Part shown: positions 1 to 64,000 of the stretch, one piece after another
Position numbering within the stretch: the first letter of the stretch is position 1
Layout: every line of letters begins with the position of its first letter
The notes under the pieces: model-generated
Seen by the model: the letters and a program-made list of their open reading frames with translations, nothing else
Database searches by the model: none
Told to the model about the DNA's origin: nothing
Position numbers and translations under genes: made by a program
Assembly: GCA_003151395.1 (NCBI GenBank)
Contig: PLXJ01000039.1
Span: 56,969 to 120,968 of the forward strand
DNA: 64,000 nucleotides
DNA from: Actinomycetota bacterium
GTDB lineage: Bacteria; Actinomycetota; Actinomycetes; Nanopelagicales; Nanopelagicaceae
Direction of reading: 5' to 3'

Positions 1-1525
1 GAGCGCGAACCCAGACTCGCTCTCCTACCTTGTAGGAAATTGCCTGTCCCGGCCATCCTAAGTAGCGATCTATCTCTGAACGAGCAAAGTCAGGTGCAAG
101 CATCGCGCGATCCACCATTAAGTCATAAGCGGATTGCGCATTCCAAACATTGCCATCAAAGTCTTTGTAGCCACAGTGCATTCCGATATCAACAATGATG
201 CGAGCTGCGCGCATTGATTGTGCCGAAAGGAACCCAAGTTCGTAGGCTGGATCATCGAAAGCACCTAACTCATCCATGAAACGCTCTGCGTATAACGCCC
301 AGCCTTCACCATAACCACTGATCCATGCTTCAGTGCGTTGGAAGCGAGTCAATCGATCCTTCTCGATTGTCGCCGTCGCACATTGCAGATGGTGACCCGG
401 AACTGCTTCGTGATACCAAATTGATGCGAGCCTCCAGAAATTAAATCGGGTATGTCCGAGCGTTGGATACCAGGTTGTTCCTGGACGTGAAAGATCTTCA
501 CTTGGCGGCATGTAGTAAGGAGCCGCGGCAGATCCTTCAGGCGCGATCGCTGCATCGCAAAACTTAATACGAGGATCAATATCAAAGTAAACGCCATCTA
601 ACTTTTCAACTGCTTCCTGCGTAAATTCCTTGAGTTTTGCCAGGAGATTCTCTTCGCCATCGATACGGTGCAGCTCTGCATCTTCACAATACTCGGCAAC
701 TTCTTTAAGGCTTTTGCCGCCCAATCCCAATTTTTCCGCGGCTCTATACATGCGAGCATTGATTTGATTGAGGTCATCAACCGCCCAGTCATAGGTTGCT
801 CGCAAGTCAAGATCAGCGCCGGTGAAATATCTAGCCCATGGTGCATAACGCTCTTCACCCACGCCGTCGATATCTAGGGAACGTGGTGCGTGAACATCCT
901 TCATCCAAGCAGACATGGAGAGGCAAGCGGCTTCTGCGTTCGATGCTGCCAAATGAAGCTCTGGATATTTTCCATCGGGATCCATCGCGTGAGCCATTTC
1001 TGCATAGCCACCTGAACCATGGACTTCCAGTTGATTTGCCACGCCCAAGACTTGACGACGTGAAGTTCCTTTGCCGAGACTATTCATATCTTCTAGAGTC
1101 GATTTCCAAGAATCCAACGCTGCGCCAATCGCATTTAAACGAGCCGCGACGTTTGCTATCGCTTCTGGTCCTTCGGTATTCATAATTGTAAAAATCGAAC
1201 GAATTCCAGAGGCAGGGTTAGCAATTGGTCCATAGGTAATGAACGATTCTTTTGAATCAAATAATTTGAGCGAAGCTTCTACACGTTCAATCAGAACTTC
1301 TTTTGCGATACGATCAATTTCATCGATAGGCGGCATCGCCTTTACGCGATTTAGAACATCACGGCGATAATCCGCTGCTTTGGTTTCTGCGGCGATCGAA
1401 AAATCATCTAGCAGGTGGTCATATCCGGGAATTCCAAGCGCAGTAGCGTTCATTGGGCTCATTCGACCCAAGGTATCGATGTATTCATCAGAAATTGCAA
1501 AAATATCGGAACGGTGAGTTGTCAT
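1..1525 (-). CDS. DUF885 family protein (metallopeptidase-like); 3' end lies outside the window
   Basis: Absent from the ORF track because there is no stop inside the window. Hand translation from ATG at 1525..1523 stays open to base 2 (MTTHRSDIFAISDEYIDTLGRMSP...IWYHEAVPGHHLQCATA...GEGWALYAERFMDELG). The HEAVPGHH and GWALYAE blocks are typical of DUF885. Confidence 0.7.
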   Translation of the reverse strand, partial: MTTHRSDIFAISDEYIDTLGRMSPMNATALGIPGYDHLLDDFSIAAETKAADYRRDVLNRVKAMPPIDEIDRIAKEVLIERVEASLKLFDSKESFITYGPIANPASGIRSIFTIMNTEGPEAIANVAARLNAIGAALDSWKSTLEDMNSLGKGTSRRQVLGVANQLEVHGSGGYAEMAHAMDPDGKYPELHLAASNAEAACLSMSAWMKDVHAPRSLDIDGVGEERYAPWARYFTGADLDLRATYDWAVDDLNQINARMYRAAEKLGLGGKSLKEVAEYCEDAELHRIDGEENLLAKLKEFTQEAVEKLDGVYFDIDPRIKFCDAAIAPEGSAAAPYYMPPSEDLSRPGTTWYPTLGHTRFNFWRLASIWYHEAVPGHHLQCATATIEKDRLTRFQRTEAWISGYGEGWALYAERFMDELGAFDDPAYELGFLSAQSMRAARIIVDIGMHCGYKDFDGNVWNAQSAYDLMVDRAMLAPDFARSEIDRYLGWPGQAISYKVGERVWVRA

Positions 1526-1591
1526 GGTCCGAGCATAATCCACCGTCCCAAAAGTGAACATCTCGAAGCGATTGCTCTCTAGGATCTGTCA

Positions 1592-2779
1592 ATGAGTCAT
1601 CGCCAAGGAACGCGAGCCCGCAATGCCCTCTGGCACCTCTTCTTTCTCATGGGGATTGTCTCGATGGCTTGGGTGCCACGTATTCCGGAGGTTAAAGCAC
1701 ACTTCGGTTTAAGCGATGGCGGACTCGGCTTTGTTCTGCTCGGGAGTACTTGCGGTGCAATCATCGGATCGCAAGTAGGTGGACGCCTCACCCACACCTA
1801 CGGATCGCGGAATATCGCGGGAGTTGGTGCGCTCTTTATGTCCGGGGGTTTGTTCATGATGGGCAGCGCGCATCAAATACTTCAACTCTTCACCGGCCTC
1901 TTTGTAATGGGATTTGGTTATGTCATGTTGGACATTACTGTGAACACGCAGGCAGTCGCTGTGGAAAAGATTTTAGAAAGACGCTGGATGTCCACCTTCC
2001 ACGGCACTTGGAGCGTCGGCTCTTTCGTGACGACAGTGAGTGGTGGTCTTGTGGCACATGCCATCACACCACAATTAGAACTCAAAGCAGTTGCCGTAAT
2101 TGCACTAATTCTCTTTGTTCCCGGCATTTACTATTTGTTGGATGGTGACGCCGACGGACACAAGGGTGACGATGGAAAGTCTGAAGGAAAACTCTCCTTC
2201 TTCGATAAGACATCACTACCACTTTGGGCGATTGGGCTTGGACTCCTAGGTTGCTTACTTCCCGAAGGAGCCGCAAGTGACTGGGGTGGCGTACTTCTTC
2301 ACGACCATATGGGAGTCGGGAAGGGTGCCGATGCGATTGCCTTTGCAACCTTTGCACTCGCCATGATCACCAGCAGATTCTTAGGAGATCACTGGTTGTC
2401 TAAATACGGTCCGAGTAGGACTGTTCGCGTTGGTGGGTACTTCGCGGGAATTACCTGGGGTCTGGCAATTGCGATTGCGGTTCCGCTTTCGGCTCATGCA
2501 AAAATTCCTGCCGTCATTATCATCTGTATTGGATTCGCTGCCGCCGGCATTGGAATTGGTCCCATGGTTCCCGCTTTCATGAACGCAGCCGCGAAAGTTC
2601 CAAATGTTGCGCCATCCGTTGCGCTTGCTCGCGTGAACATAATCGGCCTCGCCGCATTTTTTATTGGCCCAACCTTAACTGGCGGGGTATCTCAACTAAC
2701 TTCATTACCGATTGCGCTTTACATTTCAGTACTCTTATTGATTTTTACTGGGTATCAATCGCGCGTTATTCGATCTTAA
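1592..2779 (+). CDS. MFS transporter
   Basis: 395-aa ORF with about 12 hydrophobic Gly/Ala-rich helices. Divergent from the DUF885 gene across a 66-nt spacer. Confidence 0.7.
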   Translation: MSHRQGTRARNALWHLFFLMGIVSMAWVPRIPEVKAHFGLSDGGLGFVLLGSTCGAIIGSQVGGRLTHTYGSRNIAGVGALFMSGGLFMMGSAHQILQLFTGLFVMGFGYVMLDITVNTQAVAVEKILERRWMSTFHGTWSVGSFVTTVSGGLVAHAITPQLELKAVAVIALILFVPGIYYLLDGDADGHKGDDGKSEGKLSFFDKTSLPLWAIGLGLLGCLLPEGAASDWGGVLLHDHMGVGKGADAIAFATFALAMITSRFLGDHWLSKYGPSRTVRVGGYFAGITWGLAIAIAVPLSAHAKIPAVIIICIGFAAAGIGIGPMVPAFMNAAAKVPNVAPSVALARVNIIGLAAFFIGPTLTGGVSQLTSLPIALYISVLLLIFTGYQSRVIRS

Positions 2780-4473
2780 TCAGTTACAACTCTAATTATT
2801 TTGAGTTCTCCTGGAGCATTTGCAGGGACGACTGGATTGTTCGGGGCTTGGAACGCTACCTCCACATATGGAGAACCTTGCACCGGTCTGCGATCCGCTT
2901 CACCTTTATTTGGCCACATCGACATCGCGCGTTCGGCTTGGGCGGTGATGGTAAGTGAAGGATTTACGCCGAGGTTTGCGGTCACACTCGATCCATCAAC
3001 AATATGCAGCGTTGGATAGTTCCAAACACGGTGATAAGCATCGATCACTCCCGTGTCAGCCGAATCGCCAATAACGCACCCACCAACGAAGTGGGCGGTA
3101 AATGGCGCGCCAACCAGATCGCCAATATGCCCTCCAGGTATTCCTCCGTGCTTGGTTGCAATCTTTCTTACAACCTCATTTGCCGCTGGAATGTAAGTAG
3201 CGTTTGGAGTTTGGGAGTCATTTTTAGAAGTTAAGCGCCAGCCAAAGAGACCGCGTTTTCCAGTTATCGATAGCGAAGAATCAACATTCTGCATAACCAG
3301 CGCGATGACCGTGCGTTGGCTCCACTTGCGAACATCTAGAAAACGTCGAAGCAAACCGGGGTGGTGCAACAGCGTTCGCCACCACTGAGACCTGCGGGCC
3401 TTAGGGTTTTCGCCCTCGGTCATGATGGTTTGAATCATTCCCATTAGGTTGCTGCCGACTCCGTACCTGACTGGTTCGATATGAGTATGTTCGTCAGGGA
3501 AGAACGATGAAGTAATTGCCGCTCCCTTACTAAAGTCGATATCGATGTTTGGCATCAGCGCACCCGTCAACGATTCGCTGTTCGTTCTTGATAATTTGCC
3601 AAGAGAATCAGCGAGCTTTGGCAGAACCTTGCTGTCTTTCATTGTGTGCAACAGTTTTTGAGTGTTGTAAGTCCCGGCGGCGACTATCACCTGCTTGGCA
3701 GTGAATACTCGTCTCCTTCCAAACCAAGCACTACTTTTCTTTGCAATTACCCGCCAACTTCCATCCGACATTTGATCGATTTTTCTCACAGTGTGTTCGG
3801 CAAACACTTGGACACCTGCACCCTCTGCTAAACCGAGGTAATTTTTCGGCAAGGTATTTTTCGCGTTATACCTGCAACCTGACATACATGCTCCGCATTG
3901 CATGCAACCTGTCCGCTCCGGGCCTTTGCCACCAAAGAAAGGATCAGGTGCCGACTTGCCAGGACCTGCTCCAAAGAAAACACCGAGCGGAGCCATTTTG
4001 AAGGTATGACCAACTCCCATTTCAATGGCGGCATCCTTCATAGCTTGATCTGATGGCGAGAAAAATGGATTCTCGATAACACCTAACATCCGTGCTGCCT
4101 GGTCGTACCACGGGAGAAGTTCAGCTTTCCAATTGGTTATATGGCGCCATTGCTTATCTTCAAAATAGCTATCTGGCGGGATATAAAGAGTATTGGCATA
4201 CACCAACGAACCCCCGCCTACACCGGCGCCGGCGAGCACCAACACATCTGGTAGAAAATGGATTCTTTGAATTCCCTTGAGTCCAAGTTTTGGAAAATAG
4301 AGAAACTTATTGATCCGCCACGATGTCTTGGGAAAATCTTTATCTTCAAATCTGCGACCTGCTTCGAGCACTGCAACTTTGTAACCTTTTTCAGCGAGTC
4401 GTAGTGCGCTAACGGAACCACCAAACCCAGATCCAATGATAATTACATCAAAATCACGCTCTCCCGGATTCAC
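2776..4473 (-). CDS. GMC-family FAD-dependent oxidoreductase (cholesterol oxidase ChoD-like)
   Basis: N-terminal FAD Rossmann motif DVIIIGSGFGGSVSALRLAEKGYKVAVLEAG, 565 aa, C-terminal AHFVGGCVIG block. Confidence 0.8.
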   Translation of the reverse strand: MNPGERDFDVIIIGSGFGGSVSALRLAEKGYKVAVLEAGRRFEDKDFPKTSWRINKFLYFPKLGLKGIQRIHFLPDVLVLAGAGVGGGSLVYANTLYIPPDSYFEDKQWRHITNWKAELLPWYDQAARMLGVIENPFFSPSDQAMKDAAIEMGVGHTFKMAPLGVFFGAGPGKSAPDPFFGGKGPERTGCMQCGACMSGCRYNAKNTLPKNYLGLAEGAGVQVFAEHTVRKIDQMSDGSWRVIAKKSSAWFGRRRVFTAKQVIVAAGTYNTQKLLHTMKDSKVLPKLADSLGKLSRTNSESLTGALMPNIDIDFSKGAAITSSFFPDEHTHIEPVRYGVGSNLMGMIQTIMTEGENPKARRSQWWRTLLHHPGLLRRFLDVRKWSQRTVIALVMQNVDSSLSITGKRGLFGWRLTSKNDSQTPNATYIPAANEVVRKIATKHGGIPGGHIGDLVGAPFTAHFVGGCVIGDSADTGVIDAYHRVWNYPTLHIVDGSSVTANLGVNPSLTITAQAERAMSMWPNKGEADRRPVQGSPYVEVAFQAPNNPVVPANAPGELKIIRVVTD

Positions 4474-4546
4474 GGAACATTCCTATCATCATGTCCGCTT
4501 TATCGAAAGGGTAAAACCGCTAGTTAGGTAGGTTGTAACCTTAATT

Positions 4547-6370
4547 ATGTTGCTTTTGGGGAGTACCGCTCTCTCCCTGCTCTTAGGTTGGTTCTTTAGC
4601 CTTAATGGAAATCTTCGAGCGTCACACGTGGTATTTGCACTGGGTGGAATTTCTGGTCTGTACCCATCTATTAAGTGGCTCATCGCATCTGTCCGGGAAA
4701 AACAATATGGATCAGATTTGCTTGCGCTCCTCACAATAATCGCGACTTTAGTGAGTGGTGAATATTTAGCATCCGCGGTTATAGCGCTCATGCTGGCGAC
4801 CGGTCGAATACTTGAAAAATGGGCCGCTGGGAAAGCAGATCGGGAACTTCAAGAATTACTATCAAGGGTTCCACAAGAAACACATCGACTCAATGAAGAC
4901 GGTTCGCTCACCGAGATGAGTGTCTCGGAAATTACGGTGGCGATGAAAATCGTTGTAAAATCTGGTGAAGTAATTCCCGCGGATGGAACTTTGCTTACGA
5001 AGGCAACTATTGATCAAGCTGCACTTACGGGTGAACCACTTCCCGTCGAGCGCGAAGTATCCGATTCAATTTCCAGCGGAGCGCTCAACGCAGGACAGAA
5101 TTTTTCAATGAGCGTTGAAAAATTGCCGAGTGAAAGTACTTATGCCGGAATCATAGAATTAGTCCGATCCGCAAAGAAGAACTATTCCAAGAGCATTCGA
5201 CTGGCAAATCGTTACGCACTCATATTCATACCAACAGTAATCGGTGCGGCCATCATTACCTTAATAGCAACTAGAAACTTTGCGCGATCGGTTTCGATTC
5301 TGGTAATCGCGACACCCTGCCCCCTGATTCTTGCTGTCCCCATCGCCGTTGTGTCAGGTATGTCGATGGCGGCGAAGCGCGGCGTTATTGTCCGTTCCGG
5401 CGCGGCACTCGAAAAACTAGCCGAAGCACAGACGCTTTTGATAGATAAAACTGGAACGCTTACCCTCGGCGGGCTCGAAGTAATAAATGTTTACTTCTCG
5501 ACTGAATACACAAAAGAGTCGCTCCTTCAGCTTGCAGCGTCGATCGATCAGCATTCACCACACGTCGTAGCAAAGGCAATTGTTGGAGCAGCCATGAAAA
5601 GTGGGATTGATTTAAAGCTGGCTTCGAACATAACCGAAGACCAAGGAGTTGGAATCACGGGTGAAGTCGAGAATAAATCGGTCTACGTCGGCAAAATCCG
5701 GACTGCTCTACCGCATTGGGTTCCCCTCCAGGTGGGTTTATACGTTGGCGTTGAAGTCGAGAACCACTTGGTCGGAGTAATCGAATGTTCTGACCCGATA
5801 CGTCCGGATGCAAAGAGGTGCTTAGACGAATTGATAAATGAAGGTATAACTCGAATTGTGTTAGTTACGGGCGATAGCGAATCGGGGTCGAAGGTAATCA
5901 TGAGTGAGTTACCGATCTCGGAACCACATTACTCACTCACTCCTGAGGGAAAACTGGCGATTGTTAAAGCAGAAATGGAAAGAACGAAGGGTTCAGTGAT
6001 CTTAATTGGGGATGGGATCAACGATTCACCCGCATTAGCTGCGGCAGACGTTGGGATAGCCATGGGAGGTTCCGCAGCTACTGCGGCTAGCGAAGCGGCC
6101 GACATTGTGATCGTTCAGCCATCCCTCACCCGCATTGTGGCAACTTTGAAGATCGCGAAGCTAACGGTCAGGCGGGCGATTCAGTCGGCAGCGCTTGGAA
6201 TGGGACTTTCGACGATTGGGATGGTGTTTGCTGCCAATGGATCGATCAAACCTTCCGAGGGCGCATTCTTGCAAGAAGGAATTGATTTGCTCTCAATATT
6301 ATGGGCGCTAACAGTTTTGGTTGCCTATCGAGGAAACCGTTTTGACCAATCTACTTTAAGTAAGAGATAG
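4547..6370 (+). CDS. P1B-type heavy-metal-translocating P-type ATPase with a TPCP transmembrane motif and no N-terminal metal-binding domain
   Basis: TGEPLPVE, DKTGTLT and GDGINDSPAL P-type motifs. The transmembrane metal motif is IATPCPLILAVP. No CxxC HMA domain; 607 aa. Confidence 0.85.
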   Translation: MLLLGSTALSLLLGWFFSLNGNLRASHVVFALGGISGLYPSIKWLIASVREKQYGSDLLALLTIIATLVSGEYLASAVIALMLATGRILEKWAAGKADRELQELLSRVPQETHRLNEDGSLTEMSVSEITVAMKIVVKSGEVIPADGTLLTKATIDQAALTGEPLPVEREVSDSISSGALNAGQNFSMSVEKLPSESTYAGIIELVRSAKKNYSKSIRLANRYALIFIPTVIGAAIITLIATRNFARSVSILVIATPCPLILAVPIAVVSGMSMAAKRGVIVRSGAALEKLAEAQTLLIDKTGTLTLGGLEVINVYFSTEYTKESLLQLAASIDQHSPHVVAKAIVGAAMKSGIDLKLASNITEDQGVGITGEVENKSVYVGKIRTALPHWVPLQVGLYVGVEVENHLVGVIECSDPIRPDAKRCLDELINEGITRIVLVTGDSESGSKVIMSELPISEPHYSLTPEGKLAIVKAEMERTKGSVILIGDGINDSPALAAADVGIAMGGSAATAASEAADIVIVQPSLTRIVATLKIAKLTVRRAIQSAALGMGLSTIGMVFAANGSIKPSEGAFLQEGIDLLSILWALTVLVAYRGNRFDQSTLSKR

Positions 6371-6885
6371 AGCACAGAAATACAAATCAGTTGCAAGGCA
6401 ATACCCCATGGAGACTTTATGGAATCGAGTAATACCGTACCCATCGCATGTTGCTTAAGAGTGGACGCACCGAAAACAGAGATCGAGTAACTGATTGAAC
6501 GGCCGATCATGAAGGCACCAGTTATCGGTACGAGTGGTGCGTTCATTAGTGCAGCCGCCTCAAAAACTTGAGCAGATGGGAGAGGCGAAATTACAAAGAA
6601 TAGGAAATAAAGTGCGTAACCTTTCTTTCCGCGATCCAAGCGATTTCGAACTAGTTCCAAGTTTTTTGTGTACTGCGGATTCAGCCTATGACGTATGGAT
6701 CTCACCCCGAGCGCCAGACAGTAGCGGCCCGACGCGGCAGCTAATACCCCGATCACGATTATCGAAATAGAGTTGAGATTTGAGTTGAGTTTGTAAAAAA
6801 CCAAAATCACCCAAGTAGGAGGAGCGAATGCCGGTAAAAGATTGATTCCAAAGACCAAGGCAGCAAGAATGAAATACTGACCCAT
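6325..6885 (-). CDS. Integral membrane protein, family uncertain (possibly DedA/VTT-like)
   Basis: 186-aa ORF with 4-5 hydrophobic helices. Its 3' end overlaps the convergent ATPase gene by 46 nt. Confidence 0.45.
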   Translation of the reverse strand: MGQYFILAALVFGINLLPAFAPPTWVILVFYKLNSNLNSISIIVIGVLAAASGRYCLALGVRSIRHRLNPQYTKNLELVRNRLDRGKKGYALYFLFFVISPLPSAQVFEAAALMNAPLVPITGAFMIGRSISYSISVFGASTLKQHAMGTVLLDSIKSPWGIALQLICISVLYLLLKVDWSKRFPR

Positions 6886-6903
6886 CAGGAAAGTTAAGGG
6901 TAA

Positions 6904-7368
6904 CTACTCTTTAACGATGACAACCGGGCAATGAGCATGCGCCACACAATGTGTGCTCACCGATCCCAAGAGGGTTTCAATCATGGGACTGTGGCCTCTA
7001 TTTCCAAGAACTAGCAAATCAGCATCAGCGCTCTGTTCAACCAAAAGTAATCCCGCATAACCTTCCGATATGGCGAAATCAACATTCGCCGGATGGGGGT
7101 CTCCGAAAGCGGCATGAATCGACTTATCCAAGCGATACTGCGCAATCTGAGCCGGTCTATCATTAATTTCCGAAAGGTCAAAATTTAATCCGATCGCAAT
7201 CAACTCGATGGTTGGGAACGGAGTCCGCCAAGCAGTGAGTACATCTATATGAGCACCTTGTTGAGCTGCAAATTCAGCGGCCCACTTCAAGGCAGCAATT
7301 GACCTATCGGAGCCGTCAACGCCAACAAGGATTTTTCTAATTGAGTCTCCTGATTTTCTCCCGCGCAT
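6904..7368 (-). CDS. Universal stress protein (UspA family)
   Basis: 154 aa. N-terminal ILVGVDGS block and C-terminal LLVLGNRGHS...GSVSTHCVAHAHCPVVIV ATP-binding block. Confidence 0.85.
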   Translation of the reverse strand: MRGRKSGDSIRKILVGVDGSDRSIAALKWAAEFAAQQGAHIDVLTAWRTPFPTIELIAIGLNFDLSEINDRPAQIAQYRLDKSIHAAFGDPHPANVDFAISEGYAGLLLVEQSADADLLVLGNRGHSPMIETLLGSVSTHCVAHAHCPVVIVKE

Positions 7369-7511
7369 CTCGGCCCCCCCTTTTTTTTAGCTAGAACTTT
7401 ATAATATTCATATTAATAGGTGAGATTGCAGTCATGGCTAGAGCCAGCACTCCGATTCGTAGCAAATTGAATATTTAGCCCCGTTGAACACCATATTGGT
7501 ATCCTCAAACC

Positions 7512-8318
7512 ATGCTTTCGGAGATTCTGACATTTGTCTTCTTCCTCTTGATTGGGCTTGAAATCCGCGAGGGTATTAGCAGGCCAAAAGAGGCGATTCT
7601 TCCCGCCCTCTGTGCGCTATTTGGAATGGTATTCCCAGCGTTGCTTTTCATAGTTCTGCATAGTGGCTCAAGCGCCTGGGCGGTCGCCATGCCGACTGAT
7701 GTTGCACTTGCGATCGGAGCCTTGAGTATCCTCGGAAAGAGAGTAAATCCCTCTGTACGACTATTTCTGCTCACTCTGGCTGTGGCCGATGACTTCTTTT
7801 CCTTGTTAGTTATCGCAATATTCTTTAATAAAGATCTACATCTTGCGAGTGCTATCTACACATTGGGAGCTGCTTCGATCGGATTCCTGCTCCCCTTTCG
7901 AAGCGTTCTCATCAAAATACTGGCGCCACTAACCACTTTCGTAATTATTCCTATCTATATTTGGATTAATTTGTTATGGCATCTCGATTTTTCACAAAGC
8001 ACCTCCAAAATAAGTCTCACTCTCGTCGCTGCGCGAGTTGTGGGTAAAGTTCTGGGAATCTCACTTTCAGCCTGGCTACTAACCAAGTGGACTCCATTGA
8101 AACTTCCAGAAAGCCTTTTACTAAAAGAGGTGATCGGAATCGGATTTCTGGCGGGAATGGGCCTAACTGTTTCAATCGTAATTGCAAAAATAACTCTGAC
8201 GACTCCGATTCAATTGTCACAAGTTCAAACTGGACTTTTTTTCTCCGCTTTACTCTCCGGATTAATTGGTGTGCTGTGGCTCAGATTTACTGGAGTCACT
8301 GGTCAAAGAGGTCATTGA
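7512..8318 (+). CDS. nhaA: NhaA-family Na+/H+ antiporter homologue, markedly shortened (possible gene remnant)
   Basis: FLLIGLEIREG, MPTDVALAIGALSILG, LAVADDFFSLLVIAIFF and GMGLTVSIVIA blocks match NhaA helices. It is only 268 aa against roughly 390-430 for the family, and an in-frame TGA at 7485 blocks N-terminal extension. Confidence 0.6.
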   Translation: MLSEILTFVFFLLIGLEIREGISRPKEAILPALCALFGMVFPALLFIVLHSGSSAWAVAMPTDVALAIGALSILGKRVNPSVRLFLLTLAVADDFFSLLVIAIFFNKDLHLASAIYTLGAASIGFLLPFRSVLIKILAPLTTFVIIPIYIWINLLWHLDFSQSTSKISLTLVAARVVGKVLGISLSAWLLTKWTPLKLPESLLLKEVIGIGFLAGMGLTVSIVIAKITLTTPIQLSQVQTGLFFSALLSGLIGVLWLRFTGVTGQRGH

Positions 8319-9539
8319 TTGGATACGGCGACACATCAACGTAAAGTAATTCGGACTCTTAGCGCCGCCCAAATCTTAAACGGTGTTGGAACTTCGGGTA
8401 CCGTTGCAGCCGGTTCACTACTCGTTACCTCAATTTCCAAATCAGAATCCCTGGCGGGACTAGCGCAGACAACAACGGTTCTAGGCGCTGCCATGATGGC
8501 GCTGCCTTTGGCAAAACTGACTCAAATCGGTGGCCGCCGGCTTTCTCTGGTCAGTGGGTATCTCGTGGGCGTGGTCGGGGCAACTCTCGCCATCGTCGGC
8601 GGGACGCATAAAGTTTTATTTCTCATGTTGGCAGGCGCCTTCATGGTTGGCGCGGCATCCGCTTCTGGATATCAAGCACGTTTCGCAGCCATAGATTTAG
8701 CGACCGCCGAGAATCGCTCTAGAAACCTCTCTTTCGTTGTTTGGGGATCAACAATTGGAGCTGTTACCGGCCCAAACCTCATGCAACCCGCTGGCAACTT
8801 CGCTCACTTCCTCCACCTTCCTCGGCTTGTCGGACCCTATTTCATCGCCGGAGCCAGTCTCTCTTTAGCAAGTATTGCAATTCTTCTCTTCCTTAAGCCT
8901 GACCCTTATTTGACCGCCAACCTCTCATCTGACGGTGTCACACAGAAGAAACACAAAACGACACGTGCCGCCCTGAGACATATTCGGGAAATTCCGAACG
9001 CCCTCTTCGCTATATCAGCAGTTGGGGTCGGCCATTTGGCAATGGTTTCGATCATGGTGATGACTCCAGTACACATGTCGCACGTCGATGTGACCTTGTC
9101 GGTAATTGGATTGGTTATAAGCGTTCATATTTTAGGAATGTACGCCTTCTCTCCACTTGTGGGGGCGCTGAGTGACAAATTAGGTCGGGTGCGCGTGATT
9201 CAAATAGGGGTCACTATTCTTTTACTAGCCGCAATAATTGCCGGGCTCTCTCCTGCAATGAATACGGTCTCACTCGGTATTGGACTTTTCCTATTGGGTC
9301 TGGGTTGGTCGTGCACTTTAATTGCGGGCTCAACGCTGTTGTCAGAATCCGTCTCAGTTGAAATGAAGCCCGCCTCCCAAGGTGCCAGCGATTTAGTCAT
9401 GAATCTCATGGGAGCCTTGGGAGGGGCATTGAGCGGAGTGATCATTGGAGTACTTACTTTCGGATGGCTCTGTCTCTTTATCGCGATCTTTATAGTGGCC
9501 CTTGGAATATGGTCGCTAAAGGTGAAGAAGAATTTTTAG
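8319..9539 (+). CDS. MFS transporter
   Basis: 406-aa ORF with 12 predicted hydrophobic helices. TTG start lies immediately after the nhaA-like stop. Confidence 0.7.
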   Translation: MDTATHQRKVIRTLSAAQILNGVGTSGTVAAGSLLVTSISKSESLAGLAQTTTVLGAAMMALPLAKLTQIGGRRLSLVSGYLVGVVGATLAIVGGTHKVLFLMLAGAFMVGAASASGYQARFAAIDLATAENRSRNLSFVVWGSTIGAVTGPNLMQPAGNFAHFLHLPRLVGPYFIAGASLSLASIAILLFLKPDPYLTANLSSDGVTQKKHKTTRAALRHIREIPNALFAISAVGVGHLAMVSIMVMTPVHMSHVDVTLSVIGLVISVHILGMYAFSPLVGALSDKLGRVRVIQIGVTILLLAAIIAGLSPAMNTVSLGIGLFLLGLGWSCTLIAGSTLLSESVSVEMKPASQGASDLVMNLMGALGGALSGVIIGVLTFGWLCLFIAIFIVALGIWSLKVKKNF

Positions 9540-9552
9540 CCGAAATCGTTAA

Positions 9553-9627
9553 TGGAGCCCCCCGTCAGGATTGAACTGACGACCTTCCGCTTACAAGGCG
9601 GATGCTCTACCACTGAGCTAGGGAGGC
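9553..9627 (-). tRNA. tRNA-Thr (anticodon UGU), CCA encoded
   Basis: The reverse complement folds by hand into a cloverleaf: acceptor GCCTCCC/GGGGGGC, D arm GCTC-AGTGGTA-GAGC, anticodon arm TCCGC-CTTGTAA-GCGGA, variable loop AGGTC, T arm GTCAG-TTCAATC-CTGAC, then T-CCA. Total 75 nt. Confidence 0.9.
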
Positions 9628-9729
9628 GGACCGCTTAAAAGCGGCTCTTCAACTGCTTGAAGTAAGGCGTAATTATGACACGGCGAAATGGCATAAGCGA
9701 ACTCGCATGGTTCGGGGTAGGTTTCGCAG

Positions 9730-10650
9730 GTGCGCCTCGGAGTCCTAGATGTTGGTTCAAACACAATTCACCTTCAAGTCGTGGATACCCACCCCGGTGC
9801 CAGGCCCAACCCAACTTTTAACTATAAAGAAGAGTTGCGTCTTACAGAATTTCTCAATGAAGAAAATGAGATTAATGAAGAAGGAATTATCCTCCTGCGC
9901 GCTTCTATTGGAAACGCTGTTCTACAAGCTCGAACAGTACAAGTCAAAGAGTTTCTGCCGTTCGCTACATCTGCGTTGCGCGAAGCAGCGAATGGCGAAA
10001 AAATAATCGCGGGGATAAACAAAGAATTTAATATTGATCTCCAAGTATTAGGAGGAGATGAAGAAGCAAAACTAACATTTTTAGCGGCTCGTCGTTGGTT
10101 TGGCTGGTCTAGTGGACGCTTGCTGGTTATAGATATTGGCGGGGGGTCACTTGAAATTGCCGTAGGAATTGATGAATCTCCGGAAGTCGCCACATCACTT
10201 CCACTCGGTGCTTCCCGGTTAACGCAAAAGTTTCTCACCGGTAATCCTTATTCTCAAAAAGGTATCAACGCGATGCGCGACCATATTGAGTCGCAACTCG
10301 AAGCGGTCCTGCCAGCGCTAGTTAAGCATCAAGAATCGGATCGCTCAATTGCGACGAGCAAGACGCTTCGCACTTTGGCTCGGTTGAGTGGTGATTGGTT
10401 TGACACTAATGGCAAAACCATAAGATTTGAAGTGGTTCGCAAAATTGCTACTCGCTTGGCCGATATGTCACACGAAGAAAGAACTCGATTACCCGGAGTT
10501 TCCTCCAATCGCGCAAAACAAATTGTTGCTGGAGCTTTCGTCACCGAAAGCGTAATGCGCAACCTCGATCTAAGGGAACTTGAAATTTGTCCATGGGCAC
10601 TTCGCGAAGGAATTGTCTTGAAATATATGGATTGGATGGAGAAGACTTAA
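9730..10650 (+). CDS. ppx: Ppx/GppA family phosphatase (exopolyphosphatase)
   Basis: N-terminal LGVLDVGSNTIHLQV and IDIGGGSLEI actin-fold phosphate motifs. 306 aa, GTG start. Confidence 0.85.
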   Translation: MRLGVLDVGSNTIHLQVVDTHPGARPNPTFNYKEELRLTEFLNEENEINEEGIILLRASIGNAVLQARTVQVKEFLPFATSALREAANGEKIIAGINKEFNIDLQVLGGDEEAKLTFLAARRWFGWSSGRLLVIDIGGGSLEIAVGIDESPEVATSLPLGASRLTQKFLTGNPYSQKGINAMRDHIESQLEAVLPALVKHQESDRSIATSKTLRTLARLSGDWFDTNGKTIRFEVVRKIATRLADMSHEERTRLPGVSSNRAKQIVAGAFVTESVMRNLDLRELEICPWALREGIVLKYMDWMEKT

Positions 10651-11537
10651 ACGCTCGGAGCTGCTATCCGATCAATCTGCATGACTTCCTTCTTGCGGAG
10701 AAAAAGTACCCAGGCTTCACCAGGTAGTAATTTATTATCTGGATAATCGAAATCAATTTTCTTTGTTAACTTCTCCATCATCCTCGGCAGAACGGGATTA
10801 TGGCTACAAAGGATGATCTGCTTGTTCGTTTTGATTAATTCTTTGACGTAAGCGATAGCTTTCTCTTTATTCTTCTTAAATGTGTATTCGCTTACTGCAT
10901 TGGTAATGATCGGAGTCAGCTGCAAAGCCTTCGCCATCTGTGCAACGGTATCCAAGCAACGCACCGCGTCAGATGTGTGGATTTCCGCCACTCCAAAGAC
11001 TTGATAGAGCGACAACATCCGCTTCGCTTGCAACTGCCCCACTAATTGCAATGGTCGATCCTCATCCTCGCCTTGCCATTCTGTGCGTTCCAACGCTTTG
11101 GCGTGGCGCAACATAATCAGTGCGGATGAATCGAAAGGCGTGGACCTAAAGCGATCTAAAATCTGTCGATCACTATCGCGAGTGGCCTGAACGGCGGCTT
11201 CTTTTAAAGTGAGCCACGCAATCTGATCGACTTCATCGTTGGGGTGGAAGGCCGAGTTGTCTTCGATTAAGGATGCGCACCAATAATCAACATGTTTAAG
11301 CCCATCAATTGTGTGATATTCAACCGAGCCAATATATGGACCAAGTTTGATGCTGAGTCCGGTTTCTTCCAAGAGCTCTCGGTAAGCACAAGAAATCGAG
11401 GCTTCGCCTTCCTCGACCTTACCTTTTGGAATCGACCAATCGTCATATCTCGGACGGTGGACAAGCAAGACTTCAATCTCGCCATCAATATTTTTGCGCC
11501 AGATAACTCCACCGGCGGCGATTATTGTGATCGTCAT
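10647..11537 (-). CDS. NUDIX hydrolase fused to a histidine-phosphatase domain (MutT1-like)
   Basis: Nudix box GKVEEGEASISCAYRELLEETG followed by a C-terminal RHA...SHNP histidine-phosphatase-like domain. Start moved to ATG 11537, which overlaps the ppk stop as ATGA. It sits next to ppk as in Mycobacterium (ppk1-mutT1). Confidence 0.8.
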   Translation of the reverse strand: MTITIIAAGGVIWRKNIDGEIEVLLVHRPRYDDWSIPKGKVEEGEASISCAYRELLEETGLSIKLGPYIGSVEYHTIDGLKHVDYWCASLIEDNSAFHPNDEVDQIAWLTLKEAAVQATRDSDRQILDRFRSTPFDSSALIMLRHAKALERTEWQGEDEDRPLQLVGQLQAKRMLSLYQVFGVAEIHTSDAVRCLDTVAQMAKALQLTPIITNAVSEYTFKKNKEKAIAYVKELIKTNKQIILCSHNPVLPRMMEKLTKKIDFDYPDNKLLPGEAWVLFLRKKEVMQIDRIAAPSV

Positions 11538-13615
11538 TCGCGGGTCCGATACCAAGCAATTGCAGAAGCATGAAAATCGATAAGTCTTTCCCCAGCGGGA
11601 TTCGTTTTAATTTCGATCCACTTTCCGTCAGATTCCAACTCCCACCGGAGAAATTCATCAGACATGTAAGAGTCCAACGCCCCAATGAGAAAGCGCTTGT
11701 GATCGCCTTGTGTGATCTGAACCAAACTTTCAACGCGACGATCTAAATTGCGGTGCATTAAATCTGCGCTCCCGATATACAACTCTTCGGCACCACCGTT
11801 GGCAAAGTGAAATATTCTGGAGTGTTCTAGGAAGCGGCCTAGGATCGAGCGAGCGCGAATGTTCTCTGATAATCCAGGAACTCCAGGGCGAATCGCGCAA
11901 ATTCCACGAACGATTAAGTCGACGGGCACTCCGGCCATCGATGCCTTGTACAAAGCTTCAATAAACTCCTCATCAAGAATTGAATTGAGTTTCATTCGGA
12001 TGTAAGCGGGCTTACCAATCTGATGGTTTGCAACTTCCCTTTCGATTCGTTCGAGTAACCCTGAGCGCATGGTTCGTGGGGCAACAAGAAGTCGTGTGAA
12101 GGCAGTCTGTGGCGCAAATCCCGAAAGTTGATTAAAGAGCTTATTCACATCTTCACCGAGGACAGGATCGGATGAGAACAGACCAAAATCCTCATATGTC
12201 CTAGCGGTCTTTGGATTGTAGTTACCAGTACCGATGTGAACATATCGACGAATTCCGTTGGTCTCCTGGCGTACGACGAGTGATAACTTGGCGTGGGTTT
12301 TAAATCCAATGAGGCCATAAACCACATGAACGCCAGCATCCTCAAGCTTGCGAGCCCAGCGAACGTTAGCAAGTTCATCAAAGCGGGCTCGAATCTCTAT
12401 TACAGCGAGAACCTGTTTGCCCGCTTCAGCAGCTTCAATGAGCGACTGGACAACGGGTGAATCTCCAGACGTTCGATAAAGCGTCTGCTTAATCGCCAAC
12501 ACCTGCGGGTCAGAAGCCGCCGCCTCCAAAAAGCGAACTACGCTGGATGTAAAGGACTCGTATGGATGATGAACTAATACTTCGCGGCGACGTATCGCGT
12601 CAAAAAATGTATCTGGTACATCTGGATCAACCTGACGTAAATCTATCGCGACTTGATTTCTAAATGGCTCAAATCGAAGTTCTGGAAGATCAATATCTGC
12701 TAACTGATGCAAGCCCGTGAGATCAAGCGGTTCCTTATAGCGACTGACATCTTCGGCTTTAACATTGAGTTCATCCATCAAAGTCTTCAAAAGTTCGGGT
12801 TGAATATCGCGATCAACTTCTAATCTGACCGGTGGGCCAAATTTACGACGTAATAACTCTTGCTCCATCGATGCCAACAAGTCTTCGGATTCCTCTTCCT
12901 CAAGCTCCAAATCGGCATTACGGGTTAATCGAAATGTGTAATGATCCTTCACTTCCATACCTTGAAAAAGTTCATGCAAGTTAGCAATGATTACTTCTTC
13001 AAGTGGAACAAAACGTCTCACCCCGACTTTCCCAGTTTCGACGAATCGCGGGAGATTTGATGGAACTTTGACTCTTGCAAATAAATCTTCTTCGCTATCT
13101 GGCTTCTTGACAACGACTGCTAAGTTAAGTGAGAGTCCAGATATATATGGAAATGGATGCGATGGATCTACTGCCAACGGTGTCAACACCGGAAAAATTT
13201 TGGTATGGAATACCTTGTTTACTGCGGCTCGTTCTGCCTCATCTAGTGAACTCCACGCTGCCAACTCAATTCCATACTTACCTAAATGCGGCAAAATTAC
13301 CTCATGAAAAGCGATGGACTGCCGTTGCAAAAGTTCGCTGGTTTTGAGCGCTATCTCGCTCATAAGTTGGGCTGGGGTAAATCCAGCGGTATTTGCTTTT
13401 GTAACGCCGGACTCGAGTTTGCGTTTGAGTGTCGCGACTCGAATCATATAAAAATCATCAAGATTGGATGAAAAAATCGCAAGAAAGCGACAACGCTCGA
13501 GCAGTGGTACCTCGGTATCTTCCGCTAATTCCATGACCCGCTCATTGAAAGCCAGCCACGAGAGTTCGCGATCGATTAGTCGACCGCGAGGATCCTCGAT
13601 AATTCTGTGCGACAT
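11534..13615 (-). CDS. ppk: Polyphosphate kinase 1
   Basis: 693 aa. N-terminal RELSWLAFNERV, the KTHAKLSLV phosphohistidine region and a full-length PPK1 layout. Confidence 0.95.
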   Translation of the reverse strand: MSHRIIEDPRGRLIDRELSWLAFNERVMELAEDTEVPLLERCRFLAIFSSNLDDFYMIRVATLKRKLESGVTKANTAGFTPAQLMSEIALKTSELLQRQSIAFHEVILPHLGKYGIELAAWSSLDEAERAAVNKVFHTKIFPVLTPLAVDPSHPFPYISGLSLNLAVVVKKPDSEEDLFARVKVPSNLPRFVETGKVGVRRFVPLEEVIIANLHELFQGMEVKDHYTFRLTRNADLELEEEESEDLLASMEQELLRRKFGPPVRLEVDRDIQPELLKTLMDELNVKAEDVSRYKEPLDLTGLHQLADIDLPELRFEPFRNQVAIDLRQVDPDVPDTFFDAIRRREVLVHHPYESFTSSVVRFLEAAASDPQVLAIKQTLYRTSGDSPVVQSLIEAAEAGKQVLAVIEIRARFDELANVRWARKLEDAGVHVVYGLIGFKTHAKLSLVVRQETNGIRRYVHIGTGNYNPKTARTYEDFGLFSSDPVLGEDVNKLFNQLSGFAPQTAFTRLLVAPRTMRSGLLERIEREVANHQIGKPAYIRMKLNSILDEEFIEALYKASMAGVPVDLIVRGICAIRPGVPGLSENIRARSILGRFLEHSRIFHFANGGAEELYIGSADLMHRNLDRRVESLVQITQGDHKRFLIGALDSYMSDEFLRWELESDGKWIEIKTNPAGERLIDFHASAIAWYRTRE

Positions 13616-13652
13616 GTTTCTAGTTTGCCGTATTTAGATGAACACAAGGTTA

Positions 13653-14483
13653 CTAAATGGTTGCTTCGGCACGATTTGCCGATATTTGGTGCAGGACAAT
13701 TGCCGTTGCCACGCTCGCATTGAGCGATTCAACATCAGATTTCATGGGGATCGAGAGGATTAAATCGCAGGTTTCACGCACCAATCGCGACAATCCCTTG
13801 CCTTCACTGCCTACGATGACATAAACCGACTCCAAGGAGAGTGAGAACTTGGGAAGCGACTCATCGCCTTCCGCATCTAGTCCTACAACAAAATAGCCGG
13901 CCTTTTTGGCATCCTCGAGGGATCGGACGAGATTGGTCACCTGCGAAATGGGTAACCGAGCCGCCGCCCCTGCAGAAGATTTCCAAGCCGAACCAGTCAT
14001 TGCTGCGGTACGACGCTCCGGAATTACAACTCCATCAGCGCCAAATGCCGCGGCACTTCGAACAATCGCACCTAAATTATGTGGGTCTGTTACACCATCG
14101 AGTCCGATGAGTAGGCCAGGCTTATTGGCCTTTTTTAGCAACTCTTCAAAGTTTGCATATTGGAATGGCTTTATGACAAGCGCGATTCCTTGATGCATCG
14201 TTGTTCCGGTTAACCCGTCCAGGACCCCCCGTGACACTTCTTTGATCAGAAGATTTTGGTTTTTTGCAAGACGCATTGCCTCTTGCATTCGTTCATCAAT
14301 TTCTACCCGTTCGGCGACCAGTAACTCTTTTGCGGGAATCTTGGCTCGGAGAGCTTCCACAACGGGATTACGCCCAGCAACGGCATCTGAAGAAGGACGA
14401 GTTTCGCGTCGACCCTCTGGCTTACGTGTCTGCTCCCGCCTTGGGGCTGCTGCGCTTTCTCGACGTTTTTTTCCAGGGCGCAT
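13653..14483 (-). CDS. rlmB: 23S rRNA (guanosine-2'-O)-methyltransferase RlmB (SpoU/TrmH family)
   Basis: Basic N-terminal tail, then GRNPVVEAL and a C-terminal SPOUT domain (VIVGSEGKGLSRL...IPMKSDVESLNASVA). Start set at ATG 14483, which overlaps the cysS stop as TAATG. Confidence 0.85.
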   Translation of the reverse strand: MRPGKKRRESAAAPRREQTRKPEGRRETRPSSDAVAGRNPVVEALRAKIPAKELLVAERVEIDERMQEAMRLAKNQNLLIKEVSRGVLDGLTGTTMHQGIALVIKPFQYANFEELLKKANKPGLLIGLDGVTDPHNLGAIVRSAAAFGADGVVIPERRTAAMTGSAWKSSAGAAARLPISQVTNLVRSLEDAKKAGYFVVGLDAEGDESLPKFSLSLESVYVIVGSEGKGLSRLVRETCDLILSIPMKSDVESLNASVATAIVLHQISANRAEATI

Positions 14484-15871
14484 TAGCCAATACTCCATCT
14501 CGTGCCTTGCGCGGTATCTTCGATAACCACACCTAGCACCGCTATTTGATCACGGATTTCATCTGCCGCTGCAAAATCTTTTCGCGCCCGAGCGGCTGCA
14601 CGCTGTTCAAGGGCGAGTGAGACCAAGCCATCCAACACTTTTTCATCAGATTTTTCAGCGCTCGTAAAGTTTGAATCGAAGGGATCACATCCCAAGATCG
14701 TCAACGCGCCACGAATTTGCGATGCTGCAGTTCGAACTCCCGCCTTATCGTTCGCACTCAAAGCGGTATTTCCGTTTCGCAGTATCTCGGCGATTACCGC
14801 AAGCGCGGCTGGAACCGCGAGATCTTCGTTCATCGCCTCGGCAAAGCCTGGTGGGATTATCCCGTCTGGGGTTGAACCAAGCAGATCTGTTGCCCGCTTC
14901 AAGAAACCTTCGATCCTCCGAAAATTGACAGCGGCTTCCTCGAGCGCTTCAAAGGAAAACTCGAGCATTGAACGGTAATGAGCGCTCCCTAAATACCAGC
15001 GGAGTTCAATTCCGCGAACCTGCTTCAAAATTTCAGTAACTTGGAGGGAGTTTCCTAGTGATTTTGACATCTTTTCACCTGATGTAGTGACCCAGGCGTT
15101 ATGCATCCAAATATTTGCAAAACCCCACCCTGCAGATACGGATTGTGCAATTTCATTTTCGTGGTGTGGAAAAATTAAATCCAATCCTCCACCATGAATA
15201 TCAAAACTTTCGCCCAGATAAGCGTGGGCCATCGCGGAACACTCTAAGTGCCACCCGGGCCGACCAGCACCCCATGGTGTTGGCCAAGACGGATCACCCG
15301 GCTTTGCCGCTTTCCATAGCGCAAAGTCACGGGGATCTTTTTTGTACGTCAAATCTGCATCCTCAGCAGGTTGCAGGTCATCCAATTTTTGATTTGATAA
15401 AGTGAGGTAAGAGTTGAGTTTGCGAACCTCTAAATAGACATCGCCATTTCCTGGTGCGTATGCGCTTCCGTTATCTATAAGTAACTGCATCAGTTCAATC
15501 ATTTGAGTGATGTGACCAGTCGCTCTCGGCTCACATGTGGGAGGTAATACATTTAAGGCAGCGTAAGCTTCAGTGAAAGCACGTTCATACTTTTGCGCAA
15601 CGGCCCACCATGGCAAATTTTCATGAGCCGCTTTATGCAATATTTTGTCTTCAATGTCGGTCACATTGCGAATGAAAGTAACTTCATAACCGGATGCAAC
15701 TAGCCACCGACGCAATATGTCAAAATTAATCCCGCTGCGCACGTGACCGATATGGGGTGGCGCTTGGACGGTCGCGCCACAGAGATAGATCCCGACTTTG
15801 CCAGGTTGCAACGGCTTAAAATCAGTAACAACACGTGTAGCTGTGTTATATAACTTAAGTTGCGCCCCCAT
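14483..15871 (-). CDS. cysS: Cysteine--tRNA ligase
   Basis: Class I HIGH motif (PPHIGHVRS) and KMSKS motif (EKMSKSLGN). 462 aa. Confidence 0.95.
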   Translation of the reverse strand: MGAQLKLYNTATRVVTDFKPLQPGKVGIYLCGATVQAPPHIGHVRSGINFDILRRWLVASGYEVTFIRNVTDIEDKILHKAAHENLPWWAVAQKYERAFTEAYAALNVLPPTCEPRATGHITQMIELMQLLIDNGSAYAPGNGDVYLEVRKLNSYLTLSNQKLDDLQPAEDADLTYKKDPRDFALWKAAKPGDPSWPTPWGAGRPGWHLECSAMAHAYLGESFDIHGGGLDLIFPHHENEIAQSVSAGWGFANIWMHNAWVTTSGEKMSKSLGNSLQVTEILKQVRGIELRWYLGSAHYRSMLEFSFEALEEAAVNFRRIEGFLKRATDLLGSTPDGIIPPGFAEAMNEDLAVPAALAVIAEILRNGNTALSANDKAGVRTAASQIRGALTILGCDPFDSNFTSAEKSDEKVLDGLVSLALEQRAAARARKDFAAADEIRDQIAVLGVVIEDTAQGTRWSIG

Positions 15872-15880
15872 CAGTAAATT

Positions 15881-17029
15881 CTACCGTGCGCTTCGAAGCA
15901 GGAGCGCAGTGGCAATGGCTGATATACCTAGCCCGGCGCCGGTAAAGCCCAAACCATCAGTCGTGGTTGCGCTAACTGAAACGGTCGCGCCTCCCAGTGA
16001 CTTTGAAAGCGCAGTAATTATCTCGGCTCGACGTGGGGCGATTTTGGGGCGATTTCCCACGATTTGAACTGAAACATTATTAATCAAATATCCCGCGGCC
16101 GTTACTTTCTGAAAGCACTCGGATAAGAGCTGTGAACCGCTTGCCCCGGCGTATGCGAGGTCACTTATCCCAAAATTAGATCCCAAGTCGCCAATCCCCG
16201 CCGCTATAAAAAGAGCATCGCAAATTGCATGTGCCGCGACATCACCGTCTGAATGACCATCCGCGCCGTTTTCACCCGGCCAGAACAAACCACCTAACCA
16301 CATTTCTCGAAGTGGATCGTTTGAGAATGCATGAGCATCCGTACCAATACCTACTCGAATTTGATTATTGACTTCCGGAAGCAATATCCGTTGTGCAGTT
16401 TCCAGATCCTGCATCGTTGTAATTTTAAGTGCGCGTTCCTCACCGAGGATCACCTTCACATCTACGCCACGATCTTCGACAAGACCTGCGTCATCTGTAA
16501 CATCATCCCGAGAGTCATGCGCCCTTATAAGTATCTTTCGTCTGAAGCCTTGTGGTGTTTGAATTGCACGCAACTGCGAACGGGGAAATGTTCTCGTCAC
16601 ATAATTGTCTTTATCAATTCGTTTAATAGTATCCGTAACAGCGAGACCAGGAATGACCGCTTTTTCACCAGCGCGTAAAGAATCAATTACCCGCATCGCT
16701 AATTCTGTTGATGCCAGAGCGCGCGCCGCATCATGAACTAAAATGTAATCATTCTCTTTATCAACATAAGCGAGCGCTTTTTTTACGCTAAGCGTTCTGG
16801 TTAAACCGCCCGTGACGACGAGGACATCGGTACCCAAAAGTTTTCTGAATTGTTCTTCATAAGCAGCAGGAGCTGCGACGATGATTTGGTTGGCGATCGG
16901 TGCCATGTTGGCAACAGCGTGTTCAATGAGAGTTTTGCCCGCTATTTGAACAAGCGCTTTAGGAATTCTTGCACCTAATCGTTCGCCACTGCCGCCAGCA
17001 GGAATGATGACGGCAACTAAATCACTCAC
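15881..17029 (-). CDS. ispDF: Bifunctional IspD/IspF: 2-C-methyl-D-erythritol 4-phosphate cytidylyltransferase fused to MEcPP synthase
   Basis: N-terminal IIPAGGSGERLG (IspD) and C-terminal RVGIGTDAHAF...HSDGDVAAHAICDAL (IspF) in one 382-aa frame. GTG start. Confidence 0.9.
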   Translation of the reverse strand: MSDLVAVIIPAGGSGERLGARIPKALVQIAGKTLIEHAVANMAPIANQIIVAAPAAYEEQFRKLLGTDVLVVTGGLTRTLSVKKALAYVDKENDYILVHDAARALASTELAMRVIDSLRAGEKAVIPGLAVTDTIKRIDKDNYVTRTFPRSQLRAIQTPQGFRRKILIRAHDSRDDVTDDAGLVEDRGVDVKVILGEERALKITTMQDLETAQRILLPEVNNQIRVGIGTDAHAFSNDPLREMWLGGLFWPGENGADGHSDGDVAAHAICDALFIAAGIGDLGSNFGISDLAYAGASGSQLLSECFQKVTAAGYLINNVSVQIVGNRPKIAPRRAEIITALSKSLGGATVSVSATTTDGLGFTGAGLGISAIATALLLRSAR

Positions 17030-17039
17030 AGATTTAACT

Positions 17040-17522
17040 TTAAGAAGCTAGAACCTCGTCAAGAATGACGCCGGCCTTCTCTTCATCGGTTCGCTCTGCG
17101 AGCGCGAGCTCAGAGATGAGAATCTGCTTCGCCTTAGCGAGCATTCGCTTTTCGCCGGCAGATAGGCCACGGTCAAGATCACGGCGGTAGAGGTCGCGGA
17201 CGACTTCAGCTACCTTAATGACGTCACCTGACGCCAATTTCTCTACATTTGCCTTATAGCGACGAGACCAATTGGTTGGCTCTTCGGTGTAAGGCTGACG
17301 GAGGACGTTAAAAACTCGATCTAAACCGGCTGAATCGACGACATCGCGAACTCCGACGAGGTCGATATTTTCAGCTGGAACTCGGACGGTCAGGTCACCC
17401 TGAGCGACCTTGAGTACGAGGTAGATCTTCTCTTCGCCTTTAATGGTCCGGGTCTCAATTGCTTCAATGAGAGCCGCTCCGTGATGGGGATAAACAACGG
17501 TTTCGCCGACCTTAAATGACAT
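17040..17522 (-). CDS. carD: CarD family RNA polymerase-binding transcriptional regulator
   Basis: [23 protein letters not shown]... is the canonical CarD N-terminal Tudor-like domain. 160 aa. Position upstream of ispD matches actinobacterial synteny. Confidence 0.95.
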
Positions 17523-17609
17523 TAATTTGGCTCCTTGGGATTAGGTTCCAATTGTACCAGCGACTTGGGTCACATAAAAATGGCGATATAAGCCCTGTAT
17601 CCTTCCGCC

Positions 17610-18125
17610 ATGATCAAGAAGACCGCAGGCCTAGCCGCCATACTCGTCAGCGTCTTAGCCCTGAGTGGCTGTGGTGCGTCGGGCTCGGGAGCACCTACTC
17701 GCAACATCAAGCAGGTAACAGATGGAGTCGAAGCTCAGAGCGGTTCTATCTACATCCGTGATGTTTTGTTGGTTAGTCAGCCCGATGGCAGCGCAGCATT
17801 GGTAGGTACCTTCATTAATGAGGGCACCTCCATGGATGCATTAACCGGAATCACTGTTGGAGGAATACCGGTCTCGCTTTCTGCCGCACAATTTAATCTG
17901 TCCCAAAATACGCCAATCATTTTTTCTGGAGATTCTGCGAATGCGACTGGGACTGTTCCGGCTCTGAACGCGACGCCAGGCACACGAGTCGACGTAGTTG
18001 TGAGCTTTGCACACGCCGCTTCAGTGACTCTCAGTGCGATCGTTCGGGCAAAGAGTGATTACTTTGCGAGCGTTGGTGGCGCTCCAGTTGCAAGCGCCAC
18101 ACCTACTCCTTCAGCTACTAACTAA
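17610..18125 (+). CDS. Secreted lipoprotein (LpqE-like by position next to carD)
   Basis: Signal peptide with lipobox LALSGC. 171 aa. Divergent from carD as lpqE is in Mycobacterium. Confidence 0.6.
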   Translation: MIKKTAGLAAILVSVLALSGCGASGSGAPTRNIKQVTDGVEAQSGSIYIRDVLLVSQPDGSAALVGTFINEGTSMDALTGITVGGIPVSLSAAQFNLSQNTPIIFSGDSANATGTVPALNATPGTRVDVVVSFAHAASVTLSAIVRAKSDYFASVGGAPVASATPTPSATN

Positions 18126-18802
18126 CTCTCGAATTTATAGCCAAGTCCGCGTACGGTCTGAATAAAGATCGGATTGCCTGGATCCGCTTCTATTTTCGCG
18201 CGTAAGCGTTTGATGTGAACATCTAAAGTCTTGGTATCGCCAAAATAATCACTACCCCACACGCGGTCAATTAATTGCGGGCGTGTAAGTACCCGTCCAC
18301 TATTGCGAACGAGAAATTCCAGAAGTTCAAACTCTTTCAGTGGGAGTGGTTGCGGGGCGCCGTTTACCGTAACTAAATGTCGCTCTACATCAATGCGAAC
18401 TGGACCAGCGGAGAGCACTCCATCAGTTGAAAGATCTTCATCTCCGTGGCGGCGCAAAACGGCTCGAATACGGGCAATGAGTTCGCGAGTTGAATATGGC
18501 TTCGTAACGTAATCATCAGCTCCTAACTCAAGGCCAACGACTTTATCGACCTCAGTATCTTTGGCGGTAAGCATGATGACGGGTACGTTGGACCGAGTAC
18601 GAATCTGGCGACACACTTCGGTTCCAGGTAGTCCTGGAAGCATGAGGTCTAGCAAAATCAAATCTGCTCCGTGTCGGTCAAACTCTTCTATAGCCCCGGG
18701 ACCAGTATCGGCAACCGAAACATCGAATCCTTCGCGCCCTAAGAGATAGGCGAGAGCATCAGAGAATGATGCTTCGTCTTCTACTACGAGAATCTTTGTC
18801 AT
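18122..18802 (-). CDS. regX3: OmpR/PhoB-family response regulator (RegX3-like)
   Basis: Receiver domain (ILVVEDE...DLILLDLMLPG...LTAK) plus a winged-helix C-terminus (VRGLGYKF). ATG overlaps the senX3 stop as TAATG. Confidence 0.9.
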   Translation of the reverse strand: MTKILVVEDEASFSDALAYLLGREGFDVSVADTGPGAIEEFDRHGADLILLDLMLPGLPGTEVCRQIRTRSNVPVIMLTAKDTEVDKVVGLELGADDYVTKPYSTRELIARIRAVLRRHGDEDLSTDGVLSAGPVRIDVERHLVTVNGAPQPLPLKEFELLEFLVRNSGRVLTRPQLIDRVWGSDYFGDTKTLDVHIKRLRAKIEADPGNPIFIQTVRGLGYKFES

Positions 18803-19896
18803 TACTCGGCCTCCACGGCTGTTAGTTGCGTTGTTATTGGAAAACGAATTGTGAATGTGCTCCCGGCATTTTCAACGCTCCACACCAACACATCGCCGCC
18901 ATGATTGGTTGCAACGTGTTTAACAATGGAGAGGCCAAGTCCGGTGCCACCTGTCGCCCGCGAGCGAGCGGGATCAACACGATAAAAACGTTCAAAGATA
19001 CGCTCGAGATCCTTATCAGGAATTCCAATACCTTGATCAGTTACTGAAACTTCAGCTAATCCGTCGTTTACCCGAAGCGCAACCGCAACTCGCGTTCCTT
19101 CGGGGCTGTAATTGATCGCATTTTCGATGAGGTTGGAAATCGCCATCGTAATTTGACTAGGGTCACCTTTAATCCTGGCAGTCGCTTGTTCACTATAAAT
19201 TAATTCAATATCCCGGGCCTTTGCGCTGAGTTCAGATTGATCAATAGCGCTGAGCAGCACCTCATTCAGATCGATAACCTTCGCATTCTTAAGAGGATCG
19301 TCATCTTGCAAACGCGAGAGATTGATGATCTCTTGAACTAAATCACTCAAACGTTTTGATTCGCTCTGCATTCGGGTGGCGAAGCGAACAATAGCTTTTG
19401 GATCATCAGATGCTCCTAGAACAGCTTCCGAAAGAATTGACAGTGCCCCAATAGGAGTTTTTAGTTCATGTGAAATATTTGCTACAAAATCCCGGCGAAT
19501 AGAATCAAGTCTGCGCATCTCGCTATCATCAAAAATGAGCACACAAATCAATCCTGCTGATTCCAGGGGAACCACCCGAACTAATAAGTCGTGCATCCCC
19601 GTGCCTAGTGGGCCACGAGGAAGTTCCATCGTGGCCTCTTGAATGGTACCGCTGCGCCTAACGGCACGGACTAAATGCTGCAAAGATTCGTTCTGAATTC
19701 GGTTATCCCGCAGTACATTGAAATTATTTACGTTTTCGCTCATATAAATAATCGCATCACTTTGCCCGACGATAATTGCTTCTGCATCAATATTGCTCAA
19801 GAGCGTAGCCATGGCGGGAGAAATCTCATTCGGACGGGAGTACTCCGCTGCATTACTCTTTCGGCCCTTTCGGCTCTTTCGCGTCATCCAACTCAC
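18802..19896 (-). CDS. senX3: Sensor histidine kinase (SenX3-like)
   Basis: H-box ISHELKTPIGAL, N box NLIENAINYS and G boxes DQGIGIP / GTGLGLSIV. Synteny with gpmA and regX3. Confidence 0.85.
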   Translation of the reverse strand: MSWMTRKSRKGRKSNAAEYSRPNEISPAMATLLSNIDAEAIIVGQSDAIIYMSENVNNFNVLRDNRIQNESLQHLVRAVRRSGTIQEATMELPRGPLGTGMHDLLVRVVPLESAGLICVLIFDDSEMRRLDSIRRDFVANISHELKTPIGALSILSEAVLGASDDPKAIVRFATRMQSESKRLSDLVQEIINLSRLQDDDPLKNAKVIDLNEVLLSAIDQSELSAKARDIELIYSEQATARIKGDPSQITMAISNLIENAINYSPEGTRVAVALRVNDGLAEVSVTDQGIGIPDKDLERIFERFYRVDPARSRATGGTGLGLSIVKHVATNHGGDVLVWSVENAGSTFTIRFPITTQLTAVEAE

Positions 19897-20038
19897 TCCC
19901 TAATCGTAGGAGCCTCCACGGTATATCCCTCTCCAACAAGGGTATCTCTCGAAAAACAGCCCCAAATCTTCAGATTCTGTTTAGGGCATGTTCACATATA
20001 GACCTGTATCTGCGGGTTGGTAGCGGTACCCTGCACCA

Positions 20039-20689
20039 ATGCGCGATGTATTCCACGAGGAGCTCGAGTCCATTACGGCTGACCACCTTAAAATGACGTC
20101 CTTAGTTCGTGATGCTATTGAATCCGCGACGACTGCCCTGCTCACTGCCGATCTTCAACTAGCCGAAAAGGTAATAGCTGATGATCTTGCCCTAGACAGC
20201 ACGCAGCACAATCTGGATGAGCGAACGATCAATATTATGGCTCGCCAACAGCCAGTTGCCTCCGATTTACGCCGACTTGTCAGTTCACTTCGCATTAGCG
20301 CCGATCTTGAGCGCATGGGCGATCTCGCCCACCACATCGCAAAGCTGGCCCGGATGCGCTATCCAAACAGAGCCGTCCCGGATGAAGTTGTGGATGTCAT
20401 TACAGAAATGGGAATGGCCGCCCAGCGAATCGTTGAAAAGATGGCAGTCGTCCTCGAATTTCGGGATCTCAACCGTGCTCTTGAAATCGATAAAGATGAT
20501 GATGAGATGGATAAATTGCAACGCAAATTAATAGGCACGATTCTTGGCCCCGATTGGGTTCATAGTGTCGAGTCAGCTGTCGATATGGCCTTTGCCAGTC
20601 GATATTTCGAACGCTTCTCAGATCACGCGGTATCTATAGCGCAACGGGTTTACTACACCGAGACTGGCGATTTCGTCCCAAAAAGTTAG
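20039..20689 (+). CDS. phoU: Phosphate signalling complex protein PhoU
   Basis: 216 aa with two PhoU repeats that carry the conserved E/D...D...ERxGD pattern (ADLERMGDLAHHIAK; RYFERFSDHAVSIA). Confidence 0.9.
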   Translation: MRDVFHEELESITADHLKMTSLVRDAIESATTALLTADLQLAEKVIADDLALDSTQHNLDERTINIMARQQPVASDLRRLVSSLRISADLERMGDLAHHIAKLARMRYPNRAVPDEVVDVITEMGMAAQRIVEKMAVVLEFRDLNRALEIDKDDDEMDKLQRKLIGTILGPDWVHSVESAVDMAFASRYFERFSDHAVSIAQRVYYTETGDFVPKS

Positions 20690-20692
20690 CTC

Positions 20693-21439
20693 TTACTTCT
20701 TTCCTTGATTCGCCACTGCGGTAATGGCATCTGCCGCTGCAATTGGATCGAGGTACTCCCCACCCTTTTTAAGCGGTGAAAAATCGTCGTTCAACTCATA
20801 AAGCAATGGGATACCTGTCGGAATATTTAACCCTGCAATATCAGCATCAGAAATTCCATCCAAATGCTTTACAAGCGCACGAAGTGAGTTGCCATGAGCC
20901 GTCACCAGAATTGTTTTACTCGTTACCAGATCCGGAATAATCGCATCGAACCAGTAAGGAAGCATGCGATCAACGACATCCTTCAGACACTCTGCCTTTG
21001 GAAGCGCACTGCCTAACTCTGCGTAGCGAATATCGTGGGCTTGACTAAATTCATCGTTATCTTCAATTGGTGGGGGTGGCACATCGAAAGAACGACGCCA
21101 CAATTGGAATTGCTCTTCACCGTATTGCGCCAAGGTCTGCGCTTTGTCTTTGCCTTGCAGCGCACCATAGTGACGTTCGTTTAAGCGCCAGGTGCGATGA
21201 ACTGGAATCCAAGTACGGTCACATTCATCGAGGGCAATCTGTGAAGTAATGATCGCGCGGCGAAGTAGTGAAGTGTGCACAATGTTTGGGAGTAAGCCCC
21301 GCTCTTTGAGAAGTTGTCCTCCACGCTTTGCTTCGGCCTGACCCTTTTCGGATAGTCGTACATCAACCCATCCGGTAAAGAGGTTTTTAGCGTTCCATTC
21401 GGATTCGCCATGGCGAAGCAAGATTAATTGTGTAGTCAT
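20693..21439 (-). CDS. gpmA: 2,3-bisphosphoglycerate-dependent phosphoglycerate mutase
   Basis: [20 protein letters not shown] catalytic motif and the ...AHGNSLRAL motif. 248 aa. Confidence 0.95.
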
Positions 21440-22704
21440 TGCACTAGTTTAATAGCAGATTCCTGACCTCTAGACAGCACCCAGTCGTAGACATCCAGCG
21501 TTCGCCTTGCTGTTGATTCCCATCCAAAGTTTGCGGCGTGACTTATGGCACCAAATGAGAGTGAAATACGGCGGGCGGGATCGGTGAGTAACCTTGAAAT
21601 AACGGCTGACCAGGCACGTGGATCATGACCGTCAACTAATGAACCTGAAAATCCATCTGCAACTGCGGTACGGAGTCCTCCGACTGCGGTCGCAACTACA
21701 GGCGTGCCACACGCCTGCGCTTCTAGCGCGACTAAACCAAAACTTTCAGAGTAACTTGGAACGCAGACCAAATCAGATGCACGGTACCAATCTGGAAGTT
21801 GCTCCCGAGGTACCGGTTCCAAAAAGGAAATGACATCGTCCACTCCCATAAATTTTGCTAGCGCTTTTAAACGGTCAGGTTCCGCAGAACCTGCCCCTGA
21901 AGCTCCACCCATAATTACCAGAGCTAACTTGGCGCGCAAATGAGGCGAGTGACCCAACATCTCAGAGACGGCGCGAACTAATACTTCTGGCCCTTTATGA
22001 GGTTGAACGCGCCCAACAAAGGTAACCATCAGAGCATCCGGCGCGATATTCAGTTTGGTCCGTGCCGCCGCTTTGCCCGAGCCGACCGTGAATCGCTTCA
22101 AATCTACTCCAGGCGTCACCACAAATACATTGTCAGGACAAGCGTCATATAAAGAAACCAAACTTGCGGCTTCGGCATCTGTATTTGCAATAAGTGCCGC
22201 CGAGTTTTTCACGATCTGTTCTTCGCCAATTGCGCGGATCGCTGGTTCAGGAGAGTCACCATCGGCCATATTCATATTTTTAACGCGGGCCATTGTGTGC
22301 ATGGTATGAACAAGTGGTATTGAAGTTCGCTCAGAAAGCATCCAACCGAGTTGTCCACTGATCCAATAATGGGAATGCAAAATGTTGTAATAATTTTTTG
22401 GCAAGGTATCGAAAAGTTCCATCACCCCGTGCGTAAGTGCACCTATTTGGGATGGCAACTCTTCTTTGGACAACCCCTTGTATGGTCCAGCTTCGATATG
22501 CCGAACGGTGACTCCTGGGGCGATCTCTACGATCTTAGGTAAGTATGGGTCGGTGGCACGGGTGTAAATATCTACATCGACACCAGATTCCGCCATCTTT
22601 ATCGCGCTTTCCACGACGTAGATATTCATACCGCCAGCATCGCCAAGACCCGCTTGATCGAGCGGGGAGGTATGCACCATTAAAGTTGCTATGCGGCCCT
22701 TCAA
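21436..22704 (-). CDS. mshA: D-inositol-3-phosphate glycosyltransferase MshA (mycothiol biosynthesis)
   Basis: N-terminal [23 protein letters not shown]4 C-terminal E-x7-E region ([18 protein letters not shown]). Stop overlaps the gpmA ATG as ATGA. Confidence 0.9.
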
Positions 22705-22730
22705 CTTCGGCTACCAATCACAGGAAAAGT

Positions 22731-23675
22731 CTATAACTCGGTCAACAAGTTCGATACTCGAATTTGTCCTGTGTTCGGTGATCCACTCTTGACGAGAACT
22801 GATTCGATCGAAGTATCAACGTCCCACGCCTTGAGCACTGCAAAGACGATTGGAGGAATTGGTCGATCAGAGCCATCGCTCACTTTAATTACGCAAGCTC
22901 TTCCATCTTCAAGTGAGAGCAACTTGACGCCTTCTGCACCATCTTTTACAAAAAGCCCAGGAATTTGCGACATGAGCGTTGTTGTCAAACGGCCCACACC
23001 GGCAACCATATCGGGGTGAAGGAGACAGGCAGCAATAACAGCCTGATGAACTGGATCTTGCGAAATTCGAATTTTGTGGGCACCAAGTGCAAAGTTCTTT
23101 GTTGTCATAGCAAAAAGTGGAGCCCCACATCCGTCAATAGTGGTCGCTAAAACTAAATCGCCAATGAGCGACTCAATCTCCTCACGAATTGCAATTTGTA
23201 ACGGGTGCCCGGCATCTAGGTAAGTCTGGGTATCCCATCCATTGACCACGCATGTAGCAAGCATTCCCGCATGCTTGCCGCTGCATCCCTGCGCCAATCG
23301 AGATGGTGGCTGTGCCCCCCAGTCCTGCCGTTCGGCTCTACCTAAAGGTAGATCGGGGGTATTACGTAAATCGGCAACAGTTAAACCAGCCCCATGCAAT
23401 ATAGATTCGACAACCTCGAAATGCTCCGTAGTGCCAGAGTGGCTCGAACAAACCAGCGCTAATTGTTTAGGTGCGAGTATGAGGCCATTGCGCACCATCG
23501 CTGCGGCTTGAAAGGACTTAATAGCTGATCTGGGATACATCGGAGCATCCACATCACCTATCGCTGCTCGAACCGAACCATCACTATTGATCAACGCCAG
23601 GCGTCCGCTATGAACTGATTCAACAATCCCAGCACGGAAAATTTCCACGAGTGGTTTCCCTGAAAAATTACTCAT
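22731..23675 (-). CDS. Asparaginase, Rhizobium-type (Asparaginase_II family)
   Basis: RSAIKSFQA (S-x-x-K), CSGKHAGML and IDGCGAP blocks match the Ser-Lys and Cys/Lys/Cys zinc site of this family. Confidence 0.75.
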   Translation of the reverse strand: MSNFSGKPLVEIFRAGIVESVHSGRLALINSDGSVRAAIGDVDAPMYPRSAIKSFQAAAMVRNGLILAPKQLALVCSSHSGTTEHFEVVESILHGAGLTVADLRNTPDLPLGRAERQDWGAQPPSRLAQGCSGKHAGMLATCVVNGWDTQTYLDAGHPLQIAIREEIESLIGDLVLATTIDGCGAPLFAMTTKNFALGAHKIRISQDPVHQAVIAACLLHPDMVAGVGRLTTTLMSQIPGLFVKDGAEGVKLLSLEDGRACVIKVSDGSDRPIPPIVFAVLKAWDVDTSIESVLVKSGSPNTGQIRVSNLLTEL

Positions 23676-23677
23676 AC

Positions 23678-24178
23678 TTACTCCGATTGACGCTCAAGAG
23701 ATGACCACATATATGACTGCAACTCATGACCATCCATTTCGACATCGTGCGCAAAAAATAGTTGACCTTCAACTAGTCCATACAACCTAGAGGCAGATTC
23801 CACTGATTTCCCCGATGGCGAAACATAGCCACGATCCAGGGCAAGTTGAATTTTTGGGCCATCATAAATTCCTACCCATCCCTCCCCACGGCCCGTGTTA
23901 TACGCGAGGACAACCTCAAGAACTTTCTTAGGTTTTGGATGCCAAAAACCAACTTCGTTGTCGAAAGGTTGAGTGATGTTGGCATCATCATCAATCAACC
24001 AGGTACGCGAGTAATAATTGAGGAAATTACGACCATCATGATTAAACGTGACTTCATGTGCAAATTGAAAGGGCGGAATGCCGGGGTACTCACCGCGTCC
24101 TTTGCCGCGCCATGTACCTATAAGCCACGCCAACGGGTACAACTCTTCGTTCAAGCCCTCGGGAATTGTAAAAGCCAT
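23678..24178 (-). CDS. Nitrobindin / FABP-like heme-binding beta-barrel protein (DUF1794)
   Basis: The LAWLIGTWRGKGRGEYPGIPPFQF...FNHDGRNFLNY pattern is characteristic of the family. 166 aa. Confidence 0.75.
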   Translation of the reverse strand: MAFTIPEGLNEELYPLAWLIGTWRGKGRGEYPGIPPFQFAHEVTFNHDGRNFLNYYSRTWLIDDDANITQPFDNEVGFWHPKPKKVLEVVLAYNTGRGEGWVGIYDGPKIQLALDRGYVSPSGKSVESASRLYGLVEGQLFFAHDVEMDGHELQSYMWSSLERQSE

Positions 24179-24295
24179 TTACTCTGCCCTTTCTTGTCGC
24201 CAAAGGCGCACGGCACCGCGCACTCCAAAAATAATTAAAAATAAGCCAAATACGCCGGCCCCAGCAATTAACGCAAGAGAGGTTGCCGTCGCCAC
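24179..24295 (-). CDS. Possible 38-aa single-pass membrane peptide (below the ORF-track cutoff)
   Basis: Hand translation gives GTG...MATATSLALIAGAGVFGLFLIIFGVRGAVRLWRQERAE*. The stop TAA abuts the ATG of the nitrobindin gene. No homology evidence. Confidence 0.3.
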   Translation of the reverse strand: MATATSLALIAGAGVFGLFLIIFGVRGAVRLWRQERAE

Positions 24296-24324
24296 GCGAT
24301 AATCGTAACCGTTACGATTGATTT

Positions 24325-24684
24325 ATGAAAAAATTGGTCGTTAAAGCCATGGCCGGTAATAATGATCCAGAGCGAGTAGCCCAAGCCTTTTCGGTCGCAG
24401 CGACAGCGCTCGCTTCCGGTTTTGAAGTATCGCTCTGGCTTACTGGCGAAGCATCATATTTTGCGCTGCCTGGTAGATGCGAAGATTTTAATTTGCCCCA
24501 TTCAGCCAAGTTAAACGAATTGCGAGATGCCATCCTGGTCGGGGGTTCTATAACACTTTGTACTCAGTGCGCTCTTCGACGTGATATTGCACAGAACGAC
24601 TTAATCTCTGGAATCGTGATTAAGGGATCCGCATCCTTTGTTGAGGAGATAATGACTGAAGGTGTTCAAGCTCTCGTTTATTAA
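24325..24684 (+). CDS. DsrE/DsrF-like sulfur-relay family protein
   Basis: 119 aa. N-terminal KKLVVKAMAGNNDPERVAQAFSVAATALASG fold signature and a conserved Cys near the C-terminus (LCTQCA). Confidence 0.6.
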   Translation: MKKLVVKAMAGNNDPERVAQAFSVAATALASGFEVSLWLTGEASYFALPGRCEDFNLPHSAKLNELRDAILVGGSITLCTQCALRRDIAQNDLISGIVIKGSASFVEEIMTEGVQALVY

Positions 24685-25538
24685 ATCAGTCGAATAATCG
24701 CTAATGAAAAGGCTCCGCAAATTGCCCATGCGCTCAATCCAAAAAGTAACGGTTTGGTTCCGATGCTCCGGATCTGCTGCCATTTCACGCCGGTTGCCAT
24801 CGCAAAAAGCCCCATGGATAAACAGGTCTTTGAAATATTAATGAGAGTATTGGTCGCACCAGCCGAGAGATGTAACTCGTTATTCAACAAGGTGATAGCC
24901 AGGAATCCGATAATGAATGGCGGCAACCAAGTTGTGAGTGAAAATTTGGACTTAAATTCTCTAGAGTTACTTTGCTTCACATTTATAAGAACAAGCAATG
25001 GCGCGAGCAAGACGACACGAGCAAGTTTAGAAATCACAGCGTAAGAAAGCGTCGTCCCCCCAACCACAGATGCCGTTGCAACTACTTGCCCAATGTCATG
25101 AACCGCAGCTCCAATCCATGCTCCCGCAATGCGATGTGTAAGGTGAAGCGCTTTGGCAATTGGAGGAATCGCAAAAATAGAGAGCGTTCCACACAGGGTA
25201 ACTATGCCCACGGCGTAGGAGACATCTTCGCTTCGAGCCTTCTTAGATGCTCCAATCGCGGTAACTGCGGAAGCACCACATATCGAAAAACCTCCGGCAA
25301 TTAATAAGGCTAACTCGGGAGATATTCCGAAGAATTTAGCGCTGCTTCTAACCACGAAAAATGTGAGAATTACTATCAATAAAATCGCCGCAAATCCCTT
25401 GACCCCGATATCGGCAAATTTATGGAAAGTAATTTGGAAGCCAAGAAGGGCAACACCCAATCGGAGCAGGCGATTGGCAGCAAAATCAAGAACAGGTTTG
25501 GCCCACTCTACAAATTTCGAGAAATTGGAGACAATCAA
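24681..25538 (-). CDS. YeiH/UPF0324 family membrane protein (putative sulfate exporter family), N-terminus apparently short
   Basis: LLRLGVALLGFQITF and the multi-helix layout match Cons_hypoth698. The only ATG/GTG/TTG start before the upstream in-frame stop is TTG at 25538. Confidence 0.65.
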   Translation of the reverse strand: MIVSNFSKFVEWAKPVLDFAANRLLRLGVALLGFQITFHKFADIGVKGFAAILLIVILTFFVVRSSAKFFGISPELALLIAGGFSICGASAVTAIGASKKARSEDVSYAVGIVTLCGTLSIFAIPPIAKALHLTHRIAGAWIGAAVHDIGQVVATASVVGGTTLSYAVISKLARVVLLAPLLVLINVKQSNSREFKSKFSLTTWLPPFIIGFLAITLLNNELHLSAGATNTLINISKTCLSMGLFAMATGVKWQQIRSIGTKPLLFGLSAWAICGAFSLAIIRLI

Positions 25539-25585
25539 TCCCGCTAAAAGTGCAATGAATAGCGGGCTTATTGGGACTGCGGAGT

Positions 25586-27631
25586 TCAGCTGAGACCTCT
25601 GCGATTGATGAGTGGCTCAACGACCGCATCCCTACCTCGAAAATTACGATACATCTGCATCGAGTCGATAGACCCTCCTCGACTTAGTAACTCATTGCGG
25701 AAGCGATCCCCATTGGTTCTGGTTAAGCCGCCATTTTCTTTAAACCAGTCAACGGTATCCGCATCCAATATCTCAGACCAGATATACCCGTAATACCCTG
25801 CCGAGTAACCGCCAGCAAAGATATGGGAGAAGTAGGTGGCTCGATATCGAGTTGGTACCGGAGAATATTCCAAGCCATAGTCTTCGATCGCCTTTGCCTC
25901 AAATGCAACTACATCTTCAATTTCATACCCGTTTGGTATTTGATGAAGTGCGAGATCCAATATTGCTGCTTGCAAGTATGCAGTTGTGTCATGCCCTTGA
26001 TTGAAAGTTGACGAGTTTTCGATATTATCAATTATCGACTGAGGGAGTCGCTCACCTGTTTTGTAATGTACCGCAAAGTTATTCACAATTTCTGGCCAAA
26101 AAATCCACATTTCATTTACTTGTGAAGGAAACTCGACAAAGTCGCGCTCAACATTGGTGCCGGATAACCTCGGATAGGTGACTTGTGAAAAGAGTCCATG
26201 AAGTGCATGCCCGAATTCATGGAACAGGGTCGTAAGGAAATCAAAACTTAACAGCGTCGGTTCCCCCGCCGGAGGTTTTACGATATTCAAGTTATTGACA
26301 ACGACGGGTAGTTGACCGAAGAGAAAATTCTGATCAACGAGATTGTTCATCCATGCACCACCGCGCTTTGAATCACGAGTGTAGAAATCACCAATAAAGA
26401 GCCCGAGTTTGGAGCCGTCCTCATTATTGACTTCAAATGCGCGAGCCTCAGAGTGGTACGTGACAATATCTGGACGCTCTTTGAAAGTGATACCATACAA
26501 TTTCGTGGCAGCGTAGAACACCCCATCCCACAAGGTCTTTTCTAGTTCAAAATACGGCTTGAGGGCCGCGCTATCCACATCATATTTTTCGGCACGGATT
26601 CGCTCTGAGTACAAGTCCCAATCCCAGCTTTCGAGGTTAAAGGATTCCCCCGAGCGACCAATAGCCTCCTGAAGTACGTCTCCCTCCTTCTTGGCATTTG
26701 CAACGGCAGGCTTGGCTAATCTCTGTAACATCGCGTGAATATTCTCTGGCGACTTCGCAGTATTTTCACTGGTGATGTAAGCGGCATGGCTCAGGTAACC
26801 AAACAGTGTCGCTCTCCGCGCCCGTAATTTTGTCATCTGGTTCAATACTGACTTAGTGTCATTTTCATTGTCACGATTTGCTCGTACCATTGACGCCCTC
26901 ATGACGCGCTCCCGCAATGGGCGGTTGGTCAAACTCGCAAGCACGGGATTACCGCTGAAGTTAACGGCGGCAATCAACCATTTGCCATCCAATCCCCGAA
27001 CCTCTGCCGCCAACTTTGCAGCGGCGATTTCATTTTCGCTCAATCCGGCTAATTCTTCCAAAGTATCAACAACGATCGCTGAGTCATTGGTATCAGCCAG
27101 TACTTTCCGTGAAAATTCGGCTTCTAGTTTTGATAATTCCTCATTGAGTGATTTAAGTTCCTCGCGTTGTTCCGCAGAGAGGTGTGCTCCGGCAAAGTGA
27201 AAATCTTTGTAGTACAACTCGAGCAATCGCAAATCTTGGCCCGCTAATCCAAGTGAATCACGGGAGTTATAAAGTTTCTCAATTCGCTCCCAAAGGACTG
27301 GATTTAACTTTATGGCATCAGAGTGAGCTGCCAGTTTTGGAGCAATTTCTTCTTCAATCGCGTCAAGTACTGGCGAAGTATCGCTTGAGGATTTGTTAAA
27401 AAACACAAGAGTCACGCGAAGCAGGGTACGTCCGCTCTTTTCAAGCTCCACAATCGTATTTTCAAATGTGAGATCTGGTTGCCCAATGATCGCTTGAACC
27501 TCAGCAAGCTGCTCTTCCATACCGCCGTAAAATGCAGGCAAGTAGTGCTCATCCTTGATGAGTGAAAATGGAGGCATCTCGTACTCAAGTGTGCTTTGGG
27601 CGGCGAAGGGATTTTTAGGATCAAGGCTCAT
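25586..27631 (-). CDS. dcp: M3-family peptidyl-dipeptidase (Dcp)
   Basis: Zinc motif TLFHEFGHALHG plus a downstream EFPSQ block. Start moved to the internal ATG at 27631 (MSLDPKNPF), which removes the overlap with the upstream gene. Confidence 0.9.
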   Translation of the reverse strand: MSLDPKNPFAAQSTLEYEMPPFSLIKDEHYLPAFYGGMEEQLAEVQAIIGQPDLTFENTIVELEKSGRTLLRVTLVFFNKSSSDTSPVLDAIEEEIAPKLAAHSDAIKLNPVLWERIEKLYNSRDSLGLAGQDLRLLELYYKDFHFAGAHLSAEQREELKSLNEELSKLEAEFSRKVLADTNDSAIVVDTLEELAGLSENEIAAAKLAAEVRGLDGKWLIAAVNFSGNPVLASLTNRPLRERVMRASMVRANRDNENDTKSVLNQMTKLRARRATLFGYLSHAAYITSENTAKSPENIHAMLQRLAKPAVANAKKEGDVLQEAIGRSGESFNLESWDWDLYSERIRAEKYDVDSAALKPYFELEKTLWDGVFYAATKLYGITFKERPDIVTYHSEARAFEVNNEDGSKLGLFIGDFYTRDSKRGGAWMNNLVDQNFLFGQLPVVVNNLNIVKPPAGEPTLLSFDFLTTLFHEFGHALHGLFSQVTYPRLSGTNVERDFVEFPSQVNEMWIFWPEIVNNFAVHYKTGERLPQSIIDNIENSSTFNQGHDTTAYLQAAILDLALHQIPNGYEIEDVVAFEAKAIEDYGLEYSPVPTRYRATYFSHIFAGGYSAGYYGYIWSEILDADTVDWFKENGGLTRTNGDRFRNELLSRGGSIDSMQMYRNFRGRDAVVEPLINRRGLS

Positions 27632-27641
27632 GGCGATAATC

Positions 27642-28553
27642 CTATTCTGCAGGTACCAACACTTCTTGCGTCGCGTAAACCCCATCAATATCCAAGGTTG
27701 CGTCGATGGGCACGGTGCGCTTTATAAGCGCTAGCGCAATTGGCCCGAGCTCATAATGCCGTGACATAGAGCCGATAAAACCAATCTCTTTCCCTTCGAA
27801 AACCACTTTAGCGCCATGCTCTGGCATGTGAACCATCGTTCCATCCAGGTGTAAAAGAACTAATCGACGCGGAGGGTGACCAAGATTAAAAACTTTAGCG
27901 ACAGTTTCTTGCCCCCGGTAACAACCCTTGTTCATGTGCACGGCGGTATGCAGGAAACCCAACTCATTGGGAATTGACTTGTGGTCTGTTTCGAGCAATA
28001 TGCGAGCACGTCCAGCTGCAATCCGCTCCGCTTCTAGCGCCCAAGTTCCGACTTGTGTATATCCCGCGGCGGAAAAGGCATTCACAACTTCAGAAAGTTC
28101 TGAACGCGGAACAAGTGCGTAAGGACCACCGATTGAATCGGGGGCTCCTGGTGCGCGAAGCACCGCAAAATCCGCGGTTCGATCTTGAACCGCAACATCA
28201 AGCATAAATTTCATTTTGTTTAGGTAGGAAATCAACTCTTGTGCTTTGGCAGATTCAGTGTGAATCCAGATTGATTCCCCGTCATCAACCAAGAAAAGAT
28301 GTTGCTCAATGTGGCCCTGTGCATCTAGCAATAAGGTCTGCGTCCACGCGCCTTTAGGAATCGTTGCTAACTCTTGTGTCATCATGTCGTTTAGCCACTT
28401 AGTACGATCTGCGCCAGAAATAGTTATGACGGCGCGATGAGAGAGATCCGCCCAAGCGGTTCCCGCGGCAAGTGCCCGTTGCTCTTGGTTAGGTTCGCCA
28501 AAGTGCCAAATCGCACCAGCGTCTAATCCAGACTCAACTAATACTGCGCTCAT
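27642..28553 (-). CDS. ygfZ: Folate-binding protein YgfZ (GcvT-like; Fe-S cluster and tRNA-modification associated)
   Basis: The signature KGCYRGQE motif is present. 303 aa. Confidence 0.8.
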   Translation of the reverse strand: MSAVLVESGLDAGAIWHFGEPNQEQRALAAGTAWADLSHRAVITISGADRTKWLNDMMTQELATIPKGAWTQTLLLDAQGHIEQHLFLVDDGESIWIHTESAKAQELISYLNKMKFMLDVAVQDRTADFAVLRAPGAPDSIGGPYALVPRSELSEVVNAFSAAGYTQVGTWALEAERIAAGRARILLETDHKSIPNELGFLHTAVHMNKGCYRGQETVAKVFNLGHPPRRLVLLHLDGTMVHMPEHGAKVVFEGKEIGFIGSMSRHYELGPIALALIKRTVPIDATLDIDGVYATQEVLVPAE

Positions 28554-28556
28554 AAA

Positions 28557-28973
28557 TTAATTAGAAAGAGCGGCACACGTCGCGCAAGTCCCATAAATTG
28601 CAAAGTGCGTAACATCCGTTTTGAAACCGTAATCATCGGATAACTGTTGAACGAATGGCGCGGCTGCCTCAATAGGTGCGTCACCAACCGAACCGCACAC
28701 TCCGCAAACCAGATGGAGATGCGTTAACTCCTCAGCGGCGTGATAGGTCGCGCCACCGTGCCCGAGGTGGGTGTGTTGTACCAAACCAACATTCTCGAGG
28801 GTTTCCAGATTCCGGTAAACCGTGGACAAGTTAATCCCTGGGTGCGTGATGTGAATTCTTGTTGCAACCTCTTCAGGTGTTGCATGCCCCAAGTCGCGCA
28901 CTGCCTGTAGCACAAGCTCACGCTGTGGGGTTAAACGAAGTCCTTTTTCGCGTAATTCATTCTGTTCAGCCAT
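28557..28973 (-). CDS. Fur-family metalloregulator
   Basis: Winged-helix N-terminus (GLRLTPQRELVLQAV) and metal sites HHLVCGVCGSV ... CATCA. 138 aa. Confidence 0.85.
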   Translation of the reverse strand: MAEQNELREKGLRLTPQRELVLQAVRDLGHATPEEVATRIHITHPGINLSTVYRNLETLENVGLVQHTHLGHGGATYHAAEELTHLHLVCGVCGSVGDAPIEAAAPFVQQLSDDYGFKTDVTHFAIYGTCATCAALSN

Positions 28974-28982
28974 GGTCCTAGC

Positions 28983-29750
28983 CTAAACCTCTTCTGAGAA
29001 TGTGAACAAAGCCTCGATGTAGTGCTCACCCGTTATCCCTAAATTCTGCGCATTGGGAGGTGCGGTTTGAGGCTCAATACAGACTCCGTCACTGTCCTCC
29101 GTATAAACAACCCAATATGGGGCATCGGATTCGACCGTTATTCGTGCCGCTCCTGGCCAAACGACAGATGGCACACCTTTTATATCGGTGAAACAGTCAT
29201 CCCACGGTTCTTTTGGCTGCGGAACAAACTCAAGTGTAGGAAGACCATCTTCGCCACGAACCATCATTCGAGCTGCTGTAAATTCAACTTCGGCCGCATC
29301 TCCACGCTCGAGTTCACGTGGGAACCAAGGATGAAATCCCAACCAAGCGGGAAGATCACAACCGTTGGGCGTGTACTCCAAAGTCCAACGGACAGCATCA
29401 TCGAGAATTTCGATGGTTTGATCAACGACTGCGCGGTTATACGGCGCTGGAAGTTCTAACCTCGCACGTCCAATACCGGTTTCTTCCCAGGAACTCGTGA
29501 AACCGTAGCCATGAATAGCGTGTGGTGGTGACCACGTCGTTGGAAGGGTGTGAACTATTCCAGATTCACTAGTAATAAGCCCCTCATCTATCCGACCAGC
29601 CCACGGTGCCATTGCAAACCAGCCCCAAGATATTGGCGTGCCGCGAAACGGAACCGCGAATTGCAGATCGCGCCATTGTAGCGATGCGATCCTTCCGCCT
29701 TGATCTAGATCGATAGAGACTGAAATTTCTGCTCCGTCAATGTGTTGCAT
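28983..29750 (-). CDS. Aldose 1-epimerase-family protein
   Basis: 255 aa. GGRIASLQW ... MAPWAGRIDEG ... HGYGF pattern resembles the mutarotase-fold family. ATG overlaps the upstream stop as TAATG. Confidence 0.55.
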   Translation of the reverse strand: MQHIDGAEISVSIDLDQGGRIASLQWRDLQFAVPFRGTPISWGWFAMAPWAGRIDEGLITSESGIVHTLPTTWSPPHAIHGYGFTSSWEETGIGRARLELPAPYNRAVVDQTIEILDDAVRWTLEYTPNGCDLPAWLGFHPWFPRELERGDAAEVEFTAARMMVRGEDGLPTLEFVPQPKEPWDDCFTDIKGVPSVVWPGAARITVESDAPYWVVYTEDSDGVCIEPQTAPPNAQNLGITGEHYIEALFTFSEEV

Positions 29751-30652
29751 TACAAACCTTCTAACTCTTGCAAGGTGGGAGGATTTGCGCCGGCGCGTGA
29801 ACAGGTGATTGCAGCAGCCGCTGCTGCTCGCATCAAAACTTTTTCGAGCGTAACTCCTACCAGATTTGGAAGACCGTATTTGACGATACTTTCTACAACA
29901 ATCGCTCCAACCGTATCCCCAGCCCCCACGGTATCAACAACATCTATCTTGACTCCAGGTACTGATACTTCACCATCCTGAGTAAAGCCGTCTATTCCAT
30001 TTGCACCCTTGGTGATCACAACCAACTGCGTTTTTTCGGTAATAAAATTTTCGGCAGCCCTCCTAAAGTCCATCTCCGGATAGAGCCAAGCGAGGTCATC
30101 CTCACTCACCTTTATTACATCGGAAATTGTGGCCCACTTCTGAACGATCCCTTGATATCTCTCTCGATCATTGACGACGGAGCTTCTAATATTAGGGTCA
30201 AAGACAAGTGGGGCTTTAACTTGTTTTGCCCAATTGAATAAGTTTGTTGCACCAGGTTCTACGATGGTTGCCAGAGTGCCAACGTGAAGGACCGCCGGCG
30301 GATTGTGTGGGTTGGGAAGCCACGATTCGGAGAATTCAAATGTTGCTGTTCCATCGATGAGGAATTCATAAGAAGCACCGCCTGTTGCATCAAGAGTAAC
30401 TGTCGCGACGCAGGTCGGGGCGTCTGATGTATGTGTGTAATCAAGTTTCACGCCATAAGCCAATAATTCAGCGCGCGCTTGTTGACCATAATCGTCGGTT
30501 GAAATTCCATCAATAAAATATGAATCAAACCCGAGTCGCGCCAGCGCCCGCGCGGTGTTGGCAGGTCCTCCGCCGACGATCGCTACGCTCTGACCATCTT
30601 TGGGAATTAAATCAATGAGGACTTCTCCGGCAACCCAGATTGGGGTATTCAC
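29750..30652 (-). CDS. PfkB-family carbohydrate kinase (fructokinase-like)
   Basis: GGGPANTARALARLG and DTVGAGDTVGA motifs. GTG start overlaps the upstream stop as GTGA. Confidence 0.8.
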   Translation of the reverse strand: MNTPIWVAGEVLIDLIPKDGQSVAIVGGGPANTARALARLGFDSYFIDGISTDDYGQQARAELLAYGVKLDYTHTSDAPTCVATVTLDATGGASYEFLIDGTATFEFSESWLPNPHNPPAVLHVGTLATIVEPGATNLFNWAKQVKAPLVFDPNIRSSVVNDRERYQGIVQKWATISDVIKVSEDDLAWLYPEMDFRRAAENFITEKTQLVVITKGANGIDGFTQDGEVSVPGVKIDVVDTVGAGDTVGAIVVESIVKYGLPNLVGVTLEKVLMRAAAAAAITCSRAGANPPTLQELEGL

Positions 30653-31140
30653 TCATTCTCTCCGACTCGAGCCAAAAATTCGGTAATCACTCGAATACCA
30701 AATAGGTGGTCCTCAACCTGTGGCAATCCACTAATTAACAAAATCCCTTGTAGCCCTTCTCCAACTACATTGAGCGGCAAACCCCCGCCATGAATTGCAT
30801 GCGTTTCTTCGGGCAATCCATTAGTTTCATACCAATTGATTTCTGCTTCCTCAGCCTTGACGCGCTCCAACATTGTTGAGTGGCCAGTGGCTCTTACAAC
30901 CCGTGCTTTGCGAGCAATCCACGAGGGTTGCTCAGGTTTGGCACCGGGTAGCGCGGTATGAAATACGGTCCACTCGCCAAGACGAACCTCTAGAGATACT
31001 GCAAGTGATTCGCGTCTAGCGATTCCTACTGCAATTTCGCCAATGGTTACAGCGTCTTTGAGATCAAAGTGAGGGAGAACCATAACCCGTTCTTCCAACT
31101 CCAATTGTTCGCTCGTGAACCCTCCAGTTGTCATGTGCAC
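30649..31140 (-). CDS. UPF0303 / heme-degrading (GlcG/HbpS-like) domain protein
   Basis: 163 aa. LELEERVMVLPHFD...WIARKARVVRATGHSTM pattern is typical of UPF0303. Confidence 0.6.
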   Translation of the reverse strand: MHMTTGGFTSEQLELEERVMVLPHFDLKDAVTIGEIAVGIARRESLAVSLEVRLGEWTVFHTALPGAKPEQPSWIARKARVVRATGHSTMLERVKAEEAEINWYETNGLPEETHAIHGGGLPLNVVGEGLQGILLISGLPQVEDHLFGIRVITEFLARVGENE

Positions 31141-31170
31141 ACTCTAATAGAGAGCCATAAACTTCTCGGC

Positions 31171-32103
31171 ATGAACCATATCCCCCTCAATAAGACCAAT
31201 CTCAAAGTTTACCCACTCTGTCTCGGTGGAAATGTATTTGGCTGGAGTAGCGATGAGGCAGAGTCCTTTGCCGTCCTTAATGCATACACCGAATATAACG
31301 GAAACTTCATAGATACCGCCGATGTCTACTCCGAATGGAAAGATGGCAATACCGGTCACGATAGCGAGCGGATTTTAGGAAAGTGGATGAAAGAACGAGG
31401 CAATCGTGCCGAGATCGTTCTTGCAACAAAGGTGGCAAAACTTTCTACTCGCCCTGGACTCTCCGGAGCAAATATAAACGCGGCGGTCGACGATTCATTG
31501 CGCGCGTTGCAAACTGAGTACATCGATATTTATTATGCGCACGAGGATGATCAGAAAGTGCCTTTACGTGAAACTCTCAGCGCATTTAACGAACTCATTA
31601 AATCAGGAAAAGTGCGCTATATCGCCGCATCAAATTACACTGGAGAGCGCTTGGCAGAAGCAATCGAAATTTCTAAATCCGAAGGGTTCGTTCAATATAT
31701 CGCCCTGCAAAATTGGTACAACTTACTCCACCGTAAAGAATACGAAGAGGACCTTACTCCCGTGTTAGAAGCCGAGGGTATTTCGGGAATTCCGTTCTTT
31801 GGTCTTGCGCGTGGATTTTTGTCGGGTAAATATCGTCCTGGTGCTACTGTCGAATCCGTTCGTTCTGGAGGGGTAACTGAATACCAGAATGATCAGGGGT
31901 ACAGACTTGTTGATCAATTGGAGAAGATTGCCAAGGCTCATGGCACATCAATTTCATCCGTTGCACTCGGTTGGTTAGCTGCTCAGCCTGGAGTGGCCAC
32001 TCCGATAGCAAGTGCCCGAACAGTTGAACAACTTAAAGAGATTGTTAATTTCACCACCCTTACCAATGATGAAATTAACGAACTCTCAGATTTAACGAAG
32101 TAG
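31171..32103 (+). CDS. Aldo/keto reductase
   Basis: LGGNVFGW..., IDTADVYS and YYAHEDD blocks. Start moved to ATG 31171 (MNHIPLNKTNLKVYPL); the track ORF from 31069 would overlap the divergent gene. Confidence 0.85.
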   Translation: MNHIPLNKTNLKVYPLCLGGNVFGWSSDEAESFAVLNAYTEYNGNFIDTADVYSEWKDGNTGHDSERILGKWMKERGNRAEIVLATKVAKLSTRPGLSGANINAAVDDSLRALQTEYIDIYYAHEDDQKVPLRETLSAFNELIKSGKVRYIAASNYTGERLAEAIEISKSEGFVQYIALQNWYNLLHRKEYEEDLTPVLEAEGISGIPFFGLARGFLSGKYRPGATVESVRSGGVTEYQNDQGYRLVDQLEKIAKAHGTSISSVALGWLAAQPGVATPIASARTVEQLKEIVNFTTLTNDEINELSDLTK

Positions 32104-32109
32104 TTCACG

Positions 32110-32757
32110 GTGACTAAGTTCCGTGCCTTAAATATTGCAGTATCTAGCGACGGATTTATGGCTGGTCCACATCAGTCAGAATCTGCCCCGTTTGGTGAAA
32201 ATGGCGAACAACTTCTCTCTTCTTGGGCGTGGGGAACGAAATCAATTCGAGAATGGTCTGGCTTGTCTGGCGGGACGATTGGTATAGATGATGATTTTTT
32301 GAGACGCGGTTTATTTAACCTGGGCGCAAATATCATGGGTCGCAATATGTTTGGACCAATTCGAGGGCCCTGGATGGATAACGAGTGGAAAGGTTGGTGG
32401 GGTCCGAAACCTGGCTACAAAAACCCCGTCTTTGTTTTGACCCATCACCCAAGAGAGTCAGTAGATATGGGAAACGGCACGGTATTTAATTTTGTGACCG
32501 GAGGAATCAAACAGGCTCATGAAATGGCGCTTGAGGTAGCGGAAGGTAAAGACGTTGGAGTAGTTGGAGGAGTTCAAACAATTCAACAATTTCTGGAAGC
32601 CGGGCTCTTAGATGAATTACATATCGCCGAAGTTCCGATCGAATTACATGCTGGTGAATTGCTTTTTTCAAATCCCGAAAGTCAACTAAAGCACTACCAG
32701 CACGTTGACTCTGTTGCTTCAGATGCTGTCATCCATCACACATATTTAAAAAAGTAA
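32110..32757 (+). CDS. Dihydrofolate-reductase-like protein (RibD C-terminal domain family)
   Basis: 215 aa. IAVSSDGFMAG start and the DELHIAEVPIELHAGE C-terminus are typical of RibD_C proteins. GTG start. Confidence 0.65.
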   Translation: MTKFRALNIAVSSDGFMAGPHQSESAPFGENGEQLLSSWAWGTKSIREWSGLSGGTIGIDDDFLRRGLFNLGANIMGRNMFGPIRGPWMDNEWKGWWGPKPGYKNPVFVLTHHPRESVDMGNGTVFNFVTGGIKQAHEMALEVAEGKDVGVVGGVQTIQQFLEAGLLDELHIAEVPIELHAGELLFSNPESQLKHYQHVDSVASDAVIHHTYLKK

Positions 32758-32770
32758 TTTTGCCGAGGAA

Positions 32771-32795
32771 AGTTCCCGCACCGCTAGCGGGAACT
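32771..32795. terminator. Bidirectional hairpin between convergent genes
   Basis: Perfect 9-bp stem AGTTCCCGC / GCGGGAACT with a 7-nt loop, between the stops at 32757 (+) and 32813 (-). Confidence 0.6.
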
Positions 32796-32812
32796 CTGGT
32801 CTTCTTATGTTC

Positions 32813-33655
32813 TTATTTAGTTGCAGCTGGTGCCGGTGCTGCCCCTGCAGCAGCACCTCCACCAAAACCACCTCCAGGTGTTATTCCCAATTGAGTAAAG
32901 CAGGTCTGCAGCGCAGCTGCTGTTGCGGGATCCTGGAAGTTAGGACGAGCTCCAGCAGCGATAGTTACACCGGCTTTTGTTAAGCAAGCGATCAATTTCG
33001 GATTTGAAAAAGCACCACCGGCACGTCTTACGGTTCCAGTGCTTGCCGCTGCAGTGGGAGCTCCTGCCTTAGAAGCTACCGGGGCAGGAGCAACGGCTGC
33101 GGATCCACCTGTCGCGGCACCACCCGCAGCAGAACCACCTGTCGTAGTTCCACCTGTTGAAGTTCCACCTGTTGAAGTTCCACCAGTCGTAGCAGCGCCG
33201 GTATCAGTGACACGAGCTGCATCACCAGCGACTAGCGAAGATGCTTGCGTTGGATCATCCAAAGTAATTGTGACACTTGAACCTTTTACCGATTTGATAG
33301 TTCCGGTAATGCGGGTTCCGCCACCAAACCCACCAGCACCCGCTCCACCGAACCCTCCAGCAGCCGCTGCCCCGGCGCCAGCCCCTGTCCCGGTTCCAGC
33401 ACCTCCTCCAAATGCAGCTCGGAGCGCGGAAAATCCCGCTGCCCCAGATATTGATGGTATTTTGGTCGCTTCATAATGACCATACCAAGTGCCAACCGAG
33501 AAGAGACCGACAATAACAAAGAGGGCTCCGAGCACCTTCGTGTACTTATTGGTCCATTGGAATGTGCCCTTAGCAAGCTCTTCCTTGAGATTATCTTCAA
33601 CCTCGGTAGCGAAGAGATCAAACTTCGGTGCGTCAGGGGTTAGTTCATCATTCAT
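32813..33655 (-). CDS. Gly/Ala/Thr-rich single-pass membrane protein, last gene of the ABC-transporter string
   Basis: Start set at ATG 33655, which overlaps the permease stop as ATGAATGA. One TM helix (VLGALFVIVGLFSVGTW), GGFGG-type glycine tracts, six GGxxx pentapeptide repeats and a two-Cys C-terminal segment. Confidence 0.6.
   Translation of the reverse strand: MNDELTPDAPKFDLFATEVEDNLKEELAKGTFQWTNKYTKVLGALFVIVGLFSVGTWYGHYEATKIPSISGAAGFSALRAAFGGGAGTGTGAGAGAAAAGGFGGAGAGGFGGGTRITGTIKSVKGSSVTITLDDPTQASSLVAGDAARVTDTGAATTGGTSTGGTSTGGTTTGGSAAGGAATGGSAAVAPAPVASKAGAPTAAASTGTVRRAGGAFSNPKLIACLTKAGVTIAAGARPNFQDPATAAALQTCFTQLGITPGGGFGGGAAAGAAPAPAATK
33095..33184 (-). repeat. Six tandem 15-bp units in the Gly-rich protein gene
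   Basis: Encodes GGTST-GGTST-GGTTT-GGSAA-GGAAT-GGSAA. Two units are identical at the DNA level (CCACCTGTTGAAGTT). Confidence 0.75.
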
Positions 33656-34868
33656 AGCGAAGTGCCTCGATTGGTCGTAGTGATGCGGCGCGTGATGCTG
33701 GGTAGCCGCCGAAGAAAATACCAATCAAGATACTTACTCCGAAGGCCAAGAAGACTGATGCTGGGACAATGACGGGCTTGGTACCAGCGATGGTGAAGTG
33801 ACTACCAACAAATCCAGCTATGACTCCCAAGATGCCTCCCAAAAGCGACAATATCGTCGCTTCAATCAAGAACTGGGTCAAGATCGCAGATTTAGGAGCA
33901 CCGACAGCCTTTCGGATACCGATTTCACGAGTTCGCTCGATGACGGTCACCAACATAATGTTTGTGATGCCAATTCCACCAACGAGAAGCGAGATTGCAG
34001 CAACCATTCCCAACAAAGTAGTAAATGTCTGCGAACTAGAGGAAGCGGTACTCAATAGTGAGGCTTGATTAAATACGCTGAAATCCGCAGTCTTGCGACC
34101 GGAGATTCCATGACGTGCATCCAAGATCGCAGTTAATTCAGTTTGGGCCGCTGTCGTCGTTGTTGATTTTGTGGCTTCTACCAAGATATTTGATAACGGT
34201 TGATTACCTGTAATGGTATTTTCCATCGTCGTAATCGGAATCAAAACTAAACTGTCACCATCTTGAAAACCCGATGATCCTTTGACCGTTGTCAGACCGA
34301 TAACCGTGAACTCAATTCCAGAGCACCGCATCGTCTGCCCAATTGGGCTACTAGTGCCAAAGAGCGCAGTCGCCGTTGTCTGCCCGATCAGTGCAACACG
34401 TCTAGCCTGCGTCACATCGTCGTTGGTGAAATAGGAGCCGGACTGAATCGAGGTGTTGCTCGCTTCATAATACGCAGGCCATGTCCCGTAAAAAGTCGAT
34501 GGCGAAGTTGTATTTGCACCGACAACGCAGGTTCCATTTGTGGATGCGATCGGTGCCACCTGCTTTATATCAGGAGCTTGAGTCTTATCAGTCAACGCCA
34601 CAGTATCCAAAATTGTCAGTGGTTTTATTGTGCTGGCACTTGCCCGAGCGCGGGCTCCAAACCCACCTCCGCCAGAGCGAACCTGCAATGAGTTGGTACC
34701 AAGACGGTCAAGGGAAGCCTGGATCGCCTTGCTCGAACCATTACCAACCGCCAGCAATATTATGACCGAGGCAACACCAATCATGATCCCCAGAGTCGTT
34801 AGCGCAGTACGCAATCGGTTAATAAATAATCCCCGGATCGCGAACTTGATAATTTCAAGGACACTCAT
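33648..34868 (-). CDS. ABC transporter permease, MacB/FtsX family
   Basis: 406 aa. N-terminal TM helix, a large extracytoplasmic domain and a C-terminal FtsX 3-TM bundle (IGIRKAVGA...). Confidence 0.85.
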   Translation of the reverse strand: MSVLEIIKFAIRGLFINRLRTALTTLGIMIGVASVIILLAVGNGSSKAIQASLDRLGTNSLQVRSGGGGFGARARASASTIKPLTILDTVALTDKTQAPDIKQVAPIASTNGTCVVGANTTSPSTFYGTWPAYYEASNTSIQSGSYFTNDDVTQARRVALIGQTTATALFGTSSPIGQTMRCSGIEFTVIGLTTVKGSSGFQDGDSLVLIPITTMENTITGNQPLSNILVEATKSTTTTAAQTELTAILDARHGISGRKTADFSVFNQASLLSTASSSSQTFTTLLGMVAAISLLVGGIGITNIMLVTVIERTREIGIRKAVGAPKSAILTQFLIEATILSLLGGILGVIAGFVGSHFTIAGTKPVIVPASVFLAFGVSILIGIFFGGYPASRAASLRPIEALRYE

Positions 34869-35572
34869 GCGACGCGCTCCCCATTGAGCTCGTCACTCAC
34901 GATTTTGCCATCGCGCATCCGAATGACTCGCTTGGCTCGGTTTGCTACTTCCAGTTCGTGGGTAATAACTACAACCGTGCGCCCAGCTGCATTAATCTGA
35001 TCGAAGAGATCCAACAGATCTGCAGTTGATTTGGAATCAAGTGCGCCAGTTGGTTCATCGGCTAGTAGAAGTGCAGGACGAGTTGCCAGCGCGCGAGCTA
35101 CCGCGACACGTTGTTGCTGCCCACCCGACAACTCCGTTGGTTCATGATTGACACGATCGCTGAGTCCAACGACACCTAGGGCTACCAATGCACGTTCTCG
35201 TCGGACCTTGGATTTAATACCCTGGTACGCCATGGGAAGTTCGACATTATGCAGAGCGGAAGTACGTGGAATTAAATTAAAGGATTGGAAAATAAATCCG
35301 ATCTTTCTACCACGGACGATGGAGAGTTCATTTTCCTCCATGGATGAAATTTCAATTCCATCCAAGAAATACTTTCCACTCGTCATGATGTCAAGGGCAC
35401 CTAGGATGTTCATCAACGTAGATTTTCCAGATCCCGAAGGACCCATGATCGCCACGTATTCTCCCGGAGCGATGGTCAAACTAACTCCATTGAGTGCATA
35501 AATCGTAGAGTCACCTATTCCGTAACGTTTGACGGCGTTTTGGACTTCGATGACTGGTTGAATATCAACCAC
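34865..35572 (-). CDS. ABC transporter ATP-binding protein (MacB-type)
   Basis: Walker [10 protein letters not shown], signature [15 protein letters not shown] and Walker [13 protein letters not shown]. Start set at GTG 35572, which overlaps the adaptor stop by 8 nt; the track ORF runs 120 nt further into the adaptor gene. Confidence 0.9.
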
Positions 35573-37433
35573 CGAATCCACCGCCTCCGCCACGACCGCC
35601 TCCGCCTGTTGCCCCGCCAATGCCTGCCCCGCCAAGAACTGATGGGACACCACCGAGAGAGGAAGAAGTACTAACGACTGCAGGAAGTCCAACTACCTGA
35701 CCAACTTTGAGACCAGACAGGATTTCATCGGATGAGTCACCGACTATTCCCACAAGGACGGAAGTTGGGGTTTCTACTTGTTTGCCATTTACCTTCGTTA
35801 CGACGTTGACGGTAGTGCGAGTACCCCTCGTTGTGACCGCACGTGATGTCACCGAAATCGCATTTGGTGAATCCGCGACAATAACCGTCGCAGTCGTAGT
35901 CATTCCTGGCTTAAGACCGGGGACGACTCCTGCAAGCTGGAAAGTGACGGTGTACGTCGTTGCTCCGCCGGAAACAGTTGGGAGCAGCGCAATTGTCGAA
36001 ACGGTCGCGTTACCTGCAGCATTTGGTAGCGCCGTAAATGCCATTGAAGCGCTCTGGCCGACAGCTATTTTTGCAACATCAGATTCGGAGAATCCGGCAG
36101 TAACTTGAAGTCCCCCAACATCAGTCAGAACGATAAAGCCAGTTGCTCCCGTCGTTCCATTTGTTGGAGTTGTATTTGGACTTATTGAAGAACCAATCAA
36201 TGTGTTAGATATCGATGCAACCTTCCCCGAAACTGGCGCTACCACTGAGGCTCCCTTGAGATTCTTTTGAGCCGTAATGAAATTTGAATCGGCGACTGAC
36301 ACCTGGGCCGCATCCACTGCAATTGTCGTTGAAGTAGTCGAGCTGTTGTTCTGCAATTGATACAGCTTAAGCGAGTACTGCGCCGAAGTAATCGATTGCT
36401 GCGCAGAGGCAAGAGTTTGGGTGTTCTTCTCAATGTTCAGCGCTGCTGTTGTCTTTGCATCGGCGTAACTCTGCTGATAGGTTGCAAGTGATTGTAAATT
36501 CTTCTTAATGTTTAACGCCGCAGTTGCCTGAGCATCGCTATAACTTTGTTGATCGGCCGCAATAGTTTGCGCATCCTTGGCGAGATTTTGTTGCTGCGTT
36601 ATTAAAGCATTGTTATATGCAGTTTGCGCACTCACAACAGCATTATTGTCAGCAACAAGAGTTGTACAGTTTTGATTAATTGTATTAATAGTTGCACAAT
36701 AACTTAAAGTAATTCCATTGGGACCATAAAGTCCCGAATAGTCGTTAAATGTCAATTGCGCATTTGCCAAATTATTCTTCGCGGTGTCTACACTGGATTG
36801 ATAAACAGTAAGATTTTGTGTCGTGGTAGCTTGATCGTTCTTTAACTTTGTTAGGGCTGTCGCAGTCGTTTGACTGTCTGTAGCCTCAGAAGCGCTAATT
36901 AAGGTCTGCTGATAAGCGAGGTTATTCTGCGCTGACGTGACATTTGTACTATCGGTGGCTTGCGACGCAGCAATCAATGTCTGTTGGTAAGCCAGATTGT
37001 TCTCGGCGTTTGTGACTGCCGCCTGGTCGTTCTGAAGTTGTAGCGCCCCTGTCGCAGCAGCAGTGCTCTTGGCGCTCGATAGATTCGCCTGCGCCTGAAC
37101 TAGACTAGCTTTAGCCTGAGCGAGCGAACTTTTGAGACTGTTCGTATCCATCGTGGCGAGAACTTCACCGGCGCGAACTGAATCACCCACCTTGACGTTG
37201 ATCTTAGCCAGCGTTCCTGCTGTGGTGGGTGCGAGTGCGATATCTGTTGGACTGATAACAGTTCCAGAAGAGGATACCGTCGAGGAAACATCGCCGCGGG
37301 CAACGGTTACGGTAGAAAGGGCCACTGGAGCTGCTTTGGGGTGAAGTGAGGAATACCCCCAGAAACCAACCGCCGCAATAGCGACCAAAATTATGAGATT
37401 TATTGAGAGAATACGTAGTCGGGATTTATTCAT
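35565..37433 (-). CDS. HlyD/MacA-type periplasmic adaptor homologue with an unusually long coiled-coil and a Gly-rich C-terminal tail
   Basis: Start set at ATG 37433 (MNKSRLRILSINLIILVAIAAV, membrane anchor). Lipoyl-like motif (VGDSVRAGEVLATMD), about 300 aa of Q/A/N/T-rich coiled coil, beta-barrel and membrane-proximal-like C-terminal half, ending [17 protein letters not shown]. Confidence 0.75.
   Translation of the reverse strand: MNKSRLRILSINLIILVAIAAVGFWGYSSLHPKAAPVALSTVTVARGDVSSTVSSSGTVISPTDIALAPTTAGTLAKINVKVGDSVRAGEVLATMDTNSLKSSLAQAKASLVQAQANLSSAKSTAAATGALQLQNDQAAVTNAENNLAYQQTLIAASQATDSTNVTSAQNNLAYQQTLISASEATDSQTTATALTKLKNDQATTTQNLTVYQSSVDTAKNNLANAQLTFNDYSGLYGPNGITLSYCATINTINQNCTTLVADNNAVVSAQTAYNNALITQQQNLAKDAQTIAADQQSYSDAQATAALNIKKNLQSLATYQQSYADAKTTAALNIEKNTQTLASAQQSITSAQYSLKLYQLQNNSSTTSTTIAVDAAQVSVADSNFITAQKNLKGASVVAPVSGKVASISNTLIGSSISPNTTPTNGTTGATGFIVLTDVGGLQVTAGFSESDVAKIAVGQSASMAFTALPNAAGNATVSTIALLPTVSGGATTYTVTFQLAGVVPGLKPGMTTTATVIVADSPNAISVTSRAVTTRGTRTTVNVVTKVNGKQVETPTSVLVGIVGDSSDEILSGLKVGQVVGLPAVVSTSSSLGGVPSVLGGAGIGGATGGGGRGGGGGFGG
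36402..36551 (-). repeat. Internal 75-nt (25-aa) duplication in the adaptor coiled-coil, pair B
   Basis: QQSYSDAQATAALNIKKNLQSLATY and QQSYADAKTTAALNIEKNTQTLASA are adjacent. Confidence 0.75.
36873..37004 (-). repeat. Internal 75-nt (25-aa) duplication in the adaptor coiled-coil, pair A
   Basis: ENNLAYQQTLIAASQATDS and QNNLAYQQTLISASEATDS lie 25 residues apart. Confidence 0.75.
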
Positions 37434-37495
37434 AAGAGCACCGTAGATAACGTTTTTGTGATTAAACCGCCATATTCCTGTTAATTGACTGTGAG

Positions 37496-38266
37496 TTAAA
37501 CGGGTAGTTCCCCAATTGTCCAAGCAGTCTCCTCATGGCGATCAATAACCCAAACTTTGTACTCCGCGAGTTCTGGCTTGGAAAAGATGACAGCACCATC
37601 GCGACCCATAACTACCAGGGCAGTTGCAAGAGCATCGGCGAGCCCGCCATCTGGACCAATCACGGTCGCGCTTAAAGCCCCGATGGCGATTAAGCCGGTA
37701 TAGGGATCTTTAATATGCGCGCCGATTTCGTAAGTTCCGGAGGTTGCAATCGCTCCCTCGAAAATCTCAAAAACCTTGACCACCTCAAATCGATTTTCAG
37801 GACTGCGAATCCCAATCGACCAAGGTTTACCGGCCTCAAAACCTCCGGCTAGAGAGAGATCTCCCGCGGCGTTAACTTGAACATTTTCAGCCCCATGTCG
37901 CTGCAAGATTCGGATACATCGATCTGCCGCCCAGCCTTTTACATACCCAGATGGGTCATAACCCCCTTTGACACACCATGGATCAAAGGAGCCATCGGTT
38001 AGCCCTTTGGCAACTTCACATAACTGCCAGACTTCTTGCATCTGCGCCGAGGCCTCTTGGATCTTTAGTTCACCACGGCGAATCTTTGAAACCTGGGAGT
38101 CGGGTTTATATGTCGAAAACTCCTGGTCAATGACTTTTACGTATTCGGTGACTTCTGCCAGCCCAGCCTCGAGTTCCTCCAATCCAACTTTCGTTGATGC
38201 GACATCGATAAAAAGGATGGTTCCCCAGACATCAATTTCGGCAGTAGTCCGAGCGCGTTCTGACAA
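37496..38266 (-). CDS. apbE: FAD:protein FMN transferase (ApbE family), no signal peptide
   Basis: GAIATSGTYEIG and IKDPYTGL blocks are typical of ApbE. 256 aa. The only possible start is the TTG immediately after the upstream TAA. Confidence 0.8.
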   Translation of the reverse strand: MSERARTTAEIDVWGTILFIDVASTKVGLEELEAGLAEVTEYVKVIDQEFSTYKPDSQVSKIRRGELKIQEASAQMQEVWQLCEVAKGLTDGSFDPWCVKGGYDPSGYVKGWAADRCIRILQRHGAENVQVNAAGDLSLAGGFEAGKPWSIGIRSPENRFEVVKVFEIFEGAIATSGTYEIGAHIKDPYTGLIAIGALSATVIGPDGGLADALATALVVMGRDGAVIFSKPELAEYKVWVIDRHEETAWTIGELPV

Positions 38267-38920
38267 TTACAAGCCAGCTTTTGTTAGCGCTGACTGCAAG
38301 GAAGTAGCCCATCCTTGCGAGGTATATGAGGCTCCACCAACTCCTTGAATGTTTGCAGATTGCGCGGCTAGTGTCTCCTGAATCAAGTATGGGATTGCCT
38401 GTTGATTGATTTGCTGGTCACGAAAAGAACCCGTTGGATATGTGAGCGCAATGGCATTTGTAATCTTGTTGTTAACAACAACGATTTGAACTTGTACTGG
38501 ACCGAAGCGAGTATTACCGGCATCGCCCGTAAATGTTCCACTGACCCCGGCTGCCTTAGGAGTTGGGGTTGGAGTTGGGGTTGAAGGAGTAGGAGTAGAT
38601 GGAGTCGTTGTTTTCGTTGTACTCGGAGTCTTCTTTGTTGTTGGTTTCTTCGTCCCTTTTTTAGTGGTCGACGGAGTTGGAGTGTTGGTTTTTGGGGTGG
38701 AGGTCGCTGTTGGGGTTGGCGTTGCGCTTGCTGAGGGAGTCGGAGTTGTTCCACCAGATAGCGAAGTCCCACCAGAAAGCGAAGTCCCACCAGAAAGTGA
38801 AGTCCCAGTGCCCAACGTCAAACCAGTCGTTGCTCCAAATTGTGGCGGAGTAATAGATAAGACTGCACCAAGTCCACCAATGGTTCCACCAGCAATCAAA
38901 AAGAAGCGTTTACCGATCAT
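38267..38920 (-). CDS. Exported FMN-binding-domain protein with a Thr/Pro-rich linker
   Basis: N-terminal anchor or signal MIGKRFFLIAGGTIGGLGAVL, (GGTSLS)x3 repeat, TP-rich linker, C-terminal FMN_bind-like domain with GVGGASYTS (compare the SGAT flavinylation motif). Good SD (GGGAGA) upstream. Confidence 0.7.
   Translation of the reverse strand: MIGKRFFLIAGGTIGGLGAVLSITPPQFGATTGLTLGTGTSLSGGTSLSGGTSLSGGTTPTPSASATPTPTATSTPKTNTPTPSTTKKGTKKPTTKKTPSTTKTTTPSTPTPSTPTPTPTPKAAGVSGTFTGDAGNTRFGPVQVQIVVVNNKITNAIALTYPTGSFRDQQINQQAIPYLIQETLAAQSANIQGVGGASYTSQGWATSLQSALTKAGL
38751..38804 (-). repeat. Three tandem 18-bp units in the FMN-binding protein gene
   Basis: CCACCAGA(T/A)AG(C/T)GAAGTC x3, encoding (GGTSLS)x3. 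Confidence 0.85.
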
Positions 38921-38931
38921 TATTTTCTCCC

Positions 38932-40290
38932 TTACTCAACCGAGTGAAATTCGAATTCTTCATTGTGAAAACGGTCGTGAGGAATTCCAACATCACGCGC
39001 CGCTTTTCTAACGGTTTCTACCAGTCCAGTAGGGCCACAGATGTAAACATCAGACTCACTAAAGGCCGGAACAAACTTCTTAATGTAGCGAGCATCCATT
39101 GGATGCTGCTTTCGGTTGCCCACCAAATAATGAACTCGAGCCCCCCGCCAATCAGCGATTGCATCTAACTCTTTACGAAATACAAGTTCCTTCTCACTGC
39201 CTACGCGATAGAGAACGTCAATTTCTTTAGTAGCATCAAACTCTTCAAGGAGCGCTCGCAGTGGTGTTATACCAACCCCGCCGCCGACCAAAACGATGTG
39301 ACCCCGTGCCGCCTTAGAGGCGACGAAGGTTCCATAAGGTCCTTCGAAGAAGACTCGAGTTCCGGGTTTGATGTTTAAGACGGCACCCGATGCATCGCCC
39401 AAATCCTTAATTGTTACCCGCATAAAATGTTCGGTTGGGGCTGCAGATAAGGAGTAGGGGTGGGAGATCCACCATTGGCCGGAGGTAATAAATCGCCAAC
39501 TAAAAAATTGACCACCTTGTGCATGTAGGCGGTCGAGGTGACGCCCCCGCATCACAACTGAAACCACGCCAGGTCCCTCAACCACGACTTGGTCTACTCG
39601 CAAATTGTGACGCAGTGAGCGCGCAACCGGTATTACAAACCGCCAAAGCAGGATTACTGCTGCTGAAGCGATATACAAACCTTCCCAGTAAATTTTGTTT
39701 AAAGGGTGTCCGGCAAACATCGGGCCGGTTAATACTTGGTGCATAAAGCCCAAAGCGATAGCTAAGTACGTGTATAAGTGAATTGTCCACCAAGTCTCGT
39801 AACTCATCTTTGCTCGAGCCTTTTTATAGGATGACACACCAGCAGCCATCATCAAACCAAAACCGATATCGGCGGGGATCATCCACGGATACTTAAGCGT
39901 CATACGCCAAAGTTCTGAAAGGGTAGAGATCCGATCTCCACCGGCGTAGCCGAGTCCGACTAGAAGTACATGCAATAAAATTAGATACAAGGACCAGGGA
40001 CCTAATTTTCGGTGCCATTTAACTAACTTGTCGTGACCGACGGATTTTTCAATCCACGGAATACGCGCAACGAAAACTAACCCGACAAGAGCGAAATAGG
40101 AGCCCGCTAACGCGACCAATCGTGAAATAGATGTTATTGACGGATAAACCCCGACCCAATCTCCAGAAGTCATGCTGTCTAGTTCAAGTGCTAGCGTCAG
40201 TCCTAGACCGACTCCGAGCGCAATTGAGGCCCAGTCCGCATTAATACGATGCCCGACGGCTAGATCACGCTTACTCCGCTTAACTGCCAT
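38932..40290 (-). CDS. NOX/ferric-reductase-like transmembrane di-heme flavoenzyme (FRD TM domain plus FAD- and NAD(P)H-binding domains)
   Basis: TM His pairs H-x13-H (HRKLGPWSLYLILLH) and H-x12-H (HLYTYLAIALGFMH), FAD motif HPYSL, NAD(P)H motif GGGVGITP, and a C-terminal CGP block. Confidence 0.85.
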   Translation of the reverse strand: MAVKRSKRDLAVGHRINADWASIALGVGLGLTLALELDSMTSGDWVGVYPSITSISRLVALAGSYFALVGLVFVARIPWIEKSVGHDKLVKWHRKLGPWSLYLILLHVLLVGLGYAGGDRISTLSELWRMTLKYPWMIPADIGFGLMMAAGVSSYKKARAKMSYETWWTIHLYTYLAIALGFMHQVLTGPMFAGHPLNKIYWEGLYIASAAVILLWRFVIPVARSLRHNLRVDQVVVEGPGVVSVVMRGRHLDRLHAQGGQFFSWRFITSGQWWISHPYSLSAAPTEHFMRVTIKDLGDASGAVLNIKPGTRVFFEGPYGTFVASKAARGHIVLVGGGVGITPLRALLEEFDATKEIDVLYRVGSEKELVFRKELDAIADWRGARVHYLVGNRKQHPMDARYIKKFVPAFSESDVYICGPTGLVETVRKAARDVGIPHDRFHNEEFEFHSVE

Positions 40291-40361
40291 GCCCCAATGT
40301 AACCCGAAAGTTATGAGGGATTCCTGTGAGATTTCAGAGATTTAGGTTAATTGTTTAAGCG

Positions 40362-40409
40362 CTTGAAAAGCCAGAAACCCGGCTCTCCTAGTGGAGAACC
40401 GGGTTTCTG
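40362..40409 (-). terminator. Intrinsic terminator of surface-protein paralog 1
   Basis: 17-bp stem (one mismatch) CAGAAACCCGGCTCTCC / GGAGAACCGGGTTTCTG with a 4-nt loop, followed on the minus strand by GCUUUUC. Lies 34 nt after the stop. Confidence 0.75.
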
Positions 40410-40442
40410 TTAGTCAGTCAGACTGACTTAAAGAAGAGGCTG

Positions 40443-42245
40443 TTATGCCTTTACCTTCTTGATGATCCGAACTAGGAGTGCTGAAATTGCAGCAACCTTT
40501 GCAAGGACTGTTGTAACTTGCTGTGACAATGCTGTTACAGCTGCAAGAGCAGCATCAGCCTTGTCGCCTGCATCTTGAGCAGCCTGTGTTGCAGCATCAG
40601 CTGAATCAGCAGCTGCGTTAGCAGCGTCTGTTGCAGCGTTAGCAGCATCTGTTGCCTCGTTAGCAGCATCTACAGCAGCGTTAGCTGCGGTATCAGATGA
40701 ACCGAGAACAGTGAAGTCTGCTTCGTTAGTTGCAGTTGCAGTTGCGCTTGAGAGGAATCCAGCAATAACTGTTCCGCCAGCGATTACTACGTTAGCGGTA
40801 GCAAGTGGAGCGTAAACAGTTGAAGTGTTAACTCCACCAGCGAAGGTTGTTGAAACTAGACCTGGGAGTGCTCCTTGAAGTCCAACGTTTGAAGTTGGAG
40901 CTGCTGAGAAGAATCCAGTGTAAGTTCCATCTGCAATTGGATTTCCCTTTGCAGAGGCAGCTGTCAATGTGTAAACAACCTTGGTGCCTGGGTCATATGT
41001 AGCAGCATCGGTTGATGCAACTACTGATGCTGCAACAGCTGGAACTACCCAAACAGTTGCTGTAGCAGTAACGAGACCTGTAGCAGTATCAGAGAAGGTA
41101 ATTACTGTAGAACCTTCTGAGACTGGGAGAATGTTTACATATGAGTAACCATTTGTTGCGTCGTAGGTAACTGCACCAACGGTTGCAACAGCAGTGGTTC
41201 CAGATGTAACAGTGATACCAGCTGCGCTTGGGATTGTGTTTCCATTTGAATCCGTTGCCTTGACTGATACTGGTGCTCCACCGGTAGCAAAGACAGAACC
41301 GTTAATACCTTCGGTAGCTGTTGAAGCGAAACCAGCAACAGGTGCGACTGGCACATTTGTGTGCACAGTAGCTACAAGCTTTGCAACTGTGGTGCTGTAG
41401 AAGATAACGCTGAATGTTCCAAGAACAACACCAGCAGTTGAGTCAGAGACTGTAACTGTTGAAGTTCCAGCAGTTCCATCGCCGAGCAGAAGTACAGTGG
41501 CAGTTGAGCCAACACCCTGTGCATTGCTTACAGAACGTCCACCTGCTGCAGCATTTGCGTTGGCGTAGGTAGAACCGACCTTTAGAATTCCAGGACCGCT
41601 AACGGACGCTGAAATTGTATCGGTGGTGATTGCAGCTGGAGTTGAGGCGTTATTGTTCACGAGAACATATGCGCCGCCAGCGAGCAAACCATTGGTGCTT
41701 ACTGAAGTGAGTCCAGTATCTTCAGTTGCAACTGTTACCTTTTGTACGCCTGCGATATCTGCTGCAGTGTTTGAGGCAACGATCGAGTTTGCAACAGACA
41801 AGACTGGAGCAGCGCCCCATGTGACTGTCAAAGTGATAGCGGCATTGTTGCTACCTGTAAGAGTAACAACCTGTGTACCAGCAGTTGCTGAGTAAACAGA
41901 CACTGTCATGGATTCTGTTCCAGCGAAGTTAGCGGTACCAATGGCACCAGTACCAGCTGACCAGATCTCAGAAGCACCAGCAGCAGACAAACTTGTAGTT
42001 GCTGGAGCAGATGGGTAGTTAACAGATCCACCAGTTGAAGAAATTGTGTAGTACTTGTCAGCAGAACCCGCAACGATTATTTCCGCCGTGTAGGTACCTG
42101 TGATAGCGGCAGCGGTCGAACTTGCTCCGCTACCAGCGAGTGTTGGTGTTGCGGCAGCATTTGCTGATACGGCAGAAATTCCGCCGATCGCCAACGCAGC
42201 AGCTGCAACAAGCGCGACGCGCTTAAAAGCTGTCTTTGTAGACAT
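40443..42245 (-). CDS. Secreted Ala/Thr/Ser/Gly/Val-rich protein with Ig-like (Big_1/Big_2-like) segments and a C-terminal heptad coiled-coil: paralog 1
   Basis: Start set at ATG 42245 with SD AAAGGAAA (the track ORF adds 61 aa with no coding character). Signal peptide MSTKTAFKRVALVAAAALAIGGISAVSANA. No Cys. Big_2-like ITVTSGTTAVATVG...STVITFSD...ATATVWV and Big_1-like ASTDAATYDPGTKVVYTLTAASAKGNPIADG. Ends in DAANxAT heptads and LLVRIIKKVKA. Confidence 0.75.
   Translation of the reverse strand: MSTKTAFKRVALVAAAALAIGGISAVSANAAATPTLAGSGASSTAAAITGTYTAEIIVAGSADKYYTISSTGGSVNYPSAPATTSLSAAGASEIWSAGTGAIGTANFAGTESMTVSVYSATAGTQVVTLTGSNNAAITLTVTWGAAPVLSVANSIVASNTAADIAGVQKVTVATEDTGLTSVSTNGLLAGGAYVLVNNNASTPAAITTDTISASVSGPGILKVGSTYANANAAAGGRSVSNAQGVGSTATVLLLGDGTAGTSTVTVSDSTAGVVLGTFSVIFYSTTVAKLVATVHTNVPVAPVAGFASTATEGINGSVFATGGAPVSVKATDSNGNTIPSAAGITVTSGTTAVATVGAVTYDATNGYSYVNILPVSEGSTVITFSDTATGLVTATATVWVVPAVAASVVASTDAATYDPGTKVVYTLTAASAKGNPIADGTYTGFFSAAPTSNVGLQGALPGLVSTTFAGGVNTSTVYAPLATANVVIAGGTVIAGFLSSATATATNEADFTVLGSSDTAANAAVDAANEATDAANAATDAANAAADSADAATQAAQDAGDKADAALAAVTALSQQVTTVLAKVAAISALLVRIIKKVKA
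40594..40698 (-). repeat. About five tandem 21-bp units encoding Ala-rich heptads in paralog 1
   Basis: GCGTTAGCAGCGTCTGTTGCA / GCGTTAGCAGCATCTGTTGCC / TCGTTAGCAGCATCTACAGCA and flanking degenerate units. Together they encode DAANEAT-DAANAAT-DAANAAA-DSADAAT. Confidence 0.8.
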
Positions 42246-42344
42246 TATTTTCCTTTCAGAAAAAGTCGATTGGGAGCATTTCTCCCGCTCGGCTTGGCCA
42301 ACAAATAACAATTCGTTATAAGCGAACTGACCTTTGTTAACCAC

Positions 42345-42373
42345 GAGATGAGACGCACGTGCTGACTCATCTC
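42345..42373 (-). promoter_or_regulatory. Conserved leader stem-loop or palindrome 100-128 nt upstream of paralog 1
   Basis: GAGATGAG-(13 nt containing GCACGTGC)-CTCATCTC. The same element sits at the identical distance upstream of paralog 2, with compensatory substitutions. Confidence 0.55.
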
Positions 42374-42424
42374 TATTCCCTCGCAATATCCGGACTGCGC
42401 GGGAAACTTGTTGTGCGAAGGAAA

Positions 42425-43834
42425 TCATTTTGTGACTCCGTTCGCGGCGACCTTGATCGCTTCGGCAAGAATTTGAGTCTTACCAGGATTGAGCACTAGT
42501 CGGACAGAAATAGAAGTCGGTATCGAAGTAACATCGACACCCTGACTTACAGGTAAAAGTATACCTGCGTCTACTGGGGAAACAGTGACAATTGTGCTGG
42601 AGACGAGATAGTTACCGTCAGGTAACCGTGAGATATCTGTACTGATAGCAGAAGAATTGAGTGCGACCCAACCGCCGTGCATAGAGACAGATGTTGTTGG
42701 TGTGTATGTAGTCCCAGAACCATCAACGTTAATGACCTGATTAATAAGTACATTGACCGCTTTTGGATCGTAAGACATGACAGGCGCAGTCAATGTGATG
42801 CCGTTATCGGTGATCACAGGAGCAGGCTTGCCAATGATAATTGTGCCGGTATCACCAGTCAGATCTGTGACAGTAAAACCGGTAGGGATTCCGCCAGTGT
42901 CGAGTCCACTAAATTGCAGACCGGCAATCTTTGCATCGACAGTTGGAGTCAAGGTATCGAGCTTCGATAGCGTCGAACTTTTGGTTGGGGACGTTGACGG
43001 AGTTGCTGATGCCGAAGCAGAGGCAGAGGCAGATGGAGTTGAAGAAGGTGTTGGTGGCGTGACGACTGTTGTCAAAGCTGTTGGTGAAGTCAGTGGGACG
43101 CTCTTGTGGTTAAAGGAATTGAATCCGATAAATGCGGCAAAAAGAAGAACCAGTGACAAGGCGACCTTGGATGATTTCTTTGCAAGTTCTGCTGCCTTCT
43201 TGTAGGAAGATGACAAGGCGTCTAATGCAGTAGCACCAGTCTGCTCGTCGATAATCCACTCGGAGAGAACGCGGACAAAAGAGGCGCGAGAACGAGCCAC
43301 AACGTGGCGGACGTTTGCGGGAGTTGTTCCAATGGCAGTGGCGATCTCTTCGGTCGTGCGGCCTTCCATTTCCCACATGACAAGCGCGGTGCGCTGATCT
43401 GCAGAGAGACGAGAAAGGGCTTCGCGAATGATCGAGGCATCTTCGGCGGCAGCCAAGGTGGAATCAAAAGGAATATGAGCATCAAAGGCCAACTCATCCA
43501 AGCGCTCTTGGGTGGCGTCGGAGTCAATTGCGACCAGGTTGGGGCGAGAACCGGTGGCGCGAATCTGATTGAGGCAGAGGTTGTTCACGGTGGTACGCAG
43601 GTAAGCAAGCGCCCGATCACGGGTATCTAGTTCTGGGGCAGCCAAAATGAACTTGAGGAAGGCTTCTTGCACGATTTCGACCGCATCAGCCTCGGAACGG
43701 AGAATTCGACGGGCTTGGGAGGTCAAAGAGGAGCGTTGTTCTGAATAGAGCGCGGAGAGGTCGGCAATTGACCAGTCGGATACGGCTTGAAGAGGCGCCG
43801 CTTCCGTGATCTTCGCTAGCTTGCGAAATGCCAT
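42425..43834 (-). CDS. ECF-type sigma-70 factor fused to a TM helix and a roughly 190-aa extracytoplasmic domain
   Basis: Sigma region 2 (EIVQEAFLKFI...YLRTTVNNLCLNQIR) and region 4 (LSADQRTALVMWEMEGRTTEEIATAIGTTPANVRHVVARSR), then TM VALSLVLLFAAFIGFNSF, an S/T/P/A linker (SASASASA) and a beta-rich C-terminal domain. SD GGAG lies 10 nt upstream. Confidence 0.8.
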   Translation of the reverse strand: MAFRKLAKITEAAPLQAVSDWSIADLSALYSEQRSSLTSQARRILRSEADAVEIVQEAFLKFILAAPELDTRDRALAYLRTTVNNLCLNQIRATGSRPNLVAIDSDATQERLDELAFDAHIPFDSTLAAAEDASIIREALSRLSADQRTALVMWEMEGRTTEEIATAIGTTPANVRHVVARSRASFVRVLSEWIIDEQTGATALDALSSSYKKAAELAKKSSKVALSLVLLFAAFIGFNSFNHKSVPLTSPTALTTVVTPPTPSSTPSASASASASATPSTSPTKSSTLSKLDTLTPTVDAKIAGLQFSGLDTGGIPTGFTVTDLTGDTGTIIIGKPAPVITDNGITLTAPVMSYDPKAVNVLINQVINVDGSGTTYTPTTSVSMHGGWVALNSSAISTDISRLPDGNYLVSSTIVTVSPVDAGILLPVSQGVDVTSIPTSISVRLVLNPGKTQILAEAIKVAANGVTK

Positions 43835-43989
43835 TTTGATTACTCCGTTTGGTGGTACCCCCGTAGGTCAGCGTCCTGGCCACGTTAAGAAAAGTACCTT
43901 CTACTAGTAAAGACACGCAAGTAGTCCAAATGTTGTCCTCCGGAGGGCAGGAATTTGAAGATTTTTGGGATATTTCTCGGGTTTTACCT

Positions 43990-44037
43990 CAAAAAAGTCA
44001 GAAACCCGGCTCCCTTTATTGGGAACCGGGTTTCTGA
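43990..44037 (-). terminator. Intrinsic terminator of surface-protein paralog 2
   Basis: Stem TCAGAAACCCGGCTCCC / GGGAACCGGGTTTCTGA with a 6-nt loop, followed on the minus strand by CUUUUUUG. The stem sequence is nearly identical to the terminator at 40372..40409. Confidence 0.8.
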
Positions 44038-44077
44038 GTCAGTCAGGAAGATTGAAGCCCGACTGAATCGGAAAGCG

Positions 44078-45883
44078 TTAAGCCTTCAACTTCTTGATGA
44101 GTCGAGCCACAAGTGCAATAAGGGCGACCTGTTTTGCCAGGACGGCGGTTACACGTGCGTTCAAAACCACCATGGCAGCTACTGCTGCCGCTGCTTGTGC
44201 TCCAGCGGCTTTTGCAGCCGTGGTGGCGGCATCAGCGTTGGAAGCAGCCAAAGTAGCAGCAACTGTTGCTGCCTTAGCAGCGGTTGTTGCTTCATTAGCA
44301 GCGTCAATTGCACCTTGAACAGAACCTGTTGAGCCAGAGACCGCGAAGAGTGCACTGTTGGTAGTTATACCTGCAGCTGCCGGCGCAACGAAAGCAAGTG
44401 AAGAAAGCGTTCCACCTGCGATCACGACATTTGCTGCAGATGCTGGGGAATAAACGACCACGCTAGATACTCCACCAACGAATGTAATTGCACCCGTAGT
44501 AGGAAGTGCTCCTTGGAGTCCGATATTTGAAGTCGGAGCAGTAGAGAACAATCCAGTGTAAGTACCATCGGCCACTTGACGTCCGGCTGCATCAGTTGCA
44601 GTCAAGGTGTACACAACCTTGGTACCAGGAGCATAGGTTGCTGCATCGGTAGAAGCTACAACTTTTGCAACAACTGGTGAAACCACCAAAACGGTTGTTG
44701 TAGCTACAACTTTGCCTGTAGCGGTATCAGAGAAGGTAAGTATTGTTGAACCTTCTGCAACCGGGATGATGTTTACAAATGATGAAGCGTTTGCTGGGTC
44801 ATAAGTAATCGCACCAACATTTGCTACGGAAGTTGTTCCCGAAGTAACTGTAATACCGGTTGAAGCAGGAATTGCATTTCCGTTTACATCTTTAGCGACT
44901 ACAGAGACTGCCGCCATGCCAGCTACAACTACAGTTGAATTGATTCCCTCAGTCGCCTTTGGAACAAATCCTGCAGGCATAGTGAGTGGGACGTTCGTAT
45001 TAGTTGTTGCAACGAGTGAAGCGACGACTGTGCTATGGAAGATAACTGAGAAGGTGCCAAGCACAATTCCAGCAGTTGAGTCAGAAACCGTCACTGTTGA
45101 AGTTCCAGAAGTTCCGTCTCCGAATATCAAAACATAGGCTGTTGAACCAGCAGCTACGTTACTAACAGCACGACCACCAGCTGCAGCTGCTGCTGCGGCA
45201 TAAGTTGCACCGATTTGGAGAATTCCAGGTCCGGTAACGGATGCTGAAATTACGTCGGTCGTAATTGCAACAGGAGTCGAAGCGTTATTGTTCAAAAGAA
45301 CGTATGCGCCGCCACCAAGGGTGTTCACAGTGTAAATCGCAGAAAGACCAGTGTCTTCGGTTGCGACTGTTGTCTTAGGTGTTCCACCAGAGATATCTGC
45401 AGCAGTGTTTGATGCGACCACTGAATTTGCTGCAGAAGCTACTGCTGGAGCGCCCCATGTAATAGTCAAAGTAATTGCAGTTGAACTGCTACCAGCGAGG
45501 GTCACAACTTGAGTTCCAGCAGTTGCTGAGTAGACAGAAACAGTCATGGTCTCTGATCCAGCAAAGTTAGTGGTACCAATTGCACCGGTGCCTGCTGACC
45601 AAATTTCGGCAGCGCCACTGGTAGAAAGTGTGGTTGTTGCTGGGGCAGTTGGATAGTTAACAACGCCACCAGTTGAAGAAATGGTGTAGTACTTATCAGC
45701 GCTGCCTGCAGCGATGACCTCTGTCGTGTAATTTCCAGTGATGAGGCTCGCCGTTGAACTAGTTGCGCTGCCAGCAAGAGTTGGAGCTGTTAAGGCATTG
45801 GCTGAAACGGCAGAAATTCCGCCGATCGCTACTGCAGCGGCCGCAATAAGTGCGACTCGCTTGAATACTGTTTTTGTAGACAT
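44078..45883 (-). CDS. Secreted Ala/Thr/Ser/Gly/Val-rich protein with Ig-like segments and a C-terminal heptad coiled-coil: paralog 2
   Basis: 601 aa, collinear with paralog 1 and highly similar in the N-terminal third. Signal peptide MSTKTVFKRVALIAAAAVAIGGISAVSANA. C-terminus ...LIALVARLIKKLKA. SD AAAGGAAAG. Confidence 0.8.
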   Translation of the reverse strand: MSTKTVFKRVALIAAAAVAIGGISAVSANALTAPTLAGSATSSTASLITGNYTTEVIAAGSADKYYTISSTGGVVNYPTAPATTTLSTSGAAEIWSAGTGAIGTTNFAGSETMTVSVYSATAGTQVVTLAGSSSTAITLTITWGAPAVASAANSVVASNTAADISGGTPKTTVATEDTGLSAIYTVNTLGGGAYVLLNNNASTPVAITTDVISASVTGPGILQIGATYAAAAAAAGGRAVSNVAAGSTAYVLIFGDGTSGTSTVTVSDSTAGIVLGTFSVIFHSTVVASLVATTNTNVPLTMPAGFVPKATEGINSTVVVAGMAAVSVVAKDVNGNAIPASTGITVTSGTTSVANVGAITYDPANASSFVNIIPVAEGSTILTFSDTATGKVVATTTVLVVSPVVAKVVASTDAATYAPGTKVVYTLTATDAAGRQVADGTYTGLFSTAPTSNIGLQGALPTTGAITFVGGVSSVVVYSPASAANVVIAGGTLSSLAFVAPAAAGITTNSALFAVSGSTGSVQGAIDAANEATTAAKAATVAATLAASNADAATTAAKAAGAQAAAAVAAMVVLNARVTAVLAKQVALIALVARLIKKLKA

Positions 45884-45982
45884 TGCTTTCCTTTCAAAGA
45901 GAGTCGATTTGAAGTATTTCTTCCGCTCGACCTAGCCACGTAGAGCAAATTCGCAGAACGCGAGAAGCTTTTTATTGACCGC

Positions 45983-46011
45983 GAAATGAGACGCACGTGC
46001 TGTCTTATTTC
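45983..46011 (-). promoter_or_regulatory. Conserved leader stem-loop or palindrome 100-128 nt upstream of paralog 2
   Basis: GAAATGAGA-(11 nt containing GCACGTGC)-TCTTATTTC. Pairing is kept by one G-to-A / C-to-T double change and one G-U wobble relative to copy 1. Confidence 0.55.
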
Positions 46012-46128
46012 TATGTCTTCACCGTAGCCGAGAGATATTGTGAATAGGTTGTGAGAACAGTGTTTTTAGGGGTCTGGATGAAGATTGCAAATTAATTGCA
46101 AGGTAAATGAAAGTGGATCGCCTTGTAA

Positions 46129-47469
46129 TTAAAGAGTTGCGAAAGCCTGATCTAAAACACTTAGTGCATCTGTTAGTAACTCATCACTAATAACTAATGG
46201 CGGCAGGAATCGAATGACATTGCTGTAGGTACCAGCAGTCAAAATGAAAACACCGTTTGCGGTGCAGTACTTAATGACCTTACTCATTGCAGCGCTATTT
46301 GGTTCGATTGATCCAGGAACAATAAGTTCTATCGCCTGCATTGCTCCTCGGCCGCGGACCTCACCAATAACTGGATACTTGACGGCAAGTTCCCGAAGTC
46401 CTGCACCTAACAATTGGCCAATGTGCTTTGCGCGTTCGATTAATCCATCTTCTTCGATGGTCGCTATTGCGCCAAGTGCTGCTGCACAGGCAACAGGGTT
46501 ACCACCGAATGTTCCTCCGAGGCCCGATACATGAACGGAATCCATGATTTCTGCGCGACCAGTAATTCCGGCTAGTGGTAAACCACCAGCAATTCCTTTA
46601 GCAGTGATCAAAATATCTGGAACAACGTTCTCCTCTTCAATAGCGAACATGTGACCCGTACGAGCGAAACCAGATTGAACTTCATCTGCCATAAAAACGA
46701 TGCCATGCTGCCTAGAATATTCGGCGAGCGCTGGTAAGAATCCCTTGGGCGGAACGATGAATCCACCTTCACCTTGGATCGGTTCAATCAAAATTGCTGC
46801 AACGTTATGTGCACCTATCTCTTTATCAATTTTGTGGGTAATCATTTCGATGGCATCTTGGGTAATTGTTGCCTTCGGTCCAATCCAGCGATACTCGTAT
46901 GGCATTGGCACGCGATAAATCTCGGGAGCAAATGGCCCAAATCCCTCTTTATAAGGCATGTTCTTGGCATTCAATGCCATGGTTAGATTTGTGCGGCCGT
47001 GATACGCATGTTCGAAAACGACGATTGCTTGACGCTTTGTGTAATGGCGCGCAATCTTTACCGCGTTTTCTACTGCCTCGGCCCCGGAGTTAGCAAGCAT
47101 CGACTTCTTCTTGTGAGTACCTGGTGTTAGGCGATTGAGCGCTTCACACACCTCGATGTAATTAATATATGGGGCAACGGTGAAACATGTGTGGGTGAAA
47201 GCTTGCACTTGATCGATCACATTAGCGACAACGCGTGAAGCGCTATTACCGACATTTGTGACACCGATACCAGATCCCATATCAATGATCTGATTGCCAT
47301 CAAGGTCTAGCAAGATGGCGTCACTTGCACGTTCGATTACAACGGGGAATGTAAGACCTAGTCCACCAGCAACAGCTTCAGCGCGACGCTGGATTGCAGC
47401 GTTAGATTTTGGTCCTGGGATTGAAGTGACCACGCGACGAACTTGATCGAGGTTTGTAAGTGTTGTCAT
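46129..47469 (-). CDS. gabT: 4-aminobutyrate--2-oxoglutarate transaminase (class III aminotransferase)
   Basis: IPGPKS N-terminus, FMADEVQSGFARTG block and 446 aa from the internal ATG at 47469. The track ORF adds 35 residues that look non-coding. Confidence 0.85.
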   Translation of the reverse strand: MTTLTNLDQVRRVVTSIPGPKSNAAIQRRAEAVAGGLGLTFPVVIERASDAILLDLDGNQIIDMGSGIGVTNVGNSASRVVANVIDQVQAFTHTCFTVAPYINYIEVCEALNRLTPGTHKKKSMLANSGAEAVENAVKIARHYTKRQAIVVFEHAYHGRTNLTMALNAKNMPYKEGFGPFAPEIYRVPMPYEYRWIGPKATITQDAIEMITHKIDKEIGAHNVAAILIEPIQGEGGFIVPPKGFLPALAEYSRQHGIVFMADEVQSGFARTGHMFAIEEENVVPDILITAKGIAGGLPLAGITGRAEIMDSVHVSGLGGTFGGNPVACAAALGAIATIEEDGLIERAKHIGQLLGAGLRELAVKYPVIGEVRGRGAMQAIELIVPGSIEPNSAAMSKVIKYCTANGVFILTAGTYSNVIRFLPPLVISDELLTDALSVLDQAFATL

Positions 47470-47532
47470 GGGAAAAGTGTACGACCAGTTTTCTAACTCG
47501 CGTCCCAAGGATAGTCGGAGCAGAGATACGAT

Positions 47533-49005
47533 ATGAACGTGGATGTAAATAGGAGGGAAGCCGACTCGGAACACAAGGAACCGTTACGCTCCCACGCCCC
47601 TTTGCTGGACGCCTACTTAAAGTATTTCGAGAGAGGCGGACCGGCCTTCACAATTCCTGGGCACAAGCAGAAAGCCCACAAACTGGATGCTGGCTTAGGC
47701 GCGGTGGTAGATCGCGACATCCCGCTCTACGGTGGCCTAGATGAGATCAAACTTACTCATGGCACCTTAAAGCGCGCTGAACAAATGGCCGCGGAATATT
47801 GGCGCGCTGACTACGCCAGATTTTCAACTGGAGGTTCTACCCACGCTAATCAGGCGATCATTCTGGCGCTCGGGCAGCCTGGTCAAAAGGTTGCGGTTTC
47901 TCGAACCGCACATCGCTCAGTATTAAGTGCGCTGGTGCTCGCAGGTTTAGAACCCATTTGGATGACTCCTGAGATCGATCCTGTGACTGGGTTTCCGATT
48001 GGGATTGGGCTACGCGAAATCCAGCGAGCGCTTAAAGAAAATCCCATAGCAATTTTGTTAACTGAACCGGGCTACTTAGGAACCATGTCAGAGCTTGGGC
48101 CAATTGTTGCCGCTGCTCACGCACAATCAATTCCCGTGGTCATCGATGCTGCATGGGGTGGTCACTTTGGAATCAACAATAAATTTCCTAGGAACTGCTT
48201 GCAACTTGGGGCAGATGTCTTGGTTACTAGTATTCATAAAGCGCTTCCTGGTTACAGCGCATCAGCTTTATTGCTCGCTCAAGGAAAATATATAGATTTG
48301 GCGCGCGTGGAACAGAGTTTTGAAACAACGCACACAACGTCACCGGCTGGAGCTCCACTCGCGTCGATTGATGGAGTACGTGCTTTGTTGTCACTTCGAG
48401 GTAAAGAGTTGTTGGAGAACCTGCTCCAAAATGTTGACGATTTTAAGGCGCGAATTCAATCGCACTTTCAACTCCCCATTTTTCTGTATGCGAGTGATTT
48501 CCCTGCTGGTCGTTTTGACCCGACCAAAATTGTGCTTCGCGCCAATCAGCTTGGAGCCAGTGGGGTTGATATCGAAAATGAATTAGTAAGGTTCGGCATC
48601 CGCGTCGAAATGGCCGACAGAGACACAATGGTTTTTCTTGCCACAATCGCTGATACCTCTGACGATTTCGCCCTACTAGCCGATCGTCTGATTCCAATTC
48701 TTCAAAAACTCCAGAAGGAACCACGTCCCTCAGCAACAGCCCTGAGTTGGTCCGTTGTGCCCCAAGTCGGCACCACCATGCGAAACGCCTATTTCGCTCA
48801 AACAGAAATGGTGGCGGCAGATAAGGCGACAGGACGTATTAGCGCTGACCTGATCGCCCCCTACCCACCTGGGGTTGCGGTAATCGCGCCTGGAGAAGTT
48901 TTGACTGAGCAGATAGTGGTTGGTCTAGCCGCCGCTCAGGCTGCAGGGGTTCGAATCGCATATGCAACGGATACCTCGCTAGCAACCTATCGCGTTATTT
49001 TATAA
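47533..49005 (+). CDS. PLP-dependent Orn/Lys/Arg decarboxylase family protein
   Basis: FTIPGHK..., GGSTHANQA and SIHKALPG (PLP lysine) blocks. 490 aa. Confidence 0.75.
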   Translation: MNVDVNRREADSEHKEPLRSHAPLLDAYLKYFERGGPAFTIPGHKQKAHKLDAGLGAVVDRDIPLYGGLDEIKLTHGTLKRAEQMAAEYWRADYARFSTGGSTHANQAIILALGQPGQKVAVSRTAHRSVLSALVLAGLEPIWMTPEIDPVTGFPIGIGLREIQRALKENPIAILLTEPGYLGTMSELGPIVAAAHAQSIPVVIDAAWGGHFGINNKFPRNCLQLGADVLVTSIHKALPGYSASALLLAQGKYIDLARVEQSFETTHTTSPAGAPLASIDGVRALLSLRGKELLENLLQNVDDFKARIQSHFQLPIFLYASDFPAGRFDPTKIVLRANQLGASGVDIENELVRFGIRVEMADRDTMVFLATIADTSDDFALLADRLIPILQKLQKEPRPSATALSWSVVPQVGTTMRNAYFAQTEMVAADKATGRISADLIAPYPPGVAVIAPGEVLTEQIVVGLAAAQAAGVRIAYATDTSLATYRVIL

Positions 49006-50140
49006 GGCTTTTGTAGAGAGCTACAGTTTCCTGCGCGATTGAATCCCAACTAAATTGATCAATCGCTCGGACTCGTCCAGCTTCACCATATTTACGCAAT
49101 AGATCTCTATCACTCATCAGTTCATTTATTTTTTCGGTGAAAGCCGCTTCAAATTCTGCAGCATTGCCCGAGTAATGAATTAATTCTCCGGTCATACCGT
49201 CCGCAACAACTTCGGGGATTCCGCCAACATCACTTGCGAGTACCGCAGTTTCGCATGCCATTGCCTCTAAGTTAACGATTCCAAGTGGTTCATAAATTGA
49301 TGGACATAAAAATAAATCGGCACTTGAAAGCAACGCAATAACATCAGGCTGTGGTGCCATCTTGCTAATCCAGATAACATTGCTACGCGTTGCTTGCAAT
49401 TCCTCAATGGCGGCTTGAACTTCAGCGCCTATACCGGCTTCATCTGGACTTCCAGCACATAACACCAATCCGAATTGTGGATCAACGTTCTTCCACGCAC
49501 GCAATAAATGTGCCAACCCTTTTTGGCGGGTAATGCGACCCACAAAAATTGCGTAAGGTCCAGTAACACCTAAGGATGCAAGGAGTTCGGGATTTGATTG
49601 TGGGTAGTAAGTGTCGGTATCGATTCCATTTAAAATTGCATGAACCTTATTGGGATCAAGCGTTGGATAGGCTCTTAGGACATCGCGTCGCATTCCTTGC
49701 GATACCGCGATGATTGCGTCGGCGGCCTCGTATGCTGTCTTTTCGGCCCACGAAGAAATTCGGTACCCACCACCGATCTGCTCTTCTTTCCATGGACGAT
49801 CTGGCTCCAGAGAATGAGCGGTTATGACATGCGGGATCTTGTACAAGATCTTTGCAAAGTGGCCGGCCATATTGGCATACCAGGTATGGGAGTGGACGAT
49901 GTCGACGCCCGCTAAGTTTGAGGCGATCTGCGCATCTGTGATCAGGGCCTGCATTGCGGGGTTAAGCTGCTGTTCCGCCGGCGTCAATTCGTAAGCAGTC
50001 GCATCGGTCCGAGGTTCGCCGAAACAGTGAATATCCACTTCTACCAAGGTTTGAAGGCTTTTGGCTAAGTACTTCACATGAACGCCCGCGCCACCATAAA
50101 TATGTGGGGGCCACTCTTTGGTGACAATTCCAACTTTCAT
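48995..50140 (-). CDS. glgA: Actinobacterial glycogen-synthase-family GT4 glycosyltransferase (GlgM-type maltose-1-phosphate synthase)
   Basis: MKVGIVTKEWPPHIYGGAGVHV N-terminus and the E-x7-E region (YEPLGIVNLEAMACETAV). Divergent from glgC as in Mycobacterium. Start set at ATG 50140. Confidence 0.85.
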   Translation of the reverse strand: MKVGIVTKEWPPHIYGGAGVHVKYLAKSLQTLVEVDIHCFGEPRTDATAYELTPAEQQLNPAMQALITDAQIASNLAGVDIVHSHTWYANMAGHFAKILYKIPHVITAHSLEPDRPWKEEQIGGGYRISSWAEKTAYEAADAIIAVSQGMRRDVLRAYPTLDPNKVHAILNGIDTDTYYPQSNPELLASLGVTGPYAIFVGRITRQKGLAHLLRAWKNVDPQFGLVLCAGSPDEAGIGAEVQAAIEELQATRSNVIWISKMAPQPDVIALLSSADLFLCPSIYEPLGIVNLEAMACETAVLASDVGGIPEVVADGMTGELIHYSGNAAEFEAAFTEKINELMSDRDLLRKYGEAGRVRAIDQFSWDSIAQETVALYKSLIK

Positions 50141-50202
50141 CGGCCACTCCATCAATCGGGTAAGCCCTTATCTTACGGGCAAATTTGAGATACCGTTTTT
50201 CC

Positions 50203-51423
50203 ATGAGTAGTAGAGACGAACTGATTTCGATCGTACTAGCGGGTGGCGAGGGCAAGCGACTTCTTCCACTAACACACGATCGCGCAAAACCAGCGGTCCC
50301 ATTTGGTGGTGCGTACAGGTTGATCGACTTCGTATTATCCAATCTCGTCAATGGCAACATGCGCAAAATCGCGGTGCTCACGCAATATAAATCTCATTCA
50401 CTCGACAAACACATCACGACTACTTGGCGTATGTCATCACTTACCAATAACTACGTTACAACTGTTCCAGCTCAACAGCGCCTCGGTCCACGTTGGTACA
50501 CCGGAAGTGCTGATGCAATTTTGCAGAATTTTAATTTGATTCACGACGAGGACCCTAAATATGTACTCGTATTCGGTGCAGATCACGTATACCGGATGGA
50601 TCCAGACCAGATGTTTGATTTTCACAAAGAGTACGGTGCCGCGGTAACAGTCGCCGCGATCCGCGTACCTCAAAATCAAGCGAGCGAGTTTGGCGTAATC
50701 GAGTTAGAGCCAGATGGTGTAACAATCAAGGCTTTCCATGAAAAACCTGCAAACCCACCATCAATTCCGGGTGAGCCCGAGTGGTCCTTGATTTCGATGG
50801 GTAATTACATCTTCAATCGCAGGGCAATGGAAGAAGTTCTCATCGAAGACTCTCGAGATGAATCTAGTAAACATGACTTAGGGACAAACATCATTCCGAT
50901 GTTATCGAGTCGCGGCCAAGCCGTTGCCTATGACTTCAACTTGAATATCGTTCCCGGTGAAACCGAACGCGATCACGGTTATTGGCGTGATCTGGGAACT
51001 CTTCAGTCCTATTACGAATCACACATGGATTTGGTATCCATCCACCCGATCTTCAATTTATACAATCGGGAGTGGCCAGTTCTTACCCACCTACCGCCTT
51101 TACCCCCCGCTAAGTTCAGTGGCTCAGGCAGCGCGGTAGATTCAATAGTCGGTGCCGGTTCAATTATTGCTGGCGGACGAGTAGAAAGTTCTGTTATTTC
51201 CTACGATGTTCGGATCGCGTCAGGGGCAGTTATTCAAAGCTCTGTTGTAATGCCTAACGTTGTTATAGGTAGTGGGGCAATCATCCGCAATGCAATCATT
51301 GATAAAGGTGTAGTAGTCGAGCCTGGAGCTCAACTTGGTGTGAATTTGGAAAAGGATGCCAAGCGTTACACCGTTACCGAATCAGGACTTGTCGTTGTTG
51401 GTAAAGGACAAGTCGTTACTTAG
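50203..51423 (+). CDS. glgC: Glucose-1-phosphate adenylyltransferase
   Basis: [25 protein letters not shown] motif and a left-handed beta-helix C-terminus. Start set at ATG 50203. Confidence 0.93.
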
Positions 51424-53548
51424 AAACGGATGCTCTGTTAACGAGCCAGACCTGAACGGCATGTGACTGCAAGATTACCTTGCTCTCGGGCGCGGCCAAT
51501 CGTGGAGAGTAATGCATGACGTTTTCCGCAGAGTCAAAGACCGATCTAAATGAATCGCCTATATGTGACCCTGGAAGCGTGAACTCTTTTTGGAGAATCG
51601 AACCGTTAAACATCAATAGCAAGCCACGATCCTCACCCGCCTCCACATACATCATGAGGTTACGGTTATCGAGCTTGTCCCAATCCGATTGCGTCATCTC
51701 TAGTCCACTGCGAGAAAACCAAGCTAGATCCTTTCTGGAAGTATTGAGGTCGAGCTGTCCCGTAAAGAACATTCTGGCCACCGGCATCAAATAGTTTTTA
51801 CGTAAACGGATTAAGTTGATGGTCGTTTCGAGCATGTCAATCTGCTTTGCATCGAATTTCCAACTCAGAGCCCACCCACCATTAAAAGCGTTTTCATCAA
51901 GTAGCTCTTCACCGCGCTTGAGGTTGGGAAGCGAATAAGCGTTATTCGATCCCATCTGGGTACGTCCGACTTCATCCCCCATGGTGATCATTGGAATACC
52001 AGCAGAAAGAAGGAGGCAAGTCATCATTGATTTCTTGAGGCGCTGTCGAATTTCGTTGATACTGACATGATTTGTTACGCCTTCTATTCCTGCGTTCCAC
52101 GAATAGTTGGCATCAGTGCCGTCGCGATTCTCCTCGCCGTTGGCCTCGTTATGTTTGCGGGTATAGGTAACTAGATCATTAAGGGTGAAACCATCATGTG
52201 CCGTTAGAAAATTAATTGTTGACGTTGGCCCTCGATAGGCAAAAATGTCATGTGATCCAGAAAGCCTTGTTGCCAATTCTCCAACTCCAGTTGGAGCAGA
52301 TCCCCCGGCCTCGGCGAGCCAAAATTTTCGGAGCGCATCCCGATATTTGTCATTCCACTCCCGCCACGGATAGGGAAAATAGCCGAGCGCATATCCGCGG
52401 GTGTCCCACGGTTCGGCGATAAGTTTGCGCTCTCGCAAGACTGGATCGGCAACCATCGCGACAATGAGCGCAGAAATTCCATCGATTTCATCATGACTTC
52501 GCGCAAGCGCAGCAGCTAAATCAAAACGAAAACCATCAATCCCGATTTCCTCTGCCCACCAGTGGAGTGAATCAATGATCATCCGCACCACATGTGGACG
52601 ACGAACATCGACGGTATTACCGCAACCTGTGAAATCGTCGTAGGCATCTTCGGTGGAGCGGCGATAAAAATTGCGCGAATCAATTCCCCGGAAGGAGAGC
52701 GTGGGACCACTAACGCCACCTTCAGCGGTGTGGTTATAGACGACATCTAGCAAGACTTCGATTCCAGCGTCATGCAACTTAGATACCGCTTCACGCAATT
52801 CTGAAACTGGATCATCGGTTGCCGCGTATCCGGCGTGTGGCGCTGAAAATGCAATCGCGTTATAGCCCCAGTGATTGACGCGACCGCGAGCATGAATTGC
52901 CGGTTCCGTGATGAATTGGTGAATAGGTAGAAGTTCAAGCGCAGTAATACCCAAAGTTTGCAGGTAATTGATCGTGCTCGGGTGGCCGAGGGCTTTATAA
53001 GTCCCGCGTTCGTTCTCTGGGATTTGATGGTTGAACTCGGTCAATCCGCGGACGTGTGCCTCATAGATAATTGTGGTCGACCAACCAGTAATTGGGCGAC
53101 TATCTATCGCGCGTCTGCTTGCGACAACAACTGAATGCGGAACAAATTGTAAATTGTCCCTAGTATCTAAAACTGAAAGATCTCCGGTGCCAATGCCATC
53201 CGTAGCCACATGTGCGTAGATTTCTGGAACATATTGGAGTTCGCCTACGAGGGTATGAGCACTCGGGTCGATCAACAATTTATTTGGGTTGAAACGCCAA
53301 CCTTTTGCCGGATCCCATGGTCCGTAAACCCTAAATCCGTAGCGCTGACCGGCTCGGACACCTTGAAAGTAACCGTGATAAATCGGACCGTTACGGTCAA
53401 CAAGATCGTGGCGAGTTTCGATAAATTTTCCATCGACCAGATCGATTAAACAGAGTTCGACCTTAGATGCGGAAGGGGCCCAGATAGCGAAGTTGGTGCC
53501 CTCGTGGGTTAGATGCGAACCTAAATATCTCTGGTCGCCTTTAGCCAT
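51416..53548 (-). CDS. glgX: Glycogen debranching enzyme GlgX
   Basis: GH13 blocks DVVYNHT, GFRFDLA and EPWD. N-terminal CBM48-like [11 protein letters not shown]. 710 aa. Confidence 0.93.
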
Positions 53549-53588
53549 TGGGAGAGGATAGCGTCAAATATCTAGCCTCAATACGTGA

Positions 53589-55466
53589 TCAGGGGTGCGG
53601 TATCAACCAAATGGTCGCTAGTGGAGGAACGGCGATTACGGCGTGAGTCGGTAACCCTTTGTATTCGCCCTTAATTGTTTGAATATTGGTCGGTGCAACG
53701 CCCGAGCCACCGTATTTCAGATCATCGGTATTGAGCGCGAGAGTCCAACTGAAGTCACCTGGAAGTGGCAACGTATACCTTTCCTGCGGAACAGGTGAGA
53801 AATTTGTGACGCTGACGAGCGGATTTCCATCGTGGTCGAATCGAGCAAAGGCGACGACATTCGCCGCACCATCATCAACAACTAACCACTGAAAACCAGT
53901 TGGAGTGATATCTCGCTCCCAGAGTTCTGGGTGAATTTTGTAAGTTGAATTGAGATCTGCAACCGTCTTTTGAATCTGGTGATGTTCTTGGTACTCCGTC
54001 AAGTGCCAATCCAAAGATTTGGATGCATCCCATTCTTGGGATTGTGCAAACTCGCAACCCATAAAGAGCAATTTCTTGCCGGGATGCGCCCACATAAATC
54101 CATAGAGCGCGCGCAGATTTGCCAACTGCTGCCAGCGATCGCCGGGCATTTTTGCGATCATAGAGCCCTTGCCATGAACTACCTCATCATGTGAAAAAGG
54201 TAGGAGGTAATTTTCAGACCAGGCGTAGAGAATTGATTTGGTAATTTCATTGTGGTGGTACATGCGATGAATCGGATCCTCTTGAATATATTCAAGGGTG
54301 TCGTGCATCCAACCCATATTCCATTTAAACCCAAAACCAAGTCCACCTTGATCTGTTGAGCGAGTAACTCCCGGCCACGCCGTAGATTCTTCCGCGATAA
54401 TCATGCAACCTGGGACTTCGCGGTAACAGGTCGATGTGAGCTCCTGTAGAAACTTAACAGCTCCTAGATTTTCGCGACCACCAAAAACGTTCGGAATCCA
54501 TTCCCCTTCCTCACGTGAATAATCTAAGTAGAGCATCGAAGCGACCGCATCCACTCGAATTCCATCTATGTGAAATTCTTTTAGCCAATACAAAGCGCTG
54601 GCAACCAGGAAGTTACGAACCTCATTGCGGTCGTAATTGAAAATCAAAGTTCCCCAGTCTGGGTGTTCTCCCTGGCGGGGATCAGCATGTTCATACAATG
54701 CTGAACCATCAAATTGTGCGAGTGCCCATTGATCTTTTGGAAAGTGTGCAGGCACCCAGTCAACGATTACTCCAATGTCAGCCTGATGCAGACAATCGAT
54801 TAAATATCGGAGTTCGTCCGGTGAACCAAAGCGAGAGGTTGGAGCAAAAAACGAGGTTACTTGGTAACCCCAAGATGGACCATAGGGGTGTTCGCATACC
54901 GGCAAAAATTCAACGTGAGTAAAGCCCATTTCTTTCACATATGCGACTAATTCCGTTGCTAGATCCCGATAGGTCAATCCAGGTTTCCAGGAACCAATAT
55001 GGACTTCATATACCGATAGTGCTTCATCCCAAGGCTTCGCGGATGAGCGCTTGGTTAACCATTTCGAATCCTTAAACTCATAACGACTTTCTGTAACAAC
55101 CGAGGCGGTGTGAGGGGGATGTTCCGTTGCCCTCGCCATCGGATCAGCATGATCAATCCAGTTACCACCACGTCCAAGAATTGAATACTTGTACGGCGTA
55201 TCAGGTCCAACGCCCGGGGCAAAAAGTTGCCAGATTCCACTGTTACCTAAACTAACCATAGGGTGCGATTTTTTATCCCAGTAATTAAATGAGCCAATCA
55301 ATGCGACAGATCGCGCATTTGGGGCCCACACTGCGAAATTTGTACCGAGCAAATTTCCATCAGTTCCGCGACGAACTTGTGATCCGAGACTTTTCCAAAG
55401 CTCTTCGTGGCGGCCTTCGCCGATTAAATAGAGATCGAGTTCACCGATTCCATAATTATCACTCAC
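53589..55466 (-). CDS. glgB: 1,4-alpha-glucan branching enzyme GlgB (short form)
   Basis: GH13_9 blocks DWVPAHF, GIRVDAVASMLY, IAEEST and SHDEVVHGK. The likely start is the GTG at 55466, which overlaps the glgE stop as GTGA; the track ORF starts 63 nt further upstream inside glgE. Confidence 0.9.
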   Translation of the reverse strand: MSDNYGIGELDLYLIGEGRHEELWKSLGSQVRRGTDGNLLGTNFAVWAPNARSVALIGSFNYWDKKSHPMVSLGNSGIWQLFAPGVGPDTPYKYSILGRGGNWIDHADPMARATEHPPHTASVVTESRYEFKDSKWLTKRSSAKPWDEALSVYEVHIGSWKPGLTYRDLATELVAYVKEMGFTHVEFLPVCEHPYGPSWGYQVTSFFAPTSRFGSPDELRYLIDCLHQADIGVIVDWVPAHFPKDQWALAQFDGSALYEHADPRQGEHPDWGTLIFNYDRNEVRNFLVASALYWLKEFHIDGIRVDAVASMLYLDYSREEGEWIPNVFGGRENLGAVKFLQELTSTCYREVPGCMIIAEESTAWPGVTRSTDQGGLGFGFKWNMGWMHDTLEYIQEDPIHRMYHHNEITKSILYAWSENYLLPFSHDEVVHGKGSMIAKMPGDRWQQLANLRALYGFMWAHPGKKLLFMGCEFAQSQEWDASKSLDWHLTEYQEHHQIQKTVADLNSTYKIHPELWERDITPTGFQWLVVDDGAANVVAFARFDHDGNPLVSVTNFSPVPQERYTLPLPGDFSWTLALNTDDLKYGGSGVAPTNIQTIKGEYKGLPTHAVIAVPPLATIWLIPHP

Positions 55467-57178
55467 AGGGTCACCTTCAGAATATGGCCGACTGGGGTAC
55501 CGGGAGAAGCGGGATCGATTCGAATCCACGTATGCGGCGTGTACTCAAATGAGTGGCCGGTTATTAAATCAACGACATTGAAAGAGCGTTCCTCGATTCC
55601 AAGATCAAAGAAATTCCAATGAACGATCGTTTCCTGAGCATGAATTGGATCCAAATTAACAACGACCAGAATCAAATTTTCGCCGTCGCGCTTTGAATAC
55701 GCGATAATCTTTTCGGAATCGGTCTCATGGAATCGCAAATTGCGCAATCGCTGCAGCGCGCGATTTTGACGGCGAATTGAGTTAAGCAATCCAATGAAAG
55801 AGGCCAGAGTCGGCTTGGTCCAATCCCGAATTTTGATCTCATATTTTTCGGAGTCCAGATACTCTTCGGCGCCTTCGCGAATCGGAAGATGCTCATATAA
55901 CTCATAACCGGCATACATTCCCCACGATGGGGTCATTGTGGCTGCAAGTAGAGCACGCATCGCAAAGATAGGAGGAGCACCACTTTGAAGATGGAAGGGC
56001 AAAATGTCTGGGGTGTTAACCCAGAAATTAGGCCTAAAAAATGCGCTCGTGTCTTGGGCGACTTCGGTTCCATACGACATCAACTCATGCTTGGTCGTAC
56101 GCCAAGTGAAATAGGTATATGACTGTTGAAATCCAGCCTTGCCAAGCGCATGCATCATCGCAGGGCGGGTGAAAGCTTCTGAGAGAAATACAACATCTGG
56201 GTATTGGAGATTAATTTTGTTGATGAGTTCGTGCCAGAACTGCACCGGCTTAGTGTGGGGATTGTCTACGCGAAAGATTTTGACGCCTTTTGATATCCAG
56301 AGTTCCAGGATTCGATGGGACTCTTGGAGCATTCCCTCGTAATCCTTATCAAAGTTGATTGGATAGATGTCTTGATATTTTTTGGGCGGATTTTCGGCGT
56401 AAGCAATCGTGCCATCAGCTCGGATCGTGAACCACTCGCGATGGTCCTTTGCCCATGGGTGGTCAGGTGAGCATTGCAGCGCAAAGTCCAACGCAATTTC
56501 TATTTTGAGTTTAGCTGCCGCTTTAACGAAATGTTCAAAATCTTTCATCGTGCCAAGATCGGGATTGATACTGTCGTGACCACCATCCGCGTTACCAATC
56601 GCCCACGGAACGCCCGGGTCGGTTGGCGTTGGATTGAGCGTGTTGTTTCGCCCCTTGCGAAAGGCATATCCGATTGGATGGATAGGCGGTAGGTAGAGAA
56701 CATCAAAATTCATGTCGGCTACGCGTTGCAACGACTTTTCTGCAGTTTTAAAGGTTCCGGATTTGATCGAACCATCAGAACCTATCGTGGCGCCTTCACT
56801 GCGTGGAAAAAATTCGTACCAAGCTCCAACAAGCGCTCGTTCAGGTTCTGCGTAAATTGGAAAGAGCGGAGATCGGGACGATAACTTGCGATCGGGACTA
56901 AAAGCTTCAATCTGGAAATGCCAAACTCCAAGAGAGGTGGCGGACAAATTTGCCTCGTAACGATCAGTTCCTGGCCAGTACTCACGCATAGCAGTACGGG
57001 TTACCTCGACCCCCAGTGGATCTAGGAGTACTACTTCAACGATCAACCCATCATGACCTTCGCGAATTACCGTCGCCCGAATATTGATCGACTCTTTGGC
57101 AACTGCCTTAACCGGAATTAGTTCGCCCCCGTAATGCACCACAGGAGAGACATCGAAAATGGGGAAACGATTTTCCAT
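55463..57178 (-). CDS. glgE: Alpha-1,4-glucan:maltose-1-phosphate maltosyltransferase GlgE (short form)
   Basis: FPIFDVSPVV, VIREGHD, GAWYEFFPRSEG, YLPPIHPIG, FRVDNPHTKP and YLDSEKYE blocks match GlgE. 571 aa. Confidence 0.9.
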   Translation of the reverse strand: MENRFPIFDVSPVVHYGGELIPVKAVAKESINIRATVIREGHDGLIVEVVLLDPLGVEVTRTAMREYWPGTDRYEANLSATSLGVWHFQIEAFSPDRKLSSRSPLFPIYAEPERALVGAWYEFFPRSEGATIGSDGSIKSGTFKTAEKSLQRVADMNFDVLYLPPIHPIGYAFRKGRNNTLNPTPTDPGVPWAIGNADGGHDSINPDLGTMKDFEHFVKAAAKLKIEIALDFALQCSPDHPWAKDHREWFTIRADGTIAYAENPPKKYQDIYPINFDKDYEGMLQESHRILELWISKGVKIFRVDNPHTKPVQFWHELINKINLQYPDVVFLSEAFTRPAMMHALGKAGFQQSYTYFTWRTTKHELMSYGTEVAQDTSAFFRPNFWVNTPDILPFHLQSGAPPIFAMRALLAATMTPSWGMYAGYELYEHLPIREGAEEYLDSEKYEIKIRDWTKPTLASFIGLLNSIRRQNRALQRLRNLRFHETDSEKIIAYSKRDGENLILVVVNLDPIHAQETIVHWNFFDLGIEERSFNVVDLITGHSFEYTPHTWIRIDPASPGTPVGHILKVTL

Positions 57179-57187
57179 GCCGAAACC

Positions 57188-58615
57188 CTACCCGTTGAGG
57201 TTGGTCATCACGTGCTTGATGCGGGTGTAATCCTCAAACCCATAAGCAGATAAGTCTTTCCCGTATCCAGAGTGCTTGAACCCGCCATGCGGCATTTCGG
57301 AGACAAAAGGGATATGGGTATTTATCCAAACAACACCAAAATCAAGGGCTTTGGACATACGCATTGCCAGTCCGTGGTTAGAAGTCCATACGCTAGAAGC
57401 CAGACCATATGGAACTCCATTGGCGAAAGTCACTGCCTCTGTCTCGGTCTTAAATTTTTGAACAGTAATTACCGGCCCAAAGATTTCACTCTGCGCCATT
57501 TCGTCTTCCTGCTGCACACCGGCAACCACAGTCGGATTAAAGAAGTATCCCGCACGATCGACAACAGATCCTCCTGCAACTATTTCAGAATGCTTTGGAG
57601 CGCGATCGATAAATCCCTTAACACGGGCCAATTGACTTGCGTTATTGAGAGGTCCATAAAGCACATCTTCGCCAGGAGCACCGGTCTTTACTTGATTTGT
57701 AGCTTGATCTGCAAGGAGTGCAACAAACTTTTCATAAACCTTTTCTTCTACCAATACCCGAGTAGCCGCGGTGCAATCTTGACCAGCATTGAAGTATCCC
57801 GCTACCGCGATTGCTTCGGCCGCCGCCTCGAGGTTAGCGTCTGCGAAGACCACCACTGGTGCTTTGCCGCCGAGTTCAAGGTGAACGCGCTTTAGATCAT
57901 TACTCGCCGATTTTGCGACTTCCATACCGGCCCGAACTGAACCCGTAATTGAAACGATCGCTGGGATCTTGTGTTCGACCAGCAACCTTCCGGTATCGCG
58001 ATCACCAGTTACCACGTTGAATACGCCAGCAGGTAGAAATTCTGACATCACCTCTGCCATAAATATTGTCGATGCCGGGGTTGTATCGCTTGGTTTAAGA
58101 ACAACCGTGTTTCCAGCCGCAATAGCAGGAGCCCATTTCCAAACCGCCATCATCATTGGATAGTTCCAGGGTGTGACTTGCGCACAAACACCGATTGGTT
58201 CACGGCGAACAAATGAGGTCATTCCTCGCATATATTCACCGGCAGATTTGCCTTCAAGGTGACGAGCAGCTCCGGCAAAGAAACGAATTTCATCGATCAT
58301 TGGTGGAACTTCCTCCGAGAGCGTCAATCCGATTGGTTTGCCGGTATTTTCGGATTCGATAGCCACGATTTCCTCGGCACGTGACTCAAGGGCATCGGCG
58401 ATCTTTAATAGCGCTCGCTGACGTTCGGCAGGGGTAGTTTCGCGCCATTCTTGAAAGGCGTGCGCTGCGGCGTTGAGGGCTTGGTCTACATCTGACGCAT
58501 CGGATAACTGAGCGGATGCGTAGGCAGCGCCCGTAGAAGGATTGATGACTTCAGAGGTGGCACCAGACTGGGATTTCCTGGTTGAACCGGCGATAAAGTT
58601 GTTGAGGCTTTTCAT
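57188..58615 (-). CDS. NAD(P)-dependent aldehyde dehydrogenase
   Basis: 475 aa. Catalytic region ELGGKAP and GQDCTAATR. Typical of aminobutyraldehyde or betaine-aldehyde dehydrogenase-like enzymes. Confidence 0.85.
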   Translation of the reverse strand: MKSLNNFIAGSTRKSQSGATSEVINPSTGAAYASAQLSDASDVDQALNAAAHAFQEWRETTPAERQRALLKIADALESRAEEIVAIESENTGKPIGLTLSEEVPPMIDEIRFFAGAARHLEGKSAGEYMRGMTSFVRREPIGVCAQVTPWNYPMMMAVWKWAPAIAAGNTVVLKPSDTTPASTIFMAEVMSEFLPAGVFNVVTGDRDTGRLLVEHKIPAIVSITGSVRAGMEVAKSASNDLKRVHLELGGKAPVVVFADANLEAAAEAIAVAGYFNAGQDCTAATRVLVEEKVYEKFVALLADQATNQVKTGAPGEDVLYGPLNNASQLARVKGFIDRAPKHSEIVAGGSVVDRAGYFFNPTVVAGVQQEDEMAQSEIFGPVITVQKFKTETEAVTFANGVPYGLASSVWTSNHGLAMRMSKALDFGVVWINTHIPFVSEMPHGGFKHSGYGKDLSAYGFEDYTRIKHVMTNLNG

Positions 58616-58624
58616 GCCCCCACT

Positions 58625-59038
58625 CTAGACTGAACGGAAACGAACCCCCAAGAGGTACATCTTGCAGCCTAAACAATAACCAAAAGCCGAATTTAAGAAT
58701 GCGGCAAAGAGGGCAAAGGCCGTAGCAATAGTGAAAACCAGCCAAGTATGGGTGAGCACCCCAGCAGTTGCGACAAGAGCAAAAACAAAACCTACCAACT
58801 GCGCAAATTGCGGCGGCCGTACATCTTCAGAGTCAAAGTTTTTTGAGAGGCGAGGCTGCACAAATTTTTTATAGAGCCACGCATAGGGAGACTTTGGTGG
58901 ACCCGCGAAAGCACCGATTCCGAATTGAACGAGTTGGATAATTATGAGAACTGGTGAACGAGTGATCAAAGCGATAATCAACACAATTGAAGTCAGGCCC
59001 GCAGACCAACGAGGGCCTCTCGCATCAATCATTTGCAA
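58625..59038 (-). CDS. DUF4395-like small membrane protein
   Basis: 137 aa. N-terminal IDARGPRWSAGLT, then 3-4 hydrophobic helices, with a CLGC near the C-terminus. Sits next to a thioredoxin-like gene. Confidence 0.45.
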   Translation of the reverse strand: MQMIDARGPRWSAGLTSIVLIIALITRSPVLIIIQLVQFGIGAFAGPPKSPYAWLYKKFVQPRLSKNFDSEDVRPPQFAQLVGFVFALVATAGVLTHTWLVFTIATAFALFAAFLNSAFGYCLGCKMYLLGVRFRSV

Positions 59039-59051
59039 TTAAGTTGCTCCT

Positions 59052-59486
59052 CTAGATTCTCTCAAGGGCGGTAATAACTTGGTCGCGCTTTGGTGCTCCA
59101 ACTGCGCGCGCAATTTCCTTACCGACAGAATTTAAAAAAAGGGTGGTCGGAGTTTGACGAATATCTAGTCGGCGCACCAATTGCAAATTGCTTTCTGCAT
59201 CCACTTCAACATGTTTAATTTTTGGGTAATGCGAAATAACAGAAGCAAGCGTGCTACGCGTGGTACGGCATGGAGTACAGAAAGCACTTGAAAATTGCAG
59301 AACGGTGGCCGCTTCCCCAAGTTCTCCGCCAATTTCATCTGCAAGAATCTGGTGCCGTGAATCTACTTTGGGTTTAATTTTTCCGGTACGTTTGCGATCA
59401 AATATTCCGTAACCCGTCGCGATTATTAGCACTGCTACAACGATGATGGCGGAATTCATGGCGTTATTTTCACATTCAACCGTCAA
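59052..59486 (-). CDS. Membrane-anchored thioredoxin-family protein
   Basis: N-terminal TM helix (AIIVVAVLIIATGYG) and a CxxC motif (FCTPC). The start may be the internal ATG at 59459. Confidence 0.65.
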   Translation of the reverse strand: MTVECENNAMNSAIIVVAVLIIATGYGIFDRKRTGKIKPKVDSRHQILADEIGGELGEAATVLQFSSAFCTPCRTTRSTLASVISHYPKIKHVEVDAESNLQLVRRLDIRQTPTTLFLNSVGKEIARAVGAPKRDQVITALERI

Positions 59487-59563
59487 TTAACCTAAACGCG
59501 GACTATTTGCAGGAGCAACCCGTTGACGACGGCCTTAATTAAGAACAACTCCTTAGCGACTCT

Positions 59564-60451
59564 CTAGCGATTGATCGCTGGTCTCGACCCAACATGTGAC
59601 ACGCATTCCGCCGCAAGAGTTGCTCCGTGCTGAAGTGCCGCAATTAAGTCGGTGTCATCAGCCCAAGATTGAATAAAGCCCGCAGCAAAGGCATCGCCCG
59701 CGCCAGTGGTATCTACCACTTGCGCATCGACTGCCGGTATTTGAACGAGTGCACAACCGCGCGCCTGCGCAAGCGCACCGTTGCCACCTCTCTTGATAAC
59801 TACCAGCGGAGTCAATCTGAGCAACTCTGTTGCAGCATCTACTGGGTTCTGTTTGCCACTCAAAAAGTGCGCCTCCTCTTCATTTAGTACAACTACATCA
59901 ACCAGCGACAACCACTCGCGGACCTGATTTAAACCAACTTCTAGTAAAACCCCCACCGTAGAGGGATCAAATATGACTGGTAAACCGGCCGCTTTTACCG
60001 TTCGCAAAATATCCAGTGCACCATTTCGAGATCGCGGATTTACGAGGGGATATCCTGATAAATACACAGCCGTAAATCCATCCAAGGACGGTAAATCCGC
60101 CAAACTTAAACCTGAATTTGCACCCGAATCTGGAAACATCGTCCGCTCACCGAGCGCATCTACAAGCACAACCACAACGCCTGTATTGGCATCAGGAATT
60201 ACGGTATTGGAATGGGTAACACCATATCGATCGAGTTCTGCGAGAACAGTTCGGCCCGCAGCATCATCACCAACTCTTGCTACCAGGTGTGCCGGGGTTC
60301 CACTTACCGCCAACCACGAAGCAACATTCGCGGCCGCACCGCCGCCTTGTGTGGAGATGGCTGCTCGGGTTTCTACGCCCTGCCTTATGGGTGAGCCAAC
60401 TACTGCGGTGACATCAAGCATAATGTCGCCGAGACAAAGAATTCTTTTCAC
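59564..60451 (-). CDS. psuK: PfkB-family kinase (pseudouridine kinase-like by context)
   Basis: ILCLGDIMLDV and DTTGAGDAFAAGF motifs. Immediately downstream of psuG. Confidence 0.7.
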   Translation of the reverse strand: MKRILCLGDIMLDVTAVVGSPIRQGVETRAAISTQGGGAAANVASWLAVSGTPAHLVARVGDDAAGRTVLAELDRYGVTHSNTVIPDANTGVVVVLVDALGERTMFPDSGANSGLSLADLPSLDGFTAVYLSGYPLVNPRSRNGALDILRTVKAAGLPVIFDPSTVGVLLEVGLNQVREWLSLVDVVVLNEEEAHFLSGKQNPVDAATELLRLTPLVVIKRGGNGALAQARGCALVQIPAVDAQVVDTTGAGDAFAAGFIQSWADDTDLIAALQHGATLAAECVSHVGSRPAINR

Positions 60452-60465
60452 AGTGATGTTGCCAA

Positions 60466-61356
60466 CTAGTTGTTGAGAGCTATCGCGATCAACGCGGCCA
60501 GGTTTGCGTTAGCTTTGATGATGTCGATATTAACGCGCAAAGATTCGCCTTTGCTGTGAGTATGAAAATACTCAAGCAAGAAAGGTGTTACAGCCTTTCC
60601 CGTTACGTGATTAGAATCAGCGGCTTTCAATCCTGATTCCAAAATATCGTTGTGAAGTTTCAAATCCATCTGGTTTACTACTGGGTTAGCAATAACTACT
60701 GCGCGATCAGCCGTTTTCAGTTCAAAGCGGTTATGCCAGATTGCAGCAATCTCTGCGACGGAATCGACACGATGTTCGATCTCATATCCTGACTCGGTTA
60801 GGTAGAAACCCGGGAATTTAGTGGTTCCATATCCCAATACTGGAACCGCAAATGTTTCTAATCTTTCGAGGGTTCCCGGGACATCCAAAATCGATTTAAC
60901 CCCGGCGCAAACAATCACGATTGGTGTTTCGGCGAGCGCGATCAAGTCAGCAGATTCGTCATAGGTATGGCCGCGGTGCACACCGCCAAGACCACCAGTA
61001 GCAAATACCGAAATCCCGGCAAAGTGTGCGATATGAGCCGTGGCAGCTACCGTGGTCGCGGCAGATTTCTTGGTCGCCTCCACAATCGCCAGGTCACGTG
61101 TTGACGCCTTCACTACATTGTCATCATTAGCGATTCGATCCAATTGATCTGCCTCGAGGCCGACGTGAATAACTCCGTCAATAAGTGCGATCGTCGCAGG
61201 AACCGCCCCTGCCGCTCGAACAATTTCTTCAACTTCACGGGCGACCTCTAGGTTACGCGGACGGGGAAGCCCGTGACTAATAATCGTCGACTCTAAGGCG
61301 ACGATCGGCTTGTTAGCCCCCTCGGCCTCCCTTACTTCTGACGAAAATTTAATCAT
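60466..61356 (-). CDS. psuG: Pseudouridine-5'-phosphate glycosidase
   Basis: VALESTIISHGLPRP and FATGGLGGVHRG blocks. Start set at ATG 61356, which overlaps the MMPL stop as ATGATTAA. Confidence 0.9.
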   Translation of the reverse strand: MIKFSSEVREAEGANKPIVALESTIISHGLPRPRNLEVAREVEEIVRAAGAVPATIALIDGVIHVGLEADQLDRIANDDNVVKASTRDLAIVEATKKSAATTVAATAHIAHFAGISVFATGGLGGVHRGHTYDESADLIALAETPIVIVCAGVKSILDVPGTLERLETFAVPVLGYGTTKFPGFYLTESGYEIEHRVDSVAEIAAIWHNRFELKTADRAVVIANPVVNQMDLKLHNDILESGLKAADSNHVTGKAVTPFLLEYFHTHSKGESLRVNIDIIKANANLAALIAIALNN

Positions 61357-63550
61357 GCTGCAGTTTAGAAGGCCACCACACTTTTGGCCCAATACTGTGA
61401 ACCAGAGCCGGAACCAAAATCGATCGCACCAGCAAGGTATCCAGCAGAACACCGAAACCAACGGCAAATCCAATTTCGGCCAAGAAAACTAAGGGGAGAA
61501 TACTCAAGACGCTAAAAGTAGCGGCCAGTACGATTCCGGCGGAGGTGATAACACCGCCAGTAACTGTCACTCCCTTTGTCATACCAGCCCTCGTACCAAC
61601 TTTAAGGGTTTCTTCGCGAACGCGAGTCATCAAGAAAATGTTGTAATCAATTCCCAGCGCTACCAGGAAGACGAACGCAAAGAGTGGGAAGGAAGAGTCC
61701 TCTCCTGCGAAATGAAATATATGGTGAAAGACAATCGAGCAAGCGCCAAGAGTTGCGAGGTAGGAGATGACTACAGTGACTAGCAAGAGAAGTGAGGCTG
61801 CAATAGATCGAAGTAAAAGCGCCAAAATGATAGCGATCAATAATAAGATGATCGGAATAATTAACTTCTGATCATGCCTTGTTGCCCCATTGATATCGTT
61901 GTATACAGCGGATGTGCCGCCGACCAAAGCCGTCGGATCTATTTCTCGGACAGATGTACGAAGTGGAGGAATTAATTTAACCGCCGCGCCAGTATCTGGA
62001 CCGTACGCCAAAGTGACATTGAGCAATTCTTTTCCGTCGACTATTTTTGTTGCTGGAATTGGCTGTCCAGCAACTATAGGAGTAACGGTCTGTGGGACAA
62101 CCTGACTAATTCCATTTGTCGCTAACAACTGACTCGTGACTGCTTGAGCTTTATCAGCGCTGACAACGATCTGAGTAGGTTGGCCTTGTCCTCCTGGGAA
62201 ATAAGTAGTCAGTTGTTCTTGTCCTATGACTGAATCAGTTCGGGTCGTAAATGACTGTGCCGTAGACAGACCATTCGAATGCAAGGTTGCAGCGAAAGCC
62301 GCTAGAACAACAAGGATGAGAAGTGCTATAGACCAATATTTACGCGGGCTACGCTCTGTAGAGCGAGCAACTTTCGACCAAATTCCGGTTAACTTTTCAT
62401 CTTCGGTGTTGAACTTGGGACGCTTTGGCCAAAAAATCCATCTGCCGAAAATAACCAAGAGCGCCGGAAGCAAAGTCAAAATGGTGATCATGGCGCAAAC
62501 GATGCCAATGGCACCAATTGGTCCTAGGCCACGATTGTTCGTCAACTGCGATAACAAAAGAACAAGTAAACCCAGGGCCACGGTGGATCCAGAAGCAACT
62601 ATTGGTTCAACAACACCTCGCCAGGCAACCTTCATCGCCTGCGTGCGAGATTCATAATTGTGAAGTTCCTCGCGATATCGAGCGATCAGCAACAATGCGT
62701 AATCCGTTGCTGCACCAAGCACGAGAACCGAAAGAATGCCCTGCGATTGCCCATCCAAGGTTATGATGTTGTGTTTTGCAAGTTCGTAAATGACTCCCCC
62801 AGCAAGAGTCAGCGCAAAGCCTGCGGACATTAAGGGCAATATCCAAAGAAAGGGCGAGCGATACACGACGATCAAAATCAAAGCGATTACTGAACCTGTT
62901 ACGAGTAAGAGTGTGGAATCTAAACCGTTAAATGAGCTAAAGAGGTCAGCGAACAGCCCGCCGAGACCAGTCGTATGAGTAATGAATCCATTCGCCGTTG
63001 CGTACTGAGTTGCGTAATACCGGATGGTCGTCACAATCGCTGGAAGTACCGGCTTCTTATTGGGAAGGATGTCACCCGCAGAGCTCGAGTCCAGCGGAAT
63101 GTTCGCCAAAATTGCATCGTTCTTGGCGGAAGGAAAGGCAACAATCTGTGCACCAGTAGCTAAATATTTTGAAATTGATATCGATACCGGTTTGCCATCG
63201 GCACCAGCAATCAAATTACCTTTGGAATCTACCAAATCCTTATTTGCAAGTGCTTGGACGAATGCATTTGCAGAGAGAACTTTTGCCCCGTCAACCTTTC
63301 CCTCGAAAAGAATTAAGGTTGGAAATTGATTATTTGCTGAGTTGTTGGAGAATTTTAAGATCGCATCGGCGGCCCTTGATGACTCGGACCCAGCCGGCAA
63401 AAATTTGGAATTATCATTCTTTTGAACCGTGGACAGATTTCCAAATAGGGGTCCAGTCGCACTACTAATGACCAGCCAAATGATTGCAACTACGGAAGCG
63501 ACTAAAATCAGGCGGCGGTGTGATCGTTTCGCAGTATTTTGTTCAGGCAC
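61349..63550 (-). CDS. MMPL-family (RND superfamily) membrane transporter
   Basis: 733 aa with two 6-TM bundles, each preceded by an extracytoplasmic domain. GTG start with SD AAAGGGGA. Confidence 0.85.
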   Translation of the reverse strand: MPEQNTAKRSHRRLILVASVVAIIWLVISSATGPLFGNLSTVQKNDNSKFLPAGSESSRAADAILKFSNNSANNQFPTLILFEGKVDGAKVLSANAFVQALANKDLVDSKGNLIAGADGKPVSISISKYLATGAQIVAFPSAKNDAILANIPLDSSSAGDILPNKKPVLPAIVTTIRYYATQYATANGFITHTTGLGGLFADLFSSFNGLDSTLLLVTGSVIALILIVVYRSPFLWILPLMSAGFALTLAGGVIYELAKHNIITLDGQSQGILSVLVLGAATDYALLLIARYREELHNYESRTQAMKVAWRGVVEPIVASGSTVALGLLVLLLSQLTNNRGLGPIGAIGIVCAMITILTLLPALLVIFGRWIFWPKRPKFNTEDEKLTGIWSKVARSTERSPRKYWSIALLILVVLAAFAATLHSNGLSTAQSFTTRTDSVIGQEQLTTYFPGGQGQPTQIVVSADKAQAVTSQLLATNGISQVVPQTVTPIVAGQPIPATKIVDGKELLNVTLAYGPDTGAAVKLIPPLRTSVREIDPTALVGGTSAVYNDINGATRHDQKLIIPIILLLIAIILALLLRSIAASLLLLVTVVISYLATLGACSIVFHHIFHFAGEDSSFPLFAFVFLVALGIDYNIFLMTRVREETLKVGTRAGMTKGVTVTGGVITSAGIVLAATFSVLSILPLVFLAEIGFAVGFGVLLDTLLVRSILVPALVHSIGPKVWWPSKLQHD

Positions 63551-63596
63551 AAGAATCCCCTTTAGGTCGCCGGGTGGGTGCCTAAATCTTAAAGAA

Positions 63597-63657
63597 GGGT
63601 CATGAACGGTGCAATTTAGAGTCCCTCAACTCGCAGGCAATTCACCAAACATGACCC
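63597..63657 (-). promoter_or_regulatory. Long imperfect inverted repeat upstream of the MMPL gene
   Basis: GGGTCATGAACGGTG(C)AATT ... AATTCACCAAACATGACCC. Outer 8-bp and inner 4+4-bp pairings enclose 22 nt. Lies 47-107 nt upstream of the start. Confidence 0.35.
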
Positions 63658-63948
63658 TTTCTAGGCCAAAAATTCGCCGTGATCGTCGGGGGTATAGCAA
63701 CCACAGACAAAGTATTGCGAACTCGTATTACAACTGGCCTGTCCCGAAGGAAGTTCAACCAGTTGAAACTTAGCACCGTTCTTATTGATTAGCGCCGCCT
63801 ATAACGCAATAAAAGGATCTGTAAGAATTAATTGAGGAAGGTGAAAGTCATCTAGTAGGCCATTCGAGTTGATTTGATTGACAGTGAGTTCTCACTAGAC
63901 AAGAGTGCGAAATAGAAGGAGACAGATTGTTTCCTTGGAAGGATAGTC

Positions 63949-64000
63949 ATGGTTGATACCCTTGAAAAATCTACTGATGTAATCTGCGATCTCTGCCGAA
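63949..64000 (+). CDS. Possible 5' end of an unidentified CDS
   Basis: ATG at 63949 preceded by GGAAGGA, open to the window end (MVDTLEKSTDVICDLCR). Too short to classify. Confidence 0.25.
   Translation, partial: MVDTLEKSTDVICDLCR

Follow-up and report, generated by a model that had tools for sequence, protein, structure and literature searches.

A module of three genes, encoding a NOX-like flavocytochrome, an FMN_bind protein and an ApbE flavin transferase, was read from the open reading frames of the window (the complete 64,000 nt stretch of DNA that was analysed), which originates from a freshwater acI/Nanopelagicales actinobacterium. The genes are co-directional and adjacent, being separated by 11 nt and 0 nt (Table 1); the ApbE gene starts with a TTG codon directly following the TAA stop codon of the FMN_bind gene, which is itself preceded by a Shine-Dalgarno-like GGGAG sequence. 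Upstream of the module, an intrinsic-terminator-like hairpin read from the sequence ends the gene of a surface protein and marks the 5′ boundary of the transcription unit of the module. This hairpin is kept in close relatives (loci L003, L004, L008 and L010), and a paralogue of the surface-protein gene also has a near-identical hairpin at its 3′ end (44037..43998). The location of a promoter -10-like hexamer so close to the ATG of the NOX-like gene suggests that its mRNA is leaderless or near-leaderless, and a TANNNT hexamer is present at the equivalent position in L003-L006, L008 and L010. An Rfam search for riboswitches and known RNAs upstream of the module gave a distant tRNA alone, and a search of 69 upstream regions of the NOX-like gene for IdeR, Fur, Zur and SoxR boxes gave best matches of 10–13 out of 15–19 positions, which is not above background.

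Table 1. Genes and flanking signals of the three-gene module
Feature	Position in window	Strand	Description
Intrinsic-terminator-like hairpin	40365..40409	minus	17-bp stem, 4-nt loop, GCTTTTC tail
Promoter -10-like hexamer TACATT	40296..40301	minus	5 nt before NOX-like ATG
NOX-like flavocytochrome gene	38932..40290	minus	452 aa ORF
FMN_bind protein gene	38267..38920	minus	217 aa ORF
ApbE flavin transferase gene	37496..38266	minus	256 aa ORF

Domains and folds of the three proteins

The initial annotation had assigned a full NOX/FRE signature to the first gene of the module, and all the motifs it named were recovered, with Pfam and Foldseek in agreement. The Pfam domains consist of Ferric_reduct (PF01794, residues 66–181, E=4e-15), FAD_binding_8 (PF08022, 238–321) and NAD_binding_1 (PF00175, 334–429), while NCBIfam gave a weak match of the TM domain to MsrQ. 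The heme-ligand motifs are H93-x13-H107 in TM3 and H171-x12-H184 in TM5, and the cofactor motifs are HPYS(L) at residue 277, GGGVGITP at 336 and CGP at 418. The heme-His quartet and the HPYS, GGGVGITP and CGP motifs were invariant in 36 homologues with 59–92% identity, and HPYS, CGP, G-V-G-x-T-P and both His spacings were all present in seven distant homologues. The AF2 model has a pLDDT of only 75, and shows six long helices in residues 16–228 together with short connecting helices. The top Foldseek matches of this model were the structures 8QT6, 8QTA and 8QQ7 of Streptococcus pneumoniae NOX (SpNOX) (TMq 0.61–0.64, TMt 0.67–0.71, E down to 2e-14), with a TMt of 0.72–0.80 for the SpNOX dehydrogenase domain, and DUOX1, NOX5 and NOX2 were the other full-length matches from the NOX family; SpNOX was also matched by sequence (E=3e-11). 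Sequence and model together predict a six-TM flavocytochrome with two bis-His b-heme sites and a cytoplasmic FNR-like FAD/NAD(P)H domain, in which H93/H171 would bind the inner heme and H107/H184 the outer heme. Since positive charges are located at the N-terminus and in loops 76–95 and 153–161, the positive-inside rule predicts that the dehydrogenase domain is inside, with His107/His184 directed outward.

The second protein consists of a hydrophobic anchor (residues 6–24), a Thr/Pro/Ser/Lys linker of ~95 aa, which ranges from 35 to 176 aa among relatives, and a C-terminal FMN_bind domain. The full-length protein scored 20.8 bits with Pfam FMN_bind (PF04205), just below the cut-off of 22, with the domain alone reaching 24.4 bits, and 26 out of 28 homologous domains matched at E<=0.01. 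A profile of the domain matched PDB 8P2A (SaFMN3-D2) with E=5e-28, and aligned Ser198 with the Thr of VSGATYTS. Within GVGGASYTS (residues 193–201), Ser198 is the predicted flavinylation site, although the window protein has G-G-A-S198 and thus Gly at the first position of the [S/T]GA[S/T] flavinylation motif. Relatives have SGAS, TGAS or GGAT, and [G/S/T]GA[S/T][Y/F]TS is kept in 62 of 71 of them; according to a review, the acceptor residue for ApbE flavinylation may be either Thr or Ser.

This protein had been described in the initial annotation as exported and FMN_bind-like with GVGGASYTS; the domain and motif were confirmed, with Ser198 at the modified position, but rather than being simply exported the protein seems to be tethered to the membrane through a conserved N-terminal anchor that apparently stays uncleaved. 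This N-terminal stretch consists of [KR]R and a Gly-rich hydrophobic segment (MIGKRFFLIAGGTIGGLGAVLSITPPQ; KD 1.79), and is consistent with a signal anchor. The N-in, C-out orientation is predicted from K4 and R5 preceding the anchor and from the lack of charge for ~40 residues behind it. A Thr/Pro-rich linker is a typical feature of extracytoplasmic proteins in actinobacteria. A Tat signal was also considered, and is suggestive at best, as RR is found in only 3/71 acI proteins, with KR in 63/71 and a few having neither; RR also occurs in two of the seven distant loci.

The third gene is identified as ApbE (FAD:protein FMN transferase) by a Pfam match to PF02424 (E=8e-38), the expected fold and an intact catalytic triad, and the matches of all three proteins greatly exceed what chance would give. 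A sequence search of the PDB matched solved ApbE/Ftp structures, and the AF2 model (pLDDT 90.9, first strand beginning at residue 5) matched Ftp and Vibrio cholerae ApbE in Foldseek (4IFU, 4XDR and 6NXI; TMq 0.82–0.88), with the TMt being only ~0.68 because the window form is ~60–70 residues shorter than the solved enzymes. The triad Ser176-His184-Asp211 was aligned by HMMER to Ser241/His257/Asp285 of V. cholerae ApbE (6NXI), and is invariant in 35 sequences with 37–92% identity. With the triad intact and the fold confident, we rejected the possibility of a truncated pseudogene; the 250–260 aa form is conserved at 76–93% identity in >100 clusters, and 188 clusters (50% identity level) contain it at E<1e-30.

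Members of the ApbE family typically, though not universally, carry a lipobox or signal peptide at the N-terminus and are thereby located outside the membrane. Neither was found on the window ApbE, of which the maximal ORF opens right after the upstream stop codon, and there was no upstream extension of ApbE in 64 acI loci, with N-termini being short and hydrophilic in ~60 representatives and the seven distant loci. The TTG start is backed by seven related loci in which this codon is ATG (L005, L008, L009, L013, L022, L054 and L057). Fusion of FMN_bind and ApbE or readthrough of the stop codon was also rejected, as 23/60 junctions are in a shared frame, close to the one-third expected by chance. 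The other junctions in relatives are 1–7 nt overlaps in other frames, and the match tables contained no homologues with both PF04205 and PF02424; the junction is ordinary translational coupling.

Conservation and relation to known systems

Co-occurrence of the three genes outside this genome had been set beforehand as a test of the initial annotation, and the trio was present in identical order in 65 of 80 related acI loci and in all seven distant actinobacterial loci, with gene order strictly kept from acI to Acidimicrobiales. Thirteen of the remaining acI loci are cut contigs, and only 2/80 had enough sequence but no ApbE. Clustering of all neighbouring genes in the 80 acI loci showed no conserved terminal-acceptor or transporter gene, with the neighbours being sugar, cell-envelope and housekeeping genes, and there was no iron transporter, VIT1 or IdeR/Fur/Zur box near the module in the window or its relatives. 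A MacAB-like exporter follows ApbE in only 22/65 loci, and is thus an optional insertion rather than part of the module.

The combination corresponds to the 'MsrQ-like' flavinylation system described by Méheust, Huang, Rivera-Lugo, Banfield & Light (eLife 2021), with 1,797 clusters, mostly in Actinobacteria (PMC8238504), and an AlphaFold follow-up by Huang et al. (mSystems 2024, PMC11334425). The operational definition of this system is a PF01794 gene in a cluster with a gene for an FMN-binding domain and/or apbE (PMC8238504), and in the window the PF01794 gene adjoins both. The shared features are the PF01794 six-TM di-heme protein with C-terminal PF00175, the FMN-binding-domain protein, apbE, the bias towards Actinobacteria and an identical proposed path from NAD(P)H via hemes to extracytosolic FMN (PMC8238504); there is no difference in architecture, with the window adding an acI/Nanopelagicales member. 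The initial annotation knew of no biochemical work on such a trio, and the literature searched contained no biochemical study of the MsrQ-like system, but the combination itself was already published with the same proposed mechanism (PMC8238504). The window module is a further member of a published, biochemically uncharacterised class, and its interpretation is supported rather than new. Neither of the two papers gives biochemistry or discusses the absent export signal of ApbE (PMC8238504, PMC11334425), which appears to be unaddressed in the literature for this class of modules.

The best structural match, SpNOX (8QQ7, 8QT6, 8QTA), is likewise a single-chain bacterial protein that joins six TM helices and two bis-His b hemes to an FNR-like FAD/NAD(P)H domain, but shares only ~16% identity, and was studied alone with no mention of an FMN_bind or ApbE partner (PMC11564096), whereas the window encodes a putative dedicated flavoprotein acceptor adjacent to the NOX-like gene. 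Domain 2 of Streptomyces azureus SaFMN3 (PDB 8P2A; Tong et al., BBA Adv 2023, PMC10339131) is an FMN_bind domain of the same subfamily, from a protein that is anchored N-terminally and whose gene is flanked by one for a flavin transferase, and ApbE-dependent covalent attachment of FMN was shown for SaFMN3 (PMC10339131). It differs in having three tandem FMN domains, as opposed to one domain on a long tether in the window protein, and in its acceptor Thr, which is Ser in the window protein, where Gly replaces the first Ser/Thr of [S/T]GA[S/T]. The flavin-based extracellular electron transfer system of Listeria monocytogenes (Ndh2/EetA/EetB/DMK/PplA/FmnB) also combines an ApbE-type protein, FmnB, with a surface-tethered flavinylated protein, PplA, as final extracytosolic carrier, but there electrons cross via a dedicated NADH dehydrogenase and demethylmenaquinone instead of a di-heme NOX-like protein. 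Furthermore, FmnB is extracytosolic and its FAD is supplied by an ECF exporter, whereas the window ApbE is leaderless and its cluster contains no such exporter. Finally, E. coli MsrQ (Fre/MsrP) and the eukaryotic FRE/FRO enzymes share the TM core of the ferric-reductase superfamily with its H-x13-H / H-x12-H ligands, and FRE/FRO also resemble the NOX-like protein in the fusion to a FAD/NAD(P)H domain and in sending electrons outward, to Fe(III). MsrQ differs in having no fused dehydrogenase domain and in passing electrons to MsrP, and FRE/FRO in that the outer heme itself reduces Fe(III), with no flavoprotein partner involved.

Predicted electron path and its alternatives

The proposal of the initial annotation that electrons pass from NAD(P)H through two hemes to an extracytosolic flavoprotein is supported, with every feature that sequence can test being present, and the trio probably sends electrons out of the cell. 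On balance, we lean towards a module of the 'MsrQ-like / bacterial NOX-like' flavinylation type that is self-contained and transfers electrons outward, with Fe(III) as likeliest acceptor and with flavinylation in the cytoplasm. The FAD of the flavocytochrome, located in its C-terminal FNR-like domain, would be reduced by cytoplasmic NAD(P)H, and from there electrons would cross the membrane via stacked b hemes, first the inner (His93/His171) and then the outer (His107/His184), to an FMN predicted to be covalently bound to Ser198 of the small FMN_bind domain by a phosphoester. Its anchor and flexible Thr/Pro/Lys-rich tether would keep this domain on the outside of the membrane, where it would then reduce a soluble or wall-distal acceptor, most likely organically complexed Fe(III) for assimilation, with formation of superoxide/H2O2 from O2 as an unavoidable side reaction of the module. 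ApbE would install the FMN from FAD, most likely in the cytoplasm prior to export of the FMN_bind domain. A role in iron metabolism is consistent with the link of a subset of MsrQ-like clusters to the ferrous-iron transporter VIT1 (PMC8238504), and with the requirement for apbE and the FMN-binding SifE for growth of Bifidobacterium breve under iron limitation (PMC5449479). The exposed outer heme and promiscuous acceptors of SpNOX, for which a protein acceptor is suspected instead of O2, are in line with this path, but SpNOX is a poor ferric reductase in vitro (PMC11564096). This counts against the favoured reading, as do the lack of iron-transport genes and metal-regulator boxes near the module and of a conserved acceptor gene.

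Alternatively, the module could be a dedicated extracellular superoxide/H2O2 generator, i.e. a true NADPH oxidase with O2 as acceptor at the outer heme or reduced FMN, which would fit a source organism from acI, an aerobic planktonic freshwater lineage; the ROS could oxidise dissolved organic matter, cycle metals or serve in competition. We consider this unlikely: the closest solved structures are NOX enzymes, and O2 is reduced by SpNOX (PMC11564096) and consumed by reduced SaFMN3 (PMC10339131), but O2 reduction by NOX needs no obligatory, co-conserved flavoprotein and ApbE, and the SpNOX authors doubt O2 as physiological acceptor (PMC11564096). The canonical NOX centre for O2 reduction consists of two His, one Arg and an outer-heme propionate (PMC11564096). 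In the window protein, H107 is followed by VLLVG, with no His one helical turn (+4) further on, which is at most a weak argument against a NOX-type centre; an invariant H195 is located in the TM5-TM6 loop.

It is rather improbable that the module feeds an extracytoplasmic enzyme encoded elsewhere, such as an MsrP-like methionine-sulfoxide reductase, a system for thiol repair or other repair of the envelope, or a reductase that depends on flavin, with the FMN_bind protein acting as protein-to-protein shuttle. The homology of the TM domain to MsrQ (PMC8238504), the suspected protein acceptor of SpNOX and the supply of fumarate or urocanate reductases by flavinylated FMN_bind proteins in Listeria and relatives are in line with such a role, but the 80 acI and seven distant loci have no conserved candidate partner within 8 kb. 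That the FMN_bind domain is cytoplasmic, as substrate of a cytoplasmic ApbE and without an outward path, with the hemes serving the quinone pool or another membrane function, seems highly improbable: ApbE is indeed leaderless in every relative examined, and cytoplasmic ApbEs with cytoplasmic targets are known, for instance for the Klebsiella cytoplasmic fumarate reductase (PMC12052999), but both the charges flanking the anchor and the Thr/Pro-rich linker point to a location outside, anchoring on the extracellular side is predicted for the homologue SaFMN3 (PMC10339131), and an FMN domain inside would bypass the two hemes and leave them pointless.

Place of flavin attachment

In the favoured outward module, ApbE has no export signal and is therefore most likely active in the cytoplasm, before the FMN_bind protein is exported, so that the canonical picture of flavinylation outside the membrane cannot be assumed. 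The leaderless ApbE conflicts with the canonical extracytosolic reaction, suggesting that either timing or topology is unusual, and given that ApbE lacks a signal peptide in all relatives examined, attachment of the flavin may precede export and take place in the cytoplasm. A tentative extension is that leaderless, compact ApbE uses cytoplasmic FAD to flavinylate FMN_bind proteins prior to export across the large actinobacterial NOX-like/FMN_bind/ApbE class, with the exported shuttle reducing Fe(III)-organics or O2. Equally tentative, and tied to flavinylation before export, is anchoring of the FMN_bind protein by its conserved [K/R]R-x-hydrophobic Gly-rich segment by analogy with Rieske proteins, which use an uncleaved Tat signal anchor.

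If true, this would be the first case of flavinylation by ApbE before export of an extracytosolic electron carrier, and an FAD exporter, which Listeria requires, would not be needed. It would also place a tethered single-flavin shuttle for the extracellular reduction of Fe(III)-organic complexes or O2 in a very abundant freshwater lineage, with acI/Nanopelagicales ranking among the most numerous lake bacteria. The module class comprises ~1,800 published clusters and offers a candidate for the 'missing protein acceptor' discussed for bacterial NOX homologues such as SpNOX, and its leaderless ApbE raises the concrete question of where and when Actinobacteria flavinylate their extracytosolic flavoproteins. 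For acI, a conserved, NAD(P)H-driven outward path could bear on the acquisition of iron from humic complexes and on extracellular superoxide in freshwater.

Gene layout and products of the trio

Three tightly packed minus-strand ORFs fill positions 37496-40290, encoding a NOX/FRE-type flavocytochrome, an FMN_bind protein and ApbE (hereafter the trio). No Shine-Dalgarno sequence precedes the NOX-like gene, and a -10-like hexamer, kept as TANNNT in close relatives, sits close to its ATG; the mRNA of this gene may be leaderless. A Shine-Dalgarno-like GGGAG precedes the FMN_bind gene, whose TAA stop is followed immediately by the TTG start codon of ApbE. An Rfam scan yielded no element, and a search for IdeR, Fur and Zur boxes was likewise negative.

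Features of the trio and its surroundings (window positions)
Feature	Position	Strand	Remarks
NOX/FRE-type flavocytochrome gene, 452 aa	40290..38932	minus	ORF
FMN_bind protein gene, 217 aa	38920..38267	minus	ORF
ApbE gene, 256 aa	38266..37496	minus	ORF
TACATT (-10-like) hexamer	40296-40301	minus	5 nt from ATG of NOX-like gene
17-bp terminator hairpin	40409..40365	minus	From sequence; ends upstream surface-protein gene, 5′ of first trio gene
HlyD-family adaptor, very long coiled coil, Gly-rich tail	37523..35565	minus	MacAB-like block
ABC ATPase	35692..34865	minus	MacAB-like block
MacB_PCD/FtsX permease	34868..33648	minus	MacAB-like block
Gly-rich membrane protein	33724..32813	minus	MacAB-like block; no Pfam match
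RibD_C-domain protein (riboflavin-biosynthesis or dihydrofolate-reductase-like family)	32110-32757	plus	E=3e-8
HbpS-like 'haem-degrading' family protein	30649-31140	minus	PF03928, E=3e-20; no signal peptide
Ala/Thr-rich secreted protein, 661 aa	42428..40443	minus	No Pfam or NCBIfam match
ECF sigma factor	43834..42425	minus	~280-aa C-terminal extension with TM segment and Pro/Thr/Ser-rich region
Ala/Thr-rich secreted protein, 601 aa	45883..44078	minus	No Pfam or NCBIfam match
ADP-glucose-pyrophosphorylase-like and glycosyltransferase genes	48995-51423
Alpha-glucan metabolism cluster: GlgE-like maltosyltransferase, two CBM48/alpha-amylase-family enzymes	51416-57178
Single tRNA	9556..9627	minus

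The flavocytochrome contains the Pfam domains Ferric_reduct (66-181, E=4e-15), FAD_binding_8 (238-321) and NAD_binding_1 (334-429), and every motif listed for it in the initial annotation was located: H93-x13-H107, H171-x12-H184, HPYS(L) at 277, GGGVGITP at 336 and CGP at 418. These motif residues are invariant across 36 homologues (59–92% identity); seven distant homologues, from high-GC Actinobacteria and one named as Acidimicrobiales by its source, show the same motif patterns. Its closest solved relative by sequence is NOX from Streptococcus pneumoniae (SpNOX; 8QT6, E=3e-11). In the AlphaFold2 model (pLDDT 75, pTM 0.67), an FNR-like domain comes after six long membrane helices and the short helices connecting them, and the top structural matches of this model are the three SpNOX structures (Foldseek TM-scores TMq 0.61–0.64, TMt 0.67–0.71), with DUOX1, NOX5 and NOX2 as other full-length NOX-family matches. 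Basic residues occupy the N-terminus and the loops 76-95 and 153-161; by the positive-inside rule, the dehydrogenase domain would be cytoplasmic, with His107/His184 lying close to the outer face.

The FMN_bind protein consists of a short [K/R]R N-terminus with a Gly-rich hydrophobic segment (MIGKRFFLIAGGTIGGLGAVLSITPPQ) after it, a linker of ~95 aa made up of Thr, Pro, Ser, Gly and Lys (35–176 aa among relatives), and a C-terminal FMN_bind domain of ~90 aa. The full-length protein scores 20.8 bits, just below the Pfam cut-off of 22 bits; the domain on its own reaches 24.4 bits, and Pfam FMN_bind is matched at E<=0.01 by 26 of 28 homologous domains. A profile of the domain matched PDB 8P2A (domain 2 of the Streptomyces azureus protein SaFMN3, E=5e-28); experiments demonstrated covalently bound FMN on SaFMN3 co-expressed with ApbE (PMC10339131). 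Ser198 (GVGGAS198YTS) aligns to the flavinylated Thr of VSGATYTS in SaFMN3 domain 2; the variants among relatives are GVSGASYTS, GASGASYTS, GATGASYTS and GVGGATYTS.

The ApbE protein matches Pfam (E=8e-38) and solved ApbE/Ftp proteins in sequence, and its confident AlphaFold2 model (pLDDT 90.9) superposes with Treponema pallidum Ftp and Vibrio cholerae ApbE (TMq 0.82–0.88), while being compact, with ~60–70 residues fewer than the solved enzymes. Ser176, His184 and Asp211 correspond to the conserved catalytic residues Ser241, His257 and Asp285 of V. cholerae, and do not vary across 35 sequences with identities as low as 37%.

Conservation and genomic neighbourhood

A genome scan placed the window in the freshwater acI/Nanopelagicales Actinobacteria, with the best locus 95% identical. 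The complete trio, in identical order and orientation, was present in 65 of 80 related loci; ApbE is missing in only two loci with sufficient sequence (L051 and L068), and the remaining 13 are truncated contigs. At least one of these two loci is a second copy in a genome also holding a full trio, and seven of seven distant leaderless ApbEs (~40% identity) directly follow Ferric_reduct and FMN_bind genes. The initial annotation had taken a failure of the three genes to co-occur beyond the source genome as refuting its proposal; from the related and distant loci, they clearly do co-occur elsewhere.

Some acI genomes hold a second pair of NOX-like and FMN_bind genes without an adjoining ApbE, as seen in L051 and L068. 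The latter comes from the same MAG as L039; it encodes an extra protein of 435 aa, in which an FMN_bind-like domain at the N-terminus (motif VSGASEIS) precedes a long low-complexity tail. FMN_bind and ApbE genes are otherwise a tightly coupled pair, split in five related loci (L014, L026, L030, L038 and L041) by an inserted gene or gene pair, which by eye reads as HepT/DUF86-like and nucleotidyltransferase-like (toxin-antitoxin-like).

The neighbours of the trio yield no functional lead. A MacAB-like exporter block (32813-37523, minus strand) lies directly downstream of ApbE and recalls the sifABCDE iron-uptake cluster of Bifidobacterium breve, with its FtsX permeases, ATPase and FMN-binding SifE; such a block was found 3′ of ApbE in 22 of 65 loci, the window among them, and was absent from the others. 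The remaining flanks contain sugar, cell-envelope and housekeeping genes. The two Ala/Thr-rich proteins are paralogues (67% identical) with hydrophobic, basic C-terminal tails, each gene being followed by a near-identical 17-bp terminator hairpin; the ECF sigma factor gene sits between them, and many relatives also have a pair of ECF and surface-protein genes upstream of the trio. In 35 related loci the HbpS-like gene is kept on the downstream side of the trio region, beside a PfkB kinase and an aldose epimerase, which probably represents synteny only. The RibD_C gene is close to the module, at a position not conserved in relatives.

A leaderless ApbE with a presumed outward-facing substrate

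Canonical ApbE acts outside the cytoplasmic membrane and requires exported FAD. No signal peptide or lipobox was found in the ApbE of the window: its maximal ORF opens directly after the upstream stop, and the first beta-strand of the modelled domain begins at residue 5. The same leaderless form was seen in all 64 acI loci with an examinable ApbE start, in ~60 representatives of a broad subfamily (188 clusters at E<1e-30) and in seven of seven distant clusters. An outward orientation is predicted for the FMN_bind protein, the presumed substrate of ApbE, and no paper on this mismatch was found in the literature searched.

One option is that FMN is attached in the cytoplasm and the modified, possibly folded FMN_bind domain is exported afterwards. 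The anchor of the FMN_bind protein resembles an uncleaved Tat signal, with TRRFFLIAGG or SRRFFLIAGG in three acI loci, a Gly-rich h-region, and RR also in two of seven distant loci (L082 and L087); the KR found in 63 of 71 acI FMN_bind proteins, however, also fits Sec. Alternatively, ApbE may be exported without a leader, or the topology may differ from the prediction. Readthrough or an FMN_bind-ApbE fusion was rejected, as the frame is shared at only 23 of 60 junctions, about a third, which chance alone would give, and fused homologues were not encountered.

Class of the module, with its proposed electron path and acceptor

The trio is a further instance of the 'MsrQ-like system' defined by Méheust et al. 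(eLife 2021, PMC8238504), which comprises 1,797 clusters in 1,468 genomes, is broadly conserved in Actinobacteria, typically includes apbE and an FMN-binding gene, and has NAD(P)H as proposed cytosolic donor, with a role in iron assimilation proposed for a VIT1-linked subset. The contribution of Huang et al. 2024 on this system consists of AlphaFold models only (PMC11334425), and no biochemical work on it was found in the literature searched. The path from NAD(P)H through hemes to an extracellular flavoprotein, as suggested in the initial annotation, is supported, but restates a published bioinformatic prediction (PMC8238504).

Electrons would most likely pass from NAD(P)H to the FAD of the flavocytochrome, via the inner heme (H93/H171) to the outer heme (H107/H184), then to covalent FMN on Ser198 of the tethered FMN_bind domain, and finally to an acceptor that is soluble or wall-distal; the tether, being long and flexible, may allow the single flavin domain to move back and forth from membrane to outer wall. 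In the cryo-EM structure of SpNOX the outer heme is solvent-exposed and the canonical O2 centre is absent, and cytochrome c is directly reduced; according to its authors, O2 may not be what the enzyme reduces physiologically, and there may be a protein acceptor (PMC11564096). A candidate for such an acceptor is encoded beside the flavocytochrome in the module.

Organically complexed Fe(III) is favoured as final acceptor on circumstantial grounds, namely the TM domain's ferric-reductase ancestry, the linkage of other MsrQ-like class members to VIT1 (PMC8238504), and the iron-limitation phenotypes of apbE and the FMN-binding SifE in B. breve (PMC5449479). Counting against Fe(III), neither an iron gene nor a site for an iron regulator lies near the trio, and SpNOX reduces ferric iron poorly in vitro (PMC11564096). 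O2 is a serious rival acceptor; reduced SaFMN3 uses up O2 (PMC10339131), and O2 reduction by the module would be a side reaction at the least.

The module is of interest for the ecological weight of acI, as a member of a class of ~1,800 clusters for which no biochemical work was found, and for the puzzle of its leaderless ApbE, and it bears on the question of which acceptors are reduced by bacterial NOX homologues.

What the first reader, a model, noticed from the sequence alone, without database searches (positions are those of the whole stretch)
42425..43834. ECF sigma factor covalently fused to a TM helix and an extracytoplasmic beta-rich domain
Sigma regions 2 and 4 (about residues 45-200) are followed by a 35-aa linker. 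Next come one hydrophobic helix (VALSLVLLFAAFIGFNSF), an S/T/P/A-rich spacer and a roughly 190-aa domain predicted to lie outside the cell. No separate anti-sigma gene is adjacent. Established knowledge: ECF groups with C-terminal extensions, some including TM helices, have been catalogued bioinformatically, but their mechanism is largely untested. Candidate mechanisms are proteolytic release or transcription while membrane-tethered. Its position between two surface-protein genes suggests it senses or regulates them; that is inference.
Basis: partly seen in the sequence, partly recalled or inferred. Interest (0 to 1): 0.6.

Follow-up and report, generated by a model that had tools for sequence, protein, structure and literature searches.

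The report
Membrane-anchored sigma factor paired with coat gene
A gene switch (an ECF sigma factor) in the most abundant freshwater bacteria is built as one protein with a membrane anchor and an outside domain of unknown fold, always sits just upstream of a gene for a secreted surface protein, and probably switches on its own operon when it is cut loose from the membrane.

Summary
ORF 42425..43834 (-) encodes 469 aa:
- ECF sigma regions 2 and 4;
- a 33-aa cytoplasmic linker;
- one N-in/C-out hydrophobic helix (224-241);
- a 59-aa spacer that is 73% S/T/P/A;
- a ~170-aa all-beta ectodomain that models confidently and matches no Pfam family or solved or viral structure.

It is not a frameshift artefact. 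The continuous ORF is present in 68 species-level acI (Nanopelagicaceae) genomes and in thousands of metagenome proteins.

New findings:
- The linker and helix are as conserved as the sigma domains. The ectodomain is variable, and a ~315-aa sister subfamily carries a short helical tail in its place.
- There is no zinc-finger or other anti-sigma domain.
- A strongly conserved ECF-type promoter (ACAACAT-N13-GTGTCTT) lies upstream of every copy and nowhere else in 715 kb of loci. Its -35 and -10 types track the sigma-4 and sigma-2 types of three paralog classes, which argues for autoregulation.
- A secreted surface-protein gene follows in 49 of 49 loci, behind a structured RNA leader. Some genomes carry tandem cassettes.

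The sigma-type promoter is absent from both paralog upstream regions.

Best model: a one-component sigma released by intramembrane proteolysis. That step is inferred, not shown. I class it as a new variant of a known kind.

The parts
43903..43941 (-). ECF-type promoter of the cassette: -35 GACAAC(AT) at 43937..43932, 13-nt gap after ACAT, -10 GTGTCTT at 43916..43910.
   Evidence: The motif model scores it 47.7 bits. The next best of 127,924 positions in the window scores -3.7. The same motif lies upstream of 69 of 75 sigma orthologs. All 70 hits in 715 kb of related loci lie upstream of this gene family.
43835..43902 (-). 5' untranslated region of the sigma gene, with a conserved small hairpin whose loop region is (A/G)GACG(C/T).
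   Evidence: Seen in the alignment of upstream regions. The transcription start is inferred, not mapped.
42425..43834 (-). The 469-aa membrane-anchored ECF sigma factor (stop codon included).
43550..43750 (-). Sigma region 2 (residues 29-95).
   Evidence: Pfam PF04542, E 7.8e-12. Mean pairwise identity in the family is 72%.
43283..43432 (-). Sigma region 4 (residues 135-184).
   Evidence: Pfam PF08281, E 1e-9. Mean pairwise identity is 79%. Foldseek matches ECF sigmas AlgU, RpoE, SigH, SigL, SigK and SigW.
43166..43258 (-). Conserved cytoplasmic juxtamembrane segment (residues 193-223): a turn around invariant G200, then an amphipathic helix TALDALSxxYKKAAELAxKSSK.
   Evidence: Invariant G200, T202, A203, L204, L207, S208, K212, A218, K220 and S221 in 33 sequences. 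Mean identity 76%, as high as the sigma domains. The segment is retained in the ~315-aa sister subfamily.
43112..43165 (-). Single transmembrane helix (residues 224-241) with invariant F235, G237 and F238 and near-invariant N239.
   Evidence: Kyte-Doolittle mean 1.88 and the positive-inside rule. Mean identity 74%.
42935..43111 (-). S/T/P/A-rich spacer (residues 242-300), variable in length and sequence.
   Evidence: 73% S/T/P/A. Mean identity 32%. pLDDT below 50.
42428..42934 (-). Extracytoplasmic all-beta domain (residues 301-469) of unknown fold, with the conserved motif F-x-G-L-D-x-x-G-I-P-T-G-F-T-V-T-D.
   Evidence: pLDDT 88, pTM 0.85. No PDB fold match (best E 0.19, TM 0.24) and no viral fold match. 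No PDB sequence match and no Pfam match. Only 98 clusters among 1.84 billion representatives, nearly all with the match at the C terminus of proteins of at most 505 aa; the 972-aa and 596-aa outliers are unrelated repeat proteins.
42246..42407 (-). Structured RNA leader between the sigma gene and the downstream surface-protein gene. It has stem-loop 1 (loop GUCCGGAUA), stem-loop 2 (apex GCACGUGC), a variable hairpin, and stem-loop 4 (AAGCCGA...UCGACU) just before the ribosome-binding site GAAAGGAA.
   Evidence: 19 of 31 predicted pairs show compensatory changes in 25 sequences. No Rfam match.
40443..42245 (-). Downstream surface-protein gene (600 aa from ATG 42245). It has a Sec-type signal peptide MSTKTAFKRVALVAAAALAIGGISAVSANA, an alanine-rich heptad stalk and a basic C-terminal tail ...IKKVKA.
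   Evidence: An equivalent gene follows the sigma gene in 49/49 loci. No Pfam or PDB homolog.
40372..40409 (-). Intrinsic terminator that closes the cassette.
   Evidence: Sequence read: stem CAGAAACCCGG...CCGGGTTTCTG followed by GCTTTTC.
44078..45883 (-). Upstream paralog of the surface-protein gene (601 aa, 69% identical). It is a lineage-specific extra copy with its own leader copy (45884..46045) and its own terminator (44037..43998).
   Evidence: The sigma-type promoter is absent upstream.

Best explanation
This is a one-component, membrane-spanning ECF sigma factor of acI Actinobacteria (Nanopelagicaceae). It forms a cassette with a surface-protein gene: ECF-type promoter, sigma gene, structured RNA leader, secreted surface-protein gene, terminator.

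Shown here:
- An S/T/P/A-rich stalk carries a beta domain of unknown fold to the outside.

Inferred, with my estimate of likelihood:
- The sigma factor recognises the promoter in front of its own gene, giving positive autoregulation (about 0.75).
- The surface-protein gene is co-transcribed from that promoter (about 0.7). The leader then yields a much more abundant downstream mRNA, either by processing or from a second promoter.
- In the resting state the tethered sigma is inactive. It may be held by the linker helix acting as a minimal built-in anti-sigma element, by distance from free RNA polymerase, or by both. A signal at the envelope, sensed by the ectodomain, leads to shedding of the ectodomain. 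A site-2 (M50) protease then cuts within the helix at the helix-breaking G-F-N stretch, and an active sigma of about 25 kDa is released (about 0.5).

The signal is unknown. The state of the co-encoded surface protein or of the cell wall is the leading guess.
For: Architecture and bona fide ECF character:
- Conservation of the fusion: 68 complete ORFs of 448-505 aa in other species-level genomes, including complete chromosomes, and thousands of metagenome proteins.
- No stand-alone version of the C-terminal part exists. All shorter hits are contig-end fragments or chimeras.

The tether looks functional:
- Linker identity is 76% and helix identity 74%, against 72% for sigma-2, 79% for sigma-4, 48% for the ectodomain and 32% for the spacer.
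- Invariant residues fall on one helical face. G237 is invariant and N239 near-invariant inside the membrane helix.
- The ~315-aa sister subfamily keeps the sigma domains, linker and helix but swaps the ectodomain for a short helical tail.

Autoregulation:
- The promoter motif is found only upstream of these genes: 70 of 70 hits in 715 kb of loci, and a single hit in the 64-kb window at 47.7 bits against -3.7 for the runner-up.
- Promoter elements co-vary with the sigma recognition regions in three classes:
  - Type A: sigma-2 YLRTxVNNLxLN and sigma-4 TPANVRH, with -35 ACAACAT and -10 GTGTCTT.
  - Type B: sigma-2 YLHRTIENLCID and sigma-4 KESAVRH, with -35 C(G/T)ACAAA and -10 CGTAG(A/T)A.
  - Hybrid type C: A-like sigma-2 and B-like sigma-4, with -35 GCTACAT and -10 GTGTCTT.

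Operon:
- A surface-protein gene follows in 49/49 loci on the same strand, with a gap of -26 to +167 nt.
- Terminators lie only after the surface-protein genes.
- In locus L081 one surface-protein gene sits directly behind a type-B promoter plus a sigma 5'UTR remnant with no sigma ORF.
- Metatranscriptome contigs cross the sigma stop codon into the leader at 42384-42528, 42384-42460 and 42400-42460.

Proteolytic release, by analogy:
- The N-in/C-out orientation and helix-breaking residues are what site-2 proteases require (established knowledge).
- The fused sigma/anti-sigma IutY is released by Prc and RseP. ECF48, 52 and 53 are predicted to work the same way (PMC8999054; SCO4117 in PMC5826349).
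Against: - No protease was identified. The genome search tool was shut, and the window holds no M50-type protease.
- No processed form has been observed.
- The linker is too short for a classical four-helix anti-sigma domain, and no zinc-finger motif exists. There is a single Cys, at residue 87. How the tethered form is kept inactive is therefore conjecture.
- After a site-2 cut, the usual Clp-type degradation of the stub would have to stop before sigma-4.
- The promoter could be read by a different sigma factor.
- Leader and surface-gene RNA is roughly 10-100 times deeper than sigma RNA in lake metatranscriptomes. This needs a second promoter or processing, so the surface gene is not simply under this sigma's control. 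Those depths come from assembled contigs of mixed relatives and are only rough.
- The ligand is unknown.
Confidence: 0.5

Rival explanations
1. The sigma factor works while still anchored. It recruits RNA polymerase to the promoter of its own cassette at the membrane, as ToxR or CadC do as activators. Co-translational insertion of the sigma protein and of the signal-peptide-bearing surface protein keeps the locus at the membrane, so each cassette's sigma acts mainly in cis. The ectodomain modulates activity through conformation or oligomerisation, without cleavage.
For: - There is no recognisable anti-sigma domain, and only a 33-aa linker.
- The strict cis pairing of each sigma paralog with its own promoter and surface gene, including tandem arrays sigma-surf-sigma-surf, is easy to understand if action is local.
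- acI cells are very small (<0.1 um3; PMC12817590), so DNA is never far from the membrane.
- The C terminus of sigma-4 is solvent-exposed in holoenzyme structures (established knowledge; ECF41/42 extensions).
Against: - To my knowledge, no membrane-bound sigma factor has been shown to function.
- Invariant helix-breaking residues in the membrane helix and an invariant juxtamembrane face suggest recognition by a protease or another partner rather than a passive anchor.
- The experimentally characterised fused sigma/anti-sigma, IutY, is released by proteolysis (PMC8999054).
Confidence: 0.2
2. The C-terminal part is not a sensor. The protein is processed constitutively, or simply turned over, and the membrane anchor only sets the level or location of a sigma whose job is steady expression of the surface-protein operon.
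For: - acI bacteria have minimal regulation, with 2-4 sigma factors in total (PMC12817590).
- The ectodomain can be replaced by a short tail in the sister subfamily.
- The surface-protein mRNA is abundant in all four lake metatranscriptomes examined.
Against: - The ectodomain is a well-folded domain under purifying selection. It has invariant G310, G315, P317, G330, Q366, W389, G407, G432 and P439 and a conserved GLDxxGIPTGFTVTD motif.
- Keeping 250 extra residues in a streamlined genome argues for a function.
Confidence: 0.12
3. The sigma-like domain is not a transcription factor. It would be a degenerate sigma fold used for protein-protein interaction, as in PhyR, or the ORF would be a frameshift fusion of two genes.
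For: There is a weak sub-threshold Pfam hit to PhyR_sigma-like (21.9 bits against a cut-off of 27).
Against: - The core-binding and DNA-recognition regions are conserved: EIVQEAFLKF, YLRTTVNNLCLNQIR and the sigma-4.2 helix-turn-helix.
- The sigma70-ECF model scores above its cut-off.
- A promoter co-varies with the recognition regions.
- The single ORF is conserved in 68 other genomes and thousands of metagenome sequences.
Confidence: 0.03

Closest known systems
ECF52 (SCO4117 of Streptomyces coelicolor), with the related actinobacterial groups ECF48 and ECF53
   Same: - Actinobacterial ECF sigma with a long C-terminal extension that crosses the membrane.
- A low-complexity (Pro- or S/T/P-rich) stalk and an outside domain.
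- No separate anti-sigma gene.
- Predicted release by proteolysis and positive autoregulation (PMC5826349, PMC8999054).
   Different: - Those groups carry a zinc-finger (ZAS-type, PF13490) anti-sigma domain between sigma-4 and the membrane. ECF52 also carries a carbohydrate-binding module.
- Here there is no zinc finger. The protein has one Cys in total, a 33-aa linker and an ectodomain of unknown fold.
- The invariant pairing with a surface-protein gene and the cassette duplication are, as far as I could find, not described for those groups.
IutY of Pseudomonas putida (ECF243, FecI-type sigma fused to a FecR-type anti-sigma)
   Same: A single polypeptide with an N-terminal ECF sigma, one membrane helix and an outside sensor part. 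It is the only fused sigma for which release by site-1 (Prc) and site-2 (RseP) proteolysis has been shown (PMC8999054).
   Different: IutY is Gram-negative cell-surface signalling that uses a TonB-dependent transducer and a FecR domain. None of these is present here.
Canonical ECF sigma with a single-pass anti-sigma factor (RpoE-RseA, SigW-RsiW, SigK-RskA), and the minimal class II anti-sigma domains (CnrY, NepR)
   Same: - The overall logic: a cytoplasmic sigma held at the membrane, an N-in/C-out helix, an outside sensor and regulated intramembrane proteolysis.
- Short anti-sigma elements (CnrY or NepR type) show that a short, roughly two-helix element can be enough to block an ECF sigma (recalled knowledge, not tested here).
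   Different: Here sigma and anchor are covalently joined. No class I anti-sigma domain fits in 33 residues. Whether the linker helix contacts sigma-2 or sigma-4 was not testable.
Pro-sigma-K of Bacillus subtilis
   Same: A sigma factor that is itself the membrane-associated substrate of a site-2-type protease (SpoIVFB). This is from established knowledge.
   Different: Pro-sigma-K is a group 3 sigma with a short N-terminal pro-sequence and no ectodomain.

Membership tests
ECF (group 4) sigma-70 family | Only regions sigma-2 and sigma-4 are present, and the protein matches ECF profile models above threshold. | tested here: met
   PF04542 and PF08281 score above their gathering cut-offs. TIGR02937 scores 66.3 bits against 42.9. 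The best fold matches are ECF sigmas.
ECF (group 4) sigma-70 family | An autoregulated promoter with an AAC-containing -35 element and a G/C-G-T-containing -10 element. | tested here: inconclusive
   A conserved ACAACAT-N13-GTGTCTT motif occurs only upstream of these genes and co-varies with sigma-2 and sigma-4 types. Recognition by this sigma was not tested biochemically.
A specific ECF group of the 2021 classification (ECF Hub) | A score above the group-specific HMM threshold. | not testable with these tools
   The group HMMs are not on hand, and the paper's supplementary text is not held. No NCBIfam equivalog or subfamily model reaches its cut-off. The best, NF058625, scores 73 bits against 130.
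ECF52 / ECF53 / ECF48 (fused ZAS-type anti-sigma extension) | A zinc-finger (HxxxCxxC, PF13490) anti-sigma domain between sigma-4 and the membrane helix. | tested here: not met
   No Pfam hit in residues 186-469 even at E<=5. The only Cys is C87, and the linker is 33 aa.
ECF52 / ECF53 / ECF48 (fused ZAS-type anti-sigma extension) | One or two transmembrane helices followed by a long low-complexity extension outside the cell. | tested here: met
   One helix at 224-241 and an S/T/P/A-rich spacer at 242-300.
ECF52 | A C-terminal carbohydrate-binding module. | tested here: not met
   No Pfam, PDB-sequence, PDB-fold or viral-fold match for the confident ectodomain model.
IutY-type FecI-FecR hybrids (ECF243) | A FecR domain, and a TonB-dependent transducer partner. 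| tested here: not met
   No FecR hit. The host is a Gram-positive-type actinobacterium.
Substrates of site-2 (M50) intramembrane proteases | A single N-in/C-out helix with helix-destabilising residues. | tested here: met
   Positive-inside charge of +4 against +1. G237 is invariant and N239 near-invariant in the helix. Topology is predicted only from hydropathy and charge.
Substrates of site-2 (M50) intramembrane proteases | Actual cleavage, and presence of the protease in the same genome. | not testable with these tools
   The genome search was shut. No M50-like ORF lies in the 64-kb window.

The most novel reading that the evidence does not exclude
The alternative sigma factors of acI bacteria are mostly, or all, membrane-anchored ECFs, each wired in cis to one surface-coat gene and to its own private promoter. 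The tethered sigma would act locally at the membrane without release. Alternatively, the set of cassettes would work as a switchboard that decides which coat protein the cell displays, for example under phage or grazer pressure. This would be a new mode of sigma-factor action and a new coat-variation system in the most abundant freshwater bacteria.
Probability: 0.2. Interest if true: 0.85.

Novelty: new variant of a known kind. Interest (0 to 1): 0.6.

Why it matters
acI (Nanopelagicales) are the most abundant freshwater bacterioplankton. [quoted passage not shown] The data here show that at least one, and in some genomes three or more, are membrane-spanning ECFs, each locked to a surface-protein gene.

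- **A tractable model.** This is a compact case of an ECF regulation mode that has been catalogued but hardly tested. It has a minimal 33-aa tether instead of an anti-sigma domain.
- **Testable promoters.** There are three natural sigma/promoter specificity classes that can be tested in vitro.
- **Orphan domain.** The ectodomain has an unknown fold and an unknown ligand.
- **Ecology.** The system links regulation to the cell surface, which is where phage and grazer pressure act on these organisms.

Tried and rejected
- **Frameshift or assembly fusion:** rejected. The single ORF is conserved in 68 other genomes and thousands of metagenome proteins.
- **Stand-alone anti-sigma homologs of the C-terminal part:** none found. 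All shorter hits among 1.84 billion representatives start in mid-sigma-4 or mid-helix (contig-end fragments) or are chimeras. The 972-aa hit is an unrelated repeat protein.
- **Function of the ectodomain by fold or sequence:** nothing found.
  - PDB Foldseek best E 0.19.
  - Viral structure library best E 0.02 with TM 0.23.
  - PDB profile search gave no hit.
  - Pfam gave nothing at E<=5.
- **Sigma-type promoter upstream of the two surface-protein paralogs:** rejected.
  - The motif model scores are -29 and -30 bits.
  - The CACAAC-N17-CGG(A/C)TA similarity noted by another first-stage note is real in the window's own clade. It is not conserved in the Planktophila loci, where the CGGATA falls in the loop of a covarying RNA stem.
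- **The long 661-aa ORF (42428 start, overlapping the sigma stop as ATGA):** rejected as the true start of the downstream gene.
  - The 'conserved peptide' it would add is the translation of RNA stem-loops.
  - The extension is closed by stop codons in the upstream paralog and in the Planktophila loci.
- **Rfam match for the leader:** none.
- **Searching the window's own genome for other sigma factors and for a site-2 protease:** not possible, because the tool was shut. A motif scan of the window found no M50-like or ZAS-like ORF.
- **Mapping transcription starts from public RNA runs:** only assembled contigs of mixed relatives are available. Ends at 42407 and 42413 are suggestive at most.
- **ECF group assignment from the classification paper:** the supplementary text is not held.
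Full report
**1. The observation**

The minus-strand ORF 42425..43834 encodes 469 residues.

- Pfam places sigma-70 region 2 at residues 29-95 (E 7.8e-12) and region 4 (r4_2) at 135-184 (E 1e-9). The NCBIfam ECF superfamily model TIGR02937 is passed (66.3 bits, cut-off 42.9). No specific equivalog or subfamily model reaches its cut-off.
- There is one strongly hydrophobic stretch, residues 224-241 (Kyte-Doolittle mean 1.88 over 19 residues). Five lysines lie in the 15 residues before it (net charge +4) against +1 after it. The sigma domain is therefore predicted cytoplasmic and the C-terminal 228 residues outside.
- Residues 242-300 are 73% Ser/Thr/Pro/Ala.
- Residues 301-469 model as a compact all-beta domain. 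pLDDT is 85-93 in the full-length model. Modelled alone, pLDDT is 88 and pTM 0.85 with 11 strands.
- The full-length model's best structural matches are ECF sigma factors: AlgU, RpoE, SigH, SigL, SigK and SigW. Sequence matches to solved ECFs are weak; the best is SigJ at 2e-8. The sigma core is therefore a divergent ECF.

**2. Not an artefact; where it comes from**

A scan of one genome per prokaryote species returned 86 relatives. The record titles are almost all acI Actinobacteria: Nanopelagicaceae, Ca. Planktophila, SCGC AAA044 single cells and IMCC isolates. A few MAG titles are obviously mislabelled.

I re-derived the ORFs. 68 are complete, 448-505 aa long, 48-86% identical to the window protein over its full length, and include copies on complete chromosomes. 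The metagenome protein search listed 120 full-length proteins at 82-91% identity, out of thousands of hits. A frameshift-fused sigma/anti-sigma pair is excluded.

**3. Anatomy from conservation**

I aligned 33 diverse full-length members. Mean pairwise identities are:

| Region | Identity |
|---|---|
| Sigma-2 | 72% |
| Sigma-4 | 79% |
| Cytoplasmic juxtamembrane segment (193-223) | 76% |
| Membrane helix | 74% |
| Spacer | 32% |
| Ectodomain | 48% |

- Invariant residues in the tether are G200, T202, A203, L204, L207, S208, K212, A218, K220 and S221. In the helix they are A225, L228, F235, G237 and F238, with N239 nearly invariant.
- The linker helix (modelled 203-220) is amphipathic. Its hydrophobic face (L204, L207, Y211, A214/A215, A218) is invariant or nearly so.
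- A plain anchor would not be conserved like this. I read the tether as an interaction surface, and G237/N239 as the helix-breaking residues that intramembrane proteases need. That second point is inference from established knowledge of site-2 protease substrates.
- There is no zinc-finger or other anti-sigma domain. Pfam finds nothing in residues 186-469 even at E<=5, the protein has a single cysteine (C87, in sigma-2), and 33 residues cannot hold a classical four-helix anti-sigma domain.

**4. The ectodomain is an orphan and is exchangeable**

- A full HMMER search of 1.84 billion cluster representatives with residues 290-469 found only 98 clusters. Nearly all have the match at the C terminus of proteins of at most 505 aa. 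Two longer repeat proteins gave only short repeated matches.
- The shorter ones I inspected begin in mid-sigma-4 or mid-helix, or are chimeras. They are fragments, so no stand-alone form exists.
- The confident model has no significant match in the PDB (best E 0.19, TM 0.24) or among predicted viral structures. A profile search of PDB sequences found nothing.
- Searching with the sigma domain alone uncovered a large sister subfamily of 313-330 aa, some on contigs up to 955 kb. It has the same sigma domains, the same linker and helix (...RGLTALDMLSTSYKKAAEIAQKSSKVALSLLLVVTAFLGFNSLTGNEG...), and only about 75 residues outside, ending in a conserved helix (EEFNDQMDISLAQLESVAVMAQTMAM).

The constant unit is sigma-linker-helix. 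The outside part is a swappable module, as expected for a sensor or partner-binding part.

**5. A private, co-varying promoter**

Upstream regions of the sigma genes were anchored on the conserved Trp codon. They share gGCACAACATTTG-N11-GTGTCTTaac, that is ACAACAT-N13-GTGTCTT. An exact CAAC-N17-GTCT match is present in 69 of 75 regions.

- The window copy is at 43941..43903, about 70 nt before the ATG. It scores 47.7 bits with the motif model, while the second-best of 127,924 window positions scores -3.7.
- In 715 kb of related loci, all 70 hits of at least 14 bits lie upstream of a sigma gene of this family.
- The motif has the general form of ECF promoters: an AAC-containing -35 and a GT(C)-containing -10 (established knowledge).

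Paralog classes differ in a modular way:

| Type | Examples | Sigma-2.3/2.4 | Sigma-4.2 | -35 | -10 |
|---|---|---|---|---|---|
| A | Window, main Planktophila copy | YLRTxVNNLxLNxIR | TPANVRH | ACAACAT | GTGTCTT |
| B | Second copies in L045 and L050; L064, L077, L081 copy 2 | YLHRTIENLCIDLFR | KESAVRH | C(G/T)ACAAA or GCAACAAG | CGTAG(A/T)A |
| C | Short-ectodomain copies in L081, L083, L084 | A-like | B-like | B-like GCTACAT | A-type GTGTCTT |

The -10 follows the sigma-2 type and the -35 follows the sigma-4 type, at the same spacing. This is the pattern expected if each sigma reads the promoter of its own gene. It is comparative evidence, not proof.

**6. The surface-protein link**

In all 49 loci with enough downstream sequence, the next gene on the same strand, with a gap of -26 to +167 nt, encodes a 567-962-aa protein. 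It has the signal-peptide start MSTKTTFKRIALVA... and, in all 39 complete cases, a basic C-terminal tail such as ...KIQKKVKA. These proteins have no Pfam or PDB relatives. They diverge much faster than the sigma factor: 27-46% identity where the sigma is 50-83%.

- In the window the downstream gene is 42245..40443. The upstream paralog (45883..44078, 69% identical) is an extra copy seen only in close relatives.
- Strong terminators follow each surface-protein gene: 44037..43998 and 40409..40372. None separates the sigma gene from the surface gene.
- Other genomes hold tandem arrays. L081 has sigma(315)-surf(608)-sigma(323)-surf(643)-surf(705)-sigma(330). L084 has sigma(319)-542aa-sigma(347)-568aa, next to Wzy-type and sugar-nucleotide genes.
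- In L081 the surface gene without its own sigma lies directly behind a type-B promoter and a remnant of a sigma 5'UTR. This shows a surface gene driven from the promoter type that normally precedes the sigma gene.
- The paralog upstream regions in the window do not contain the sigma-type promoter (-29 and -30 bits).

**7. The intergenic leader**

The 120-190 nt between the sigma gene and the surface gene is a conserved structured RNA.

- Stem-loop 1 has the loop GUCCGGAUA.
- Stem-loop 2 has the apex GCACGUGC.
- One or two variable hairpins follow.
- Stem-loop 4 (AAGCCGA-stem-UCGACU) abuts the ribosome-binding site.
- In 25 sequences, 19 of 31 predicted pairs show compensatory double changes.
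- Rfam has no match.

This explains the apparent 661-aa ORF starting at 42428. The 'conserved' extra peptide is the translation of these stems.

In four lake metatranscriptomes (assembled contigs of mixed relatives, so only rough):

- The leader and the 5' end of the surface gene reach summed depths of about 650-1150 in 197-nt bins and several thousand at stem-loop 2. The sigma ORF is at about 1-300.
- A few contigs cross the sigma stop codon into the leader, at 42384-42528, 42384-42460 and 42400-42460.
- Several near-identical abundant contigs end at 42407 or 42413, the foot of stem-loop 1.

I read this as co-transcription plus either processing to a stabilised downstream mRNA or a second promoter. 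It cannot be decided here.

**8. Mechanism**

- Shown: the domain order, the predicted topology, the conservation pattern, the private promoter, the gene pairing and the RNA structure.
- Inferred: autoregulation (about 0.75), co-transcription of the surface gene (about 0.7), and activation by shedding of the ectodomain followed by site-2 cleavage in the helix and release of a ~25-kDa sigma (about 0.5).

The last step rests on analogy. IutY is the only fused sigma/anti-sigma studied in detail, and it is released by Prc and RseP. ECF48, 52 and 53 are predicted to be released in the same way (PMC8999054, PMC5826349). It also rests on the orientation and the helix-breaking residues.

The main rival (about 0.2) is activity while tethered. 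The missing anti-sigma domain, the strict cis arrangement and the tiny cell size make this conceivable.

The 59-aa stalk would be about 20 nm long if extended, enough to carry the beta domain through the wall. That makes the co-encoded surface protein or the wall itself the obvious candidate signal. This is a guess.

**9. Comparison with known systems and novelty**

ECFs with membrane-spanning C-terminal extensions are a catalogued kind. 19 ECF groups have C-terminal extensions (PMC7826278). ECF48, 52 and 53 of Actinobacteria have a zinc finger plus one or two helices (PMC8999054).

This family fails the defining zinc-finger test and the carbohydrate-module test, and it has no FecR domain. It is therefore not a member of ECF52-type or IutY-type fusions, although it probably works like them. 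I could not run the ECF Hub group models, so it may already sit unnoticed in a numbered group.

As far as I could find, the following are new:
- the minimal invariant tether;
- the orphan, exchangeable ectodomain;
- the three-way sigma/promoter specificity code;
- the obligate pairing with a surface-protein gene behind a structured leader;
- the tandem cassettes;
- the setting in organisms that keep only 2-4 sigma factors (PMC12817590).

I rate it a new variant of a known kind, with interest 0.6.

**10. Limits**

- The genome-wide search tools were shut. The number of sigma factors and the presence of a site-2 protease in this genome were therefore not checked.
- Topology rests on hydropathy and charge only.
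- Structure models gave no contact information for the linker.
- Transcript ends come from contigs, not reads.

Noticed in passing
window 42246-42407 (-) and 45884-46045 (-); e.g. L039:7370-7532, L045:7361-7523: A conserved, structured 5' leader of about 120-190 nt precedes every surface-protein gene of this family. It has four elements: stem-loop 1 (loop GUCCGGAUA), stem-loop 2 (apex GCACGUGC), a variable hairpin, and stem-loop 4 (AAGCCGA...UCGACU) next to the ribosome-binding site. 19 of 31 pairs show compensatory changes, and Rfam has no match. It may be an mRNA-stabilising or regulatory RNA motif of acI bacteria.
   Followed up: partly
L081:8001-16948 and L084:8001-13768: Tandem arrays of cassettes occur in other acI genomes: sigma(315)-surf(608)-sigma(323)-surf(643)-surf(705)-sigma(330). 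Each cassette has its own promoter variant and terminator. In L084 the array lies next to Wzy_C, UDP-glucose dehydrogenase and epimerase genes (a cell-surface glycan island).
   Followed up: partly
P0329, P0319, P0320, P0260, P0259, P0325 (metagenome proteins); L079:5-952: A sister subfamily of 313-330 aa has the same sigma domains, linker and membrane helix. It has only about 75 residues outside, ending in a conserved amphipathic helix (EEFNDQMDISLAQLESVAVMAQTMAM). The surface proteins paired with it in L079 and L081 end in a matching conserved helix (...SLIASINKQIAAL...). This may be a helix-helix sensing pair.
   Followed up: partly
window 42246-42428 (-): The downstream surface-protein gene has an in-frame upstream extension to an ATG that overlaps the sigma stop codon (ATGA), giving a 661-aa ORF. 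Gene callers may choose this start. The extension is the translation of the RNA leader. It is closed by stop codons in the paralog and in the Planktophila loci, so the true start is ATG 42245.
   Followed up: yes
L081:6288-7801, L083:450-1124, L084:7103-7789: One or two small GerE/LuxR-type regulator genes (about 225 aa) lie just upstream of the first sigma cassette in three independent loci of the short-ectodomain type. No equivalent was seen next to the window's cassette.
   Followed up: no
window 40497-40693 and 42073-42466: Summed contig depth is very high in four lake metatranscriptomes over the 3' coiled-coil part, the leader and the 5' end of the surface-protein gene (hundreds to thousands, against about 1-150 over the sigma ORF). 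These genes may be among the most highly expressed acI genes. The depths mix related organisms.
   Followed up: partly
L020, L037, L048, L036, L079 (record titles): Several public MAG records that carry this acI-specific gene are titled Bifidobacterium breve, Streptomyces griseus, Chthoniobacteraceae or Oligoflexia. These are probably mislabelled or mis-binned.
   Followed up: no
window 45990-46128 (-): The upstream paralog lacks a sigma gene in front. It may have its own housekeeping-type promoter (TTGCAA, 16 nt, TAAAAA), seen by eye about 40 nt before its leader. The promoter scan of 40200-46300 did not list it, because it requires T at the last position of the second hexamer.
   Followed up: no
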